A DNA stretch of 64,000 bases from Sulfurimonadaceae bacterium (GCA_041571435.1 JBFFUI010000005.1:1-64000); one strand, 5' to 3'; numbered from the stretch's first letter, positions 1 to 64,000 are shown. Notes: generated by a model not told the origin, from the letters alone. Made by a program: numbers and translations.

Positions 1-141
1 GCATCGACAAGCCAGTTCCTTGCTAAAAACCCTATTTTTAAATACAAGTTTACGGGTATCGGTGCTGCAGGCGACACTGTCGAGATGCACTGGGTTGACC
101 GTAAAGGTAAAACTGGTAAAGGCAAAGGCAAGATCAAGTAA
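1..141 (+). CDS. soxZ: thiosulfate oxidation carrier protein SoxZ, 3' end (partial)
   Basis: Frame 1 reads ASTSQFLAKNPIFKYKFTGIGAAGDTVEMHWVDRKGKTGKGKGKIK*, matching the SoxZ C-terminal pattern (S..L.KNP.F.F..G...GD...M.WVD.KG). Not in the ORF track because it is 5'-truncated. Confidence 0.8.
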   Translation, partial: ASTSQFLAKNPIFKYKFTGIGAAGDTVEMHWVDRKGKTGKGKGKIK

Positions 142-262
142 CGCACTTGATCCTTGTCTTGAAAAGCGCGGTGCATGGCTGCTCTTGTGTTGTCTAATGT
201 TCTCCGGACATATTTTTTACACTTTTTTCAAGCAGACTGATCGTACAAAAAAAGGATTATAT

Positions 263-454
263 ATGAGAGCAGGATCAAGAGAGTATAGGACACTTCTGAA
301 TATCGTCAAGAAGAATCCCGGTATTACATCAGCCGAAGCAATCAACAAACTAAACCGTGAGTTAAGGGCAGACAATACCGTGGTAGAGGTTTTGAGCCTC
401 AGAACAATAGCTGCCAGGTATTTGAACAACCTTGGGGTCTTTGGCGGGATCTAA
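263..454 (+). CDS. possible small protein (63 aa)
   Basis: ATG at 263 preceded by AAGGA; MRAGSREYRTLLNIVKKNPGITSAEAINKL... Overlaps the convergent gene by 93 bp. Confidence 0.3.
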   Translation: MRAGSREYRTLLNIVKKNPGITSAEAINKLNRELRADNTVVEVLSLRTIAARYLNNLGVFGGI

Positions 455-1069
455 CCATTTTATAATGGTGTCAAGCTCTTCTTCTCTCATAGCGCTACAG
501 CCGGCAGTCGGCGCGTTTGGTGATTTACGGATATGAAAGAAGATACACGAACCGGCCCCTTTTTTTGCCTGCGTATTATGCTCAATGACTAAACCGATCT
601 TGTAGAGATCGTCATCTCGTCTCATCCACTCAAAACTTTTTGGATTGTCACTCTTTTTTATAGCAATGATCTTATTGTAGTATTCGGATTGTGTGTCGTC
701 GACACAGATAAGCTCTTTGTCCGCCTGCAGATAGGGCATTTTTGTCTTTAAGCTGGGTGCATAGCCAAAGGCTTTTGAGATCGTAAAGATGCCCGCAGGA
801 GCACGTCCGTCACCCTCATGTTTAACCGGTTCATCTGTTTGCGGTGTAAACCCCTTTTCACCGATCCCCCACGCCAGACCGTTACGGCCGATGTTGACAA
901 CGATATTTTCACCTACCTGGACAAAGCTGTTTTGATCTTTTTCATAACGTGTTAAAACAGCGTGCGTGGTATTAAAATCATCACTTAGGATCAAGATCAA
1001 TTGTTCAGATCCGTGGGCAAAACCGAAGGATAAAAAAAGAGGTAAAAAAAGTTTTGTAATCTGTTTCAT
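362..1069 (-). CDS. L,D-transpeptidase (YkuD-like) family protein, exported
   Basis: Signal peptide; EGDGRAPAG motif and catalytic H...TAGC (FHIRKSPNAPTAGC). Confidence 0.8.
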   Translation of the reverse strand: MKQITKLFLPLFLSFGFAHGSEQLILILSDDFNTTHAVLTRYEKDQNSFVQVGENIVVNIGRNGLAWGIGEKGFTPQTDEPVKHEGDGRAPAGIFTISKAFGYAPSLKTKMPYLQADKELICVDDTQSEYYNKIIAIKKSDNPKSFEWMRRDDDLYKIGLVIEHNTQAKKGAGSCIFFHIRKSPNAPTAGCSAMREEELDTIIKWLDPAKDPKVVQIPGSYCSEAQNLYHGIVCP

Positions 1070-1149
1070 ATATGGTACACTTAATTCAAGAATTTTAATA
1101 CTACCATTATATCGCTAACTTGGCTTAGGCTTTGGTAAGGGGAAAAGAT

Positions 1150-1773
1150 ATGAATATCATGATCCGTAAAGCAACGGAGAAAGATGCACCGCTTTTAGCA
1201 CAGTCGATGTTGGAAAGTTCTCGATCCGGCAAGAAAAAAGGGCTCTTTGATGTCATCTTTGATACCTTTGACAAAGCAACACTTCTTGAACATCTGGAAA
1301 AGTTGACCACAACACAGACAAAAAGCTATTGCCATTTCTCCAATTTTCTGGTTGCCAGTGTCGATGGCGTTGATGCGGGCTTTCTCTGCGGGTATGAACC
1401 CCGTATCGCGACGTATGAGATCTTTACAAAAGCGATGGAGGAACTTGGATGCGACGGCAGTTATGAAGAACGTCTTGCCTCATATCGCATGGTCGAGCCG
1501 CAATTTGACAAAAAGACATTCCTGCTGGACTTTATGGCGGTCAAAGATGAGTTCCATGAATTTTCTGTTCTCAAAGAGTTGATCCAAAAAAGTCTTCTTA
1601 CAGCACGACTCAAAGGTTACCGTATTGTTCAGACCATGGTAGAGATCGGCTCTGTAGAGACAATCATGGTTTATAAAAAACTGGGATTTACCGAGGTCGA
1701 CGAACGTCGTAGCAGACAGTACGAAGAAGAGTACGGCCGTCCTGGTATTGTCCGCCTTCAGATCCATCTTTAG
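1150..1773 (+). CDS. GNAT family acyltransferase
   Basis: N-terminal IRKATEKD and C-terminal YKKLGF are typical GNAT ends; ATG 1150 follows GGAAAAG. Confidence 0.7.
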   Translation: MNIMIRKATEKDAPLLAQSMLESSRSGKKKGLFDVIFDTFDKATLLEHLEKLTTTQTKSYCHFSNFLVASVDGVDAGFLCGYEPRIATYEIFTKAMEELGCDGSYEERLASYRMVEPQFDKKTFLLDFMAVKDEFHEFSVLKELIQKSLLTARLKGYRIVQTMVEIGSVETIMVYKKLGFTEVDERRSRQYEEEYGRPGIVRLQIHL

Positions 1774-1782
1774 GATATTCCC

Positions 1783-3150
1783 ATAGAGTACGGTATCCTC
1801 TCCCTCGCAGCGCCTCTCACTGCTATTATGATGGCACTATTGACTAAACGCGTTCTGGTGTCACTGTTTGCCGGTATTCTTATGGGTGAACTTATCATCA
1901 ACCAATACGCGCTTGTTGAGACAGTGTATGCTCTGGTAGATCTTTCGGTGCAGCTTTTTATGACACCGTGGGTCTTAAAGACCTTTGGGTTTATGCTTCT
2001 GATGGGTGCCGTTATGCATTTGATGGAACGATCCGGCGGCGTAAACGGCTTTGTTTACATGCTCAGTCATAAACTTGCTCTTGTAAAGTCGGATCGTGCG
2101 GCACTGCTTTTGGTCTACATAATCGGCATTGTTATCTTTATTGAGACTTCGATCACCGTTTTGATCGCCGGGAGTGTCGGACGTCCTCTTTGTGATGCCC
2201 ACCGTATCTCTCGGGCGAAACTGGCCTATGTCTGTGACTCGACCTCGGCCCCTGTGGGTTCGATTTTGATGTTTAATGGTTACGGAGCGCTGATGCTAGG
2301 GCTTATTGCAACACAGATGGGTCTAGGCTTTTTGAGCGGCGATAGTGTGGAGTGGTTACTTCAGGCGGTAATGTTGAATTTTTATTCCATTTTTGCCCTC
2401 GTTGTTACCTTCTTTGTGATCTGGTTTACGATCGATATCGGTGCGATGCGACATGCCCTCGTGAAACATGAGATAAGCAAGATCAGAGCGGGCGGGCATC
2501 CGATGTATATGATTGCGCCGATATTACTGATGGTCGGCGGGGTCTTCCTCTTTTTATATATTACGGGGGATGGCAATATCTTAAAAGGAAGCGGCTCAAG
2601 CGCTATTTTCTATACGATGGTGATGACCTTGACCCTTATGGGGCTTTTTTTTGTTGCCAGAAAAGTGATGCCGCTCATGACTGTTGTGCAAGAGAGTCTG
2701 GGCGGCATGCGTTCGATGATAGGGATCACCTCGATCCTCTTTTTCGCCTTCGCCATAGGACAGGTGACCAGTGATATGAAGACAGGTAGCTATCTGGCCT
2801 CCTATGTCAATGCTGTTCTGTCGCCGGCCTGGTTGGCGGCGGCCGTGTTTTTACTGGCGGCGGTCATGTCCTTTTCGACCGGGACAAGCTGGGGAACGTT
2901 CAGTATCATGGTGCCGATTGCTGTCCCTTTAGCCGCGGCAATGGATGCGGATATGGCCTTGGTCCTGGGGGCGGTTATCTCGGGTGGGGTCTTTGGCGAT
3001 CATTGCTCGCCTATCTCTGATACGACGATCATCTCTTCCATGGCGACAGGGTGCGATCATGTCGAGCATGTCAAGACACAGCTGCCTTATGCACTTCTTT
3101 CGGGTCTCATTGCCTTTGTGCTCTTTGCGCTGTTTGGACAGGTAGGGTAA
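1783..3150 (+). CDS. Na+/H+ antiporter NhaC family transporter
   Basis: Multi-TM protein with LAYVCDSTSAP, FSTGTSWGT and GDHCSPISDTT motifs. First ATG is 1828, but the family-like N-terminus (xEYGILSL..P) begins at ATA 1783 after AGGA. Confidence 0.85.
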   Translation: MEYGILSLAAPLTAIMMALLTKRVLVSLFAGILMGELIINQYALVETVYALVDLSVQLFMTPWVLKTFGFMLLMGAVMHLMERSGGVNGFVYMLSHKLALVKSDRAALLLVYIIGIVIFIETSITVLIAGSVGRPLCDAHRISRAKLAYVCDSTSAPVGSILMFNGYGALMLGLIATQMGLGFLSGDSVEWLLQAVMLNFYSIFALVVTFFVIWFTIDIGAMRHALVKHEISKIRAGGHPMYMIAPILLMVGGVFLFLYITGDGNILKGSGSSAIFYTMVMTLTLMGLFFVARKVMPLMTVVQESLGGMRSMIGITSILFFAFAIGQVTSDMKTGSYLASYVNAVLSPAWLAAAVFLLAAVMSFSTGTSWGTFSIMVPIAVPLAAAMDADMALVLGAVISGGVFGDHCSPISDTTIISSMATGCDHVEHVKTQLPYALLSGLIAFVLFALFGQVG

Positions 3151-3152
3151 AG

Positions 3153-3818
3153 ATGAAGGCGAAACTGCTTCTGCTTGAGGATGAGAGTGCACTCAACGAG
3201 ACGATTACCGAGTATTTGCAAGAGCAGGGCTATGAGGTCGTCTCCGTCTTTGATGGCGATGAAGCCCAGGACAAACTCTATGAAACGTCCTTTGATCTGC
3301 TCCTTCTGGATGTCAATGTTCCCGGCGTAGACGGGTTCAACCTTTTAAAGACAGCGCGAGAGACAGGAACATCGACACCGGCGATCTTCCTGACATCCCG
3401 CAGTGCATTGGCAGATGTGGAAGACGGATTTGAGAGCGGGGCAGATGACTATTTACGCAAGCCTTTTGCCCTTAAAGAGCTGCTTTTACGAATTGAAAAC
3501 CTTCTAAAGCGCTACTTCCACCATGACAACACCGACAGGATAGAGCTGGGCGAAGAGCTCTATTATGACAGTGCTACCTTGACGCTCTATAAAAAGGGTG
3601 AGGCCGTTACTCTGGGGGATAAAGAGAGCCGTCTACTAAAACTGTTTATCCAACGTAGGGGTGAGTTGATCGTCCATGAGGTGATCAAAGAGCAGTTGTG
3701 GGATTTTGATGAAGAGCCAAGTGATGACGCACTCCGTACCTACATCAAACATCTTCGTCAGATATTGGGAAAGGAGAGCATTGTCAATCACAAACGACTC
3801 GGGTATCAGTTTCGCTGA
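3153..3818 (+). CDS. OmpR-family response regulator (DccR/CrdR-like)
   Basis: LLLEDE, LLDVNVP, GADDYLRKPF receiver motifs plus winged-helix C-terminus (LRTYIKHLR...GYQF). Confidence 0.9.
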   Translation: MKAKLLLLEDESALNETITEYLQEQGYEVVSVFDGDEAQDKLYETSFDLLLLDVNVPGVDGFNLLKTARETGTSTPAIFLTSRSALADVEDGFESGADDYLRKPFALKELLLRIENLLKRYFHHDNTDRIELGEELYYDSATLTLYKKGEAVTLGDKESRLLKLFIQRRGELIVHEVIKEQLWDFDEEPSDDALRTYIKHLRQILGKESIVNHKRLGYQFR

Positions 3819-4962
3819 AAACAGAACGCTTCGTGCTTTTGTCCTCTTGTATGGGGTGATGGCCTTTTTGATTCTGCTATTGATCGGAACGATCTATTAT
3901 CGCTATTCCGAAGAGCTCATGCTTTCGACGCACCGTTTATCGATGCAGATTGAAGCTGAGAGCTATATCCCCAGAGTTATGAGCTGGAAAGAGTCCGGAG
4001 CTTCTCCTTCTTCATTCCCAAAAGATATTGCTTATCACACCGCTATCTACACTAAAAACGGTCATGCTGTGGTCTCCTATTTTGACGAGCCTCTCAAGCA
4101 GTTTACCCCCGGCATATATAAAGAAAACAGTCATATCCATTTCTCGATGACGTTGGGATCCTATGGGATGAAGCAGATGCTGCTGGTCTTCGAGACAAAA
4201 GATGACGGACTCTGGCTGAGAGCGATGTTGATGAATTTCCTGCTCTACGGCGGGCTTCTGTTTGTGGCACTTCTTACTTTGGGAGTCGTGCTTTCACGTC
4301 TGTTTATCCGTCCAATGCGCGAGGCGGTTGAACTGTTGGACAATTTTATCAAGGATACGACGCATGAGCTCAACACCCCTGTCAGTACCATCGTTACCAA
4401 TGTGGAGACGATCGACCAAGAGCAGCTCGATGAAAAAACGCGTAAAAAAATCCGTCGCATAGACATCTCTGCCAAGACGATCGCATCGATCTATGAAGAC
4501 CTGACATATCTTGTCTTACATCATAAGGTTGCGGTGGTGGATGCGCCTTTGGAGATAGCGGAAGTTGTACGAGAGCGGCTTGCCTATTTCAGTGACCATT
4601 TTGTGCAAAAACAGCTGACAGTCAGCGATGAGCTCAAATCCTGCATATTGACAATGGACCGGAGCAAAATAACACGTATCATTGACAACCTGCTCTCCAA
4701 TGCTATTAAATACAACAAACGTGGCGGAACGATAAAGGTCGTATTGGATGATACAAAATTACAGGTAAGCGACAGCGGAAAAGGGATAAAGGATGAAAAA
4801 CTCAAACACATCTTTGAACGTTACAGTCGATTTGACAAGAGTGTGGGCGGTTTTGGAATCGGTCTGAATATTGTGGCGTCGATCGTTAAAGAGTATGGAT
4901 TCAGAGTCGAGGTGGGTTCACGTCCCCAAGAGGGGACGGTCATTACTGTTTTTTGGCGATAA
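3781..4962 (+). CDS. sensor histidine kinase
   Basis: Two TM segments; H-box DTTHELNTP, N-box NLLSNAIKY, DSGKG and GFGIGL. TTG at 3781 follows AAGGAG and overlaps the regulator gene. Confidence 0.9.
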   Translation: MSITNDSGISFAENRTLRAFVLLYGVMAFLILLLIGTIYYRYSEELMLSTHRLSMQIEAESYIPRVMSWKESGASPSSFPKDIAYHTAIYTKNGHAVVSYFDEPLKQFTPGIYKENSHIHFSMTLGSYGMKQMLLVFETKDDGLWLRAMLMNFLLYGGLLFVALLTLGVVLSRLFIRPMREAVELLDNFIKDTTHELNTPVSTIVTNVETIDQEQLDEKTRKKIRRIDISAKTIASIYEDLTYLVLHHKVAVVDAPLEIAEVVRERLAYFSDHFVQKQLTVSDELKSCILTMDRSKITRIIDNLLSNAIKYNKRGGTIKVVLDDTKLQVSDSGKGIKDEKLKHIFERYSRFDKSVGGFGIGLNIVASIVKEYGFRVEVGSRPQEGTVITVFWR

Positions 4963-5233
4963 AATTTGCCACTGTATTGATCTGCTCATCATTATATGCG
5001 GCGATCTGACCTTTCATCAAGGCTTTCATCGGGCCGCCGTAGCTTCCGTTTTTATAACCCTTCAGTGCGGTGACGATCTCTGCTTTGGACATTTCGTTGA
5101 TAATCTTGCTTTTATTCAGTGCATGCTTTTCACCGGTATTGCCGTGGCAAGAGGCGCATTTTTTGAATAGAGCAGCGCCATCTTCAGCTGCAAGAATAGA
5201 GGTGATTCCTAAGATAAGTAGTAATGTTTTCAT
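4943..5233 (-). CDS. cytochrome c553-like monoheme cytochrome
   Basis: Signal peptide, CASCH heme motif, GGPMKALM distal Met region; RBS AAGGA. Confidence 0.9.
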   Translation of the reverse strand: MKTLLLILGITSILAAEDGAALFKKCASCHGNTGEKHALNKSKIINEMSKAEIVTALKGYKNGSYGGPMKALMKGQIAAYNDEQINTVANFIAKKQ

Positions 5234-5369
5234 TGTTTTTCCTTTTTTTTTGACGGTTGGGCCAGAGGATTTTAAGTCTCTCCGGCTGCGTTGACATCGG
5301 ATTTGCTTTGGCGGCAGGTCCGTGTGCAGTCGAACTGTGCCCGTATCTGAGCACAACATATTTCAAGTA

Positions 5370-5711
5370 TTATCCGCAGCTGGGTACATTTCCGGAATCA
5401 GATGCATACTCATACAAAAAGTCTTTCAGGTGTTCAGAATACTTTTTAAACTTTTTGCCGTTGGCGTATTTTTCGCCTTTTGTCCCTTTGTGCCATGCCT
5501 TGAAGCCTGCATTGTCGTCCGAAAATGCTTCGGCCCACTCTTTTTGCGTCTTCATTGCAGCGCCTTTCGTACCGTTTCCGTGACACTTTTTGCACTGTTT
5601 CAAGTAGGCTTTTTGCCCTTTTTTGATATCCGCAGAGAGTGTGGGCACAAAGGCTGTGCTTAACAGCACGGCCACTAAAATGCTTTTAAGTGATGTTTGA
5701 GCTAAGTTCAT
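5370..5711 (-). CDS. monoheme cytochrome c with C-terminal ASDSGNVPSC
   Basis: Signal peptide, CKKCH heme motif, AGGAG RBS before ATG 5711. Confidence 0.85.
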   Translation of the reverse strand: MNLAQTSLKSILVAVLLSTAFVPTLSADIKKGQKAYLKQCKKCHGNGTKGAAMKTQKEWAEAFSDDNAGFKAWHKGTKGEKYANGKKFKKYSEHLKDFLYEYASDSGNVPSCG

Positions 5712-5740
5712 AATCAAACTCCTTTTTTTAAATATGTCAC

Positions 5741-5770
5741 ATTGTAAACAGCGATTGTGGAGCGATTGTG
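5741..5770 (-). promoter_or_regulatory. -10 (TACAAT) with tandem 10-bp direct repeat, probable OmpR-family operator
   Basis: AGCGATTGTG at 5750-5759 and 5761-5770 (11-bp period), immediately upstream of minus-strand TACAAT (5741-5746). Confidence 0.6.
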
Positions 5771-6071
5771 AAAGGAAAAGTGATGCAAAATGCATAATAT
5801 GTACCATCATGTCAGATTTATCGTTGAGGTGCTTAGGAAAACGAAGCGGTTGTCTGGATAGAGACTCCCGAAAACTTGGAGCTTGCACCCGTATATTCAA
5901 AATTCATCGAGGTAACTGGATTTCTTTACTTTCATTTTATGGTTACTAAGAGTATAATTACGCCACTAAATTTTATAGCTACAAAACAGTATTATTTGCC
6001 TTTCATAAGCAAAAGCAAACGAAGTGAAAATTACACTTTTGTAATACTTGTTCCAAGAAGGTAAAAAAACG

Positions 6072-7655
6072 ATGAACGCATCAGAGATTGAAAAGTTAGG
6101 CATCCAGAACGTTGGTAAACTCTTTTACAACCTAAGTTATGACGAACTGATTAAGCACGAACTGGAAAATGGTGAGTGTGCTTTAGCCGATAATGGTGCA
6201 ACTATGGTCGATACAGGTATCTTTACAGGCCGTAGTCCAAAAGACAAGTTCTTTGTGGATCAAGAACCTTCAAACAAGTATATCGGTTGGGGTGATGTCA
6301 ACCAAAAGATCTCTAAAGAGAACTACGAAGAGCTTTATAAGATCGGTACATCGCAACTCTCTGGCAAAGATCTCTATGTTATGGACCTTTTCACGGGTTC
6401 ATCGCCGGCAAGTAAACGCAATGTGCGTTTTATCTCCGAGATCGCTTGGCAGGCACACTTCGTTAAAAACATGTTTATCCGTCCTACCGAAGATCAACTG
6501 GAAGGATTCAAGTCAGACTTTACTGTTATCAACGCCTGTAAAGCGACTAATGAACGTTATAAAGAGATGGGCCTTAACTCAGAGGTCTTTGTGGTCTTTA
6601 ATATAGAAGAGAATGTTGCGGTCATCGGCGGTACCTGGTACGGCGGCGAGATGAAGAAGGGTATCTTCTCAATGATGAACTACTGGCTTCCGCTCGAAGG
6701 GAAGATGGCGATGCACTGTTCTGCAAATGTAGGTGAAAAAGGTGATACCGCACTGTTCTTCGGTTTGAGCGGAACAGGTAAAACGACACTTTCGACAGAC
6801 CCGCATCGTGCGCTTATCGGGGACGATGAGCATGGTTGGGATGATGAAGGTGTTTTCAACTTTGAAGGCGGTTGTTATGCAAAAGTGATCAACCTTGACC
6901 AAAAAAGCGAGCCTGAGATCTATGCGGCCATTCGCAGAAATGCACTTCTGGAAAATGTAGTCTACGATGAGGACGGCCTTGTCGATTATGAGGACGGTTC
7001 TAAAACAGAGAACACACGTGTCTCTTATCCAATCGAGCATATTGAAAACCGTAAAGAAGATCTTATGGCGGGGCATCCAGAAAAGATCATTTTCCTAACG
7101 GCAGATGCATTCGGTATCTTGCCTCCGGTCTCTAAACTGACCAAAGAGCAGGCAATGTACTACTTCTTGAGCGGCTATACAGCGAAAGTTGCCGGTACTG
7201 AACGCGGTATTACGGAGCCGGTCGCAACCTTCTCGGCCTGTTTCGGTGAAGCGTTTCTACCGCTTCATCCAACGGTCTATGCCAAACTTCTTGGTGAGAA
7301 GATAGACAAACATAATGTTGAGGTGTTCCTGGTGAACACAGGATGGGCAGGCGGCGCCTACGGTGTCGGTAAGCGTATGAGTATTAAAGATACGCGTGCA
7401 TGTATCAATGCCATCCTTGACGGTAGTATCAACAACTCTGAGTTCGACACAACTAAAACATTCCGTCTTCATGTCCCTAAAACACTGGGTGATATCAATT
7501 CGAGTCTTCTTAATCCGCGTAATGCATGGGCTGATAAAGATGAGTTCGATGCGAAACGCGACGAACTTGCCGCCATGTTCATCGAAAACTTTAAAAAGTA
7601 TATGACAGAAGACAGTGAGTTTGACTACTCACAAGCCGGGCCACACATCGAGTAA
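6072..7655 (+). CDS. pckA: phosphoenolpyruvate carboxykinase (ATP)
   Basis: [38 protein letters not shown] and NFEGGCYAK motifs. Confidence 0.97.
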
Positions 7656-7758
7656 AACTCATTTCCGGCGTGATTTGCGCTTCACTTCACCACTCGACGT
7701 ACAGAGGTACGCTTTCGGGTTCACATTAGTACAACTCACTTCAAATCTGAAACTTTTA
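7653..7758. repeat. ~105-bp imperfect palindrome (ERIC/MITE-like intergenic element)
   Basis: Central CGTAC-agag-GTACG (7698-7711) flanked by ACTCGA/TCGGGT and GTGATTTGCGC/GTACAACTCAC arms. Confidence 0.5.
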
Positions 7759-7853
7759 ATAGGTCTTGCATTTTGTGATGAGCTCCGCCCTCATATACTA
7801 TTCATTATTTCCCAAATAAGCTATACTTTCGCAACTAAACAATATGGATTTTC

Positions 7854-8414
7854 ATGGAAGATATGCTCTCAAACTTAGTGACCTATGGTTACATCGGTCT
7901 CTTTTTATACTCTTTAGGCGGTGGGTTCGTCGCGCTAATGGCGGCAGCGGTTCTGGCCTCACAAGGCAAGATGGATCTCGGTGTTGTCATGGCGGTTGCT
8001 TTTGTGGCCAATTTTATAGGTGACACATTGCTGTTTTATATGGCACGCTACCACAAAAGTGAGATGATGAACTATCTGCGTAAACACCGCCGAAAACTTG
8101 CCCTCTCGCACATCTTGATGAAACGCCACGGCTACTGGGTCATCTACATGCAGAAGTTTGTTTACGGCATCAAGACGTTAATCCCGTTGGCTATCGGGAT
8201 TACGAAGTACCCCTTTCTCACCTTTACGATCAACAATTTTTTCGCGACCATTGTCTGGACGGTTGTGGTCGGTTTCGGAAGCTATTTAGCCGGAAATATG
8301 CTGATGCGCGGCTATGAAATTGTCGCCGACAGACCTTATCTAGCGCCAATAATCTTAGTGACGATTGCAGGTGCCATTTGGTTCTATATGTCTTGGGCCA
8401 CCAAGAAACGGTAG
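7854..8414 (+). CDS. DedA/VTT family membrane protein
   Basis: YGYIGLF start, NFIGD motif, QKFVYGIKT motif. Confidence 0.85.
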   Translation: MEDMLSNLVTYGYIGLFLYSLGGGFVALMAAAVLASQGKMDLGVVMAVAFVANFIGDTLLFYMARYHKSEMMNYLRKHRRKLALSHILMKRHGYWVIYMQKFVYGIKTLIPLAIGITKYPFLTFTINNFFATIVWTVVVGFGSYLAGNMLMRGYEIVADRPYLAPIILVTIAGAIWFYMSWATKKR

Positions 8415-8512
8415 AAATACTACGTTTGTTTATAGAAAGTCGTTTGTCGGAAGTCTTAATGCCTTTTTGATAGTTTCGGTTTTACTATGATTTAACCGTA
8501 AAAGGAAGTAGA

Positions 8513-9988
8513 TTGTTATTCAATAGCTATGAGTTTATATTTATCTTTCTGCCTTTTAGCTTTTTCATCTATTTCTTTTTATTGCACAGACGGTTGGTTA
8601 TTGCCGCAAAAGGCTTTCTGGTTTTTGCGTCACTGTTCTTTTATGCATGGTGGAATATCATTTATCTGCCAATAATATTGTCTTCTATCGTATTCAATTT
8701 TGTTATTGGTGACTTGTTAAATAATAAGTCTCAAAAGTTGAGGATACACAAGAAATCACTTCTGGCTTTAGGTATATCTGCCAATATAGGATTGTTGGGA
8801 TATTTCAAATACAGTGATTTTTTTATTGAAAATATTAACTTAGTTGCTAACGCTTCAATACCACTTTTACAATTGACATTGCCACTCGCTATTTCATTTT
8901 TCACATTTCAGCAAATTGCCTATCTAGTTGATTCCTATCGTAGAGAGACATCCGAATACGATTTTTTGAACTATACATTATTCGTGACATTTTTCCCTCA
9001 ACTTATCGCCGGTCCAATCGTGCATCATGCCGAAATGATGCCTCAGTTTGCTTCTCGATGGAACTGGGGAAAAAACTACAGACATGTTGCGATGGGATTG
9101 TTTATTTTTTCGATCGGTCTTTTTAAAAAAGTAGTGATCGCAGACAGCTTTGCTGTTTGGGCAACGGCAGGGTTCGACTATGCACCCGTATTGACTTTTT
9201 TTGAGGCGTGGGCAACATCACTCTCGTACACTTTTCAACTTTATTTCGATTTTTCCGGCTATACCGATATGGCGATAGGGGCAGCACTTCTTTTTAATAT
9301 CAAATTACCTATTAACTTTAACTCTCCCTATAAAGCAGTGGATATTCAGGACTTTTGGCGAAGATGGCATATGACGCTGTCTCGATTTCTTAAAGACTAT
9401 GTGTATATACCGCTAGGTGGAAATAGAGAGGGTGCCCTTTCAACCTATTTTAATCTGTTAATCACTTTTGTTATTGCCGGAGTCTGGCACGGGGCAGGAT
9501 GGACATTCGTTTTCTGGGGTCTCCTGCATGGTGTAGCCCTGGTTGTTCACCGAATCTGGAAACAATTTACATACAAGATGCCAAGAGTTATAGCTTGGCT
9601 GATAACATTTAATTTTATCAATATGGCATGGGTGTTTTTCAGGGCAGACTCATGGGATGATGCTATCAAAGTGATTAGCGGCATGTTAGGCTTGAGTGGA
9701 ATTGTGTTGCCCCAAGCATTTGAAAGAGAGATAGAGGTACTGTTTTCATCTGACGCTGTCTCATTTGGAGATGTAACACAGCATGTTGGCGACACCCTTT
9801 TAGTGTTCGGTTGGATAGCTGTAGGGTTTATCATAGTTCTTGCTTTCAGCAACTCTGTAAAGATGATGCAAAACAACAAACTTGAGATTAAAGATGCTTT
9901 TCTTTTCGCACTGTATATTTTTATATCTCTACTCTATTTATATTTCGGTCAAACGGTTCCGAGCGAATTTCTATATTTTAATTTTTGA
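8513..9988 (+). CDS. MBOAT family O-acyltransferase (AlgI/PatA/DltB-like)
   Basis: LPLAISFFTFQ, FFPQLIAGPI, YFDFSGYTD, FWRRWH, catalytic GVWHG; C-terminal FLYFNF. Confidence 0.93.
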   Translation: MLFNSYEFIFIFLPFSFFIYFFLLHRRLVIAAKGFLVFASLFFYAWWNIIYLPIILSSIVFNFVIGDLLNNKSQKLRIHKKSLLALGISANIGLLGYFKYSDFFIENINLVANASIPLLQLTLPLAISFFTFQQIAYLVDSYRRETSEYDFLNYTLFVTFFPQLIAGPIVHHAEMMPQFASRWNWGKNYRHVAMGLFIFSIGLFKKVVIADSFAVWATAGFDYAPVLTFFEAWATSLSYTFQLYFDFSGYTDMAIGAALLFNIKLPINFNSPYKAVDIQDFWRRWHMTLSRFLKDYVYIPLGGNREGALSTYFNLLITFVIAGVWHGAGWTFVFWGLLHGVALVVHRIWKQFTYKMPRVIAWLITFNFINMAWVFFRADSWDDAIKVISGMLGLSGIVLPQAFEREIEVLFSSDAVSFGDVTQHVGDTLLVFGWIAVGFIIVLAFSNSVKMMQNNKLEIKDAFLFALYIFISLLYLYFGQTVPSEFLYFNF

Positions 9989-9997
9989 GGGTCTGGT

Positions 9998-11101
9998 ATG
10001 AGAGCAAAAAACTTTGTAATACTCGCAATCGGTTTAGTACCTGTTTTCTTTGCAGCTTACCTTCTGCTGTTCTTATTCCAGCTTAACGCTTCAGTTGGTG
10101 CCGATTACTGGGTGAGTGATGCCTACAAATATAAAGATTACAGAGCAAAAGGTATGCCATCTAAAAAAATCATTATTATAGGTGGTTCAAATGCCCTTTT
10201 TGGGATTAACAGTGAAGTGATAGAGAAACTTACAGGGTATCCAGTACTTAATCTGGCATCGCATGCCGGTTTAGATATGGATTATTTCTATTATAAACTC
10301 AAACAACATATTGGTCGAGAAGATATAGTGGTTATACCTCTCGAGTTTTCGTATTACACATCTAGTGACAATATTACGGATCTTTTTTCCAATAATATGA
10401 TGAGTTGGGGACATGATTACCTCTTTCAGCTGCCGTTTACAGATTTCCTGAAATTTGTTTTGGTAGCTGAGCCTGATAGAGTGTTGGCCGGGGTAGTCAA
10501 ACAGGTTGAAACGAAAGGAGTTAATCACAACTTGTTAACAGAAAAGGAAGTTGTAGATATTTTGCATAAGATATGGTCTACTGAAGATGATGGATGGAGA
10601 GGTTACAGCTACAAGAGTCTGAACCGTTTTGGTGATGTGAATGTCGCATTACCGGTAGAATATCACAAAGATTCTGCATACTTTGAACAAGATCAAACGA
10701 TATCTTCTCATTTTCTAAAGGTGTATGCGAAAATAGAGAAGTTGGTGAGACAACATAATGGAAAACTCTATCTTACCTATCCTGTAACCATGAAAAATAA
10801 AAAATTTGACCTGACAGAGATGAAGAGCAGATTGAAGGTGAAAAACCTTGAAAAGTTATTAGATGCGTTTAACATCAAGATGTATTGCAATCCCGCTCTC
10901 TTTAATCTGGATGTTGAGTACTTTTACAATACCGATTACCACCCCAATAAGTATGGTGCTTTGGTTCGTTCAGAAAATTTGGCTGTCTGTCTAAATAGAT
11001 TGGATGATAACGGCGATAAGAGACAGATGTCATTTGAAGAGGCGATAGAGAGAACAACTATACTGCAGAAGAAATATACTGACCAGCTTAATAAACTTTA
11101 A
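9998..11101 (+). CDS. SGNH-like/DltD-like periplasmic acyl-transfer partner
   Basis: N-terminal TM anchor, IIIIGGSN nucleophile block, DYHPN (DxH) motif; 9 bp downstream of the MBOAT gene. Confidence 0.6.
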   Translation: MRAKNFVILAIGLVPVFFAAYLLLFLFQLNASVGADYWVSDAYKYKDYRAKGMPSKKIIIIGGSNALFGINSEVIEKLTGYPVLNLASHAGLDMDYFYYKLKQHIGREDIVVIPLEFSYYTSSDNITDLFSNNMMSWGHDYLFQLPFTDFLKFVLVAEPDRVLAGVVKQVETKGVNHNLLTEKEVVDILHKIWSTEDDGWRGYSYKSLNRFGDVNVALPVEYHKDSAYFEQDQTISSHFLKVYAKIEKLVRQHNGKLYLTYPVTMKNKKFDLTEMKSRLKVKNLEKLLDAFNIKMYCNPALFNLDVEYFYNTDYHPNKYGALVRSENLAVCLNRLDDNGDKRQMSFEEAIERTTILQKKYTDQLNKL

Positions 11102-11123
11102 AACGCGTATTTCTCTTCCGTTT

Positions 11124-13097
11124 TTACAGTTTTTTGATCTTCATGATCTCATCACGAAGACGCGCGGCCTCTTCAAACTCCAGGTTCTTGGCAGCGTACT
11201 TCATCTTGGCATTTAGCTCATCAAGCAGTTTTTTACGCTCCGCTTTCGGCATCTTGTCCGCTTTTTTACTCTTGGCATAAAGTTCGCCGGCATCGTCGAC
11301 TTTAAGGTCGGTGTCCAAGAGGCGCTTGACCGTTTTAGGTGTGATACCGTGCTCTTTGTTGTATGCCATCTGCAGCTCCCGGCGGGCAGTAGTGGTGTCC
11401 ATTGCCCGCTGCATCGAGCCGGTGATCTTTTTGGCATAGAGAATGACGCGTCCCTCTGCATTTCTGGCACCGCGGCCAATGGTCTGGATCAGTGCTGTCT
11501 CCGATCGCAGGAACCCCTCTTTGTCGGCATCCAGAATGGCAACGAGGCTCACTTCCGGGAGGTCAAGTCCTTCACGAAGCAGGTTTATCCCGACCAGTAC
11601 ATCAAAGTCACCGGCACGCAGCCCGCGAATGATCTGATTACGTTCGATGACATCGATATCTGAGTGCATATATTGGATCTTGACACCTAGGTCAGCCATA
11701 TATTTGGTCAGCCCCTCCGCCATCTTTTTAGTCAGTACTGTAACCAGGACCCTGTCACCTTTGGCCACCGTTTTGACAATCTCATCGTGCAGGTCTTCTA
11801 CCTGGTTCTCAGAGTCTTTGATGGTAATAGGCGGATCCAACAGACCGGTGGGACGGATGATCTGTTGCGCTTTGACCGCTGAGAGTTCCAACTCGTATTC
11901 AGCCGGCGTAGCCGAGACAAAGAGGTAGTGGGGAGCTTTGTTGATGAACTCGTCAAGTTTGAGTGGACGGTTGTCGAGGGCGCTGGGCAGGCGGAAGCCG
12001 TAGTCGACCAACACCTCTTTACGGCTTCTGTCACCCGCATACATACCGCGGAATTGTGGGAGTGAGACATGGGACTCATCAACGATGATCATGTACTCGT
12101 CATGATGCAGGTCAAAGTAGTCCAGCAGCGTGTAGGGCGCTTCTCCCGGTTTTTTCCCGGTAAAGAGACGGGAGTAGTTTTCAACGCCTTTGCACATCCC
12201 GGTAGTCTCCAGCATCTCTAAATCGAACTCGGTGCGCTGTTTCAGGCGCTGGGCTTCGACAATACGGTTCTCTTTGAGATAGTAGTCAAGTCTGTCATCA
12301 AGCTCTTCTTCTATCCGTTTGATCGCGACAGAGAGCTTCTCCTGGCCGACAGTGAACTGGCTGGTTGCATAGACTGTAAACTTATTGTGCTCTTCCAGTT
12401 TTTTATTTGAAAGGACTTCAAAAGAGTAGATTGCTTCAACTTCGTCACCGAAAAACTCGATGCGTATCGCTTCATCCTGCATATAGGGTGGGTAGATATC
12501 GATGACGTCGCCGCTGACACGGATGTGCCCGCTGTCAAAATAGGTGTCATTTCTGGCATATCCCATGTCGATGAGCCGTAAAAGCAGTTTCTTCTGCGAG
12601 ATCTCGTCACCGACCTCGATGCTTTGTACCATCTTTTCATACTCTTCAGGATCCCCCAGACCGTAGTTGGCCGAGACCGATGCAATAACGATGACATCAT
12701 CATAGGAGAGGAGGTTGGCCGTCGCAGAGAGCCGCATACGCTCCAGCTCATCATTGATTGCACTGTCTTTTTCGATAAAAAGGTCCTGGCGTGGGATGTA
12801 TGCTTCAGGCTGATAGTAGTCGTAGTAAGAGATAAAGTACTCGACATGATTGTTCGGAAAAAAACCTTTAAATTCGCTATAGAGTTGCGCAGCAAGTGTT
12901 TTGTTGTGGGTCATGATGATGGTCGGCATCTGGGTCTTCTCAATGGTCTTGGCCATCGTGTAGGTCTTGCCGCTACCAGTGACCCCCACCAGAGTCTGGT
13001 AGCGGTTACCCTTTAAGATGCTCTCAGAAAGTGCCTTTATCGCCGTAGGCTGGTCACCTGCGGGTTCGTACTCGGTCATTACTTTAAAGTCTGCCAA
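11124..13097 (-). CDS. uvrB: excinuclease ABC subunit B
   Basis: [42 protein letters not shown] motifs and C-terminal FEEAARLRD. Confidence 0.98.
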
Positions 13098-13249
13098 TAC
13101 CGCCCTTTATGCTCTTGTCGTTTGAAATGAAATTATAGCGAAATAATAGGCTTGACTGGAACGTGATGGTTTATAGACATTTGGAGTTCTTATGTATGAT
13201 TTTGTCTTAAATGGGCTTTGCATCGGAGTGTTTACAGGAAGTTTGTTTT

Positions 13250-13258
13250 TGCTATAAT
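13250..13258 (+). promoter_or_regulatory. extended -10 promoter TGCTATAAT
   Basis: Exact Campylobacterota RpoD-type TGnTATAAT upstream of the acyltransferase gene. Confidence 0.55.
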
Positions 13259-13364
13259 CCAGCAGACTACCTCGCACTCCTCTTGTAAAGTTTTAGAACT
13301 TGTTGAGTGGTAGTAAACCTGCCATTGAGGAACCAATGCTATTAAACTATGATAAGAATCATCC

Positions 13365-14462
13365 ATGAAACATAGGTTTTATGTTTTAGACAGTTTCAGG
13401 GGAATAGCTGCAATATGTATAATACTGTATCACATGAATTATGCAGGAAGCATCACCGAGTTGAGCTTTTTTAAAAGCAGCGCAGTGTTTGTAGAGTTCT
13501 TTTTTGTGCTGAGTGGTTTTGTACTCACACACACATACGCTTTCAAGAAAAATATAAATTTCAAAGATTTTGTAGTATCACGAACATTTCGATTATTGCC
13601 CTTACATATTGTGATGCTGTTTGTTTTGATCATTATTGAAGTCGGAAAACTGGCTGCATATCAATATGGAATAACATTTACTTCCCCGCCTTTTACAGGA
13701 CAAAACGATGTAGCTGAGATCATTCCCAATCTTCTGTTGTTACAATCCTGGTTGCCCTTTTTTGACCATAACAGTTTCAACTCGCCATCGTGGAGTATCA
13801 GTATTGAATATTACATGTATATGATCTTCTATTTTTCACTGATTATTAAAAACAGTGCCAGATACATTCTTTGGTTTCTAATATCTTTTTCGATGTTTAG
13901 TCTTATATTTATGGGGGCTGAAATAACTGCGGAGATATTAAGAGGATTGTCCTGCTTCTTTGCAGGAGCATTGACTTACGTTTTGTACAAAAACATTCAT
14001 CATAAATTCAAAGCCACAAAAATATACTTTACCGTTCTTGAGACAATTCTCATAGTATCAGTTGTTGGACTTGTCTCATCATCCATAGAACATAAATCCC
14101 TGACGCTCAGTCTAGTGTTTTGTCTACAGGTCTTTGTTTTTGCATTTGAAAAAGGAGCCCTCTCTCAATTGTTGAGACAACAGCTGTTCTTGCATGCTGG
14201 AAAATTATCGTATTCAATCTATATGGTGCATTATGCAATACTCTTTTGTGCTATTGCTATCGTCATCATTGCGCAGAAATTATTTGGAATCAAGATGACG
14301 ATGTTTATTGATGGTGCACGCTACATTGATTTCGGTAATCTGTTTTATAATAACCTTGCAGTTCTTTTTCTCATGGGAGTCATTATTTATGTGTCCGGTC
14401 TTACCAATAAATTTATAGAACAGAAAGGACAGGAATTAGGCAGAAAAATTATTTCTAAATGA
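13365..14462 (+). CDS. acyltransferase family 3 (OafA-like) membrane protein
   Basis: LDSFRGIAA..IILYH, FFVLSGFV, RTFRLLP, SWSISIE and SYSIYMVH motifs; AT-rich. Confidence 0.9.
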   Translation: MKHRFYVLDSFRGIAAICIILYHMNYAGSITELSFFKSSAVFVEFFFVLSGFVLTHTYAFKKNINFKDFVVSRTFRLLPLHIVMLFVLIIIEVGKLAAYQYGITFTSPPFTGQNDVAEIIPNLLLLQSWLPFFDHNSFNSPSWSISIEYYMYMIFYFSLIIKNSARYILWFLISFSMFSLIFMGAEITAEILRGLSCFFAGALTYVLYKNIHHKFKATKIYFTVLETILIVSVVGLVSSSIEHKSLTLSLVFCLQVFVFAFEKGALSQLLRQQLFLHAGKLSYSIYMVHYAILFCAIAIVIIAQKLFGIKMTMFIDGARYIDFGNLFYNNLAVLFLMGVIIYVSGLTNKFIEQKGQELGRKIISK

Positions 14463-14622
14463 GAAAAGAGACGCCTAAATAGCACAAAATAATCTTCAAG
14501 ATAGCATACGGAATATGCGTATAAAAAACTTGAAACTAATTAATATCATGTATTATGCACTTATATGATAAAATTATGAAAGATTGAACTAGCAACAATT
14601 AAATTAATGATAATGAGTCAAA

Positions 14623-14850
14623 ATGGAAGAGTCCTCAACCTTGGAAAAACTAAGTCAAAAAGTCAGCCAGATGCTTCACCGTTACGATGAACTTCGTATG
14701 GAAAATGTGCAGCTTAAAGAGAAGGTTGAACTTATGGAGTTAGACAATGCTTCAAAAGAGGCAACAGTCACACGTATGCAGGATGAATTGCTTGAAAAAG
14801 ACCGCGAGATTGAAGAGATTGTAAACAAGATCGAGAGTATTTTAGGTTAA
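14623..14850 (+). CDS. ZapB-like coiled-coil protein
   Basis: 75-aa continuous heptad coiled coil (LEKLSQKVSQML..Y.EL..EN..LK), directly upstream of a ZapA-like gene. Confidence 0.55.
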   Translation: MEESSTLEKLSQKVSQMLHRYDELRMENVQLKEKVELMELDNASKEATVTRMQDELLEKDREIEEIVNKIESILG

Positions 14851-14884
14851 CAGGAAATGACGAAGCAAAGGCGAGGGGCTGCAG

Positions 14885-15112
14885 ATGAGTAAAAAAGTAT
14901 CTCTCACCGTCAACGGCAGTCGTTTTGACATCGAGCTCGAGGATGCGTTTGCCGCCTATTTGTCAAAACAGATGAAAAACGATTTCAATACAGAGGGCAA
15001 TAATGACGCCAAGACCCTGCTGTATGCCTATGTCCGAAAAAATGCCGAGCTGTTTAAACAAGAGCAAGAGCTGTTCAAGATGTTGGACAAACTCAATGAT
15101 GATATGCAATGA
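14885..15112 (+). CDS. ZapA-like cell division protein
   Basis: V.LTVNG.RF.I beta start followed by a helical C-terminus, the ZapA architecture. Confidence 0.5.
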   Translation: MSKKVSLTVNGSRFDIELEDAFAAYLSKQMKNDFNTEGNNDAKTLLYAYVRKNAELFKQEQELFKMLDKLNDDMQ

Positions 15113-15161
15113 ATGGGTTTCAATGGCAAGAACAGTACATTGTAATATAGAAGGAAAAAGT

Positions 15162-15566
15162 GTGAAAAAGATCTTTGCTATCGGTGCAACGGTTTTGTTG
15201 ATGATCAGCGGCTGCTCTCAAGAGTCTGACATAAAGCCGGGCCTTGACTGTGTTCTAACCGGTGTCGTCAATGGCAAAACAGGTAAGCTTGTCGAAATTG
15301 ACAAGGAAGATGCAAGAAGAAGCGGTTTTGAGTACCACTTCCGTTTTAAAAGCGACAATACAGTGACAGTCAACAGCGCAGATGTTGACAGTGGCACAGA
15401 TGTTTATGTACCCGATGCAGACAACGTGAGAAGTTACTCTTTGCAAAGAGAGACAAAAGTCGACAAAGACATGAAGTTTCAATTTACCGAAGCATTCGAT
15501 GATGTTGAATTCTTGATAGCAAGTGAGGGCACAAAGTACCTGTACGACTGTTCACAGGTGAAGTAA
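15162..15566 (+). CDS. lipoprotein of unknown function
   Basis: GTG start after AAGGA; lipobox ISGC. Confidence 0.7.
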   Translation: MKKIFAIGATVLLMISGCSQESDIKPGLDCVLTGVVNGKTGKLVEIDKEDARRSGFEYHFRFKSDNTVTVNSADVDSGTDVYVPDADNVRSYSLQRETKVDKDMKFQFTEAFDDVEFLIASEGTKYLYDCSQVK

Positions 15567-15691
15567 AATGAGGCCATTTGCTGAAGCTTATTTAGTGCTT
15601 AAAACTCTTCAGCAAGCTGTAAGAATACTTATTGCACAATGAGCGCTAAGGTTGCAAGTGTAACCAAATTTTTAAACTTAAGGAGTTCTTT

Positions 15692-16141
15692 ATGAAAAGA
15701 GCTGGTTTTACAATGATCGAATTGATCTTCGTTATCGTTATTTTAGGTATTTTGGCAGCGGTAGCGCTTCCTAAATTTGCTGGTGTTTCTGACCAAGCTA
15801 ATGCACAAAAGTGTAATGCGTTTGCTGGTACACTAAACCGTACAGTCGGACCATCAATGTGGTCAGAGTCTATTGCTGATGCTTCTAATGTAAACAAAGG
15901 GTCGGTTTCATCTACTCTATACGTTACAGATAACTTCATCAACTTGGATGATATTCCTGCTGAATGTCTTGCAACAGGAACAACAGCTGTAGCAGCTACA
16001 AACACTATTGTATTGCCTACTGCAGTTGGTAACACGAATGAGAACATTTCTTCTCCAATCTTCGGTGCAAGCCAATATGATCTTAACGTTACTGACGGAA
16101 ACATCTCTGACGCTCCTCGTTGGACATGGACTAAGCGTTAA
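15692..16141 (+). CDS. type IV pilin (major-pilin-like)
   Basis: Prepilin motif KRAG|FTMIELIFVIVILGILAAVALP; strong AAGGAG RBS; followed by its own terminator. Confidence 0.9.
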   Translation: MKRAGFTMIELIFVIVILGILAAVALPKFAGVSDQANAQKCNAFAGTLNRTVGPSMWSESIADASNVNKGSVSSTLYVTDNFINLDDIPAECLATGTTAVAATNTIVLPTAVGNTNENISSPIFGASQYDLNVTDGNISDAPRWTWTKR

Positions 16142-16166
16142 TATATAACTGACGTTTTCACTCAAA

Positions 16167-16191
16167 TGCCAGGTGATTTTCTCACCTGGCA
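16167..16191 (+). terminator. intrinsic terminator-like hairpin
   Basis: Perfect 10-bp stem TGCCAGGTGA/TCACCTGGCA after the pilin gene. Confidence 0.65.
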
Positions 16192-16370
16192 ACTTCTTGT
16201 CTCCGATCTCTTTATTAATTCCCACTTTGTCCTTATTAACTATAAAATATGACCATCCATTGTCTTCCTGAACTTGAGAATTATAAAAAGATAAAGATTT
16301 TTTTTTGTAAAACAATGATATAGTAAATAATTATAAAGAGAATCTAGACATTGCATAAAAAGGTTTACTC

Positions 16371-16847
16371 ATGAAAAGAAATGCATTTACGATAATAGAA
16401 CTTATCTTCGTTATTGTTGTATTGGGGATCTTGGCAGCTGTAGCCATACCTCGATTGGGGTCCAATATGGAGCATGCGCAGGTTGCAAAAGCCCAGGGTG
16501 ATCTGGCAGCATTACGAGCTGCAATCGCCAGCGCACGTCAGAAAATGTTGGTCACAGGTACGAACGCCTATCCGACTAAACTGGACAATCTTGGCGGGGC
16601 AACGTCAAACAATGGAGATCCACTCTTTGATACAAACGGTTCCATCACGATATTGACCTATCCTGTTTATTCTGATGCAGGTTCAGGCAATTGGCGAAAG
16701 ACCGCAAACAACACGTATGCTTTTAAAGTAATCGAGACAGATATTTTCTTTACATACGGCGGTGTCAATAGTGGCCTGTTTGATTGTCATGGTGTAGCAG
16801 CTAACACCGGAGCTGCATTGGATTATTGTCGGAAAATCGCTGAATAA
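16371..16847 (+). CDS. type IV pilin / T2SS pseudopilin (CtsG-like)
   Basis: KRNA|FTIIELIFVIVVLGILAAVAIP; C-terminal Cys pair; precedes priA. Confidence 0.88.
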   Translation: MKRNAFTIIELIFVIVVLGILAAVAIPRLGSNMEHAQVAKAQGDLAALRAAIASARQKMLVTGTNAYPTKLDNLGGATSNNGDPLFDTNGSITILTYPVYSDAGSGNWRKTANNTYAFKVIETDIFFTYGGVNSGLFDCHGVAANTGAALDYCRKIAE

Positions 16848-16909
16848 GCGATAACCTGCAGATTCTTTCTGCAGACTTTAAAGTGTAATGCGTTTCATAA
16901 AGGACCTGT

Positions 16910-18763
16910 TTGTACTTTTATGAGATCGCACTGCTTAACTCTCCCCTCGCACCTTTAACCTACTCCTTTAGCACTGATTTAGATGTCGGTCGCGTCGTCA
17001 ATGTCAATCTTCGCAACCGTTCGCTTAATGGTGTCGTTATCAACGTTGTTTCTAGACCAGATTTCCAAACGTCAGCCATCGGATCGGTAACGGCAAGCTG
17101 TTTCTCCCCATCACAGATCTCGATGGCAAAATTTATGGCCGAATATTATTTTTGCTCGTTGGGTGAAGCTTTGAACCTCTTTGTCCCTTTTGACGATACG
17201 GCACATCCGGAAAATATAACGGAAGAAAATGAAAGATTGACAGAAAGCAAGATAGCGCTTTCTGACAAGCAGCGCCAAGCTTTAGACTTCTTGCAAAAAC
17301 ACTCTGTTTCACTGCTGTTTGGCGACACTGGATCGGGCAAGACAGAGATCTATATGAAGTATTTTGAAGAGATCCTTGCACAAGGGAAACGAGCGATCTT
17401 CTTGATGCCTGAGATCTCACTGACACCACAGATGCAGATCCGTTTAGAAGAGCATTTTGGCGATGCGGTGGTGATGTGGCACTCTAAAGTGACGAAACCA
17501 CAGAAAAAAAAACTGCTTGAACGCATCTATAACGGTTCGGCGAGGATCATTGCCGGAGCACGTTCTGCTCTCTTCTTACCGGTAGATGACCTGGGGCTTA
17601 TTGTCGTTGATGAAGAGCATGATGATAGCTACAAATCCAATGCCCGACCACGCTACCATGCCCGCGACATGGCGATCTATATGGGACGTTTACAGAAGGT
17701 ACCGGTTGTGCTTGGCAGCGCAACACCCTCGATGAGCTCTTATGAGAAATTTCCGCATACCAGACTCAAAGGCGGTCATTTTTCATCCCGTCGTGAGTTC
17801 GAATTTGAGTCGTCCCGTGAAGAGATCACCATGAGTGTGGAATCTGCCATCGTGCAGACGAAAGCTAATGCTGAACAGTCGATGCTCTTCATCCCGACCC
17901 GCGCCAATTTCAAGTACCTTATCTGTGAAGCCTGCGGGCACACACATTCATGCCCTTACTGCAGTGTCGGCATGAGTGTTCACCGTAAAAGCAATGCCAT
18001 AAAATGTCACTACTGCAACTTCTCAGAGCGTATCCCCTCAGCGTGCAGTGAATGCGGCCATGAGATGTTGACGTCCAACCGTTTGGGCACGGCAGAAGCC
18101 GTCCATTTTTTCGAGGAGAACTATCCTGAGATACGTGTGGGGCAATTTGACCGTGATGCTGTCAGCACCCAGAACAAGCTTAAAAAACTGCTCAAAGCTT
18201 TCAATTCAAAAGAGATCGATCTTCTGATAGGGACGCAGATGCTCTCAAAAGGGCACGACTACCATGATGTGACACTAGCGGTCATCCTGGGACTTGACAA
18301 CCAGCTCAACATGAGTGACTACCGCGCAAGAGAGAAGACACTCTCGCTCTTGATCCAGATCGCAGGACGCAGCGGGCGTAAAAAAGCGGCCAGGGTATTG
18401 GTTCAAAGTTATAATAGAGAGTTTTTTGAACCCTACCTCGGCAACTATGAGCAGTTCCTTGAAGACGAAAAACAGTTTCGCAAAGGTCTCTACCCTCCGT
18501 ACAAGAAGCTTGCACGTGTCCTGTTCTCGCACAAATACGCGAACAGAGCAGAAGAGGCGATGCAGAAGATGGTGGATAATCTTCGTCAGTTCCCGGCAGT
18601 CGAGATCATCGGTTACGGTGTCTCGCAAATAGAGAAGATTGCCAACAAATACCGCTATCAGATCTTGCTGCGTGCGGATAAGAGTACGGACTTGATACAG
18701 GCTATAAAAGCGAGTCAAGTTGACCTAGCCGAGATTGATATGGATCCGATCGAGTTTATATAA
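16910..18763 (+). CDS. priA: primosomal protein N'
   Basis: GDTGSGKTE, MPEISLTPQ, DEEHD, four CxxC zinc motifs, QIAGRSGR. Confidence 0.97.
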   Translation: MYFYEIALLNSPLAPLTYSFSTDLDVGRVVNVNLRNRSLNGVVINVVSRPDFQTSAIGSVTASCFSPSQISMAKFMAEYYFCSLGEALNLFVPFDDTAHPENITEENERLTESKIALSDKQRQALDFLQKHSVSLLFGDTGSGKTEIYMKYFEEILAQGKRAIFLMPEISLTPQMQIRLEEHFGDAVVMWHSKVTKPQKKKLLERIYNGSARIIAGARSALFLPVDDLGLIVVDEEHDDSYKSNARPRYHARDMAIYMGRLQKVPVVLGSATPSMSSYEKFPHTRLKGGHFSSRREFEFESSREEITMSVESAIVQTKANAEQSMLFIPTRANFKYLICEACGHTHSCPYCSVGMSVHRKSNAIKCHYCNFSERIPSACSECGHEMLTSNRLGTAEAVHFFEENYPEIRVGQFDRDAVSTQNKLKKLLKAFNSKEIDLLIGTQMLSKGHDYHDVTLAVILGLDNQLNMSDYRAREKTLSLLIQIAGRSGRKKAARVLVQSYNREFFEPYLGNYEQFLEDEKQFRKGLYPPYKKLARVLFSHKYANRAEEAMQKMVDNLRQFPAVEIIGYGVSQIEKIANKYRYQILLRADKSTDLIQAIKASQVDLAEIDMDPIEFI

Positions 18764-18876
18764 GGTTCGCGGCTATTAGCGTAATATAAGCAATATTTAT
18801 CCGTAATTTGGTAAGTTTAATCTTCTTTAACGTTTAAAGTTGTATTATGAAAACATCTACATCGTAAAGAGTACGT

Positions 18877-19893
18877 ATGAAAAGAGATTGGTCTGTATTC
18901 CGAATCACAATTTTGCTTTATGCCATCGTTGTATTATTACCGTTGAACTATTACTTTGCCAATCGCTCGTTTGAGAGTATGCAGGGTGACGGTGTGACAA
19001 TGAAGCGTCTGGTCTACATCAATGGGACGATACAGCGTGCCATCGGTCTGGAAAATGTCGTACAGAGGCAAGCACTTATTGATGAGGTGGAACGTTCATT
19101 TAAAGCGATCGACCATGATTTTCTGCAAGCGGCAAGCAATGCACATTACGTGGCGTTGTTTCGTGCAAACGAGCAGTATAACACTGTGATCGAGGCATGG
19201 ATAAGCCTTAAGATGGCATTTGAAGAGAAGGACCTTGCCAAGCCACTTGGCGATAAATGCTGGAGAGAAGTCAACAGTTTCTCAAACACGGTCGAAGAGA
19301 TGCTCGCATATAAAAGCGAGAACATGCTTGACAAACTCTATCTCTCTCTGATATTTACGATGCTCGCAGTTATAGCCTTGGTGTTTTTCATCCGGCTCTA
19401 TATTCGCATCCAGATCAAAAAACATGCGATCCACGATCACCTGACCGGGCTTTATAATAAAAAATATTATAACGAGGCGCTGCAAAAAGCCAAATTGCTT
19501 GCAACACGCCAGGGAAGCCCTCTTTCGTTATTGGTCGTATCGTTTGACATGTATGATGAGATCAGCAAAAGCGTCGATAAGAAACAGTTTGAGGCATTTT
19601 TAATTGAGTTCAGCAATCAGTTTCGCGAATTCTTCAGGCAGAGTGACACGATCTGTCGGATCGAGGATAACTGTTTTGTTGCGATTACGCCTGATGCCAA
19701 TATGGAAAATGAAGAGAAGCTGGCGCTTCGTTTGGAAAAACAGCTGAATATACATCAATTTGATCTTAGAACAGCTGTTGAACTGCGTATCGGCGTTGCC
19801 AGCTATCACAAAGACAGTGGGATGCCGATTTTGGAAGAGGCGCAGGAAGTGATGAAACGAAATACCCCTGTCCGCATTGGTGGTCTATTATGA
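18877..19893 (+). CDS. membrane-anchored degenerate GGDEF-domain protein
   Basis: Two TMs flanking a periplasmic helical region; DHLTGLYN; RQSD-TIC-R-I-EDNCF in place of RxxD-xxx-R-x-GGDEF. Confidence 0.85.
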   Translation: MKRDWSVFRITILLYAIVVLLPLNYYFANRSFESMQGDGVTMKRLVYINGTIQRAIGLENVVQRQALIDEVERSFKAIDHDFLQAASNAHYVALFRANEQYNTVIEAWISLKMAFEEKDLAKPLGDKCWREVNSFSNTVEEMLAYKSENMLDKLYLSLIFTMLAVIALVFFIRLYIRIQIKKHAIHDHLTGLYNKKYYNEALQKAKLLATRQGSPLSLLVVSFDMYDEISKSVDKKQFEAFLIEFSNQFREFFRQSDTICRIEDNCFVAITPDANMENEEKLALRLEKQLNIHQFDLRTAVELRIGVASYHKDSGMPILEEAQEVMKRNTPVRIGGLL

Positions 19894-20315
19894 AACGGAG
19901 TGCTTTCACAATTATAGAATTGATTTTTGTAATTTTTATTGTAGGTATTTTAGCGGCAATCGCAGTTGTAAAAATGGGCGGTATGTCTGATCGGGCCAGA
20001 GAAGTACAGCTTAAAGCTTTTGTTGGTACATTAAACCGAACGTCTGGAGCCGGTTTCTGGTTCCGCTCGATGGAAGACGGCTATGAGGGCAATGTCTCCA
20101 ACCCTGCCTATGACTTGGTTATAGACCAATATATTGAGATTTTGCCGGACTATTCTACGGGACCGTCTTTGATCAATTGTAACGCAGCAGGCGATGGTGT
20201 GTTTTTAACTTACCCTTTAGCGTTTGTTTATGAGATACACTGCAAAAACGGGACAAAGTTCGAACCCCCAAGATTTAGGCTCTACAATGTGGATAAAAGC
20301 ATATATATAGACTAA
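19890..20315 (+). CDS. type IV pilin-like protein
   Basis: KRSA|FTIIELIFVIFIVGILAAIA; shares AF.GTLNRT.G...W with the pilin at 15692. Confidence 0.87.
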   Translation: MKRSAFTIIELIFVIFIVGILAAIAVVKMGGMSDRAREVQLKAFVGTLNRTSGAGFWFRSMEDGYEGNVSNPAYDLVIDQYIEILPDYSTGPSLINCNAAGDGVFLTYPLAFVYEIHCKNGTKFEPPRFRLYNVDKSIYID

Positions 20316-20401
20316 GATTTTAGAGGAGTATTAGCTCTTTTCTCTCAACTCTCTCTAACGCACTTCACGTTAAAATCCTTTTACCAGAGGAACTATAATC
20401 T

Positions 20402-21471
20402 ATGATTGAACGAGTAAAGACTAAAAAGATTTATGTCGGTGATGTTGCCGTTGGCGGAGATGCCCCTATCTCGGTGCAGTCAATGACCTATTCGCAGACA
20501 CATAATGTCGAAGAGACAGTGGCGCAGATCAACCGTCTTCATTTTGCCGGCTGTGATATCGTTCGTGTTGCCGTACCCGATATGGAAGATGCCCTGGCGC
20601 TAAAAAGCATTAAAGAGCGGATCTCGCTGCCGCTTGTCGCGGACATCCATTTTAACTACAAATTGGCACTTGTTGCAGCGGAGGTGGTGGACTGTATTCG
20701 TATCAACCCAGGCAATATCGGCGAACAGTCGCGCGTCAAAGACATTGTCAAAGCATGTCAAGAACGCAATATTCCTATCCGGATAGGGGTCAATGCCGGT
20801 TCGTTGGAGAAGCAGTTTGAGAACAGGTATGGTCAGACGGCAGAGGGGATGGTCGCCTCGGCCGAGTACAATATCAAGTTTCTCGAAGACCTTGGCTTCA
20901 GTGACATCAAGGTCTCTTTGAAAGCGTCGGATGTACAGCGTACGGTTGATGCCTACAGGATGCTGCGTCCTAAAAACGACTACCCTTTCCATCTGGGCGT
21001 TACCGAAGCCGGGACCATCTTTCATGCAACGATAAAAAGTTCAATCGGGCTTGGAGCGCTGCTGCTTGACGGTATCGGCGATACGTTGCGTGTTTCGATC
21101 ACGGGAGAACTGGAAGAGGAGATCAATGTCGGCCGCGCTATTTTAAAAGACAGCGGTGCCATGGCAGAAGGCCTGAACATCATCTCCTGTCCGACCTGCG
21201 GACGTATTGAAGCAGACCTTGTTAGTGCCGTCAGTGAGATCGAGGAACGTACAAAACACATCAAAACGCCGTTGAACGTCTCGGTGATGGGATGTGTGGT
21301 CAATGCCATCGGAGAAGCGGCCCATGCGGACGTTGCTATTGCCTACGGCAAAGGCAAAGGTTTGGTGATGGTTAAAGGCGAAATCGTTGCCAACCTTGAT
21401 GAAGGTGAGCTGGTTGAGCGGTTCGTGGCTGAGGTAGAGCAGATGGCTGAAAAAAATGAGAAGGAGAGCTA

Positions 21472-21472
<1 letters not shown>
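20402..21472 (+). CDS. ispG: (E)-4-hydroxy-3-methylbut-2-enyl-diphosphate synthase
   Basis: [30 protein letters not shown] and MGCVVN motifs. Confidence 0.98.
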
Positions 21473-22905
<1,433 letters not shown>

Positions 22906-22912
22906 ACGGACT

Positions 22913-22957
22913 AGCTTCAGGGTAGGTTTTCCTCTTGGCAGCAAAATGCCCGAGGCT
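22913..22957 (+). terminator. hairpin downstream of dnaB
   Basis: Imperfect inverted repeat AGCTTCAGGGTA ... TGCCCGAGGCT. Confidence 0.35.
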
Positions 22958-23060
22958 GACTATGCGGTAAACGTCCATTAAATCTAGCGCATGAAAAACC
23001 TTATATATCTAAATAAAACAAAATATGTTATAGTGTTCCACTCTTTTTGATTGGATTATT

Positions 23061-24323
23061 GTGCTATTAATCAAGCCGTCACTTCTATACGGGCGTGAAT
23101 ATTTTTATTTTATTCTCTTCTCTGCCGCACTGTTTCTTGTTTCGTTGTCGATCGAATTTTATCATTATACGCAACTGACACAGTTCGATGATGCCGTCAT
23201 TGAGGCAAAAGTAATAAAACACTATCAAAAGACAAAAGATGGCAAAAGGTATGCGGTCTTAAAACTCCGGACAGAGCATAGTGCACAGTTCTATATCACC
23301 TCAAAATTGCCGTTAAAAGAGCTTGTCGGACACCGCTCCAAAGTATGGATCAAGACAAAATATATCAGCTTTTATGACTACCTTAACGGCTTCGCCGCCA
23401 AAGGCCGTGTCATCTCCATATCTAGAGAGAAAGCAGCTGTTTTTGAACTGGGGCGTGTTTTGGATTCACGTCACGAGAACCGAGCTGTTGCACAGATATA
23501 CGGGGCGCTCTTCTTTGCACTTCCCCTCAGCAGCACGCTGCAAGAGCGTTTTTCTATGCTGGGTGTCTCGCATCTGCTGGCAATCAGCGGATTCCATCTT
23601 GGTGTATTAAGTTTTATTCTCTTCGCCCTGTTTCGTCTGCCCTACATGCAACTCCAGAAACGTTTTTTCCCCTACCGCCATCGCAACAGGGACCTTTTTA
23701 TTGCAGTGGCGATAACGTTAGGCGCCTATCTGATGTTCTTGGGCGATGTCGCGTCGCTGATGCGCGCGTATGCGATGTTGATCGTGGGTTATCTTATGTA
23801 TGACAGAGGGCTGAAGATCGTTTCGATGCAGACACTTTTTGTCTCCTTGGTACTTTTGCTCTCTCTCTGGCCAAGGCTGTTGTTCTCGATAGGCTTTTGG
23901 CTCTCCGTCACCGGGGTCTATTTTATCTTTTTGTATCTGCGCTACTTTAATGGCTGGTCAAAGTATGTCACGTTTGCGGTGCTGCCGGTCTGGGTCTATT
24001 TGGCGATGAGTCCGGTCGCTCTGGTTTTGTTCGGAAACTACAGTCTCTACCATCCACTCTCAATTATCTGGAGCACCTTGTTTACGCTGTTCTATCCTTT
24101 GGCACTTTTTTTGCATCTGGTGGGGTACGGGGAGAGAATGGATTCGATACTCATCACGTTTTTGACTTATGGGATTGAGGGGAGACATTTTGCACTCTCG
24201 CCGTACTGGCTGATACCCTACGGCTTTTTGGCCCTGGGGGCACTTTATCATAAGAGGATATTCTTACTGCTGCTTTTTGTAGTGTTTGGAATATCCGTAG
24301 CTGCGGTTTATCAGGTAGCATAG
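23061..24323 (+). CDS. comEC: ComEC/Rec2 competence protein (no C-terminal beta-lactamase-like domain)
   Basis: GVSHLLAISGFHLG competence-domain motif, SLMRA, SIGFWLS. Confidence 0.9.
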   Translation: MLLIKPSLLYGREYFYFILFSAALFLVSLSIEFYHYTQLTQFDDAVIEAKVIKHYQKTKDGKRYAVLKLRTEHSAQFYITSKLPLKELVGHRSKVWIKTKYISFYDYLNGFAAKGRVISISREKAAVFELGRVLDSRHENRAVAQIYGALFFALPLSSTLQERFSMLGVSHLLAISGFHLGVLSFILFALFRLPYMQLQKRFFPYRHRNRDLFIAVAITLGAYLMFLGDVASLMRAYAMLIVGYLMYDRGLKIVSMQTLFVSLVLLLSLWPRLLFSIGFWLSVTGVYFIFLYLRYFNGWSKYVTFAVLPVWVYLAMSPVALVLFGNYSLYHPLSIIWSTLFTLFYPLALFLHLVGYGERMDSILITFLTYGIEGRHFALSPYWLIPYGFLALGALYHKRIFLLLLFVVFGISVAAVYQVA

Positions 24324-25106
24324 ACGCAGGCCGTAGACAAAGATGATCCAGGAGAGATAGACCCAAGTCAGTGCGAAGATCGTGACGGCAAACGGTCCAT
24401 AGATCGTACTTGTCGCTTTGGCAAAGAAGATGTAATGTACAAAGACGGCTTTGGAACTGCTCCAGATCAGCATCGAGATAAAGGAACTTATCGCGGCCGA
24501 TTTGTAATAGACATAGACATTGGGTGCGATCTTGTAGATCAGGAAAAAGAGCGTCCACTCGATGATATACGGAAGCAGTGTTGAGACTTCGACAACGTTA
24601 TTGTCCGTAAAAGAGTGGATGAACTGGTTGATCGAACTGGTCAGATAAAACGAGACGAGCAACCCGATCGGCACAAGAAAGACAAGTACAAGATAGGTGG
24701 CCATCGTTTTGAGGTAACTGTGGTCTTTGGCTTTGAAAATAGTGTTGACCACATAGGAGAAGTTGATGAAAAAGAGCAGGGAGATGAATAGCGTCACAGA
24801 GAGACTGATCATCCCCAGTTGCGCTGAATTTGCGATGAAGGTGTCGATATACGTTGTGATCGCCTCCGTTTGCCCCGGAAGCAGGTGTTCGATCATAAAG
24901 GCTTTAAGTTCGTTATAGTGCTCTTCAAAACGTTCAAGTCGTGGAATCAATGAGAAGACGATAACAAGCAGAGGAACAATCGTTGAGATGGTATAAAAAC
25001 TAAGACTGGCAGCATAATAGGTCAACTCATCATCAAAAAGTTTCTTGATGAAAAAACGGGTGTGCCGATAATAGTGATTGCGTTTGATACTCTGACTTAG
25101 TTGCAT
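24264..25106 (-). CDS. YihY/virulence factor BrkB family membrane protein
   Basis: AASLSFYT...VP start and YG.FA...LTWVYLSW..F.YG motif. Confidence 0.88.
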   Translation of the reverse strand: MQLSQSIKRNHYYRHTRFFIKKLFDDELTYYAASLSFYTISTIVPLLVIVFSLIPRLERFEEHYNELKAFMIEHLLPGQTEAITTYIDTFIANSAQLGMISLSVTLFISLLFFINFSYVVNTIFKAKDHSYLKTMATYLVLVFLVPIGLLVSFYLTSSINQFIHSFTDNNVVEVSTLLPYIIEWTLFFLIYKIAPNVYVYYKSAAISSFISMLIWSSSKAVFVHYIFFAKATSTIYGPFAVTIFALTWVYLSWIIFVYGLRLCYLINRSYGYSKHYKKQQ

Positions 25107-25230
25107 GAGTTATTGTAGCACAATTCGTGTTGCGGCTTCTCTGGTTGCAGAGATCAACGTATCCAAAAGATCGGACTGTTGTTTGGGTGTGCTCGCTGCC
25201 TCCAAAACAGGTATGTGCCGGGTGAGGGGC

Positions 25231-26616
25231 TTAGTCAAGCCCCATTTTGTTCGGGTTTAGGATGTTATTGGGATCAAACGCTTTTTTTATGGTCTTGAAA
25301 AGGTTCATCTCTTCATCCGTAAACGCCATATGCATGTAAGGCGCTTTCGCCAGACCGATACCGTGTTCACCGCTTAGTGTACCACCCAGATCGATCGTTG
25401 CCTGAAAGACCTCTTCGATGGCTTTGTAGCCGATCTCCACCTGTTCAGGATCGCTTCCGTCTACCATCACATTGGTATGAACATTTCCGTCACCGGTGTG
25501 GCCGAAGCATGGGATGTTGATCTTGTACTTTTCTGCGATCTTATTAAACTCTTTAAGCAGTTGCGGAAGAACGGCACGCGGAACAGTGACATCTTCGTTG
25601 ATCTTTTTGCTGCCGTAGATGGAGAGGGATTGTGATGCCCGTCTCCGCGCAAACCAGAGGTCAGCTGCCTCTTCTTCATTTTTTGCAATAACAAAGTCAT
25701 TACAACCGTTCTCTCTGAAGACCTTCTCTATCTGGGCGAGTTGAAAGTCAAGATCACTCTCAAGGTTACCGTCCACGTCGGTGACCAGAATCGCGCCAGC
25801 GTCAACCGGAAGACCTTTATTGTAGGTCTGTTCGACGGCACGGATAGTCTTGTTGTCCAAAAATTCCATGGCCACCGGTGTAACACCCGAGGCCATGGTC
25901 TTATAGACCGCCTCCATAGCCGAATTTACAGTGTCAAAGATACCCATTGCCGTCTTGGTCATCTTGGGTTTCGAGAGCAGTTTAAGTGTGACTTCGGTCG
26001 TGACGGCAAGTGTCCCTTCCGAAGCGATCAGGATACCGGCGATGTTGTAGCCTGCGACATCTTTGATGGTCCGTTTACCGGCTTTGATGATATCACCGTT
26101 GGGCAGGACGGCACGAATGGCCATGACATAATCTTTGGTAATGCCGTATTTGGCGGCACGCATCCCGCCGGCATTTTCGTTGACATTGCCGCCAATGGTC
26201 GAGTAGTTCTGGCTTGCCGGATCCGGCGGATAGAATAGGCCGACCTCCTCGACCGCTTTTTGGAGGTCCATGTTGATGACACCCGGCTGGACTATGGCGA
26301 CCATGTTCTCCATGTCGATCTCAAGGATTTTGTTCATATGTTTTTCAAACGCGAGAACAATGCCCCCCTTGCTTGGAAGCGCACCTCCGGTAAATCCTGA
26401 ACCTGCTCCGCGGGGAACGATGACAATGCCATGTTCATTACAGTACTTCAGTATGGCGCTGACATCCTCTTCGTTTCTGGGAAAGAGAACGGCGTCAGGT
26501 TCAAAGTGTGCGCGTGTTGCATCATAGGAATAGGCAATTAAGTGCGCTTTGTCACTGTAGACATTTTCTTTATCCAGCAGTTTCTCAAAAAAGTAAATAT
26601 GCGAATGGTCTAACAT
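25231..26616 (-). CDS. glcD: FAD-linked oxidase, glycolate oxidase subunit GlcD-like
   Basis: PRGAGSGFTGG, YPPDPAS, AGGMRAAKYG, SEGTL, GHTGDGNVH and SGEHGIG motifs. Confidence 0.9.
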   Translation of the reverse strand: MLDHSHIYFFEKLLDKENVYSDKAHLIAYSYDATRAHFEPDAVLFPRNEEDVSAILKYCNEHGIVIVPRGAGSGFTGGALPSKGGIVLAFEKHMNKILEIDMENMVAIVQPGVINMDLQKAVEEVGLFYPPDPASQNYSTIGGNVNENAGGMRAAKYGITKDYVMAIRAVLPNGDIIKAGKRTIKDVAGYNIAGILIASEGTLAVTTEVTLKLLSKPKMTKTAMGIFDTVNSAMEAVYKTMASGVTPVAMEFLDNKTIRAVEQTYNKGLPVDAGAILVTDVDGNLESDLDFQLAQIEKVFRENGCNDFVIAKNEEEAADLWFARRRASQSLSIYGSKKINEDVTVPRAVLPQLLKEFNKIAEKYKINIPCFGHTGDGNVHTNVMVDGSDPEQVEIGYKAIEEVFQATIDLGGTLSGEHGIGLAKAPYMHMAFTDEEMNLFKTIKKAFDPNNILNPNKMGLD

Positions 26617-26618
26617 GG

Positions 26619-27425
26619 TTACTCCTCAATGTTAAATTTTTTGATCAGATCGTGCGCAGGCGTTTTCATTGCGTTGATATAGTCGTATAACATCTTTGAG
26701 TCGCTGTTATGCTCCACTAACAGCTCAAGATAGTGGGGAGCATACGCCTCCAAAGGACGACTGGCTTCTCCCCATACCCACCAGGAGGTGGCGATCTCTT
26801 CGACCCGGGAATAAAACGGAAGTTTGATGTTCTTGACCTCCAGTTCGACAGGCGTTAACTGGATAAGGTTAATTGTCTGGCAGTCCAATGTGAAGAGAGC
26901 ATTGTTGACATAGGTGTACAAAAGCCCTATTTCGGCCAGGGTACAATAACCAGAGATGTCATCTTCCAACGGTGTCGGATGTGCCTGGTACGAGAGATAG
27001 GTAGCAAAGTTGTCCGGGTGGACCCATTCAACACCGCGAATTTTCTTGGTGATGATGTGATAGGTCTCTTCATTTGGCGCAAGCAAAAGAGCACGTGAGT
27101 ACCCAAAAGCGAGAATGACTTCGTCACCAACTTCCGCTTGCCAGTTGCCATTTGGCAGAGAGTTCTGTTTCAGCCCCTCATATTCCGACAGGGCCAATGT
27201 GGCAACACCTGAAGCTTCATCATACGATTCGACAAAAGCGTCCGCAACGATGACACTGTGCTCATTTGTAAAATGGCGGACAACAAAACCATGGACACCT
27301 TTAGCGATCGTTTTGACCTTAACGGTCGCACTTTTGCCATCGTCGCTGACAGATTGAACGGGCATGTGAAGTTCAGCCGCATATATAAAGAGGGGGAAAA
27401 GAAAAAACAATAGAAATTTTTGCAC
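26619..27425 (-). CDS. plasminogen-binding protein PgbA N-terminal domain protein
   Basis: Signal peptide; LKQNSLP, Y.RALLLAPN, HPD.FA and PFYSRV motifs typical of the Campylobacterota PgbA_N family. Confidence 0.7.
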   Translation of the reverse strand: MQKFLLFFLFPLFIYAAELHMPVQSVSDDGKSATVKVKTIAKGVHGFVVRHFTNEHSVIVADAFVESYDEASGVATLALSEYEGLKQNSLPNGNWQAEVGDEVILAFGYSRALLLAPNEETYHIITKKIRGVEWVHPDNFATYLSYQAHPTPLEDDISGYCTLAEIGLLYTYVNNALFTLDCQTINLIQLTPVELEVKNIKLPFYSRVEEIATSWWVWGEASRPLEAYAPHYLELLVEHNSDSKMLYDYINAMKTPAHDLIKKFNIEE

Positions 27426-27651
27426 AAACAGTCCTGATAATTTTATGTATCGGTGAATTATAGCCCAGTTTATCTTTGTCTAGACCAAGATGATCGAGCT
27501 ACAGAAAAAATTGAAAAACCATGCGGATAATCTTATGATAGTACCAAGAAAGGGGGAAGGTTAGCTCTTGGTAAGCAAAGTTTCGATACCCTTACAAAAA
27601 TCTAAGAACAGGGTCATAATCAAGCCCTGAAGAGTCTTGGAAAGGGTAGGT

Positions 27652-28869
27652 ATGCATCGTCTGTTTCTATTGATCTTGCTCCCTCTTGTTCTGAGCGCTT
27701 CGCGTGTAGAATATCTACGCTGGGAAAACGGGATGACCTATCTGAGTTTTCTGGCTAAAAATGACCTGCCGTCTCGTCCGCTCTACTGGAACCTTGACAG
27801 AGAAGACCGCATCATAACCGAAGAGATCTACAGCGGTGTCGGGTATCAGGTGCTGCGCGACGACAATAACATCATTGAGCAGGTACTGATCCCGATCTCT
27901 GACGAGCTTCAGCTTCATATCTACCAAGATAAAAATAAACACTACCTGTTCGAAGCGATCCCTGTTATCTACAAAACGCAACGTATCGCCTTTACAACAA
28001 CAGTGGAGAGCAACCCCTCTGCAGCTATCTACAATGCCACCCACTCCAAGCGGGCGATGAGCGCTTTTATCAGTGGTTTTAAAAAGTCGATCAACTTCGC
28101 ACTGCATGTTCAAAAAGGTGACCCTATCGTCATGATTTACGATCAGAAATACCGTTTTGGCAAGCCGTTCTCCATGCCGAGGCTTCAACTGGCAAAGATC
28201 CAGCTTAACGGCAAATGGCATGGTGTGTATCTGGGCCCAAATGAACGCTACTATGACGCCAAAGGCCGTGAAGTCGAAGGGTTCCTGCTGGGTAATCCTG
28301 TTATGGGTGCACGTATTAGTTCAGGTTTTACGCGACGCCGATGGCACCCGGTGCTGAAAAAGTACAGGGCGCATATGGGTATCGATTATGCGGCACGTAC
28401 GGGTACGTACATCAGGGCCGCAGGTGCAGGTACGGTCATCGAAATGCGTCGCAGCTCGAGTTATGGTAATTTGACCAAGATCCGTCACAGTGACGGGTAT
28501 ATGACGCTTTATGCCCATCAACAGAAGTTTCGCAAAGGGATGCGCCGCGGAAAACGTGTCAAAAAAGGTGAAGTGATCGGTTATGTAGGGACAACTGGGC
28601 TCTCTTCCGGACCGCATCTGCACTTTGGACTCTATAAAAACAACCGCCCTATCAATCCGCGCAGTGTGATCCAGGTCACCACCAAAAAGCTTGTTGGAAA
28701 ACTGAAACAGCAGTTTAACGATATTGTAAAACGGTATAATGAAGAAGCCGAGACGATCTTGGCAGAGAATCGAAGCGTTGATCCTGTCTGGGACTTTGGT
28801 TCTGTCTGTTATGTGATGCATGACAAGTTTGAAGAAGGAGGAGAGTGTAATGCAACAGTACGAGAATGA
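27652..28869 (+). CDS. M23 family peptidoglycan DD-endopeptidase (Csd3/MepM-like)
   Basis: HMGIDY (HxxxD), YAH and GPHLHF (HxH) motifs. Confidence 0.92.
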   Translation: MHRLFLLILLPLVLSASRVEYLRWENGMTYLSFLAKNDLPSRPLYWNLDREDRIITEEIYSGVGYQVLRDDNNIIEQVLIPISDELQLHIYQDKNKHYLFEAIPVIYKTQRIAFTTTVESNPSAAIYNATHSKRAMSAFISGFKKSINFALHVQKGDPIVMIYDQKYRFGKPFSMPRLQLAKIQLNGKWHGVYLGPNERYYDAKGREVEGFLLGNPVMGARISSGFTRRRWHPVLKKYRAHMGIDYAARTGTYIRAAGAGTVIEMRRSSSYGNLTKIRHSDGYMTLYAHQQKFRKGMRRGKRVKKGEVIGYVGTTGLSSGPHLHFGLYKNNRPINPRSVIQVTTKKLVGKLKQQFNDIVKRYNEEAETILAENRSVDPVWDFGSVCYVMHDKFEEGGECNATVRE

Positions 28870-30199
28870 GATGCAGCATGCACTGGAACTCTATTTAAAC
28901 GGCAAAGAAGAGTATGACCTTCACGCGAGTGAGGTTGCCTATCTTCTTAAAAAGATTCGTCGCGAGAGCAAGGAAGAGTTTTTCGATGCCCTCTCACGTA
29001 TCCCGCAAAGTGCACGTGGTGACGTTCTTCTTGAACTCACTGAAAAGCTAAAAGACGAGGCGATCAGCTTCTATTCGACCAAAGAACTGGCGGAAGCTAT
29101 TGAAGGGCTGGAGTCGGATGATGCAACGGACCTTGTCCAGGATATTGATGAGTTCGATGAAGAGAAGTCCGATGCTGTTATTGCCCAGCTTGACGATGAC
29201 GATCGTGAAGAGATCGAACACCTGCTCCATTATGAAGAGGATCAAGCCGGTGGCTGGATGCAGACCGAACTTTTTGATGCGACTTTGGATGAAAAGATCC
29301 AGAGTGCACGCGACCGCCTGAAGGAGATGAAGAGCACCGGAGAGCTTGAAAACGTCCATCAGGTCTTTATTATCAACGAAGAACGTCGTTTGATTGCGAC
29401 GATTCCGCTTGAGGATGTGATCCTTTTCGATTTTTCAAAGACATTTCGAGAGCAGATCGAATCCAGAGAGTTCCGTTCGGTCGAGGTTTCGGCCGATATC
29501 GAAGATGTTGCGTCAATGTTTGAGCAGTTTGACCTTTCGGTCTTGCCGGTTGTCGATCGTCAGGGTCATTTGGTCGGACGTATTACCTCCGATGACATCT
29601 ATGACGTCATCGAAGAACGTGCGACGGAACAGATCTATAACCTCGCGGGGGTTAACGATGATGTCGAACAGGAAGAGGACCTTCTGGCGATCTTTAAAAA
29701 ACGTGCTTCATGGCTCTTTATAAACCTACTTACGGCTATTTTGGCGTCGATCGTCATCGGGCTGTTCGATGCGACTCTGGCCGCCTTTGTATCGCTAGCA
29801 ATTTTGATGCCGATCGTCGCTTCTATGGGTGGCAATGCAGGTACACAGACGCTGACCGTAATGGTGCGTAAGATGGCGTTGGGTGACATTGATGTGGTGA
29901 ATGCCAAACAGGCGGTTGTCAAGGAGTTTTTCGTTGCACTGCTCAACGGTCTCATATTTGCTGTTTTGATGGGCACAGTCGCGTATGTATGGTTCGATAT
30001 CCCTCGACTTGGGTTGGTCATCGGTTTGGCAATGATCATCAATCTTTTGATCGCAGGCTCATTTGGCGCACTGATCCCTCTGTTGCTGAAACGTATGAAC
30101 ATCGATCCGGCCGTCGGTTCGACGGTGTTATTGACAACGGCAACAGACGTTTTTGGCTTTTTCAGTTTCCTCGGTCTTGCAACACTCATATTGCTCTAG
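28850..30199 (+). CDS. mgtE: magnesium transporter MgtE
   Basis: Acidic N-domain, CBS pair, MGGNAGTQ, DPA..S...TT.TDV.G motifs. Confidence 0.95.
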   Translation: MQQYENEMQHALELYLNGKEEYDLHASEVAYLLKKIRRESKEEFFDALSRIPQSARGDVLLELTEKLKDEAISFYSTKELAEAIEGLESDDATDLVQDIDEFDEEKSDAVIAQLDDDDREEIEHLLHYEEDQAGGWMQTELFDATLDEKIQSARDRLKEMKSTGELENVHQVFIINEERRLIATIPLEDVILFDFSKTFREQIESREFRSVEVSADIEDVASMFEQFDLSVLPVVDRQGHLVGRITSDDIYDVIEERATEQIYNLAGVNDDVEQEEDLLAIFKKRASWLFINLLTAILASIVIGLFDATLAAFVSLAILMPIVASMGGNAGTQTLTVMVRKMALGDIDVVNAKQAVVKEFFVALLNGLIFAVLMGTVAYVWFDIPRLGLVIGLAMIINLLIAGSFGALIPLLLKRMNIDPAVGSTVLLTTATDVFGFFSFLGLATLILL

Positions 30200-30388
30200 A
30201 TAACTGCCGCTCTGTATCAATCGACACTTCCAGCAGTTAGACCTTGCTATAACCTTTCCTGCGCTCTGCAATCCTTAACACTTTTAACTAAATGATCTTC
30301 TTGTCTGAGTCTTAAATACGGGGTGCTTATACTGTTCTAAGATGTGAAGCTGTCCCTGTGCTATATTGTTGTTATAGAAGGATAGAGA

Positions 30389-30742
30389 ATGAAACGATTA
30401 ATGGTACTGCTCGTTGTGTTGTTTGGATTGAATTCGGCACTGGTCGCGCGTAGTGACAATTATGATGCAATGGGATTCAAAGTTTATCTCAAGCACTGTA
30501 AAGAATGTCATGGCAATCCCTATAGAGGCGCGGCCATGCGAAAGAGCCGCGAATGGAAAAAACTTTTTGCCGATGATGCCAATAGATTGATCGCCCTGCA
30601 TAAAAATAGTCCGGAAAAAGATGCGGTGTCTGCCCTGATCAAACGCACGAGTAAGACGAAACACCTGCGAAAATTTTTGATGGAGAGTGCTTCTGACTCC
30701 GGAATAGTCACGAGTTGCGACGGAAATTTCTGCGGTCGGTAA
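30389..30742 (+). CDS. monoheme cytochrome c, paralog of 5370..5711
   Basis: Signal peptide, YLKHCKECHG..GAAM...EW, C-terminal ASDSG..TSC. Confidence 0.8.
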   Translation: MKRLMVLLVVLFGLNSALVARSDNYDAMGFKVYLKHCKECHGNPYRGAAMRKSREWKKLFADDANRLIALHKNSPEKDAVSALIKRTSKTKHLRKFLMESASDSGIVTSCDGNFCGR

Positions 30743-30767
30743 GCGTGCGTTTGGTTATAATCACGAT

Positions 30768-31337
30768 ATGTATAACATCGACAATATAACTTTAGAACCA
30801 TGCAGTGATTCCGCTTTTGTGAAGCTGGAGCGGATGCACTATACCCAAGGCGGCGAGAAAAGGAGTTGGGACCTTGCTCAGGTCCATGACAGTGTGGCGG
30901 TCCTTATCTATCATACGAGCAAAAATGCTTTTGTGATCGTCAAACAGTTCCGGCCGCCGGTCTATCTTAAAAACAGTGACGGATTTACCTTTGAGCTTTG
31001 TGCCGGGATCGTCGACAAGAACCTGTCGCTTGTCGAGATCGCCCAAGAAGAGATAGAAGAAGAGACAGGTTATGCCGTACCTGCAGAGAGAATCGATAAG
31101 ATCACCTCGTTTTATACATCGGTAGGGTTTGCCGGGGCAAAACAGGCGCTCTACTATGTTGAGGTTGATGATGATGACAAGGTGCATGATGGCGGCGGTA
31201 TTGATGTTGAGGCCATCGAAGTGGTCTATCTGCCTGTCGATAAAGCTAACAGCTTTATCTTTGACGAAAGTATAGTCAAAACACCGGGCATCATGTTCGC
31301 CATGACCTGGTGGTTCAGTGAGAGAAAACTCTCTTAG
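30768..31337 (+). CDS. NUDIX hydrolase (NudK/ADP-sugar pyrophosphatase-like)
   Basis: KQFRPP, ELCAG and EEIEEETGY Nudix box. Confidence 0.9.
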   Translation: MYNIDNITLEPCSDSAFVKLERMHYTQGGEKRSWDLAQVHDSVAVLIYHTSKNAFVIVKQFRPPVYLKNSDGFTFELCAGIVDKNLSLVEIAQEEIEEETGYAVPAERIDKITSFYTSVGFAGAKQALYYVEVDDDDKVHDGGGIDVEAIEVVYLPVDKANSFIFDESIVKTPGIMFAMTWWFSERKLS

Positions 31338-33367
31338 AATTTGTAACTGGCATTGACGTAGTAGTAGCGACCCGGTTCATTCATTAACATCACCTCGTCA
31401 CCACCCGTAAGCAGTGTAAGGTCGCTATAAGTATTTGAGACAGCATAGGTGTTGTTCAAGACATTGTCCACACCAACCGTGATCCCGAAACCATATGGCA
31501 GTTTGTGGTCTACTTTCAGGTTTACGACGCTCCAGGCAGCCAGCTCCTGCTCCCCGTTATCACTGTCATAGTTGCGCCATCTATCGGCGGCAACAAATTC
31601 GACAGTCGCCGTACTCTCCTGGTAATAGACATAGTTCAGTGTTACGTTACCTTTAAGCGGTGGGATCTCTGCAAGGTCGATGTCGGTCTGACCTGCCAGC
31701 GGTGCATCTTTTTCACCGCGCTGATAGGCGATACCGAAATCGAAAAAGAGGTTGTCAAGCGGATAGTAGCTTCCGGTGATTTCTAAGCCGTAGATGGTGG
31801 CATCGATGTTCTGGAATGCATTTACAGCTTGACCCCCGCCATTGACGTTGCTGGCGTTGAAGTAGATATAGTTTTTCAGCATGCTGTAGAACAGTTTTGT
31901 TTTAAGAGAGAAGCTTTCATACTTGTTCTCCATCCCCAGGTCGACTTCATAGTTTGTTGTCTGATCAAGGTCCGGTGTACCTGCTTCATTCCCCATAAGT
32001 CCGTAAAAGTAGAGCTCTCTTGCATCCGGAACACGAGATGCTTTTCCCATGCCTCCAAAAAAGCCAAGGTTCATTGTCGCCTGGTAGTTTGCAAAGATGT
32101 TGGCACTTACAGATTGATAGTCATTGTCCGGTTGATCACTTGACGGCGTGATCTTGGTATTGTCATAACGTAAGCCGTACTTGATAGCAAGATCGGATAT
32201 CTTTTGGTTGAGCTCGGCAAAGAGAGCAGCATTGACGGTGTCGACATCCGTTATGCTGGTATCGCTCCACATCGGATTGATAGTTGAAGCCGGATCGCCA
32301 TTTACGGTGTATTCCCCATCCCAGTTACGTTTACTGCCGTCAAGGCCTAGTTTTAATTCCAGATTATTGCCGATGTCTGTAGTGTTGATGAGTTTAACAC
32401 CTTGTATATCGGTCGTCAGTTTACTGACTTTAATACCGCCTTGCGGAAGTGGCAGTGTACTTGACACTCTGTACTCGGTTGTCATCGGATGTTCAACGTC
32501 GGAGTAGTAGTATTGCAGATCTAACTCTTTGGAGATCATACCGATGTTGCGGATGATATACTCCGCCGTATAGAGGTTCGAGTCATCATAAAGTGCATCC
32601 ATCTTGCTTGAGGGGTAGAGGATGTCGTCGCTGCGGTTGGCGGTGTAGCCGAGGCGAAGCTCTTGGTCATCGGTGATGTTGAAAAAGAGTTTACCCATCA
32701 AAGTCTTTTTAGTATAAGCATCCATATCACTGTATTGGTCCTGGTAGTTGGCACCAGCGGCTGGATTATTCAGATAGTTACTGACCTGCTGGGCAAAATC
32801 ATTACCGTCTCCATCTTTGTACTGACCGCTGGTCTCACCCGACATGCTGAGAAGAAGTTTGAAACGATCCGTCCCGCCTGTGATCGTACCGGCGGCTTTT
32901 TGGTAGCCAAAACTTCCTGCACCGAAGTTGATGTCACCGTGGATACCCTCTTCAGGTTGTTTAGTCGTGATCTTGACGGCACCGCTTAGCGTGCCGAAAT
33001 TCTCGACGTCGTATGGGCCTTCTGTGATCTCAATACTTTCGATATTGTTCGTCAGGATATGTGAGATCGTCGGATCCATACGGTTCGGGCAGGCACCGTA
33101 GATCTTGCCGTCGTCGATCAGAACGTTAATGTTGTCTTTTTTCTGTCCGCGCAGGATGATATCGTTGGCGATGCCGCTGCGACGTACCAATGAGATCGAG
33201 GGTACTTTATGTGAAAGTGCTTCCGCAGCGTCGGCAGACTTGATCTCTTCACCGCTGACATCTTCAAGTGTCGTACTCTCAACAGAGATCGTTTCCATCT
33301 CGACTTCGGCTGCACTGAGTACGGCTGCACAGACAAGCGACAGGTATATCATTTTTTTCATTTTCAT
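31334..33367 (-). CDS. TonB-dependent receptor, OprC/NosA-like (copper)
   Basis: Signal peptide, plug motif GACPNRMDP (CxxxM), HPM (HxM) in the barrel region, C-terminal EPGR...ASYKF. Confidence 0.85.
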   Translation of the reverse strand: MKMKKMIYLSLVCAAVLSAAEVEMETISVESTTLEDVSGEEIKSADAAEALSHKVPSISLVRRSGIANDIILRGQKKDNINVLIDDGKIYGACPNRMDPTISHILTNNIESIEITEGPYDVENFGTLSGAVKITTKQPEEGIHGDINFGAGSFGYQKAAGTITGGTDRFKLLLSMSGETSGQYKDGDGNDFAQQVSNYLNNPAAGANYQDQYSDMDAYTKKTLMGKLFFNITDDQELRLGYTANRSDDILYPSSKMDALYDDSNLYTAEYIIRNIGMISKELDLQYYYSDVEHPMTTEYRVSSTLPLPQGGIKVSKLTTDIQGVKLINTTDIGNNLELKLGLDGSKRNWDGEYTVNGDPASTINPMWSDTSITDVDTVNAALFAELNQKISDLAIKYGLRYDNTKITPSSDQPDNDYQSVSANIFANYQATMNLGFFGGMGKASRVPDARELYFYGLMGNEAGTPDLDQTTNYEVDLGMENKYESFSLKTKLFYSMLKNYIYFNASNVNGGGQAVNAFQNIDATIYGLEITGSYYPLDNLFFDFGIAYQRGEKDAPLAGQTDIDLAEIPPLKGNVTLNYVYYQESTATVEFVAADRWRNYDSDNGEQELAAWSVVNLKVDHKLPYGFGITVGVDNVLNNTYAVSNTYSDLTLLTGGDEVMLMNEPGRYYYVNASYKF

Positions 33368-33400
33368 TCTCCAGACTTTCTCTTCGTATAAGTTGGGCAA

Positions 33401-33431
33401 AGTATAAAAAAAGAGTGTTACATTAGTGTTA
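33401..33431 (-). promoter_or_regulatory. -10 (TATACT) with AGTGTTA direct repeat
   Basis: AGTGTTA at 33414-33420 and 33425-33431 (11-bp period) just upstream of minus-strand TATACT (33401-33406). Confidence 0.45.
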
Positions 33432-33468
33432 AAAAAGGTGTGTAAAGAGAAGGTTGGTGCAGAGTGGC

Positions 33469-34137
33469 TCAATGACATTCGATGAGGTAGCCGATTTTGG
33501 AGGATGAGATGATATTCAACTCAGGTAGCTTTTTTCGAATCCGATAGATGAGTTGGCGGAGTGATTCGTCATTGCATACATCGTCTTCCCAGATATGCCG
33601 TTTGATTTCATCGCTGTGCACGACATTGTTACCGTGTTTAAAGAGCAGGGAGACAAGTTTCAACTCGTTTTTACCCAATTTGACAAGGTTGTCGTTGTGT
33701 TTGATCGTATTGTGCTCCGGATTGAAGGTATAGCAGCCTGATCGGTAACTCTCTTTTTCCGTTGGCAACGCACTCCTGATAGATTGCGATGCGAGCAGAA
33801 TCGCCGCTTCAATGTCGGGTTCACTGACGGGTTTGATAAGGTAGCCGAGCGGAGAGACATCCATAGCATCTTGTATGGTCGTGCTGTTTTGATAGGAGGT
33901 GATAAAGATCGAGCGGATGTTGTGATCGCGATAGATTTCCTGAGCACATTGGATCCCATCGAGTCTGCCGTTGATCTCGATATCCATAAGAACAAGGTCT
34001 ACAGATGTTTTATCCAACAGGTCAAAGAGGGGTTGGGCACTGTCAAAGCTGCTAAGAACAGTGTGCCCCAGGTCTTCGAGGGTTTCTGTTAAAAAAAGTG
34101 CCGTCAGCGCGTCATCTTCTACGATCGCAATATCCAT
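33469..34137 (-). CDS. response regulator (REC plus winged-helix DNA-binding domain)
   Basis: IVEDD, LMDI, GYLIKP; C-terminal LRQLIYRIRKK...GY. Confidence 0.9.
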   Translation of the reverse strand: MDIAIVEDDALTALFLTETLEDLGHTVLSSFDSAQPLFDLLDKTSVDLVLMDIEINGRLDGIQCAQEIYRDHNIRSIFITSYQNSTTIQDAMDVSPLGYLIKPVSEPDIEAAILLASQSIRSALPTEKESYRSGCYTFNPEHNTIKHNDNLVKLGKNELKLVSLLFKHGNNVVHSDEIKRHIWEDDVCNDESLRQLIYRIRKKLPELNIISSSKIGYLIECH

Positions 34138-34275
34138 CTGAACCTTTACCCTGTGAAATTGCTACTATTATATGGATTCGAGTTAAAAAAAACGCCGCCA
34201 CAGCATGAAAGAGATCGCATTTTGGCCGAAAATGTAACTTTTTTCTCACTTTTTTGATTTACACTTGCATCCAAC

Positions 34276-34402
34276 AGCACCTCTGAAAGCCCTATGTTGT
34301 CTACGCCACTGAATGAAAGCGTAAGAGTGTATCAACGCAATATGCCTAATCATGTTGCGTTGACATATAAACGAAACATAGCATAGGGTGTTCAGAGGTG
34401 CT
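34276..34402. mobile_element. 127-bp MITE-like palindromic element
   Basis: Perfect 12-bp terminal inverted repeat AGCACCTCTGAA/TTCAGAGGTGCT, continued by CCCTATGTTGT/ATAGCATAGGG; two internal hairpins; no coding capacity. Confidence 0.6.
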
Positions 34403-34421
34403 AAAAAATCAAGGAGTAAAG

Positions 34422-36266
34422 ATGAAAGAAAATTCAACGGAGGAGATCAAGCAGATGGCCCAGGAAAAAGCTCAACAGGCTAAAACAGCAGCAAAAGAGA
34501 AGCTCGATCAGGTCAAGAACATGTCGGCAGATGAAGCGAAAGAGTTGGCAAAAGAGAAGGCTGAACAGGCGAAGAAGCTGGCTGCCGAAAAGCTTGAACA
34601 GATGAAAAAGATGTCGGCTGACGATGCCAAGAAGATGGCGGAAGAGAAGATGGCAAACTTGAAGAAAATGCCGATGATCAACAAGATCAGCTACGGTGCT
34701 GCAACCGCAGCCATCGTCTTGGGAATGGTCTTTATGTTCTCAGGCGAGTCATCGTCAAGTATCTCTTCTGATGGCAAATGGGAGCTTTTTACCTATAACG
34801 GGGAGTGTGAAGAGGGTGATCTGGTCGAAAAGAAAGATCAGCGAACAAGAGAACTACAATGTAAGATCGGTGAACGCGAATACACTGTCTTGGACCAGGG
34901 ATTGTATGCCGACGGGAAAGTATCATACGAAAAAGCTTATGACCTTGCCTATAACAACGAGAGAGAGTCTGCCGAAACAAGATATGCATTCCAAACAAGC
35001 TACAACGCCAAGGGCGAGATCAAAGGCAAGACGACGTATGTCAACAAGTTCAATAACTCCGATGACTTACAGTCGATGACAACGGAAAATTATATAAAAT
35101 ATGACAACGGCAAGATGAAATACAAAACGACGTATGCGGTCAAGCAGAATGACGACGGACGCTGGGTCTCTTTAATGGAAAAAGACTATAGAGGCTTTAC
35201 CAATGGCAAGTCAAAAAAAGAAGTGTCGTATGAGATCAAAAAAAATAAAGATGGAACGTGGGCTTCGTTGGAAAAAAGCAAGGTTAAGTTCAATGATGCT
35301 GGTCAAAAAACCGATGAAGAGACCTATGCCATGCAGCAGAATAAGGAAGGCAAGTGGTACGCGGCACCTGTCAAGATTTACGCTGATTCTTACTCCGGGA
35401 TTAATACAGACCTTGTGCTGAAAGAGAATAGCAACGGTCGTATTGATTCTTATACAGTGGCTAAAAAATCTGTTGACTGGAACGAAACTAAACCACATCG
35501 CGTCATGGCGACCTATGAAGTGGTCCAGGATGCTAACGGCCAGTGGAAATCGCTTCTTAAAAGTGAGAAATCAAGCACAGGCGGCTCTTTTTACCATACT
35601 GAAAACGTGATCAAAAAAGACAGCAAATCGGGTAATTACAGCGCTTTGGCAACATTGAAGGGGTACTACAACAGGGCTGATGGTAAAAACATATTGAGCA
35701 GAAACACCAGCTATAAAGTTGTTGAAAACGATTCAGGCAGATGGGTTTCATTACCGATAAAAGAGGAGAAATACAACAGAAAAGGTGTATTACAGGAAGA
35801 AACGACATACGTGGTCTTAAAAAATGCGGCGGGCGATCACGATAAGTATAAAGTATCTTCCAAATACTACAGTAAAGACAGCAAACTGTCATATTCTGCA
35901 ACCTATGAAACCAAACAAAACGATGATGGCAAGTGGGTTTCAGTTATGCTCAAAGAGGAAAAATATAGCAAAGGCGCATTACATAAAGAAACGACATATG
36001 TGGTTAAAAAGAGTGCCAGCGGTGATCACAAAAGTTTCAAAGTATCTTCTAAAGAGTATCGTCAGAATACCCTGCAGCATACTGAAACTTATGAAATCAA
36101 ACAAAACGATAGTGGTACATGGAGCAGTTTGCTAGTCGATTATAAGTCTTACGAATACGACAGAAAACAACAACGTTATACCAATATGCTAAAAAGACAA
36201 GACAAATACGAGCTTTTCAAAGACGATAGAGGCTGGTGGCGAAACAAACGCATCAAAAAGAGCTAA
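34422..36266 (+). CDS. membrane-anchored protein: helical K/E/A-rich N-terminal repeats, one TM, ~14 beta-hairpin repeats
   Basis: AAGGAG RBS; repeating (T/S)Y-x-(V/I)-K-Q-N-x-x-G-x-W-x-S units. Confidence 0.85.
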   Translation: MKENSTEEIKQMAQEKAQQAKTAAKEKLDQVKNMSADEAKELAKEKAEQAKKLAAEKLEQMKKMSADDAKKMAEEKMANLKKMPMINKISYGAATAAIVLGMVFMFSGESSSSISSDGKWELFTYNGECEEGDLVEKKDQRTRELQCKIGEREYTVLDQGLYADGKVSYEKAYDLAYNNERESAETRYAFQTSYNAKGEIKGKTTYVNKFNNSDDLQSMTTENYIKYDNGKMKYKTTYAVKQNDDGRWVSLMEKDYRGFTNGKSKKEVSYEIKKNKDGTWASLEKSKVKFNDAGQKTDEETYAMQQNKEGKWYAAPVKIYADSYSGINTDLVLKENSNGRIDSYTVAKKSVDWNETKPHRVMATYEVVQDANGQWKSLLKSEKSSTGGSFYHTENVIKKDSKSGNYSALATLKGYYNRADGKNILSRNTSYKVVENDSGRWVSLPIKEEKYNRKGVLQEETTYVVLKNAAGDHDKYKVSSKYYSKDSKLSYSATYETKQNDDGKWVSVMLKEEKYSKGALHKETTYVVKKSASGDHKSFKVSSKEYRQNTLQHTETYEIKQNDSGTWSSLLVDYKSYEYDRKQQRYTNMLKRQDKYELFKDDRGWWRNKRIKKS

Positions 36267-36312
36267 GAGTGTTTAGCGCTCTTACAGCAGATGGATAAAT
36301 GAAGGAGTAAGA

Positions 36313-36906
36313 ATGAAAGAAAATCAAAAAGAAGAGGTCACTGAAAAGGCCCAGGAAAAGACGGCGGCAAAAGAGAAGCTTGAAGAGCTCAAGAACATGT
36401 CGGCGGACGAAGCGAAGTCACTGGCAAAAGAGAAAGCAGAAGAGGCGAAGAAGCTGGCTGCTGAAAAGGTTGACCAGATGAGAAACATGTCGGCTGAAGA
36501 TGCCAAGAAGTTGGCGCAAGAGAAGGTGGAACACTACAAAGCGATGCCGATGATCAACAAGGTCAGCTACGCTGCCGCGGCAGTGATCCTGTTGATCTTG
36601 CTAATGTCGATCTTTGGCAAACCTTCTTCACCTGAAGGTCGTGCACAGACGATATGTGAAGCACTTACCGACGGTGACTTTGAAGAAGCGGTTGAATATG
36701 TACAGGAAAAGTATCAGAGAGAAGCACTTGGATTGCTGATGGCATATTCCGGAAGTGAAAAGAATCTGGAAAAAATGTCCGACTATGACTGTAGCATCGA
36801 AAAAACAAAACCTAAAGGCGATAGCAAGATAACAGTCTACTTTGAGAATGCACCATCGATAAAAATGAAACTGGACGAGGATGGTGAGTGGTACTGGCGA
36901 ATGTAG
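36313..36906 (+). CDS. membrane-anchored protein with the same N-terminal module and a DUF4878/NTF2-like C-terminal domain
   Basis: AAGGAG RBS; N-terminus paralogous to 34422; C-terminus SSPE..A..ICEAL.DGDFE.A...Y ... EDGEWY. Confidence 0.8.
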   Translation: MKENQKEEVTEKAQEKTAAKEKLEELKNMSADEAKSLAKEKAEEAKKLAAEKVDQMRNMSAEDAKKLAQEKVEHYKAMPMINKVSYAAAAVILLILLMSIFGKPSSPEGRAQTICEALTDGDFEEAVEYVQEKYQREALGLLMAYSGSEKNLEKMSDYDCSIEKTKPKGDSKITVYFENAPSIKMKLDEDGEWYWRM

Positions 36907-37020
36907 ATCCGCCTTAAGAGTTATATTCTGGCCAAAGAGAGTTGTACAAACTTTCCGGCCCCTCCAGTACTTTCAATAGTTTGATGGCACGAAATGTTTT
37001 CCCCACATCTTTTTAGCTGC

Positions 37021-38070
37021 TTAGAGCACTTGCGCTTTTTTTGCATCAAGTTTGTTTTGGGTGGTTTTGATTTTTTCAGCCGTTTTATAGTCACTCCACC
37101 TGCTTTCAAGAAAACTTCCTTCTACTTTGAGTGTTCGTGTTAATAGCGATTGGGCTGATTTCAATACTTTCATGACTGTAGAATTATCGATTTCTCTATT
37201 GATATATTTATCGAAATATTTATCGATATCTTTATCGATAGTGTCCAAAATAAGGTTTACCTTGTCCGTTTTAAAATCGATGTTAGCCTGAATTTTGTCA
37301 TGATCGTATTTCGCATCAATGGCCTGATCGATGACGTTAAAGTAGCACTTCTCGTCATAAATGATGGTCTTATATTCTTGTGTGACCTCATGCCAGGGTG
37401 CACTATTGGAAAGCAGTAATTCTAAGTAGGCGGGAAAGATGATCTCATCGGGTTCAAAGTCAATATCGTTTGTACTATGTAGCAGATCGGCGACAAATTT
37501 TGAGCAATAGCTGTCGTCCAGGAATTTATTTTTGATCTTTTCTTTGCTTGACCACCAGTACCACACTCTTTTTAATGCATTCGTGGCATAGTTTTTACCG
37601 AGTTCAAACTTTATTTTCAGAAGCTTTTCACCGAAAGCATACAGGGGAAGTTTGTCGATAATCTTTTGCTTGATTGCTGGATTACTGTCCAGATCGTCGA
37701 TATTATACTCGCGTTTTATATGGGCCTGATACTTGTCGGATAGATCCGAAAAATCTTTTATGCCGCTGTGTTCTAAAAAATCATCTTTTCTGTAAACTTT
37801 GTATTCCAAGCCTTTGGAAATATACTCGTCGAGGGTGGTATAGACGACGGCTTTTCCACCTGCGGCATGGATGAACATTCCTTTGTCCATGGAGATTAAT
37901 ACATGAGAGAATCGCGGATCATTGTAGGGTCTCTGTTCTTTACAACGACATAGATAAAAACACAACCACTTCCAACCGTAGATAATATATTGGGCTACTT
38001 TGACCCATTTTGAAATTTTTGTGTCGCCTTTGATAAAAATGACGTCACCCGTTTTGATCTCTGGCGGCAT
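37021..38070 (-). CDS. permuted papain-like NlpC/P60 (YiiX/YebB, peptidase C92-like) protein
   Basis: GDVIF, FSHV and IHA precede YCSKFVA (His before Cys, the permuted order); AAGGAG RBS; AT-rich. Confidence 0.75.
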   Translation of the reverse strand: MPPEIKTGDVIFIKGDTKISKWVKVAQYIIYGWKWLCFYLCRCKEQRPYNDPRFSHVLISMDKGMFIHAAGGKAVVYTTLDEYISKGLEYKVYRKDDFLEHSGIKDFSDLSDKYQAHIKREYNIDDLDSNPAIKQKIIDKLPLYAFGEKLLKIKFELGKNYATNALKRVWYWWSSKEKIKNKFLDDSYCSKFVADLLHSTNDIDFEPDEIIFPAYLELLLSNSAPWHEVTQEYKTIIYDEKCYFNVIDQAIDAKYDHDKIQANIDFKTDKVNLILDTIDKDIDKYFDKYINREIDNSTVMKVLKSAQSLLTRTLKVEGSFLESRWSDYKTAEKIKTTQNKLDAKKAQVL

Positions 38071-38166
38071 GTCTCTCCTTTACAAAACAGGTATGGTAAT
38101 AAGATTAGTATTAAAATAATCAATAAAATCACGAAAAAAATGACTGTTTTATTATAAGATACACCC

Positions 38167-40011
38167 ATGAAAAAATTATTATTATTGCTATATCTCTGTG
38201 TGCATCTTTTTGCGGATGCAAAGAGTGCCATTGACCCTGATCTTTTCTATTACAATGACGAGACAAGAAGCTATGCTATAGAACAGATCATTGCCGAAGA
38301 GGAAGCCTTTTTCAGTTCACGCTTAGACCCTATCCGCGCAAAGTTCCCTGCAGAGGCCTCTGTCTGGATGAAGGTCCGTCTTGCCAACTCCAGCGACGCA
38401 AAGATGACCAGGATAGTGAAGTTTCTGGATATCCGTCTTGACAGAATGGACATCTACGATGCCGAGGGTCATTTTTTGCGTTCGGAAGGCGACAGGGTTC
38501 CTTTTGCGGACCGTGTGCACAAAGATGCGCAGATCGCCATTGATATGACTGCGGAGCCTCGGTCGGAAACGGTGTACTATCTCAATCTTCTCAACGAGGA
38601 CAAGGCTGACGCCTCCTACCTGGTCTACGACGAGGAGGGGTACAAAGAGCATATTCTCATCAAAAAGATGGTGCATGCCTTCTTCTTTGGTACCCTCTCA
38701 ATCATGCTGCTTTACAACTTTATGCTTTACCTCTTTATCCGTGAAATAGCTTTTTTACAGTACGTACTCTATCACGTCGTGCTGCTGATCGCGATGCTCT
38801 ATTACAACGGCATCGTTGTTGAATACTTTTACCCTGAGGCGGAGGGCCTTAATGGTGGCAATGTCCCAAGGATCTGGATGTTTCTAGCGGTCATCCTGGC
38901 GACAGAGTTCCTGCGCAGCTTTCTTCAGGTCAAAATACACACGCCGAGACTGGACAAAGGGCTTCTTTTCTTTATCTACTTGAATCTTGCCTTGCTAATA
39001 CTCGATCTCTTCGGTATCAGTAAGATGATCCATTCACAGATAGGCGTTATCCTTATGATGCCGCTGAGCATCTACCTGCTTTATGTCGGGTTTTACCATG
39101 CAGTTGTCAAAAAAAGGACGATCGCCGTCTTCTATGTTTTGGGCTGGTTTATCATGATGCTCTCCATCATCATTACCGGGTTGCTCAGTTTGGGATTGAT
39201 ACCGAGAAATGAAGTGAGCTCCTATATGTTCCAGATAGGTTCTTTCACCGAAGTGGCACTTCTCTCTATGGGTCTTGCCTACCGTTACAACGAGACGCAA
39301 AAAGCGATCATCTATAAAGACAGGCAGTTAAAAGAGATCAATGCCAATCTTGAAGCGACGATCATGGAGCGGACAACGGAGCTTGCCAACGAGGTCGAAC
39401 AGACAAGAAGCCTGCTGGATGACCGCGAGATACTCTTTAAAGAGCTCTATCACAGGGTCAAGAACAACCTTCAGATGCTGACAAGTATTTTGTCCATGCA
39501 GCTCAGAAGGCTGGACGATGAGGCGTCAAAAAGCGCTCTTCAGGAGTTCATCGGCCGTATCAAATCGCTGGCGCTTCTGCATGAAAAACTGCAGAGTTCG
39601 GAGAAGCTTGACCGTATCAATATGCAGGAGTATTTACAGTCGCTTTTGCAAGAGGTAAAGAACGCCAATCCGTTCGCTCAGCTGGAGTTCGAACTAAAAA
39701 GTCAGGATATCTACCTGACAATCGATCAGGTCACCCCTATCGGGCTGATCATCAACGAACTCGCGTCCAACTCGTTCAAGCACGCCTTTGAAAACATCAA
39801 GCAGCCAAAAATAGCGGTGCATTTGAAAGAGTCGGGCAGTACGCACTTGGAGCTTTTCTACAGCGATAACGGCGTAGGTGCTACCGAGCTGAGTAACGCT
39901 AAGTCCCTAGGTACAGTGCTAATCGATACGCTTGGCAGGTCACAGCTGAAAGGGGAGGTCGCGATAGAGATAAAACCGTCGCTCTCCTACAGCATCGTGT
40001 TTCCGAAATAG
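38167..40011 (+). CDS. 7TM-DISM sensor histidine kinase (HisKA_2 type)
   Basis: Signal peptide, DISMED2-like region (GDRVPF..R), 7 TMs, ELYHRVKNNLQ H-box, INEL.SNS.KHAF, DNGVG. Confidence 0.9.
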   Translation: MKKLLLLLYLCVHLFADAKSAIDPDLFYYNDETRSYAIEQIIAEEEAFFSSRLDPIRAKFPAEASVWMKVRLANSSDAKMTRIVKFLDIRLDRMDIYDAEGHFLRSEGDRVPFADRVHKDAQIAIDMTAEPRSETVYYLNLLNEDKADASYLVYDEEGYKEHILIKKMVHAFFFGTLSIMLLYNFMLYLFIREIAFLQYVLYHVVLLIAMLYYNGIVVEYFYPEAEGLNGGNVPRIWMFLAVILATEFLRSFLQVKIHTPRLDKGLLFFIYLNLALLILDLFGISKMIHSQIGVILMMPLSIYLLYVGFYHAVVKKRTIAVFYVLGWFIMMLSIIITGLLSLGLIPRNEVSSYMFQIGSFTEVALLSMGLAYRYNETQKAIIYKDRQLKEINANLEATIMERTTELANEVEQTRSLLDDREILFKELYHRVKNNLQMLTSILSMQLRRLDDEASKSALQEFIGRIKSLALLHEKLQSSEKLDRINMQEYLQSLLQEVKNANPFAQLEFELKSQDIYLTIDQVTPIGLIINELASNSFKHAFENIKQPKIAVHLKESGSTHLELFYSDNGVGATELSNAKSLGTVLIDTLGRSQLKGEVAIEIKPSLSYSIVFPK

Positions 40012-40058
40012 CGGTCTCCTCGGGCTTTACTTGTAAGGTTTTTTGCTATAATCCGCCT

Positions 40059-40214
40059 ATGAACAGAACAGACAAAATCAAACGTATCACACTTATTTTT
40101 CTTGCGGCGATCGCTTCGGGCTATTTTATGTACAGCGGATTTTTCTTGCTTTTCAATGAAAGCGAGTCCAATACGACGGTTGCGCCAAAAGAATCTGCTA
40201 CACCTCTAAAGTAA
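40059..40214 (+). CDS. small single-TM protein (51 aa), probably leaderless
   Basis: MNRTDKIKRITLIFLAAIASGYFMYSGFFLLFNESESNTTVAPKESATPLK; TGCTATAAT ends 6 nt before the ATG; below the ORF-track cutoff. Confidence 0.6.
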   Translation: MNRTDKIKRITLIFLAAIASGYFMYSGFFLLFNESESNTTVAPKESATPLK

Positions 40215-41223
40215 CGGCTTTCGGAAACTGCATCGTCACACAGTGCAGTGAACCGTGCTGACGGATCAGGACGGAACACTCCACGCCGATGACCTCTCTG
40301 TCAGGAAACGCCTGCTGGATGATGGAAAGGGCTTCTGCATCATGCCGGTCGCTGTAGGTTGGGACGATCACGGCCCCGTTGATGATCAGAAAGTTGGCAT
40401 AGGTGGCCGGTAGACGTTCATCATCGTAGTAGATGGCATCGGTCATCGGCAGGGCGATGAGACGGAAGGGGTTACCGTCCATATTACGTAGGGCCCGTAG
40501 CTGTTGTTCCATCTTGGCAAGCTCTTCGTAATGATCGTCGTTTTCATCATCACTTTTGAGATACATGATCGTATTCGTGTCGATCAGACGGGCGAGAGTG
40601 TCGACGTGGCTGTCCGTGTCGTCACCGGCCAGATAGCCGTGATCAAGCCATAAGATCTTTTCAACCCCCAGTGTCTCTTTTAAAATCGCTTCGACCTCAA
40701 ACTTTTGGGTCAGTTTGGTATTGCGGTTGGGGTTCATCAGACACTGTGAAGTGGTCAACAATAGCCCTTTACCATTACTCTCTATAGCGCCGCCTTCGAG
40801 GATAAAACGCTCTTTTTGATATGCGGCACCGTAATGTTTGGCAAGCTGTGCTGTGATGGCATTGTCCAGGGATGCGTCAAACTTGTCGCCCCAGCCGGTA
40901 AAGGTAAAGTCGATCACGGTCGGTTTACCGTTCTCAAGCACCGTGATGCCGCTACAGTCTCGTGACCAGGTGTCATCACTTTCACATCGGACAAAGTGGA
41001 TATTTTCCGTATCGTTAAAATGGCTTTTGACACGTTCTATGTCGTCGCAGATCATCAGGCAGGGTTCATATTTTGCAATAGCTTCGGCGATGTTGACGAA
41101 GGTGTGCACCGCTTCGTCAAGGTAATGTTTCCAGTCGCTGTCGGCATGCGGAAAGATCATCTGAACAAAAGACTGCTCTTCAAATTCTGCCGGTAAGCGT
41201 CTTGCACTGTATTCATGTCTCAT
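40198..41223 (-). CDS. agmatine deiminase / peptidylarginine deiminase family protein
   Basis: LPAEFE, DTWSRD, LEGG, DTDSHVD and HGSLHCVTMQ motifs. Confidence 0.92.
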   Translation of the reverse strand: MRHEYSARRLPAEFEEQSFVQMIFPHADSDWKHYLDEAVHTFVNIAEAIAKYEPCLMICDDIERVKSHFNDTENIHFVRCESDDTWSRDCSGITVLENGKPTVIDFTFTGWGDKFDASLDNAITAQLAKHYGAAYQKERFILEGGAIESNGKGLLLTTSQCLMNPNRNTKLTQKFEVEAILKETLGVEKILWLDHGYLAGDDTDSHVDTLARLIDTNTIMYLKSDDENDDHYEELAKMEQQLRALRNMDGNPFRLIALPMTDAIYYDDERLPATYANFLIINGAVIVPTYSDRHDAEALSIIQQAFPDREVIGVECSVLIRQHGSLHCVTMQFPKAVTLEV

Positions 41224-41272
41224 TTTTCGTTTTCCGTTTCCCATGCGAAGGATTCTCTTGCTATAATCGCAC

Positions 41273-42289
41273 ATGGCAATTATTCGACTCAGCCGCAAGG
41301 CATATTTTCATAATCTTGACATTATCGCACAAAAAGTTGGTGACATCTCTAAAATCGCAGTGGTTTTAAAAGACAACGCGTACGGCCACGGGCTTTTGGA
41401 GATGGCACAGCTCTCGGAAGCGTACGGTATCCGTAACGCCGTCGTCCGTTCACGTGCCGAAGCTGAAACGGTGCAGACGCATTTTACGAAGATCCTGATT
41501 CTGGCCGAAACGGACTGCTTGCCTGAGGAGAGCTTTACCTACGCCGTCAATTCGCTCGAGGAGATCGAGAAGATGCCCAAAGGGTGCCAGGTCGAACTTA
41601 AAGTCGACACGGGGATGCACCGCAACGGGGTGGCACTGGATGAGGTGGAAACGGCAATTTCGATGATCATCGAAAAGGGGCTGGTCTTCAACGGGGTCTT
41701 TACCCATAACCGCAGCGCCGATGCACTCAGTGCGGAGTGGTTCTGGCAGCGCAAGAACTTCGAAAAAGTCAAAGAGCAGGTGTCGGCACTGCAAGCGACA
41801 TATGGCTATCAAATGCCACGTTTTCACTCCGCCAACTCCGCGGCGACCTTCCGCTTCGGTACTTTCGATGAAGACATGGTCCGCGTCGGCATCGCGGCCT
41901 ACGGCTGCCTTGAGATGGACGCGACTTTAGAGATGCCCGAACTCCAGCCCGTCTTGTCACTTCATGCCGACCGGATCGCAACGCGTAACCTGAAAAAAGG
42001 GGAGCATGTCGGTTACAATGCGACCTTCAGAGCCGACGAGGAGATGACGGTTTCGACCTACGACCTCGGCTACGCCGACGGTCTGCTGCGCACGGCTTCC
42101 AACAGCTATACAGCGCCGAACGGCGAACGACTGCTGGGGCGCGTCTCGATGGACAACACCAGCTTCACCGGCAACACCGACGAACTGCTGGTCTTCGACA
42201 ACGCCAACACCTATGCCGAAGCCGCCGGGACGATCGGCTACGAGGTGCTCGTGGGGTTGGACGCACAGATCAAACGCGTCGTCGTTTGA
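41273..42289 (+). CDS. alr: alanine racemase
   Basis: VLKDNAYGHG, KVDTGMHR, NSA, GYADG, GRVSMD and GTIGYE motifs. Confidence 0.96.
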   Translation: MAIIRLSRKAYFHNLDIIAQKVGDISKIAVVLKDNAYGHGLLEMAQLSEAYGIRNAVVRSRAEAETVQTHFTKILILAETDCLPEESFTYAVNSLEEIEKMPKGCQVELKVDTGMHRNGVALDEVETAISMIIEKGLVFNGVFTHNRSADALSAEWFWQRKNFEKVKEQVSALQATYGYQMPRFHSANSAATFRFGTFDEDMVRVGIAAYGCLEMDATLEMPELQPVLSLHADRIATRNLKKGEHVGYNATFRADEEMTVSTYDLGYADGLLRTASNSYTAPNGERLLGRVSMDNTSFTGNTDELLVFDNANTYAEAAGTIGYEVLVGLDAQIKRVVV

Positions 42290-42318
42290 TGCGCTGCATC
42301 TTTTAATCTGCCTCGTAA

Positions 42319-42951
42319 CTACTTGCCTAGCAGCGCATCGACATCAAAGTCGCAATCATTTCTTTCATTATTGGAATTACCGAAAACTCTACCGCTTAAA
42401 GATGAATTGTATTTTGCAAATGCACGCGATCGTAGAACAGTATTAAATTGGATGGACTTAAAATCTTTTCTAGTAAAGACTACATGATCTATCAATAGAG
42501 GCTCATTATGACGTTCAGCTGCATATTTAAAATAAAAATTACAATTCATTGCCGCATGTACATATTCAACTGTCTCCCTCGCCTTTTCAGGGTTTTGAAT
42601 AATGATCTGTGCAGCTCTGGCACCCTGCATAGCGATCTCTCTGACGATCTGATGGTATTCGACAGGTTTGTCCTCGCAGACATCTTCATAGGCATTGACC
42701 ACTTTGCCGTTGGGCAACGTCAACTGGACCTTCTCTTTTTTGCACGGGATGTAGGTGTCGTAGGTCTTGTAGATCCAGCGCTCCACATCATCCCTAACGC
42801 CATTGTTATTGGTATCAACCCCTAGCAAGGTCGAATTGTTAATGGCAGGATCAGGCTCCGGCGGCAGGACGTGGCCGTTGATGACCTCGGGTGTCTCGGT
42901 AGCGGAGAGGCTGGTGATGAAGATCAGGATGATAAGCAGGGTATTGCGCAT
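42319..42951 (-). CDS. secreted hypothetical protein with LPPEPDP...GVDTNNNGVRDDVE motif
   Basis: Signal peptide; DxNxNG loop resembling a Ca-binding DxDxDG motif; four Cys. Confidence 0.75.
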   Translation of the reverse strand: MRNTLLIILIFITSLSATETPEVINGHVLPPEPDPAINNSTLLGVDTNNNGVRDDVERWIYKTYDTYIPCKKEKVQLTLPNGKVVNAYEDVCEDKPVEYHQIVREIAMQGARAAQIIIQNPEKARETVEYVHAAMNCNFYFKYAAERHNEPLLIDHVVFTRKDFKSIQFNTVLRSRAFAKYNSSLSGRVFGNSNNERNDCDFDVDALLGK

Positions 42952-42953
42952 GT

Positions 42954-43511
42954 TTATCCGTTGAAGTAAACTGCGATCGGAGCAGCGATGCCAAGCACAA
43001 TGAATACATAGCCGAATTTGTGCATATACTTTAAAAAGAATTTTTCAGTCGGATCGGCAGCCGTCGATCGACTGACTAGATCCATATATTTTTGGTAATC
43101 GTCTTTGAGCATAAACCTCGTAACTTTATCGTGATAAATAGAAGTCAAACCTATTGAAATAAACATTACTGGCGCCATAGCTGTTACTATGGCATCTTTT
43201 AAAACTAGAAATGGTGTTAGCGGAGAGCCGGTGAATACCTTGTAGGCAATATAGATAATATAAACAATGATGGATGGTAGAAAAATAAGTTTAAATTCTA
43301 CCATTTTCACTTTTTTAGTCAATGCCGTCAGTTCACTGTCTCCGGCAATCTCTTTTTCCAGTTTTTCACTTTCATAGGCCGCTTTTTTCATTTTTTCAGG
43401 ATAAAAGCGGCGTAAGTATTTGAGTGAAGGGTGTATGGCTCCACTGACAAGTAATAAGCCTATGAAGTAAGGACTTGTAAATAAGTTGATCACATCGTCC
43501 CAACTGCTCAT
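42954..43511 (-). CDS. hypothetical membrane protein (~4 TM)
   Basis: AAGGAG RBS before ATG 43511; hydrophobic segments; AT-rich. Confidence 0.7.
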   Translation of the reverse strand: MSSWDDVINLFTSPYFIGLLLVSGAIHPSLKYLRRFYPEKMKKAAYESEKLEKEIAGDSELTALTKKVKMVEFKLIFLPSIIVYIIYIAYKVFTGSPLTPFLVLKDAIVTAMAPVMFISIGLTSIYHDKVTRFMLKDDYQKYMDLVSRSTAADPTEKFFLKYMHKFGYVFIVLGIAAPIAVYFNG

Positions 43512-43628
43512 ACATCTCCTTTGCATCTAAATGTACGAAGTGTAGCATAATCAACAATATTAAACGAAATCTATTGCATATTTGGTTGTGCTGAGTGTAG
43601 TTGAAAGTTGTGGATAAACAATATATCG

Positions 43629-44105
43629 TTATTTGATGCGCCGTGTCATCCAGTAGTGTTTTTTCCAGTAGATATCATTCATGTTGGAGATAATGACGCC
43701 CTGACTTGAGGAGGCGTGCATAAAGTCCCCGTTTTGCAGGTAGATGCCGACATGACGGGTGTTGTATCCGGTTCTGAAAAAGACCAGATCACTGGTGGTT
43801 ACGGATGAGCGCGGTACTTTTTTCCCGTAACCGGCCAGTGCCTTGGTGGTTCGGGGGATCTTCATCTTAAAGAGATCATAGTAGGCGCGCTGTACAAAAC
43901 CTGAACAGTCGATGCCTTGTGAGCCGTAACCACCAAGTTTGTAAGGGGTCTGATGCCATCTGTTGTGGTAGGGGTAGAGCTTGTCAAGATCACCGTAGTT
44001 CACATGTGAACTGTCTGATGATGAAGCGCTCGGGGCTGAACGGGTTGAACAACCGCTTAAGAGCGCTAGGAGAAGGAGTAAAAGAGCAGGGCGCAGACAC
44101 AACAT
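43629..44105 (-). CDS. NlpC/P60 family lipoprotein (C40 peptidase)
   Basis: Lipobox LSGC; PYKLGG, DCSGF, HVGIY and HAS motifs. Confidence 0.93.
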   Translation of the reverse strand: MLCLRPALLLLLLALLSGCSTRSAPSASSSDSSHVNYGDLDKLYPYHNRWHQTPYKLGGYGSQGIDCSGFVQRAYYDLFKMKIPRTTKALAGYGKKVPRSSVTTSDLVFFRTGYNTRHVGIYLQNGDFMHASSSQGVIISNMNDIYWKKHYWMTRRIK

Positions 44106-44106
44106 C

Positions 44107-44499
44107 TTAATTACTTATTTTAATGATAGCCTGAGCAAAGATAACGCCGTCGATCCCTTCGCTGATCTTCTCTTCAATGCTGGCACCACTCTCGAGACGG
44201 CACAATATCTTGGCATCAAAGAGGTAGTTCTCAGCAACATTTTGTGCCGATTTGGCCAGTTCCTCGCTGACAAGAATGTACTTTGCGCCAAAGTTATGCG
44301 CATAGACAACTTCGCTGAGACTGGCAGCCTCAAGTGCGAACGTGAGACGGTTCTTCTGCAAATGTCTGATAATGTCGAGGTTCTCCTCTTTGAAGTGGGT
44401 AAAGAGGGCGCTGTTGGCGGGTGTATGTTCTATCTCATCGATTTCGTCGATATGATAAAAAGGTTCAAAGTCGATGTACGGATGGCCAAAAAGAAGCAT
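44107..44499 (-). CDS. conserved hypothetical protein
   Basis: GGAGG RBS; Q..AENYLFD.KIL...GIDG pattern; within the rsmG operon. Confidence 0.7.
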   Translation of the reverse strand: MLLFGHPYIDFEPFYHIDEIDEIEHTPANSALFTHFKEENLDIIRHLQKNRLTFALEAASLSEVVYAHNFGAKYILVSEELAKSAQNVAENYLFDAKILCRLESGASIEEKISEGIDGVIFAQAIIKISN

Positions 44500-44512
44500 G
44501 CTGTCCCTCCCC

Positions 44513-44737
44513 TTATGCTTTGTCTCGACACTCTGTCGAACAGTAGAACTTACCTGAAGAGACGATGGCTTCGTTCGTCGAGATATAGGTGCCGCAGGTT
44601 GCACATTCTATCATCATTTCGTCATCATCTTCTCTGCTGTTTTTTGCATGACGCTCCTTGGTGAGCGGGGTGCTTTTTTTGATAAAGAAAAAGTAGATAA
44701 CGGCGATGACACCGATGACCAGTAGTAGTTTTAACAT
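44513..44737 (-). CDS. PP0621-family small protein (TM plus CxxC...CSxEC)
   Basis: N-terminal TM; MIECATCGTY...FYCSTEC. Confidence 0.75.
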   Translation of the reverse strand: MLKLLLVIGVIAVIYFFFIKKSTPLTKERHAKNSREDDDEMMIECATCGTYISTNEAIVSSGKFYCSTECRDKA

Positions 44738-44746
44738 ATTTTCTCC

Positions 44747-45322
44747 TTAGACCTCGATGACAAGATAGTGGCGTTTTTGGGTCTGGATGATCTGATGTTT
44801 AAGTGAAGAGTCCACTTCGTCAAAGACCTTTTCACCCTTGTAGAACAGCAGTTTACTCCCTTCGTGAAGAAAGGGTTTGCTAAGCTGCATCAGCATCTTC
44901 GTATCGGTCACGGCACGGGAGGTGACAAGGTCGATAGGACGGGGCTCCAACTCTTCGACACGGCAGTTGGCAACCGTGACATTTTTGAGTCCGAGGTCGG
45001 CTTTGATAAACTGCAAAAAACTGGCACGTTTTTGCAGGGGTTCACACAAGATAACCTCTGTATCGGGCAGGGCAAAAGCGAGGATCATACCCGGAAAACC
45101 GGCGCCTGTACCGATGTCAAGAATGCTGTTGACTTTTGGCAAAAAAGAGACAGGGAAGACGGCATCATAGATGAACTTGTCCATCAGCTCTTCGTTTTTT
45201 GCACCGGTCAGGTTATGTATCTTGTTCCATTTCTTCAGCTGCTCTTTGTAGCGTTTGACGTAGTCAAAAAACTGTTCATCGAGTGTGATATTGTCTTTTA
45301 ATAGTTCTGCTTTTATATCCAT
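44747..45322 (-). CDS. rsmG: 16S rRNA m7G527 methyltransferase
   Basis: WNKIHNLT, DIGTGAGFPG and TSRAV motifs. Confidence 0.95.
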   Translation of the reverse strand: MDIKAELLKDNITLDEQFFDYVKRYKEQLKKWNKIHNLTGAKNEELMDKFIYDAVFPVSFLPKVNSILDIGTGAGFPGMILAFALPDTEVILCEPLQKRASFLQFIKADLGLKNVTVANCRVEELEPRPIDLVTSRAVTDTKMLMQLSKPFLHEGSKLLFYKGEKVFDEVDSSLKHQIIQTQKRHYLVIEV

Positions 45323-45331
45323 CTGCGGCTC

Positions 45332-45865
45332 TTAAAAAGCATAGAAGTTGTAGTTTAGACCGCCATAGGCAGCACCGGCATTGAAGTCGGTGGCTTTGTC
45401 GTTAAAGGTCCAGTAGTGGCGATAAGCCAGCTCGATCTCAAAGTCGGCAGGCAGCAAGAAGATCAAGCCTGTCTGTGCACCACCCATCGGTGCTGCCTTT
45501 GTCTCCGCATTGATGTCGGCAATGGCGGCGCCGAAACGGACACCGAAAAAGAATTTTGCCGTCGCCTTGGCAATAACAGTGAACTCATCGCTGACACCTT
45601 CGAGGGCAAGGTAGGGGTTTTGTGTCTTGTTGACAGGCTGACCGATCTCATCGGCCGCTGTAAAGCCCAGATAGATACGACTGTTTTTGTCTTGCAGGCC
45701 GATCTTCAGACCATACTCCGGTCCGTAAAGATAGTCTGAACCTGCCGGGGCATCTGTGAGCATTGTACCGGTTGCACCGGCTTCGATACCGACAAACCAT
45801 TTTGATTCTTCGGCAAACAGCGAGAACGGGAGTATAAAAAGTAAAAGGAGAGGTAATAGTTTCAT
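45332..45865 (-). CDS. small outer-membrane beta-barrel protein
   Basis: Signal peptide, alternating amphipathic strands, aromatic C-terminus (GLNYNFYAF). Confidence 0.65.
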   Translation of the reverse strand: MKLLPLLLLFILPFSLFAEESKWFVGIEAGATGTMLTDAPAGSDYLYGPEYGLKIGLQDKNSRIYLGFTAADEIGQPVNKTQNPYLALEGVSDEFTVIAKATAKFFFGVRFGAAIADINAETKAAPMGGAQTGLIFLLPADFEIELAYRHYWTFNDKATDFNAGAAYGGLNYNFYAF

Positions 45866-46010
45866 GGTGTAAAAGCCTTCATCAATAGTCTATCTTTGAA
45901 CATTTATCATATAACATTAGCGCTCAAAAAAAACTTCACTGTTGTTTATTTGAATGATTTTAACCGTGTAACCGGTCATATGCAAACGAAAAGCCGATTG
46001 ACGGTCGTTG

Positions 46011-46574
46011 TTACAGAAGGTGTCCCATCTCATCTTTTTTGACTTGAAGGTACTCCTCATTGTGTACATTGGAGTCGATGATGATCGGAAGGCGCTCAAC
46101 GATCTCGATATTTTCGAGGGAGTTGATTTTGTCCGGATTGTTGGTCAGCAGACGGATCTTTTTGATATTGAAGTGTTCCAAAATGGTCGTGACGATCTCA
46201 TAGGTGCGTTCATCAGCCGCAAAGCCCAACTGGTGGTTGGCTTCGATAGTGTTGAAACCCTGGTCCTGCAAAGCATAGGCATTGATCTTGTTGAGCAGAC
46301 CGATGTTGCGCCCCTCCTGACGGAGGTAGATCACCATACCGCCTTCCTTCTCGATCGTGTTGAGCGCAAACTCCAGCTGATCGCGGCAGTCACATTTCAG
46401 ACTGCCGAGGGCGTCTCCCGTCAAACATTCGGAGTGGACACGGACGATAGGTGTTTCATCTAAAGGCTCTTTGTAGATAACAAGGTGTTCTTTATGTGCC
46501 TCTTTAAACGCTTTGACTTTAAAATTGCCAAATCGTGACGGTAAATTGGCTACCTCTGAAATTTTTATGTTCAT
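46011..46574 (-). CDS. ribA: GTP cyclohydrolase II
   Basis: RVHSECLTGD..S.KCDC, QEGRNIGL and LLTNNP motifs. Confidence 0.97.
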   Translation of the reverse strand: MNIKISEVANLPSRFGNFKVKAFKEAHKEHLVIYKEPLDETPIVRVHSECLTGDALGSLKCDCRDQLEFALNTIEKEGGMVIYLRQEGRNIGLLNKINAYALQDQGFNTIEANHQLGFAADERTYEIVTTILEHFNIKKIRLLTNNPDKINSLENIEIVERLPIIIDSNVHNEEYLQVKKDEMGHLL

Positions 46575-46676
46575 ATTCTCTATTCTGCTTCTTCATTTTA
46601 ATAATCTAATCGATATTATATTGTCTATCTAATTATACATAAATATTATCACTTAAATATGTCAAAGGTCTAAAAA

Positions 46677-47645
46677 ATGTTTCAACGTTTCCGTCGTAAC
46701 CGTTTAAATCCCCATCTTCGTGCACTTGTCCGCGAGACACATGTCTCAACAGATGATTTCATCTACCCGCTTTTTGTCCGTCCAGGCAAAGGGATCAAAA
46801 CCGAGGTTGCATCGATGCCGGGTGTCTACCAGATGAGTATTGATGAGGCGGTCAAAGAGTGTGAAGAGCTTAAATCTTTGGGACTCTATTCGATTATCCT
46901 GTTCGGTATTCCCGAGACGAAAGACTCGGTAGGTTCCGATGCGCTTTGTGAGCATGGGATCATCGCTGAAGCGGTGCGCAGCATTAAAAAAGCGCACCCT
47001 GATATGTTTGTTGTGACGGACCTCTGCTTCTGCGAATACACAGACCACGGTCACTGCGGTATCATCGACCATGTTCATGAGACGGTAGACAACGATGCAA
47101 CACTGGAGCTCTCCGGCAAACAGGCACTTGTACATGCTAAAGCAGGTGCCGATATGATCGCACCTTCTGGGATGATGGACGGTATTATCGAGACACTGAG
47201 AACAGCGCTGGATGAGGGTGGATATGAGAATCTGCCTATCATGAGCTATTCGACAAAATTCGCAAGCGGATATTACGGTCCGTTCCGCGATGTCGCAGAA
47301 TCGACACCGTCCTTTGGTGACAGAGGCTCCTACCAGATGGACCCGGCCAATCGACGTGAAGCGATCAATGAAAGTATTGTCGATGAAGCACAGGGAGCTG
47401 ATATCTTGATGGTAAAACCGGCTCTGGCGTACCTGGATATTGTTCGTGATATTAAAGAGAATACACGTCTGCCGATGGCTGTCTACAACGTCAGCGGCGA
47501 ATACGCAATGCTTAAATATGCCGGTGACCAGGGACTTATCGATTATGATCGTGTTTTGATGGAGACAATGATTGCGTTCAAACGGGCAGGTGCGGATATC
47601 ATTATCTCGTACCATGCCAAAGAAGTTGCCAGACTTTTAGGGTAG
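46677..47645 (+). CDS. hemB: porphobilinogen synthase
   Basis: [25 protein letters not shown] and MVKP motifs. Confidence 0.98.
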
Positions 47646-47654
47646 TACTGCTGC

Positions 47655-50069
47655 ATGACCAACTCTGTACTCTACTTTTTGAGCCGCTTCAGTGTTAAGC
47701 TCAAAGTCGGCTTTCTAATCCTTTTTTTGATCACGGGGATCATCTTTTGGAACCTGTCGTACATCTCTACGAACTATCGTCTCTATGGCGAAAAGATAGA
47801 GAACCTCAAATCACTTGAGAAGGTATATGCGATCGAGGCACTGATCACCGCTTTTCAAAATGAACGGCGTGAAGCGCTCAATTTCCTCTACGTGACGCAT
47901 GATCCAGCTGCCTATGATAATAGTGTCAAGATGACACAAAAAAGGCTCGCTGGACTTCAAGAGCTGATGCAACACTGCAACTATGAACAGAAAAAGAAAA
48001 TCGTTCGTCACAGTCTCGAGGGGTTTCCTGAAGTAAGGGCGGAGATCCTTGCACGGAAATTAAGTGGTACAGAGGCCGTACGGTATTACACGGACGGGAT
48101 GATCAAACATCTCATCGATATCGTGGCATCCGTCAGCCAAAAAAACAGCACGGATGGTTTTACCGCCTATTTTGACATTATCAACGCGGTTGAGTACAGT
48201 GCCTTGGAAGCGGATCTTACCATCGCTGTCATGGGTGAGGATGCGCTCAACATCGACCTTTATGACGTGATAGTCCTGCAGGGGGGCAAGGCACAGAGTG
48301 AATTGGACAGTTTTAAACGTATTGCAGACACTGAAATCATTAATAGGCTCTATGCGAACTATCGAACCGGTGATTTTGTCGAAATGAATCTTGAAAAAGA
48401 GAAGTTCCGAAATCACCTCTTCGGTGTCAAAGATGAACCGTTTGACCCTGGTGTATGGAGCAGCGTTACCAAAAACTATATCCAAAACCTTCGACAGATC
48501 TCAGGTCTTGAATTTGAACAGCTTTCGCAGCAGTTGCAATCGGAGGTCGAACACTATCTTTCAAGAGTTTATCAAGACCTGTCAATGTTAATCGTACCTA
48601 TTATCATTGTCGCACTGATAGCTTATTTTATCTTTTTGGATATCAACATGGCACTGCGGACGATGTTGGACTTTTTAAACGGACGCCGCTCCAACGGTGC
48701 CAAAAAAGACCGTTATCTGCTCCTGAAATCACCGAGTGAACTGGGACAGGTCTATCGTCAGCTTTTTGCCTTCAATATGAAGATCAACAAGCAGTTCAAG
48801 ATCATCAGAAGCAACTATGAGTCAGATACATTGACGGGACTTCCGAACCGTGTGAAGTTGCTCAACTCTATGGAAAAAGCCCTCAAAGAGAAAAAGAAGT
48901 TTACACTGCTCTACATCGATATCTATAATTTCTCTCTGATTAACGATTCGTTCGGTCAGACCGTCGGCGATATCTATCTCAAAGAGGCGGCAGCTGTTTT
49001 GCAGAGGCTGGTAAAAGAGATCGCCGTCGATCCGATTATAAAACTGCAGGTATACCGTATGGGCTCTGACGAGTTTGTGATCGTTTGTGCTAATCAGCAA
49101 TACATCTCCCGGGTGGTAGAAGCTTTGACCGATACGTATCTTGTCAAAGTCGACGGCATTGAGATGCCGCTGACCTTTAGCTTCGGTCTGGCCAACAGCA
49201 ATGAGACGTCGACCCGAAGCTCTCTATTGACACAGGCCGAGTTGGCAGTCAAAGATGCGATAGCCAATCAACAGCGTTACAGTGTCTATACGGGTGATGA
49301 CTCCTACAGAGTCAGGTATCAGACTAACCTGGAGTGGGTGAAACGTATTCGAAACGCCTTTGAACACAACCGTTTTGAAGCCCATTTTCAACCGATCGTC
49401 TCGACTAAAGATGAACGCTGTGCCAAGTTCGAGGTCTTGATACGTCTGAGTGAAGAGGAGGGTGAAGAGGTTATCTCACCTGTAGAGTTTCTACCGGTTC
49501 TCCAGAAAATAGGGCTTGAAAAACGTCTTACGAAGGTGATCATCGACCAAAGTTTCGAGCTGATCCATCAGTGTGACAAGGATATCTCCATCAATATGAC
49601 CCGCGACGATCTTGATGAGGACATGCTGCAATATTTAGAGATGAGCCTGCAACTGCATAAGGTTGATGCATCAAGTATATCGATTGAACTGGTCGAGACG
49701 GAAGAGCTGCTCCAGGAGCGGTATATGAAGATCATTCAAGCATTTAAAGCATTGGGGTGTAAGATAGCGATTGACGATTTTGGTACGGGGTACTCAAATT
49801 TTGCCTATTTAACACAGATCCGACCCGATTTCCTGAAGATCGACGGATCGTTGATCAGAGACATCGATGTGAACAGAGAGAGCCGCAGTATCGTAAAAGG
49901 AATTGTAGACCTTGCGCAATCACTTGATGTCACATTGATCGCAGAATTTGTCAGTACACCCGATATTTATGCTATTATTCAAGAATTAGGTATTGAATAC
50001 GCACAGGGCTACCATTTTGGCAAGGCTGAAAGTTGCGATGTGATATTAGCGAAAGAAGGAAAGAAGTGA
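47655..50069 (+). CDS. NIT-like sensor / GGDEF / EAL protein (probable c-di-GMP phosphodiesterase)
   Basis: Two TMs, FQNER (NIT-like), [18 protein letters not shown] and DDFGTGYS. Confidence 0.85.
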
Positions 50070-50986
50070 GACATTTTTTAACACTTAAAGATTACACTAA
50101 AGAGGAGATCCTGGAGATCATCGCTTTAGGTTTGGCGATCAAAAAAGAGCTTAAAAGCGGTGAACGCAAAGCCCATATGGCTAACAAGACCCTGGCCATG
50201 ATCTTTGAGAAAAGTTCAACACGAACACGTGTCAGTTTTGAGAGCGGTATCTTTCAGCTTGGCGGTCACGGGCTTTTCCTCTCCAACCGTGACATCCATC
50301 TCGGTCGCGGCGAACCGGTCAAAGATACGGCACGGGTAATTTCGTCTATGTGTGACATGGTGATGATCCGTACGTTTGCACATTCGATGCTCGAAGAGTT
50401 CGCATCATACTCCACGGTACCTGTTATCAATGGATTGACAGACTCTTATCATCCGGTACAGCTTCTGGCAGATTATATGACGATGGTCGAGCACAACAGA
50501 AGTGAAAACATTGTGGCGGCATATGTCGGAGACGGAAATAACATGACCCATTCGTGGATGATGCTGGCTGCCAAGCTCGGTTTTGAATTGCGTGTGGCTA
50601 CCCCGAACGCTTACGAGGTTGATGCCGATATCAGAAGAGAAGCGGAAGAACTTGCCAAAGAGAGCGGTGCGAAACTGATCTTTACCAACTCCCCTCAAGA
50701 AGCTGTCGCCGGTGCAACTGTCGTAACAACAGATACGTGGGCATCAATGGGGCAAGAGGATGAGAAAGATGAGCGTATCAGGGCTTTTGACGGCTTTATC
50801 GTCGATGAAGCACTGATGGCAGAGGCGCATGAGGAAGCGATCTTCTTGCACTGTCTGCCGGCATATCGCGGTCAAGAGGTAAGTGAAGGTGTTTTGGAAG
50901 GGGCGCAAAGCGTAGTCTTTGATGAGGCAGAGAATCGTCTGCATGCACAAAAAGGTCTGATGGTCTGGTTGGACCGACAACAATAA
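50066..50986 (+). CDS. argF: ornithine carbamoyltransferase
   Basis: STRTR, HPVQ, GDGNN, SMG, HCLP and AENR motifs; GTG start overlapping the upstream stop. Confidence 0.97.
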
Positions 50987-51147
50987 AATTCTCCCTGTCG
51001 GATCTGTCCCAGGTCTGCAGATCGATCGTCTACTCTCCTGAGGCTCTTGAAAACTGCATTTATCCCTAATTTGGTTACGGTTTTAAGAGAATCTTGCTCT
51101 CGGTCAGTGTATACTCTATCAAAATGTTAAATTATGAAGGTTGTTAC

Positions 51148-52347
51148 ATGTTTAAAATTGGAATATCACTTCTTTTTATGGTTGGGATAAGTTTTGCTGC
51201 ATCACCGGAAGCAGCCCCTAAACTTAATGAAAAGTTTCAAAGTTCAAGTAACTGTAAAACTTGTCATATGCCGATTGTAACGAAGTGGGAGCAATCGTAT
51301 CATGCCAAGTCGCATTACGAGAGTAATGAGTACCTGCGTGCTTCGATGGATTATGTACAACGCAAGACACGAAAATCCATCAATGCGGTCAAAGTACAAT
51401 GTGCCATATGTCACAACCCGCGTATTGCTGTTACTGAGACCGGCATCGATTATGAGATCGCTGCCGTGATGGAGCTTGACAAAGGTTCTGCTGTCAACAA
51501 AGCGGTTAACAGTAAAGATATCGCCGAGGGGATCAACTGTCTGGTCTGTCACAATGTTGACAGTATTAACGAGCACCTTCCAGAATCAAAACGCGGTATC
51601 CATCGTATAACATGGAACCCTGTCGGTGTTATGAGCGGACCGTTCGCCGATGCCAAATCCCCGTACCACAACACCCAACAGCGCGACTTTTTCAGTAAAG
51701 ACCCTAAAGAACTCTGCTTTGTCTGCCATGCGAATGACCGTTCTGTAGGCGGTTTTGTCTTTGCTAATACAAAGCGTGAATATAAAGAGACACAAAAACA
51801 GTGTGCTGACTGCCATATGAGTCCGAAAAAGCCGGGTGTTGCAAGTACACTTCCAATTGACAACGGCAAGCAGAAAAAACGTATGGTCCGTGAACACAGT
51901 TTTGCGGGAGCGCATGCGACATCGATGTGGAATGGCGCGCTGGATGTCAGCGGTAAAAAAATCGGTGATAACCTGCTTGTTACAATCAGCAATAGTAATC
52001 CGCACAACATACCTACAGGTTTCGGAGCGAGAGAAATCGTTGTTGATGTGGTCTATATGTCCGGCAGCAGTGTCGTGGATAAAAAGGTGTATTCATTGAC
52101 ACAGCACTATACCGACAAGCGCGGCAAAGCCACAATCCCGCACCTGGCAGTAAAAGCTACGGAAGCGATGTCAATTCCTGCACACGGCAAGCGCGACTTT
52201 TCTGTGAAGATCCCGAAAGGCACGGGTAATGCAGTCGTTACTGTTTCGTATAGACTGGTTAACAATGAAGTAAGAGCGTTGTTGAAACTCAAAGAGAAAG
52301 AGTGGGGCGAAAAGAAATTTATCGCCAAAGCGACTGTTCGCTTTTAA
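51148..52347 (+). CDS. periplasmic pentaheme cytochrome c with C-terminal beta domain
   Basis: Signal peptide; CKTCH, CAICH, CLVCH, CFVCH, CADCH; HNIPTG. Confidence 0.88.
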   Translation: MFKIGISLLFMVGISFAASPEAAPKLNEKFQSSSNCKTCHMPIVTKWEQSYHAKSHYESNEYLRASMDYVQRKTRKSINAVKVQCAICHNPRIAVTETGIDYEIAAVMELDKGSAVNKAVNSKDIAEGINCLVCHNVDSINEHLPESKRGIHRITWNPVGVMSGPFADAKSPYHNTQQRDFFSKDPKELCFVCHANDRSVGGFVFANTKREYKETQKQCADCHMSPKKPGVASTLPIDNGKQKKRMVREHSFAGAHATSMWNGALDVSGKKIGDNLLVTISNSNPHNIPTGFGAREIVVDVVYMSGSSVVDKKVYSLTQHYTDKRGKATIPHLAVKATEAMSIPAHGKRDFSVKIPKGTGNAVVTVSYRLVNNEVRALLKLKEKEWGEKKFIAKATVRF

Positions 52348-52363
52348 GAGGCAAGAGCCTCTT
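52346..52363. terminator. bidirectional hairpin between convergent genes
   Basis: AAGAGGC-aaga-GCCTCTT with a T-rich 3' flank. Confidence 0.5.
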
Positions 52364-52372
52364 TAGTTTTTA

Positions 52373-52579
52373 CTACCCGCGCATCTGCATCGTAATTAAA
52401 AAATCCTCACCCTCTTGTCTGACGGCAAACTGATGTTTACCGCAGAAATCATCATTCATCTTTCTTGCAAGTTCACCTGCTTCTATCAGCGCATCATCTT
52501 TATCGCTAAAAGTGGTTACGGTCTGGATATTGGCACGACGAACACAGCCGCACTCTCGTTCTATAATAATTTTATGCAT
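52373..52579 (-). CDS. small Cys/His-containing hypothetical protein
   Basis: AAGGA RBS; ECGC and FCGKH motifs. Confidence 0.7.
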   Translation of the reverse strand: MHKIIIERECGCVRRANIQTVTTFSDKDDALIEAGELARKMNDDFCGKHQFAVRQEGEDFLITMQMRG

Positions 52580-52680
52580 GGTATTTCCTTCGTAAAATTT
52601 TGCGAAGTATAGTTAAAGAGATTTAAGCAGAAATAAGGTGTTTCGGTCCCATGGACCGGTTAAGAATAGAGGAAGCAGGG

Positions 52681-53646
52681 TTAGTATTTGATACCTGTGG
52701 CCTGACGTACTTTTTCGATAATAGGCATCGCCACATTACGTGCTTTTGATGCACCGAAAGCAAGGATCTCGCGTACTTCATCCTGGTTGTTCTCAAAGTA
52801 TTCGCGCTTTTCGCGGTAGGGGCGGAAGTACTCCCAGATCACATCGTGAAGGTTAAGTTTGAAGTGACCGTGCCCTTCGCCACCGCGTTCATAGCGTTCC
52901 TGAAGCTCTTTTTGCTCCTCTTTGTTCAAAAAGAGTTTGGTAATGTTGTAGACATTGCAGTTCTCCCACTCTTTTGGATCTTCGAGCGGTACGGCTTCCG
53001 TGACGATCTTTTTGATTGTTTTGAGCTGTTTCTTCTCTTCGCCGAAGATGTTGATGATGTTGCCGTAGGATTTGGACATCTTCTGTCCGTCAATACCCGG
53101 AACAGTTGCGACCTTGTCGTCGACACGGTGTTCCGGGATCACAAAGACATCGCCGTGCATGTTGTTGAACTTAGTCGCAATATCACGTGCCATCTCGACA
53201 TGCTGGATCTGGTCTTTTCCGACCGGGATGACATCCGAGTTGAAGAGCAGAATATCGGCTGCCATCAGAACAGGGTAGGAGAAGAGGTTATGGTTGCTCG
53301 CGATCCCTCTTGCCGTGTTATCTTTATAGCTGTGGCCGCGTTCCAGAAGACCCATTGGTGTAAAAGCTGAAAGCGCCCAGTAGAGTTCGAGCACCTCTTT
53401 GACATCAGACTGTACCCAGAAGGTCGACTTTTCCGGGTCTACACCAAGGGCCAAAAAGTCGATAGCTGCCTGCATCGTCAATGCAGCCAGACGTTCCCCG
53501 TCATGGACCGAGGTCATTGCATGGTAATTGGCAATAAAAGCGAAAACCTCGCTATTGTCTTGTGAATCGACCATCTGCTTGATCGAACCGAAATAGTTAC
53601 CAATGTGTAGATCTCCAGAGGACTGGATTCCAGTTAAAACGCGCAC
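52681..53646 (-). CDS. trpS: tryptophan--tRNA ligase
   Basis: HIGN and KMSKS class I signatures, YPVLMAADIL, VGKDQ; GTG start after AAGGA. Confidence 0.97.
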   Translation of the reverse strand: MRVLTGIQSSGDLHIGNYFGSIKQMVDSQDNSEVFAFIANYHAMTSVHDGERLAALTMQAAIDFLALGVDPEKSTFWVQSDVKEVLELYWALSAFTPMGLLERGHSYKDNTARGIASNHNLFSYPVLMAADILLFNSDVIPVGKDQIQHVEMARDIATKFNNMHGDVFVIPEHRVDDKVATVPGIDGQKMSKSYGNIINIFGEEKKQLKTIKKIVTEAVPLEDPKEWENCNVYNITKLFLNKEEQKELQERYERGGEGHGHFKLNLHDVIWEYFRPYREKREYFENNQDEVREILAFGASKARNVAMPIIEKVRQATGIKY

Positions 53647-53794
53647 ATCTTTTCCTTTATTAGGGCCATTTTGATGATGCAATTATAGCCAATTAGTCTC
53701 TGATTATCATTATTTCTAAAAGGAGTTGCCCGACGTTAATCTTTTATTATATTAGATGTGATATTCTAAAATATATCAAGTAAAAGGATGAATT

Positions 53795-54130
53795 ATGAAT
53801 ATTCAAATTCGAGCAAAAGACATTACTCTAAATGAGCACACGAAAGCGCATATTGATGCAGCAGTAGAGCAATTTATGAAATATGGTCTGGACATTACAA
53901 CAACAAATGTTGTCCTCACTAAAGAAAAAAATGGTGTTGGTGTCGAGTTTGAGTTTCATATCGCCCACAATACACCGGTCATCATCAACCAAAGCGACAA
54001 AGATCTGGATGCTGCTATCGACGTGGCGATCGATCGTGCAAGCAAAGCACTCCGTCGTATGCATGATAAAAATGTTACACGTCGCGGTGGCTCTATCAAA
54101 GACGTAGAACTTGTTGAAGAAGAGGCATAA
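53795..54130 (+). CDS. hpf: ribosome hibernation promoting factor (short HPF/RaiA)
   Basis: MNIQI.AKDI.L....K... DLDAAID.A.D...KALRR..DK pattern. Confidence 0.85.
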   Translation: MNIQIRAKDITLNEHTKAHIDAAVEQFMKYGLDITTTNVVLTKEKNGVGVEFEFHIAHNTPVIINQSDKDLDAAIDVAIDRASKALRRMHDKNVTRRGGSIKDVELVEEEA

Positions 54131-54150
54131 CCTTTTCGACATACCTTTTA

Positions 54151-54173
54151 GGAAGCCCCGAGAGGGTGCTTCC
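54151..54173 (+). terminator. hairpin after hpf
   Basis: GGAAGCCCC-gaga-GGGTGCTTCC. Confidence 0.45.
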
Positions 54174-54255
54174 GATCTCCTCTCCCATTTATGTTCTATT
54201 TTCAAAGTTATTTTATAATCTAAATCACATTACTCATTAATATCAGGAAATTATC

Positions 54256-54687
54256 ATGGATAAAATAAAAGTCGTCTGTCCCCACTGTTCAAAAGTAAAT
54301 GCGATCCCTTATAAAGCCTCTTATAATCGAGCTAACTGTGGCGAATGTAAAGGCTCATTGTTGGATACAAAAACGGTTCAGCTGACAAGTGCCGATTTTG
54401 ACCATCACCTTGTCAACAGTGATATTGTCGTTGTAGTGGACTTCTGGGCACCGTGGTGCGGGCCTTGCAAGATGATGGCACCCGCTTTTGAAGAGGCTGC
54501 AGCATTGTTCCCGCTCAAGGCCCGTTTTGCCAAGATCAACACAGAAGAGCAGCAGGCTCCTTCCGCCAAATTCGGTATCCGATCCATCCCGACAATGATC
54601 GCATTTAAAAACGGCAAAGAGCTTGACCGTGTTTCCGGCGCCTTAAGTGTTGACCAGATCAAACAGTGGGTCGGGCAGTTTATTTAG
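54256..54687 (+). CDS. trxC: thioredoxin 2 (zinc-finger thioredoxin)
   Basis: CPHC...CGEC N-terminal zinc finger and WCGPC active site. Confidence 0.93.
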   Translation: MDKIKVVCPHCSKVNAIPYKASYNRANCGECKGSLLDTKTVQLTSADFDHHLVNSDIVVVVDFWAPWCGPCKMMAPAFEEAAALFPLKARFAKINTEEQQAPSAKFGIRSIPTMIAFKNGKELDRVSGALSVDQIKQWVGQFI

Positions 54688-54750
54688 TCCTGCCGAAAGA
54701 CAAATTTTCATTTTTTGCTATAATTCCGCAATTTATTTGAGGAAGCCGTC

Positions 54751-55380
54751 ATCCGTTTTTTATTTATTATAACTGTGATCTTTTTCATTACACTGCATGC
54801 AGAGGGTGTTGAGAGCGACAACAAGCCGTTCTCGTTTCGCTTGGGCTATGGTGTCGCTGATGCTAACAACCTCGGTGATATCCTTATCGGTGACTGGAAC
54901 CGTTACGATAAAGAGACTACTGTGATCAACATGGAGGGCGGTTGGCGGTTTGTCGAAAACGCCTTTGACTACCCGTTTGATTTCTATCTTAAAGGCGGAG
55001 TCTCGTACTTTGACGAAAACGGGTATGCCGAGGACTTTTTAGAGGCGACGCTGTACATCAAGGTCTACGGTAAAGTCGATTTTTGGGACAACCGTCTCCG
55101 GATAGGCTTTGGAGAAGGTTTCTCTTATGCACAGCATGTTCCGATCGCCGAGGTAGATGATGCCGCCAATAATGATGGTACGAGTGATCCGACAACCAAA
55201 TTTCTGAACTATCTGGATATCTCGTTTGACATTGATCTGGGTCGTCTGGTCCGTATCGAGAGCATAAAAGATACGTACCTCGGGTACACGTTGAAACACC
55301 GGTCCGGTGTTTTCGGTCTTTACGGAAGAGTCCATGGTGGTTCAAACTACAACATGGTGACTCTGGAAAAAAACTTTTAA
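54751..55380 (+). CDS. outer-membrane beta-barrel protein of unknown function
   Basis: KHRSGVFG...GGSNY, terminal Phe. Track start is GTG 54775, but an in-frame ATC at 54751 after GAGGA completes a signal peptide. Confidence 0.7.
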   Translation: MRFLFIITVIFFITLHAEGVESDNKPFSFRLGYGVADANNLGDILIGDWNRYDKETTVINMEGGWRFVENAFDYPFDFYLKGGVSYFDENGYAEDFLEATLYIKVYGKVDFWDNRLRIGFGEGFSYAQHVPIAEVDDAANNDGTSDPTTKFLNYLDISFDIDLGRLVRIESIKDTYLGYTLKHRSGVFGLYGRVHGGSNYNMVTLEKNF

Positions 55381-55389
55381 GGATTCGCT

Positions 55390-55833
55390 ATGTATCAATG
55401 GATGTTATGGTTTCACATTATCTCGATGGTGAGTTGGTTCGCCGTCCTCTTCTACTTGCCGCGTCTTTTTGTCTACCACGCCGAAAATGCTGACAATGCA
55501 GGTTTCATCGAGGTGGTCAAGGTGATGGAGATGAAGATCTACAAGTATATCGGTGTACCGGCATTCTGGGCGACACTGCTCTCAGGGCTTATGCTGATTT
55601 ACCTGGCAACGGATCATTATGGAGTAAGCATTTTCAAGATGGGGGGCTGGTTCCACGCCAAACTTCTCTTTGTCGCGATCCTGATTGGCTACTTCTTCTC
55701 TATGGGCTATTACCGTAAAAAACTACTGGAGGACAACCGTATAAAAAGCGGGAAGTTTTTCAGGATCTATAACGAAGGCCCGACAATTCTGTTACTGCTC
55801 ATCGTTGCTATGGTGGTCGTTAGACCGTTTTAA
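55390..55833 (+). CDS. hemJ: protoporphyrinogen IX oxidase HemJ
   Basis: W..FHII..VSWFA.LFYLPRLFVYH, W.HAKL, FFRIYNE.P motifs. Confidence 0.92.
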   Translation: MYQWMLWFHIISMVSWFAVLFYLPRLFVYHAENADNAGFIEVVKVMEMKIYKYIGVPAFWATLLSGLMLIYLATDHYGVSIFKMGGWFHAKLLFVAILIGYFFSMGYYRKKLLEDNRIKSGKFFRIYNEGPTILLLLIVAMVVVRPF

Positions 55834-56091
55834 CGAATTTTACACGTCTGCAAACCAGTTTCAGAATATTAGGTTTGCGATACCAACGATTGGTATTCGT
55901 ATCAATCTTGAGGCACGATAAAATACAAGATTACTTCTCACACATTTAATGCGTACAATTTTTAAAAACAATTTTTTGAGTATTCAATAAATAGGTTATT
56001 TATCATACCGATTTTGCTCTACAAAATGTAGTTTTTTTTTGCATAAAGCACAAGACGATATAATACTTTTTCTAATAGTAGGATGAATAAA

Positions 56092-57498
56092 GTGTTATTT
56101 AATAGCTATGAATTTATATTTTTATTCTTACCTTTTAGTCTATTCATATATTTCTATTTACTAGAGAAGCGTTTGATTGTAGGGGCTAAGGGGTTTATGG
56201 TTTTTATGTCAATGTTCTTTTATTCATGGTGGAATATTGCTTACCTGCCTATCATATTGTCTTCAATGTTATTTAACTACGTTGTGGGTAACTCTTTAAA
56301 TGAGAATTTTAAAAGAATTTATGTTCATAAAAAGACATTATTGGCTTTTGGAATTATCGGAAATATTATGCTGCTTGGGTATTTTAAATATTCTGATTTT
56401 ATGATTGTGAACTATAATATTCTATTCGACGAGTCAATGCCATTATTACAGTTGGCTTTGCCTTTGGCTATCAGTTTTTTTACCTTTCAACAGATCGCTT
56501 ATTTGGTTGATTCATATCGCGGAGAAACGGCTGAATATGATTTTTTGAATTATGCACTTTTTGTTACGTTTTTTCCTCAGCTTATTGCTGGACCGATTGT
56601 ACATCATACTCAAATGATGCCACAATTCGCATCGAAATGGAATCAAGTCAAGAACTATGGAAATATCGCTACAGGTCTATTTATATTTTCAATAGGTCTA
56701 TTTAAAAAGGTAGTGATCGCAGATACCTTTGCGGTATGGGCTACTGATGGATTTGATTATGGACAAACGTTATATTTTACCGATGCCTGGATTACTTCTT
56801 TATCCTATACATTTCAGTTGTATTTTGATTTTAGTGGCTACATGGACATGGCAGTAGGTGCGGCATTATTGTTCAATATCAAGCTGCCTATCAACTTTAA
56901 CTCACCCTATAAGGCTTTAGATATTCAGGAGTTTTGGAGACGTTGGCACATTACCTTATCACATTTTTTACGCGACTATGTCTATATTCCTTTAGGTGGA
57001 AACCGCGATGGAAACTTTAAAACATACAATAATATTCTTGTGACCTTTATTATAGGAGGCATTTGGCATGGTGCCGGCTGGACATTTGTTTTTTGGGGTT
57101 TCCTTCACGGTATGGCATTGGTTTTATACCATATCTGGAAGACGCTCGGTTTTACCTTACCTAATATTCTGGCTTGGTTCCTTACTTTTAACTTTATAAA
57201 TGTTTCTTGGGTTTTTTTTCGCGCAGAAGAGTGGAAAGATGCCATAAAAGTATTGAAGGGGATGATAGGCGCAAATGGAGTAGATATATTGAATGTATTA
57301 AGTCTTGAAGTAAAGCAAGTAGCTATAGTCTGGATTATAATAGGGTTTATTCTGGTTCTGTTATTTCAAAATTCAAATAACTACAGAAATAAGAAGATGA
57401 CAAGGGGATTGATTGTGACAGCTTCTCTTGTGTTTTCTTACGCTGTGATACACCTTTTCGCGAATACAACAGAAGTTTTTCTATATTTTAATTTTTAG
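56092..57498 (+). CDS. MBOAT family O-acyltransferase (second copy)
   Basis: Same motifs as 8513..9988 (FFPQLIAGPI, FWRRWH, GIWHG, FLYFNF). GTG 56092 matches the paralog start; ATG 56083 is the alternative. Confidence 0.93.
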   Translation: MLFNSYEFIFLFLPFSLFIYFYLLEKRLIVGAKGFMVFMSMFFYSWWNIAYLPIILSSMLFNYVVGNSLNENFKRIYVHKKTLLAFGIIGNIMLLGYFKYSDFMIVNYNILFDESMPLLQLALPLAISFFTFQQIAYLVDSYRGETAEYDFLNYALFVTFFPQLIAGPIVHHTQMMPQFASKWNQVKNYGNIATGLFIFSIGLFKKVVIADTFAVWATDGFDYGQTLYFTDAWITSLSYTFQLYFDFSGYMDMAVGAALLFNIKLPINFNSPYKALDIQEFWRRWHITLSHFLRDYVYIPLGGNRDGNFKTYNNILVTFIIGGIWHGAGWTFVFWGFLHGMALVLYHIWKTLGFTLPNILAWFLTFNFINVSWVFFRAEEWKDAIKVLKGMIGANGVDILNVLSLEVKQVAIVWIIIGFILVLLFQNSNNYRNKKMTRGLIVTASLVFSYAVIHLFANTTEVFLYFNF

Positions 57499-57506
57499 GT
57501 GCGCTC

Positions 57507-58607
57507 ATGTCTCAAAAAAAACTAGTAGTCTATTTTATTTTTATTTCGATAGTCATGATTGGAATTATACCCATCGTAAATATGTCTGTACTGTATAAAA
57601 ACGGTATGTTAAATGAAAACTCTTATCGAACAGAAAAGCTGTTTAACACAGACTATATCGAAGGTATCCGGAATTACTTTTGTTTGAAAGTATGCAAGTT
57701 CTCATTCAATAAAAAAAAGGTCATTATTGGAAAAAAAGATTATCTATTTTTGGGAAATGATTATGCAAGAGTCATTGATAAGTGTCGAGGAACCTTTTAT
57801 TACAAGGTGGATGAAATAGATACCTGGACAGAAAAATTAAAACAGATGCAGCAATGGTATGAAAGAAGGGGAATAAAGTTTATAATGGTTATTGCGCCAA
57901 ATAAACACACCGTATACAAAGAGTATTTGCCGGAGTGGATCAATACGGATGTAAAGACTATTACGGATGATATTGTCATGGATACTGCATCAAAAAAAAT
58001 CAACTTGCTTGATTTACGTCCAATATTGAGAAAAAAAACAAATCAAATATTGTACATGCAATCAGATACCCATTGGAATCGTTTGGGTGCATCTATAGGT
58101 TTTACAGAAACTATTCAGTATATCAATCAGTTATATGATATAAACTATTCTTTACCTGCTTTTGAATTAAAACATAAACCTAGAAAAAGTGGAGATTTGG
58201 CAAAATTTTTAAAAATAAGAGAGCTTCTACCTGATGATTATGAAAATGAACATGAGTATGTTTTTGAAAAACTATCTAACGTGTGCCATGGAAATATAAA
58301 TCGATCCACTTGGATATTTGATACATGTAAAGTAAAACCAAACCTTGCTTTAGGAAGTCATGCTCAATATATTATTAATAAAGATTCTTTGAATAAAGAC
58401 AAGCTATTGCTCCTTGCAGACTCTTTTTCAGGAGCAAACTCAAAACTTTATAATGAAACATTTGAGACTGTCTGGAAAGCGCACTATCAAAATTTACATG
58501 GACATGTATTACGTGAGTTTATTATAAAGCATAAGCCCAATATAGTCATTTATCAAATAGTAGAGAGAAATCTTTACAGTGGTGCAATTGTTGATTCACT
58601 TGAATGA
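57507..58607 (+). CDS. AlgJ/AlgX-type SGNH-like O-acetyltransferase
   Basis: TM anchor; GK..YLF, IAPNK..VY.EYLP, DTHWN, ADSF and VER motifs; very AT-rich. Confidence 0.85.
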   Translation: MSQKKLVVYFIFISIVMIGIIPIVNMSVLYKNGMLNENSYRTEKLFNTDYIEGIRNYFCLKVCKFSFNKKKVIIGKKDYLFLGNDYARVIDKCRGTFYYKVDEIDTWTEKLKQMQQWYERRGIKFIMVIAPNKHTVYKEYLPEWINTDVKTITDDIVMDTASKKINLLDLRPILRKKTNQILYMQSDTHWNRLGASIGFTETIQYINQLYDINYSLPAFELKHKPRKSGDLAKFLKIRELLPDDYENEHEYVFEKLSNVCHGNINRSTWIFDTCKVKPNLALGSHAQYIINKDSLNKDKLLLLADSFSGANSKLYNETFETVWKAHYQNLHGHVLREFIIKHKPNIVIYQIVERNLYSGAIVDSLE

Positions 58608-58768
58608 TAATATACAAGCAGTCGGTTATCAGCGGTCATACAATGAATGAATCTTGCCGGGTGCAGGACTGTAACTTTAAGATTATCTCTCACACAACTC
58701 TTGTCCTATCTAAAGATAGTTAAGGGTGGCTGTTTGAAAGATAAAGCCAATACAGACTTTGAAGAGTG

Positions 58769-60310
58769 TTAGCGTTTGAGCTTGCGCTTTTCGTTTTTCG
58801 CTTTCGCTTTGAAGAGGATCGGCACACCTTCAAAGTTGAAGGCTTCACGCAGCTGATTGGTGAGATAGCGTCTGTAGGTAAAGTGCAGCCCTTTTGGTTT
58901 GTTCATGATCAGTGCGATCTGTGGCGGGCGGATGTCGTATTGTGTGGCGTAGTAGATACGGATCATCTGACCGTTCATCGACGGTAGGTGGTGTTTGCGT
59001 TGTGCCCACTCCAGAGCCTCGTTGAGCTTGGCGGTCGGGATGCGCTGTGAGAAGTTGTCGTTGATCTCGATAAGTTTGTCAAAGATCTTCTGTACACGCT
59101 GCCCGCTCTGTGCCGAGATAGTGATCAGCGGCGCATAGTGCAGGAATTTAAAGCGGTCGCGGATATCCTGGGTGATCTTGGCGTAATCCTCACCGTTGAC
59201 CTTATCCCACTTGTTAAGAACGATCAGACAGGCCATTCTGTTGCTGTCGACCAGGCCTGCGATTTTTTCGTCAAGCTCTTTGAATGGTTCCGAAGCATCC
59301 AGCACAAGCAGCGCGATGTCGGCGTTTTCAAGCATTGCTTCGGTACGCATCAAAGCATACTTCTCTATACCAAGGATCTTGCCCCGCTTACGGACACCAG
59401 CCGTATCGATAAAGGTGATCTCCTTGTCTTCATATTCGATGGTCTCGTCGATAGGGTCGATCGTCGTACCGGCGACTGAACTGACAACGGAACGCTCTTC
59501 GTTGAGAAGCGCATTGAGCAGAGAGCTCTTGCCCACATTGACACGGCCAATAATCGCAACGCGCATCTTGTTGAGAACCGATTCATCAAACTCTTTGAGA
59601 TTGTCGTTGTTGCCGAAGACAGAGTCATCGATGAAGACCTCTTCCTCAGCATTAAGGATCTCCTGCTGAAGCGCGTAGTCTTCGTAAGGATCGAAGTACT
59701 CGTCATCTTCATCTTCCTCTTTAAGGCCCTGGAAGTACTCTTCGTCAGAGATCTCTTCTTCGAGCGTTTCCGGCTCTTCAACTTCTTCAACCTCTTCAAC
59801 AAGAGGTGCTTCTACCTTCTCTTTTTCCGGCAGCTGCTCTTCGATCCATTGTAAAAGGGCGTTGATGTGGCGGTTGTGCGAGACGGAAATACCGAAGATA
59901 TTTTCACACCCGAACTCATAGTACTCCCATACTTTCTCCATCATCTTGTCGTTGTCGATCTTGTTGACGACAAGGGCCATGGTCTTACCTTTTTCTTGCA
60001 GCTCATAGAAGAAATCTTTGTCCTCTTTCTCGGGAAGGCCTTTACCGTCGACCATGTAGAGGATAATATCCGCTTCGTTGGCCGCTTTGACCGACATCTT
60101 TTTAATGGCATCGAAAAGTTCGTTACCTTCGTCTAGTCCGCCGGTGTCAAGGACTTCGACCTCTTTGTCATTGATCTGTAAAATGCGGCGCTTGATGTCA
60201 CGCGTTGTTCCGGCCTGTTCTGAGGTGATGGCATCACGCTGCTTCAACAGACGGTTGAAAAATGAGCTTTTTCCGACATTCGGACGACCAATAATGGCAA
60301 GTTTTTTCAT
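58769..60310 (-). CDS. der: ribosome biogenesis GTPase Der
   Basis: Two G domains (GRPNVGKS/GRVNVGKS, DTGG/DTAG, NKID/NKWD) plus a KH-like C-terminus. Confidence 0.98.
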   Translation of the reverse strand: MKKLAIIGRPNVGKSSFFNRLLKQRDAITSEQAGTTRDIKRRILQINDKEVEVLDTGGLDEGNELFDAIKKMSVKAANEADIILYMVDGKGLPEKEDKDFFYELQEKGKTMALVVNKIDNDKMMEKVWEYYEFGCENIFGISVSHNRHINALLQWIEEQLPEKEKVEAPLVEEVEEVEEPETLEEEISDEEYFQGLKEEDEDDEYFDPYEDYALQQEILNAEEEVFIDDSVFGNNDNLKEFDESVLNKMRVAIIGRVNVGKSSLLNALLNEERSVVSSVAGTTIDPIDETIEYEDKEITFIDTAGVRKRGKILGIEKYALMRTEAMLENADIALLVLDASEPFKELDEKIAGLVDSNRMACLIVLNKWDKVNGEDYAKITQDIRDRFKFLHYAPLITISAQSGQRVQKIFDKLIEINDNFSQRIPTAKLNEALEWAQRKHHLPSMNGQMIRIYYATQYDIRPPQIALIMNKPKGLHFTYRRYLTNQLREAFNFEGVPILFKAKAKNEKRKLKR

Positions 60311-60337
60311 AGAAGTTCTTTATATTTAGATGCTCAG

Positions 60338-60448
60338 AAGGTGGGTAGGCGCAAGAAAGTCGTAGTGAGAGATCACTTTGAAGTCATTGTGTAAAAACCT
60401 GTTGCTTTTACGGTGTTTTCAATAAAGGATGAAAACCTGCCTAACCTT
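60338..60448. repeat. structured palindromic element between the der promoter and start codon
   Basis: AAGGTGGGTAGG/CCTGCCTAACCTT arms enclosing three small hairpins. Confidence 0.4.
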
Positions 60449-60570
60449 TTCCAAGGTATTGATGTTGAAATTATACCCAAATTCTAGATGATGCGTATGG
60501 GAGAAGAGCGTTCGGTAAAAGAGAAGGGAAGATAGTCTGGCTCCCCAGCCCTTTGGCCGGGGTGAAAATG

Positions 60571-61170
60571 TTATTTTGTTTCGAACTCTTTTTCAAGGTT
60601 TTCAAGTGCGTTTTGCGCCTGGAACTGTTGCCAGAGCGCATCCTGGTTTTTGAAACTTGAGATTACGTTCTCTTTTGCCGATGCATTGACACTGTTTTGT
60701 GTCACGCCTACAAGGATATAGATGTCATCGTTTTCCGGATGCTGCCAGTATGCAAGCTGTTTTGAACCGTTAAGCGTCACTTTGGCGACCTGCTTGGAGA
60801 CCTGTGTTGAGACCGTGTCCACGGTTTCGTTCTCGGCAATACCGGTAGAACGCGTGAAGCGTTCGACCTTGTCTTTTACAAGTGTTTCGATCTGCTGAGC
60901 CAGGTTGGAACGTCCGTCTGCTAGGGCATTCTTGCGTGTAAACCCTGCACCGGCTTTTGACATCTTTGCGGTACCGGTTGACGTGTACATCTCATCATAA
61001 CCTTCAACAATGCCGCAGGCCCATTTAGGGGCCTCTGCTTTGTCGATGGTACATTCAGCGATAGCCACCGGTTTCTTTGCTGGTTCAGCCATCTCTTCTT
61101 TATCGCTACAACCGCTGAAGCTGACTGCCATAAGCGCGGCAAGTGTAGTTGAGATCAAGATTTTGTTCAT
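60571..61170 (-). CDS. LPP20 family lipoprotein
   Basis: Lipobox FSGC; APKW, A.ADGRSNLAQQI.T.V pattern. Confidence 0.8.
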   Translation of the reverse strand: MNKILISTTLAALMAVSFSGCSDKEEMAEPAKKPVAIAECTIDKAEAPKWACGIVEGYDEMYTSTGTAKMSKAGAGFTRKNALADGRSNLAQQIETLVKDKVERFTRSTGIAENETVDTVSTQVSKQVAKVTLNGSKQLAYWQHPENDDIYILVGVTQNSVNASAKENVISSFKNQDALWQQFQAQNALENLEKEFETK

Positions 61171-61297
61171 TTTCGTATCCTTGAGTATTATGTGGGTCAA
61201 TTATAGGTGAATCACTTTAAAGGTTTCCTTTAGCAATACCATACTGACAGAGCGATTATAGGGAAGGACCATCTAGTGATCGTGAATTGTGAGCCAT

Positions 61298-62509
61298 CTA
61301 TTGGACACGACTGTCCGGCATACTCTCCACATAAAGCGACTGCGACGGAAAAGCAAAAGCGGCGCCGTTTCGCTCGACAATCTCCATCAGTTCAAGGTTG
61401 ATACGTTCGCGCACCTGCATATATTCGCCCCAGTTTGTCGTCTTGGTAAAGAAGTAGCAGAAAATACCGAGGGCACTGTCCTGAAACTCTGTAAAGTGGA
61501 TATAGATTGTCTGTTGGTCGACATCGTCATCGTTTTGCAGGAACTCACGCATCTCCTTCAGGATCGCTCGCATCTGTGCCGCCGTGGTGCCGTAGGTTAA
61601 ACCGAGTGTCATCTTGATACGGCGTTTTTCCATCTCGGACCAGTTTAAGATAGCGCTGTTGGCGATATTGCCGTTTGGAACGCTGACCAGGGCCCTGGCA
61701 AAGGTCCTGACCCTGGTAGAACGGATGCCGATATGCTCGATAGTACCTTCGACCTCCGGGGTCTTGATCCAGTCACCTACCTTGAAAGGCTGGTCGGTAA
61801 AGATCACCATGGAGCCGAAAAAGTTGCTAGCTGTATCTTTGGCGGCCAAGGCAAAGGCCATACCGATAAGTCCCAATGAGGCGACGAAACCGGTGATGTT
61901 GATGCCCCACGTAGAGAGGATGTTCATACCGGCAAAGATCAGAATGATCGCTTTGATGATCGTCAGTAGCAGTTTGGCAAGCGTGATGCCGTTGTCGGTC
62001 TTGAAGCGTTTTGACATCAGTTCATCCGAGCGTTGGAACAGGTTAGCTATCCGGTACAAGACCCAGGCAATAAGCGCTATTGTCAGGGTCGAGATGGTAT
62101 TGGAGATCATGGCTGAGAAACTCTCACCAAAGGTTAAAAAGCTGAAGGCGACTTTGAAACCTAAAATGACAATTCCAAATGCGATAGGGCGTTGGAGCAG
62201 ATAGAAGATCTGGTCGTCAAGTTCGGTGCGAGTCTTGTTAACCCAGCGAAGCCCCAGCAGCGTAATCAAACGGGTAAGCTGTTTGCGCAGTGCCAAAAAG
62301 ATCAAAAAGACAATAATTGCCGAGGTCCATGTGCCTAAAGCATTGCCGAAAACAGTGATGCTAAAAAGCTGCACGACACTCTCTGGAATCGGCAGTTTCT
62401 CAAGGATTAGTGCTTCGACGCTGTCATGCAGAGCGTGTGTCATCTTGGTGACATCGGTCACTTCGGAGATCACAGAGGTGTTGATATCGGCCGTTGTGTT
62501 TGTTTCCAT
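61298..62509 (-). CDS. MscS family mechanosensitive channel
   Basis: ASLGL.G.AFALAAKD..SNF, PFKVGDWI, IGIRST and FAFPS motifs. Confidence 0.93.
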   Translation of the reverse strand: METNTTADINTSVISEVTDVTKMTHALHDSVEALILEKLPIPESVVQLFSITVFGNALGTWTSAIIVFLIFLALRKQLTRLITLLGLRWVNKTRTELDDQIFYLLQRPIAFGIVILGFKVAFSFLTFGESFSAMISNTISTLTIALIAWVLYRIANLFQRSDELMSKRFKTDNGITLAKLLLTIIKAIILIFAGMNILSTWGINITGFVASLGLIGMAFALAAKDTASNFFGSMVIFTDQPFKVGDWIKTPEVEGTIEHIGIRSTRVRTFARALVSVPNGNIANSAILNWSEMEKRRIKMTLGLTYGTTAAQMRAILKEMREFLQNDDDVDQQTIYIHFTEFQDSALGIFCYFFTKTTNWGEYMQVRERINLELMEIVERNGAAFAFPSQSLYVESMPDSRVQ

Positions 62510-62596
62510 TCTATCGTTCCTGATGTTTTAGAAGCAAATCATAACTTTTTTCGTTTAAAGAAGCGTTGTTCTGTATAATACTGCTATAAAAATACA

Positions 62597-63082
62597 GTGG
62601 ATCATCATTTGAATAAAAAACTTTTTTGGCTCTATATAACATCGATGTGGCTCTCTGTTCGCATCGTGCTCTTTGAAAAATATGCTTTTGTGCTGATGCT
62701 GGTTTGGTGGGTGCCATCTTTTATCCTGGCATTCGCCGTCCGTCCGTTATACAGCGGCAGTGAGTTCATTGTGTTGGGTGTCGCCTTTCTTCTGCGTAAA
62801 CGTTTTTACCTCTCGATGGCAAATACCCGGGCAAGATGGATACGCAGAGGGGATTGGGTCGAGTTTGTAGAAGATGGGCATGAAGGGTATATACAGGTCT
62901 TTAAACATGGAAAAGTCCTGCGCAAGATGCGTGGTGAAGATGTGGCGTTGACGGGGCTCTTTGAAAAGGAACTTATACCGGTCTATTCGCACTTTTACCT
63001 TTTGGAGATGGAAGAGAAAAATATCATTGTCCCTTACGAGTGGATCGTCTCGATCGAACTGAAAGATGTGCCGGAGGTCTAA
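62597..63082 (+). CDS. hypothetical membrane protein
   Basis: Three N-terminal TM segments plus a soluble C-terminus; TGCTATAAA ends 6 nt before the GTG. Confidence 0.6.
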   Translation: MDHHLNKKLFWLYITSMWLSVRIVLFEKYAFVLMLVWWVPSFILAFAVRPLYSGSEFIVLGVAFLLRKRFYLSMANTRARWIRRGDWVEFVEDGHEGYIQVFKHGKVLRKMRGEDVALTGLFEKELIPVYSHFYLLEMEEKNIIVPYEWIVSIELKDVPEV

Positions 63083-63843
63083 GCCCTCTCTTTTTTGATC
63101 ATCTCATAGGCCGTATTGATCTTCTGTACCTTCTGGGTCGCATCTTTGACATACTCTTCCGATGCCCCTTTTGCTTTCATGATATCGGGGTGGTATTTTT
63201 TGACAAGTGCGCGGTATTTTTTCTTGATCGTGTCCAGGTCATCGTCGCGGCTGGCACCTAGTACATCGTAGGCATCGCTTACACTGCTTTGTGATGCATT
63301 GGCCCCCATCATCGAAGCAAAACGCTGCATGATCCCTTCGACTTCGGCACCGCTGAGTTCCAAAAAGGCGGCTATCTTGATGATGAGGTTCTCTTCGGCA
63401 TGCGAAAGCTCGCCGTCGATGTAGGCGAGGTTGATCAAAAATGTGATCATCATCAGGCGTTTCTGTTTGTCACCGCGTGTTGCACTCTGGAGTTGTGCGG
63501 CAAGACCGTCGACATTGCGGATGATCTCTTTTTCACGATTGAATATCTCTTTCAGGACACCGCGTACCTTCTCCTGATGCGATACACCGAAGGCTTTTGA
63601 GATATCGCTAAACATATTGCCGATCAGCTCCGCTTCAAGCTCGTGCACCCGCCCGTCGGCCTTGGCCACCTTGGCCACCAGTGCCACAAAGAGCCCAAGC
63701 TCGGAGCGTGCGACAGCCTCATAGGTCAGTGATGTACTTTGAAACTGTCCTTGGGTGTAGTAGTGGCGCTGAAAACGTCTGTAACTGTTAAAGACCCACC
63801 GTAAGATTAGAAAGATAACGATAATGGTGATAATTGTTGACAT
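63079..63843 (-). CDS. djlA: DjlA-like co-chaperone (TerB-like domain plus J domain)
   Basis: N-terminal TM, AKVAKADG, LAYIDG, J-domain KYHPD ... INTAYE. Confidence 0.85.
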   Translation of the reverse strand: MSTIITIIVIFLILRWVFNSYRRFQRHYYTQGQFQSTSLTYEAVARSELGLFVALVAKVAKADGRVHELEAELIGNMFSDISKAFGVSHQEKVRGVLKEIFNREKEIIRNVDGLAAQLQSATRGDKQKRLMMITFLINLAYIDGELSHAEENLIIKIAAFLELSGAEVEGIMQRFASMMGANASQSSVSDAYDVLGASRDDDLDTIKKKYRALVKKYHPDIMKAKGASEEYVKDATQKVQKINTAYEMIKKERA

Positions 63844-63945
63844 ACATATCCTATAAATTTAATGACAGATTATGCCCAAATCAAAATAACATCGATTAAA
63901 CAGCATTCTTGTATAATTGCGCCAATTAATGATGAGGACAGTTAC

Positions 63946-64000
63946 ATGAGAATTATTTTACTAGGCGCACCGGGTGCAGGCAAAGGTACCCAGGCCCAAT
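63946..64000 (+). CDS. adk: adenylate kinase, 5' end (partial)
   Basis: MRIILLGAPGAGKGTQAQ P-loop; GAGG RBS; TATAAT upstream. Confidence 0.93.
   Translation, partial: MRIILLGAPGAGKGTQAQ

Follow-up and report, generated by a model that had tools for sequence, protein, structure and literature searches.

The segment 34276..38070 of the window, by which we mean the whole 64,000-nucleotide stretch of DNA that was analysed, is the inner part of a rare, lineage-restricted accessory island in a marine Sulfurimonadaceae genome (G000), and this island represents neither the insertion of a mobile element nor a cassette of toxin genes. The unit that varies among genomes is 6.5 kb long (33469-40011) and carries genes for a response regulator, two membrane-anchored proteins, a permuted papain-fold enzyme of the Peptidase_C92 type (C92) and a 7TMR-DISM/HisKA_2 sensor histidine kinase. 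On balance, we lean towards the view that the island is a signal-controlled envelope or lipid remodelling module arranged around a two-component system, in which both the regulation and the substrate are proposed from the observations below.

Extent and boundaries of the island

In all six other species of the genus that were examined, the genes for a TonB-dependent receptor (TBDR) and an agmatine deiminase are directly adjacent, with no island between them. Thus, the block is accessory, as the initial annotation had supposed. The limits it gave, 34276..38070, enclose genuine features but are too narrow, because the flanking response regulator and histidine kinase genes vary with the block. 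A metagenome contig, found in one of four runs at a depth of 10.8, joins position 33535 to 40018 and skips exactly the stretch from regulator to kinase. A search for RNA runs that contain the stretch gave none. In the sister species G045, the regulator, the longer anchored-protein gene, the C92 gene and the kinase gene are present at the orthologous site, and in G071 the site holds only a regulator remnant (amino acids 1-84) and a gene of the shorter anchored type.

The left edge of the island is formed by an OmpR-type response regulator of 222 amino acids (33469..34137, minus strand), for which Pfam identifies a receiver domain (Response_reg, E 2.2e-18) and a winged-helix domain (Trans_reg_C, E 2e-11). 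The right edge is formed by the kinase, a protein of 614 amino acids (38167..40011, plus strand) with Pfam matches to 7TMR-DISMED2 (E 1.5e-13), 7TMR-DISM_7TM (E 1.2e-36) and HisKA_2 (E 1.6e-22). Its ATPase domain is weakly matched (HATPase_c, E 0.027).

Association of the C92 gene with a two-component system

One contig of G627, which belongs to another genus, carries a DISMED2/7TM/HisKA_2 kinase gene that is divergent from a gene for a 393-amino-acid C92-like protein, followed by a regulator gene that the C92-like gene overlaps. The C92-like protein retains the His, the Cys and a W.EVT.(E/Q)Y motif discussed below. The kinase of the window is 93% identical in G045 and 42% identical, over its full length, to that of G627, and the regulator is 96% identical in G045 and 44% identical, also over its full length, to the one behind the C92-like gene of G627. 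The divergent kinase and C92 genes are separated by 96 bp here (38071..38166, GC 0.26), by 94 bp in G045 and by 74 bp in G627. Because the G627 orthologues form this tight trio, and the protein of G627 that bears the N-terminal module of the anchored proteins is encoded 9 kb away from it, the conserved partner of the C92 enzyme is the signalling pair. The initial annotation had suggested a possible pairing of the enzyme with the anchored proteins. This is not supported, since the genes conserved beside that of the enzyme encode the 7TMR-DISM kinase and the OmpR-type regulator, both outside the limits first given.

A check for co-occurrence, which the initial annotation had recommended, did reveal a non-random link between the C92 enzyme and the locus. 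The C92 subfamily is found in 4 of 353 genomes of the family and the module in 5, with both present in 3 (hypergeometric p 5e-6 by genome, or 1.5e-4 with three kin genomes collapsed, values that serve as a rough guide). There are two other C92 genes in this genome, and they have other architectures and no signalling neighbour. Our literature searches found no description of a C92-type gene fixed next to a two-component system.

The kinase and regulator genes are kept together in G000, G045 and G627 and are lost or truncated together in G071, which suggests that they may be cognate partners. However, HisKA_2 kinases need not pair with an adjacent OmpR-type regulator, and this counts against a signal-controlled module, as does the fact that the trio is known from two independent lineages only (G000/G045 and G627).

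The C92 enzyme

The convergent gene at 37021..38070 (minus strand, 349 amino acids) had been read as an AT-rich permuted NlpC/P60 gene on the other strand, and this assignment holds. Its GC content is 0.384, compared with 0.448 for the window, and its product scores 30.9 bits with the Pfam profile Peptidase_C92 (PF05708; threshold 27, E 3.4e-7), although this match covers only profile positions 2-88 of 166, the N-terminal half. For the G045 copy, the match lies in the other half of the profile (positions 93-157, 16.7 bits). No NCBIfam match was found for the product. Its structural model was aligned by VIA-align with BcPPNE (3kw0_A, Z 10.7, rmsd 3.5, 152 of 189 residues) and with YiiX (2if6_B, Z 9.7, 140 amino acids, 21% identity), and Foldseek also ranks 3kw0 and 2if6 first (E 6e-3 to 5e-2). 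The confidence of the model is low (pLDDT 60.3), which weighs against the reading that we favour.

Four candidate active-site positions, H56, H68, Y161 and C189, are invariant in five sequences. H56 and C189 are invariant in all six, and position 68 is His in five of these and Glu in G627. Y161 lies 28 residues before C189, in a segment that the G627 protein lacks or that cannot be aligned with it. The permuted catalytic order, with H56 before C189, is that of YiiX and BcPPNE, and the spacings H56-H68 and Y161-C189 resemble those of His49-Glu64 and Tyr127-Cys154 in BcPPNE (PMC3142127); our residues are assigned by spacing and alignment rather than by superposed active sites. In contrast to both of these proteins, the C92 enzyme of the window has an insert of ~100 amino acids between its halves, a C-terminal three-helix extension of 110 amino acids (residues ~240-349) and the W.EVT.(E/Q)Y motif, which is specific to its subfamily.

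There is no 19-residue stretch with a mean hydropathy above 0.91 in the C92 product, and hydropathy indicates neither a signal peptide nor a membrane helix. The product is predicted to be a cytoplasmic permuted papain-fold enzyme of the YiiX/YaeF type, for which an acyl group is a candidate substrate. The S1 pocket of permuted NlpC/P60 enzymes is hydrophobic and suited to lipids, and a fatty acid was present in crystals of YiiX (PMC3142127). Similarly, LnsA, from the LnsAB system for lipoprotein N-acylation in S. aureus, is a permuted NlpC/P60 protein with an acyl-transfer role at the membrane (PMC7387801), and it shows what such an enzyme can do. The partner of LnsA is LnsB, whereas the C92 enzyme is found with a kinase and a regulator, and the likeness is one of enzyme family rather than of compared sequences.

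The anchored proteins and their common module

The long gene (34422..36266, plus strand, 614 amino acids) and the short gene (36313..36906, plus strand, 197 amino acids) were characterized by alignment and hydropathy, and for the long gene also by an AF2 model. Their products are 54% identical over the first ~100 residues (76/142, E 3e-27) and cannot be aligned beyond, which bears out the original description of two co-oriented genes with a common N-terminal module and different exported domains. Each protein contains one hydrophobic helix (residues 89-106 in the long protein and 84-101 in the short one) behind a K/A/E-rich N-terminus. Both would be single-pass proteins in an N-in/C-out orientation, with a cytoplasmic module and a periplasmic C-terminal domain.

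In the long protein, a K/A/E-rich helical repeat module (residues 1-88) and the membrane helix are followed by an all-beta hairpin-repeat domain with seven 'Y.xKQNxDGxWxS' units. The AF2 model consists of three N-terminal helices and then 34 strands, with a pLDDT of 65 overall and of 85-95 in the C-terminal part. There are only one close homologue and 22 remote relatives of this protein among 5.8e9 proteins. The beta-hairpin repeat array is reminiscent of MORN_2. Of 21 remote relatives, 5 match the MORN_2 profile and 2 of these exceed its cut-off, but the long protein itself has no match at E<=0.1. Foldseek gives the top rank for the ectodomain to RHS/teneurin shells (E 2e-11), but the TM-scores of 0.03-0.15 and rmsd of >30 A indicate local hairpin likeness only. 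Membership among RHS/YD-repeat proteins is not supported, given these TM-scores and the lack of an RHS Pfam match; the long protein also has no YD motif, Rhs core or toxin tip.

The short protein, with 8 relatives among the same 5.8e9 proteins, carries the module and membrane helix and then a periplasmic domain of ~97 amino acids with two Cys residues. Similarities of this domain to NTF2-like families (DUF4878, DUF4864 and MecA_N, with Atlas scores of 0.84-0.88) are leads only. When the C-termini attached to the very rare module were tabulated, at least four unrelated periplasmic domain classes were found rather than always the same two. The earlier picture of a conserved anchor with swappable extracytoplasmic domains is thereby upheld.

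The 127-nucleotide hairpin and an upstream motif

A nested hairpin of 127 nucleotides (34276..34402, plus strand) is located directly before the long gene, and its 3' end lies 8 nucleotides ahead of the predicted ribosome-binding site AAGGAG (34411-34416). The palindrome that had been reported is real, with arms of 21 nucleotides at 34276-34296 and 34382-34402 that are 90% complementary and 85 nucleotides apart, an arm pattern with 2 matches versus 0.00 expected. An inner 13-nucleotide hairpin lies at 34332-34363. Folded as RNA, the palindrome reaches -64 kcal/mol (z -8.8), a stability that none of 200 shuffled sequences equals, and because the minus strand reaches nearly the same value (-61.4 kcal/mol) either strand could be the RNA. 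An Rfam 15 search of both strands of 33900-38400 gave no matches at E<=1.

There is only one copy of the palindrome in this genome (2.16 Mb in 66 contigs, a draft in which repeats can be under-assembled), and other matches are arms or chance matches of 15-26 nucleotides (E>=0.29). Among 151 genomes of the family it is present in two, once in each and at the orthologous site. The copy in G045 is 95% identical. Of the 45 predicted pairs, three carry one-sided changes that are all compatible with pairing and none is broken, and four further substitutions are all in unpaired positions. The label of a MITE (miniature inverted-repeat transposable element) is rejected despite the terminal inverted repeats, given the single copy, the orthologous position in the sister species and the absence of a target-site duplication in the flanks (TCCAAC / AAAAAA). 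Since there is one copy here and one at the same place in the sister species, the hairpin probably serves as a leader or as an operator.

The divergent intergenic region between the regulator and long genes also contains a promoter- or operator-like motif, AAAATGTAAC-N6-CTCAC-T run (34229..34255, plus strand), which has a single match in the window. The motif is conserved, standing before the long gene in G000, occurring twice in G045 and preceding the short gene in G071, and it may be a binding site for the regulator. No such motif was observed ahead of the genes in G627, which counts against a signal-controlled module.

Possible functions of the island

The core of the island would be the 7TMR-DISM/HisKA_2 kinase, the divergent and putatively cytoplasmic C92 enzyme and the OmpR-type regulator, with the oppositely oriented long-short operon for the predicted single-pass proteins separating C92 from the regulator here. 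Perhaps the DISMED2/7TM part of the kinase detects a cue in the periplasm or membrane, and the kinase phosphorylates the regulator, which would then act on the conserved motif between the divergent regulator and long genes. The long-short operon would be transcribed with the 127-nucleotide hairpin as its leader. The C92 enzyme might act on an acyl substrate (lipid or lipid-amide) on the cytoplasmic side of the membrane and serve the same kinase/regulator circuit as its output or in feedback.

Alternatively, the site between the TBDR and agmatine deiminase genes could be a variable region whose island genes are unrelated and have no common function, which we consider fairly unlikely. Gene content at the site does differ among G000, G045 and G071, and divergence between G000 and G045 varies along the block in a mosaic fashion, from a dS of 0.11 in the regulator and 0.37 in the module to 1.30 in the long ectodomain and saturation in C92 (31% identity, dN 0.73). 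The last two far exceed the flanking genes, which have dS values of 0.1-0.5, with raised values of 0.82-0.86 for the neighbouring TBDR and NUDIX genes. The divergence of C92 and the ectodomain could reflect allele replacement unrelated to signalling, which also speaks against a signal-controlled module. In addition, G082 (84% complete) encodes a short-type module protein on a contig that begins 197 bp upstream of the module gene. The kinase has no close counterpart in that genome, where the best match reaches 22% identity, so the anchored proteins are not strictly dependent on the trio. However, a second genus also has the kinase, C92 and regulator genes side by side, with kinase and C92 again divergent, the two rare families coincide in three genomes, module proteins are encoded beside 7TMR-DISM kinases at two independent loci, and the whole block comes or goes as a unit. 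In G627, the second of these loci, a module-bearing protein of 455 amino acids with a fourth ectodomain type is encoded directly before a second 7TMR-DISM kinase, unrelated to the trio kinase (26% identity), and a regulator.

Such adjacency, together with a metagenome contig on which a module gene adjoins one for a FIST sensor protein, would also fit anchored proteins that are accessory receptors. These would display different periplasmic binding domains and couple to 7TMR-DISM kinases by way of the common membrane helix and cytoplasmic module, and thus be physical partners rather than regulatory targets. The single module with four ectodomain classes agrees with this idea, as does the comparison of G000 with G045, where the module is 98% identical (dN 0.009) and the ectodomain 63% identical. 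Nevertheless, it is unlikely to be correct. Signalling genes abound in these genomes, each of which has 1-5 kinases of this type at E<=1e-20, so that chance alone should produce some adjacency, the nearest genes downstream of the G082 module gene are not signalling genes, and the module is of low complexity with weak LEA_4 or coiled-coil matches only. The initial annotation had suggested a polymorphic cell-envelope or conflict cassette. In a conflict cassette, the anchored proteins would be polymorphic effectors or surface targets and C92 their toxin, immunity or processing partner. A conserved N-terminal part recombined with varied C-terminal parts does resemble polymorphic toxin systems, divergence within the 31 kb shared with G045 is highest in the ectodomain and C92, and some permuted NlpC/P60 clades (Tox-Act1, TseH) are T6SS effectors (PMC12994826). 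Yet scans of the island products with Pfam, NCBIfam and PADLOC (the last with no match for 5/5 proteins) revealed no sign of a toxin, immunity, defence or mobility function, and the N-terminal module is a predicted stretch of cytoplasmic sequence with an anchor rather than a domain for secretion or trafficking as in those systems. The variable domains are non-enzymatic, being either beta repeats or small domains, the ectodomain is under purifying selection as judged by its dN/dS of ~0.2, and C92 lacks a signal peptide or membrane helix by hydropathy and has no match in the plasmid, phage and viral collections searched. Its fold also groups with the YiiX type, which the same paper places with lipid metabolism (PMC12994826). 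The conflict cassette is therefore highly improbable.

A bolder form of the signal-controlled module, which we think quite unlikely, is an undescribed signalling device of three parts, in which a 7TMR-DISM kinase and its regulator are obligatorily combined with a cytoplasmic C92 acyl-hydrolase or -transferase, the anchored proteins are single-pass co-receptors that link exchangeable periplasmic domains to the system through their common Lys-rich module, and lipidation couples receptor to kinase. If so, C92 might add or remove acyl groups on the Lys-rich membrane-proximal module, or its target might be a membrane lipid sensed by the 7TM domain of the kinase.

There are several single-pass membrane proteins that are encoded beside a sensor kinase and are able to modulate it, such as MzrA for EnvZ, SafA for PhoQ and YycHI for WalK. 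They have no sequence relation to the anchored proteins, which differ in joining a long cytoplasmic repeat module to exchangeable periplasmic domains. RgsP of the Rhizobiales reportedly carries cyclic-di-GMP domains rather than a kinase, and its partner RgsM is a metallopeptidase. Like the island, the RgsP/RgsM system combines a 7TMR-DISM receptor with a membrane-anchored envelope protein, in that case a peptidoglycan peptidase (PMC6107284), a parallel drawn from description rather than from homology to the anchored proteins.

An accessory island that includes signalling genes

The island spans positions 33469-40011 and begins at its left edge with the gene for an OmpR-type response regulator (33469-34137, minus strand). 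There is an intergenic region of 284 bp between this gene and that for a long anchored protein of 614 amino acids (34422-36266, plus strand), which is followed by the gene for a short anchored protein of 197 amino acids (36313-36906, plus strand). Convergent with the long and short genes is a gene for a 349 amino acid permuted papain-fold enzyme of the YiiX/YaeF type, hereafter C92 (37021-38070, minus strand), and an AT-rich gap of 96 bp separates C92 from the gene for a 7TMR-DISM histidine kinase (38167-40011, plus strand). The island is flanked on the left by a TonB-dependent receptor gene and on the right by agmatine deiminase and alanine racemase genes, the latter pair being named by look.

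All six of the other species of the genus examined have the receptor and agmatine deiminase genes side by side. The initial annotation had marked 34276-38070 as an accessory block, and its accessory status stands, since the island is missing from these six species; its extent does not, because the real unit is an accessory island that takes in the regulator and the kinase. The same site in the sister species (G045) carries the regulator, long gene, C92 and kinase without the short gene, and in a further genome of the family (G071) it holds a regulator reduced to its first 84 codons and a short-type gene only. One metagenome contig fuses position 33535 to 40018 via 11 filler bases and therefore is without exactly the regulator-to-kinase stretch, though this is weak evidence that comes from one of four DNA metagenome runs (one study) at a depth of 10.8, with a shorter side of 43 bases and a 90% likeness threshold. 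No RNA run is listed as containing the stretch, and two of the four DNA runs may be its source. The island is known only from a handful of marine Sulfurimonadaceae genomes and of metagenome contigs, which limits its reach unless the kinase, C92 and regulator trio proves to have distant relatives. A 51 amino acid ORF with one hydrophobic stretch and no Pfam match is located at the island's right edge (40059-40214), between the stop codons of the kinase and agmatine deiminase genes.

We rate the island as a two-component system whose fixed accessory genes are unusual. To our knowledge, 7TMR-DISM receptors are mostly without known ligands and partners. In the part of the published literature that was covered, no paper names both 7TMR-DISM and NlpC, and none of the top-ranked papers of a wider search links the two. 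The closest analogy found is the 7TMR-DISM receptor RgsP, which reportedly works with the membrane-anchored peptidase RgsM (PMC6107284).

The C92 enzyme and its conserved neighbours

The C92 product scores 30.9 bits against the Pfam model Peptidase_C92 (PF05708; threshold 27), and the GC content of its gene is 0.384 versus 0.448 for the window, which bears out the AT-rich, permuted papain-like gene previously proposed for this strand. In an AF2 model of low confidence (pLDDT 60.3), residues 1-234 superpose on 3kw0_A (Z 10.7, rmsd 3.5 Å, 152 residues) and on YiiX 2if6_B (Z 9.7, 140 residues, 21% identity), and residues 240-349 form a generic three-helix bundle. Residues H56, H68, Y161 and C189 are invariant across the five closest C92 sequences; a C92-like protein from another genus (G627) keeps H56 and C189 and has Glu at position 68. 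The order and spacing of these residues match His49, Glu64, Tyr127 and Cys154 of the B. cereus enzyme, in whose report a hydrophobic S1 pocket and lipid-like substrates are argued for permuted enzymes of this type (PMC3142127). LnsA, an S. aureus lipoprotein N-acylation protein, is placed in the same permuted group in another study, which describes YiiX/YaeF-type enzymes as widespread in bacteria and poorly understood in function (PMC7387801). Because hydropathy reveals neither a membrane helix nor a signal peptide (top 19-residue mean 0.91), we take C92 to be a cytoplasmic protein.

A PDB profile search with the C92 alignment gave no matches at E<=1, there are no matches in plasmid, phage and viral contig collections, and none of 115 pattern matches among JGI metagenome contigs was confirmed. 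The window's own genome (G000) has two further Peptidase_C92 genes on contig 7 (L102), at 11818-13305 (495 amino acids) and 21244-23091 (615 amino acids). Both have Pfam scores above that of the island copy, hydrophobic N-termini, other architectures and orthologues in G045, and neither has signalling neighbours.

The C92 subfamily profile finds only four of 353 family genomes (G000, G045, G627 and G026), and an extended profile finds the window's own genome alone in a sample of 231 genomes from the order. The G026 match is a truncated N-terminal fragment of 85 amino acids (L098, contig 214, 58-315) adjoining a 327 amino acid protein (581-1564) that by look resembles a tyrosine recombinase or integron integrase; this fragment may be a gene-cassette remnant.

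In G627, a single 27-kb contig holds two clusters that are nine kilobases apart. The kinase of the first (609 amino acids, with the same DISMED2/7TM/HisKA_2 domains) shares 42% identity with the window's kinase along its entire length, and is located 74 bp from, and divergent to, the gene for the 393 amino acid C92-like protein (PF05708 E 5e-4, below the cut-off), whose end overlaps a regulator gene with a product 44% identical to the window's. Thus, the divergent kinase-C92 pair is kept across genera, and the predicted conserved partners of the enzyme, as judged from two lineages only, are the kinase and the regulator. These are its neighbours in G000, G045 and G627, which displaces the suggestion that it pairs with the anchored proteins. 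In G000 and G045, the long-short operon (lacking the short gene in G045) lies in opposite orientation between C92 and the regulator. A C92 subfamily fixed beside a kinase and a regulator provides a concrete context for testing YiiX/YaeF-type function.

The sensor half of the island kinase (DISMED2 and 7TM; 38167-40011 versus loci L055-L058) shares 37-49% identity with kinases from other members of the genus. In four other species of the genus, its close sensor-domain relatives have AMP-ligase-like, beta-lactamase-like and KAS-like genes as neighbours, and there is no module or C92 gene near them. A BLASTP match with the kinase of one such genus member (G089) stops at about residue 390, and the other matches stop at residues 417-468, which suggests a domain swap to HisKA_2 in the island kinase.

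Anchored proteins with a shared N-terminal module

The long and short products align only over their first ~100 residues (54% identity), in agreement with the initial annotation of two co-oriented genes that share an N-terminal module and differ in their exported parts. Each begins with a K/A/E-rich segment (of the first 85 residues in the long protein, 20 are K, 16 A and 13 E) followed by one hydrophobic helix, and each has two Cys residues in its C-terminal part. Because a signal peptide is missing and the N-terminus is charged, we infer an N-in, C-out topology. The module consists of one to three units of ~33 residues, each ending in KN(M/I)SADEAK, and there is one unit fewer in the proteins of G627 and G082, a further family genome.

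Tabulating the C-terminal parts supports the idea of an anchor with swappable extracytoplasmic domains, as the module is joined to four unrelated ectodomain classes, none covered by a Pfam model. Class (a) is a beta-hairpin repeat domain with Y.xKQNxDGxWxS units (G000, G045 and the relatives P0015, P0017 and P0018), class (b) is a two-Cys domain of ~97 amino acids (the G000 short protein, G071, G082 and P0002-P0006), class (c) is a domain of 123-134 amino acids (P0007, P0008 and locus L050), and class (d) is a 376 amino acid domain with, by eye, 'IKNPTEKVQL'-type repeats (G627, locus L048). This family is unnamed and has no Pfam or NCBIfam model; by combining one module with at least four periplasmic domains, it provides a modest natural case of domains being shuffled on a membrane anchor.

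There are seven repeat units in the long ectodomain, spaced by 32 or about 63 residues, and its model has 34 strands in a run, with pLDDT 85-95 in the C-terminal part. RHS and teneurin shells lead the Foldseek ranking, but their TM-scores are 0.03-0.15, and the likeness is therefore limited to the hairpin repeat. The long ectodomain has one close relative among 5.8 billion proteins, and when 1.84 billion representatives were searched exhaustively with HMMER, 22 relatives emerged at E<=0.001. MORN_2 matches occur in five of 21 remote relatives (two above the cut-off), and several of these relatives are large proteins of the cell surface that contain PKD, Ig or FN3 domains. The short protein has eight relatives among 5.8 billion proteins; an Atlas search with its ectodomain gave scores of 0.84-0.88 that are leads only (NTF2-like), and a PDB profile search with its alignment gave low-complexity matches only (E>=0.027).

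The shared module is very rare, as its profile finds five of 353 family genomes (G000, G045, G071, G082 and G627) and, in a 401-genome sample of the order, the window's own genome alone. An Atlas search with module residues 1-110 gave no usable match. Searches of genome and metagenome contigs with the module alignment gave at least 604 and at least 591 pattern matches, respectively, with G071 not among the matches listed. The module of the G071 short-type protein is 85% identical to that of the G000 long gene versus 66% for the short gene. Because its module is nearer to that of the long gene, whose upstream motif is also present, this gene fits a possible origin by deletion or recombination between tandem modules.

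Possible functions of the island

Module and C92 subfamily occur together in three of the 353 genomes, which is the result of the co-occurrence check that had been proposed earlier. A hypergeometric test gives p = 5e-6 by genome and p = 1.5e-4 with the three kin genomes collapsed; kinship makes both figures rough. We lean slightly towards a signal-controlled module for envelope or lipid remodelling, of which the observed part is anatomy and co-occurrence only. The kinase would sense a periplasmic or membrane cue, and the regulator would act at the divergent intergenic region. The anchored proteins would be made as envelope components or binders, and C92 would act on an acyl substrate at the membrane's inner face. 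That these genes share a variable site merely by chance seems unlikely to us.

The anchored proteins might otherwise be modular co-sensors that contact 7TMR-DISM kinases, as the module is near-invariant and its genes adjoin sensors in three contexts, one being a FIST protein in L050. In the second G627 cluster, the class (d) gene is directly followed by genes for another 7TMR-DISM kinase (26% identity, unrelated to the island kinase) and a regulator (27% identity). We consider co-sensing to be quite doubtful. Strict dependence of the anchored proteins on the kinase is disfavoured because G082 (84% complete) has a short-type gene and no close kinase orthologue (best 22% identical). A toxin/immunity cassette, akin to the conflict cassette of the initial annotation, is highly improbable, since no toxin, immunity, defence or mobility signature was found with Pfam, NCBIfam and PADLOC, or for C92 in the plasmid, phage and viral collections. 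PADLOC matched none of the five island proteins, and an NCBIfam scan gave nothing meaningful.

The G627 neighbourhood of the module gene (L048) is rich in surface proteins. Upstream are a 1195 amino acid protein (298-3885) with, by eye, cadherin-like repeats and a metalloprotease-like C-terminus, and a lipoprotein of 596 amino acids (5042-6832) that lacks Pfam matches and carries YD-like repeats.

The palindrome and promoter region

The palindrome reported earlier is real. It has 21-nt arms at 34276-34296 and 34382-34402 and an inner 13-nt hairpin, and a gap of 8 nt separates its end from the ribosome-binding site. The folding energy of its RNA is -64 kcal/mol (z -8.8; none of 200 shuffles fold as well), and the minus strand folds nearly equally (-61.4 kcal/mol). 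The label of MITE is ruled out by its single copy in the 2.16-Mb draft genome, its orthologous position in G045 and the absence of a target-site duplication at its flanks. It is present in two of 151 family genomes (G000 and G045), once each and always directly 5' of the long gene, in copies that are 95% identical, and nothing in Rfam matches it at E<=1. Between these copies, seven hairpin positions differ, four in loops or bulges and three in stems. The stem changes all keep pairing (A-U to G-U, U-G to C-G and G-U to G-C), such that all 45 predicted pairs stay intact, and there are no double compensatory changes. From this comparison of RNA structure in two sequences only, we read the palindrome as a probable hairpin in the leader or operator of the long-short operon.

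Upstream of the palindrome is the motif AAAATGTAAC-N6-CTCAC followed by a T-run (34229-34255). The motif is kept in G000, has two copies in G045, and is also present 5' of the G071 short-type gene, where the palindrome is absent. It matches only itself in the window and was not seen by eye 5' of the G627 genes. An 11-bp distance separates the half-sites GTAAC and CTCAC, a spacing like that of OmpR/PhoB-type binding sites, which makes the motif a candidate site of that type. A sigma-70 scan found six sites, fewer than the 8.5 in shuffles, and none before the long gene.

There is an extra segment of ~370 bp between the regulator gene and the palindrome in G045 (L020, contig 30, 7495-7895, minus strand). 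It encodes a 95 amino acid ORF with no Pfam match and is bounded by the two motif copies, and its appearance suggests that the promoter underwent a duplication or an insertion. On the same strand as the regulator gene, ~55 nt 5' of its start codon (34192-34206, minus strand), there is a weak hairpin with a T-run that resembles a terminator. Conservation of this hairpin in G045 is poor, and it could stop antisense read-through from the C92 side.

Divergence between sister species

Divergence between G000 and G045 is a mosaic, with most other genes of the common 31-kb contig at dS 0.1-0.64. Protein identity is 96% for the regulator (dS 0.11), 93% for the kinase (dS 0.47) and 98% for the long-gene module (dS 0.37, dN 0.009). 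The corresponding values are 63% for the long-gene ectodomain (dS 1.30, dN 0.26) and 31% for C92 (dS saturated, dN 0.73). The ectodomain's dN/dS of about 0.2 points to a diverged allele, probably due to import or long persistence rather than positive selection.

At 30768-33478, a NUDIX-like gene (named by look) and the TonB-dependent receptor gene have dS values of 0.82 and 0.86, and therefore the recombined or diverged tract may extend to the left of the island. There is a second fast-diverging spot in the window at 15692-16847, where two small genes (149 and 158 amino acids) exhibit dS 1.0-1.3 and dN 0.09-0.15, versus a backbone dS of 0.1-0.64.
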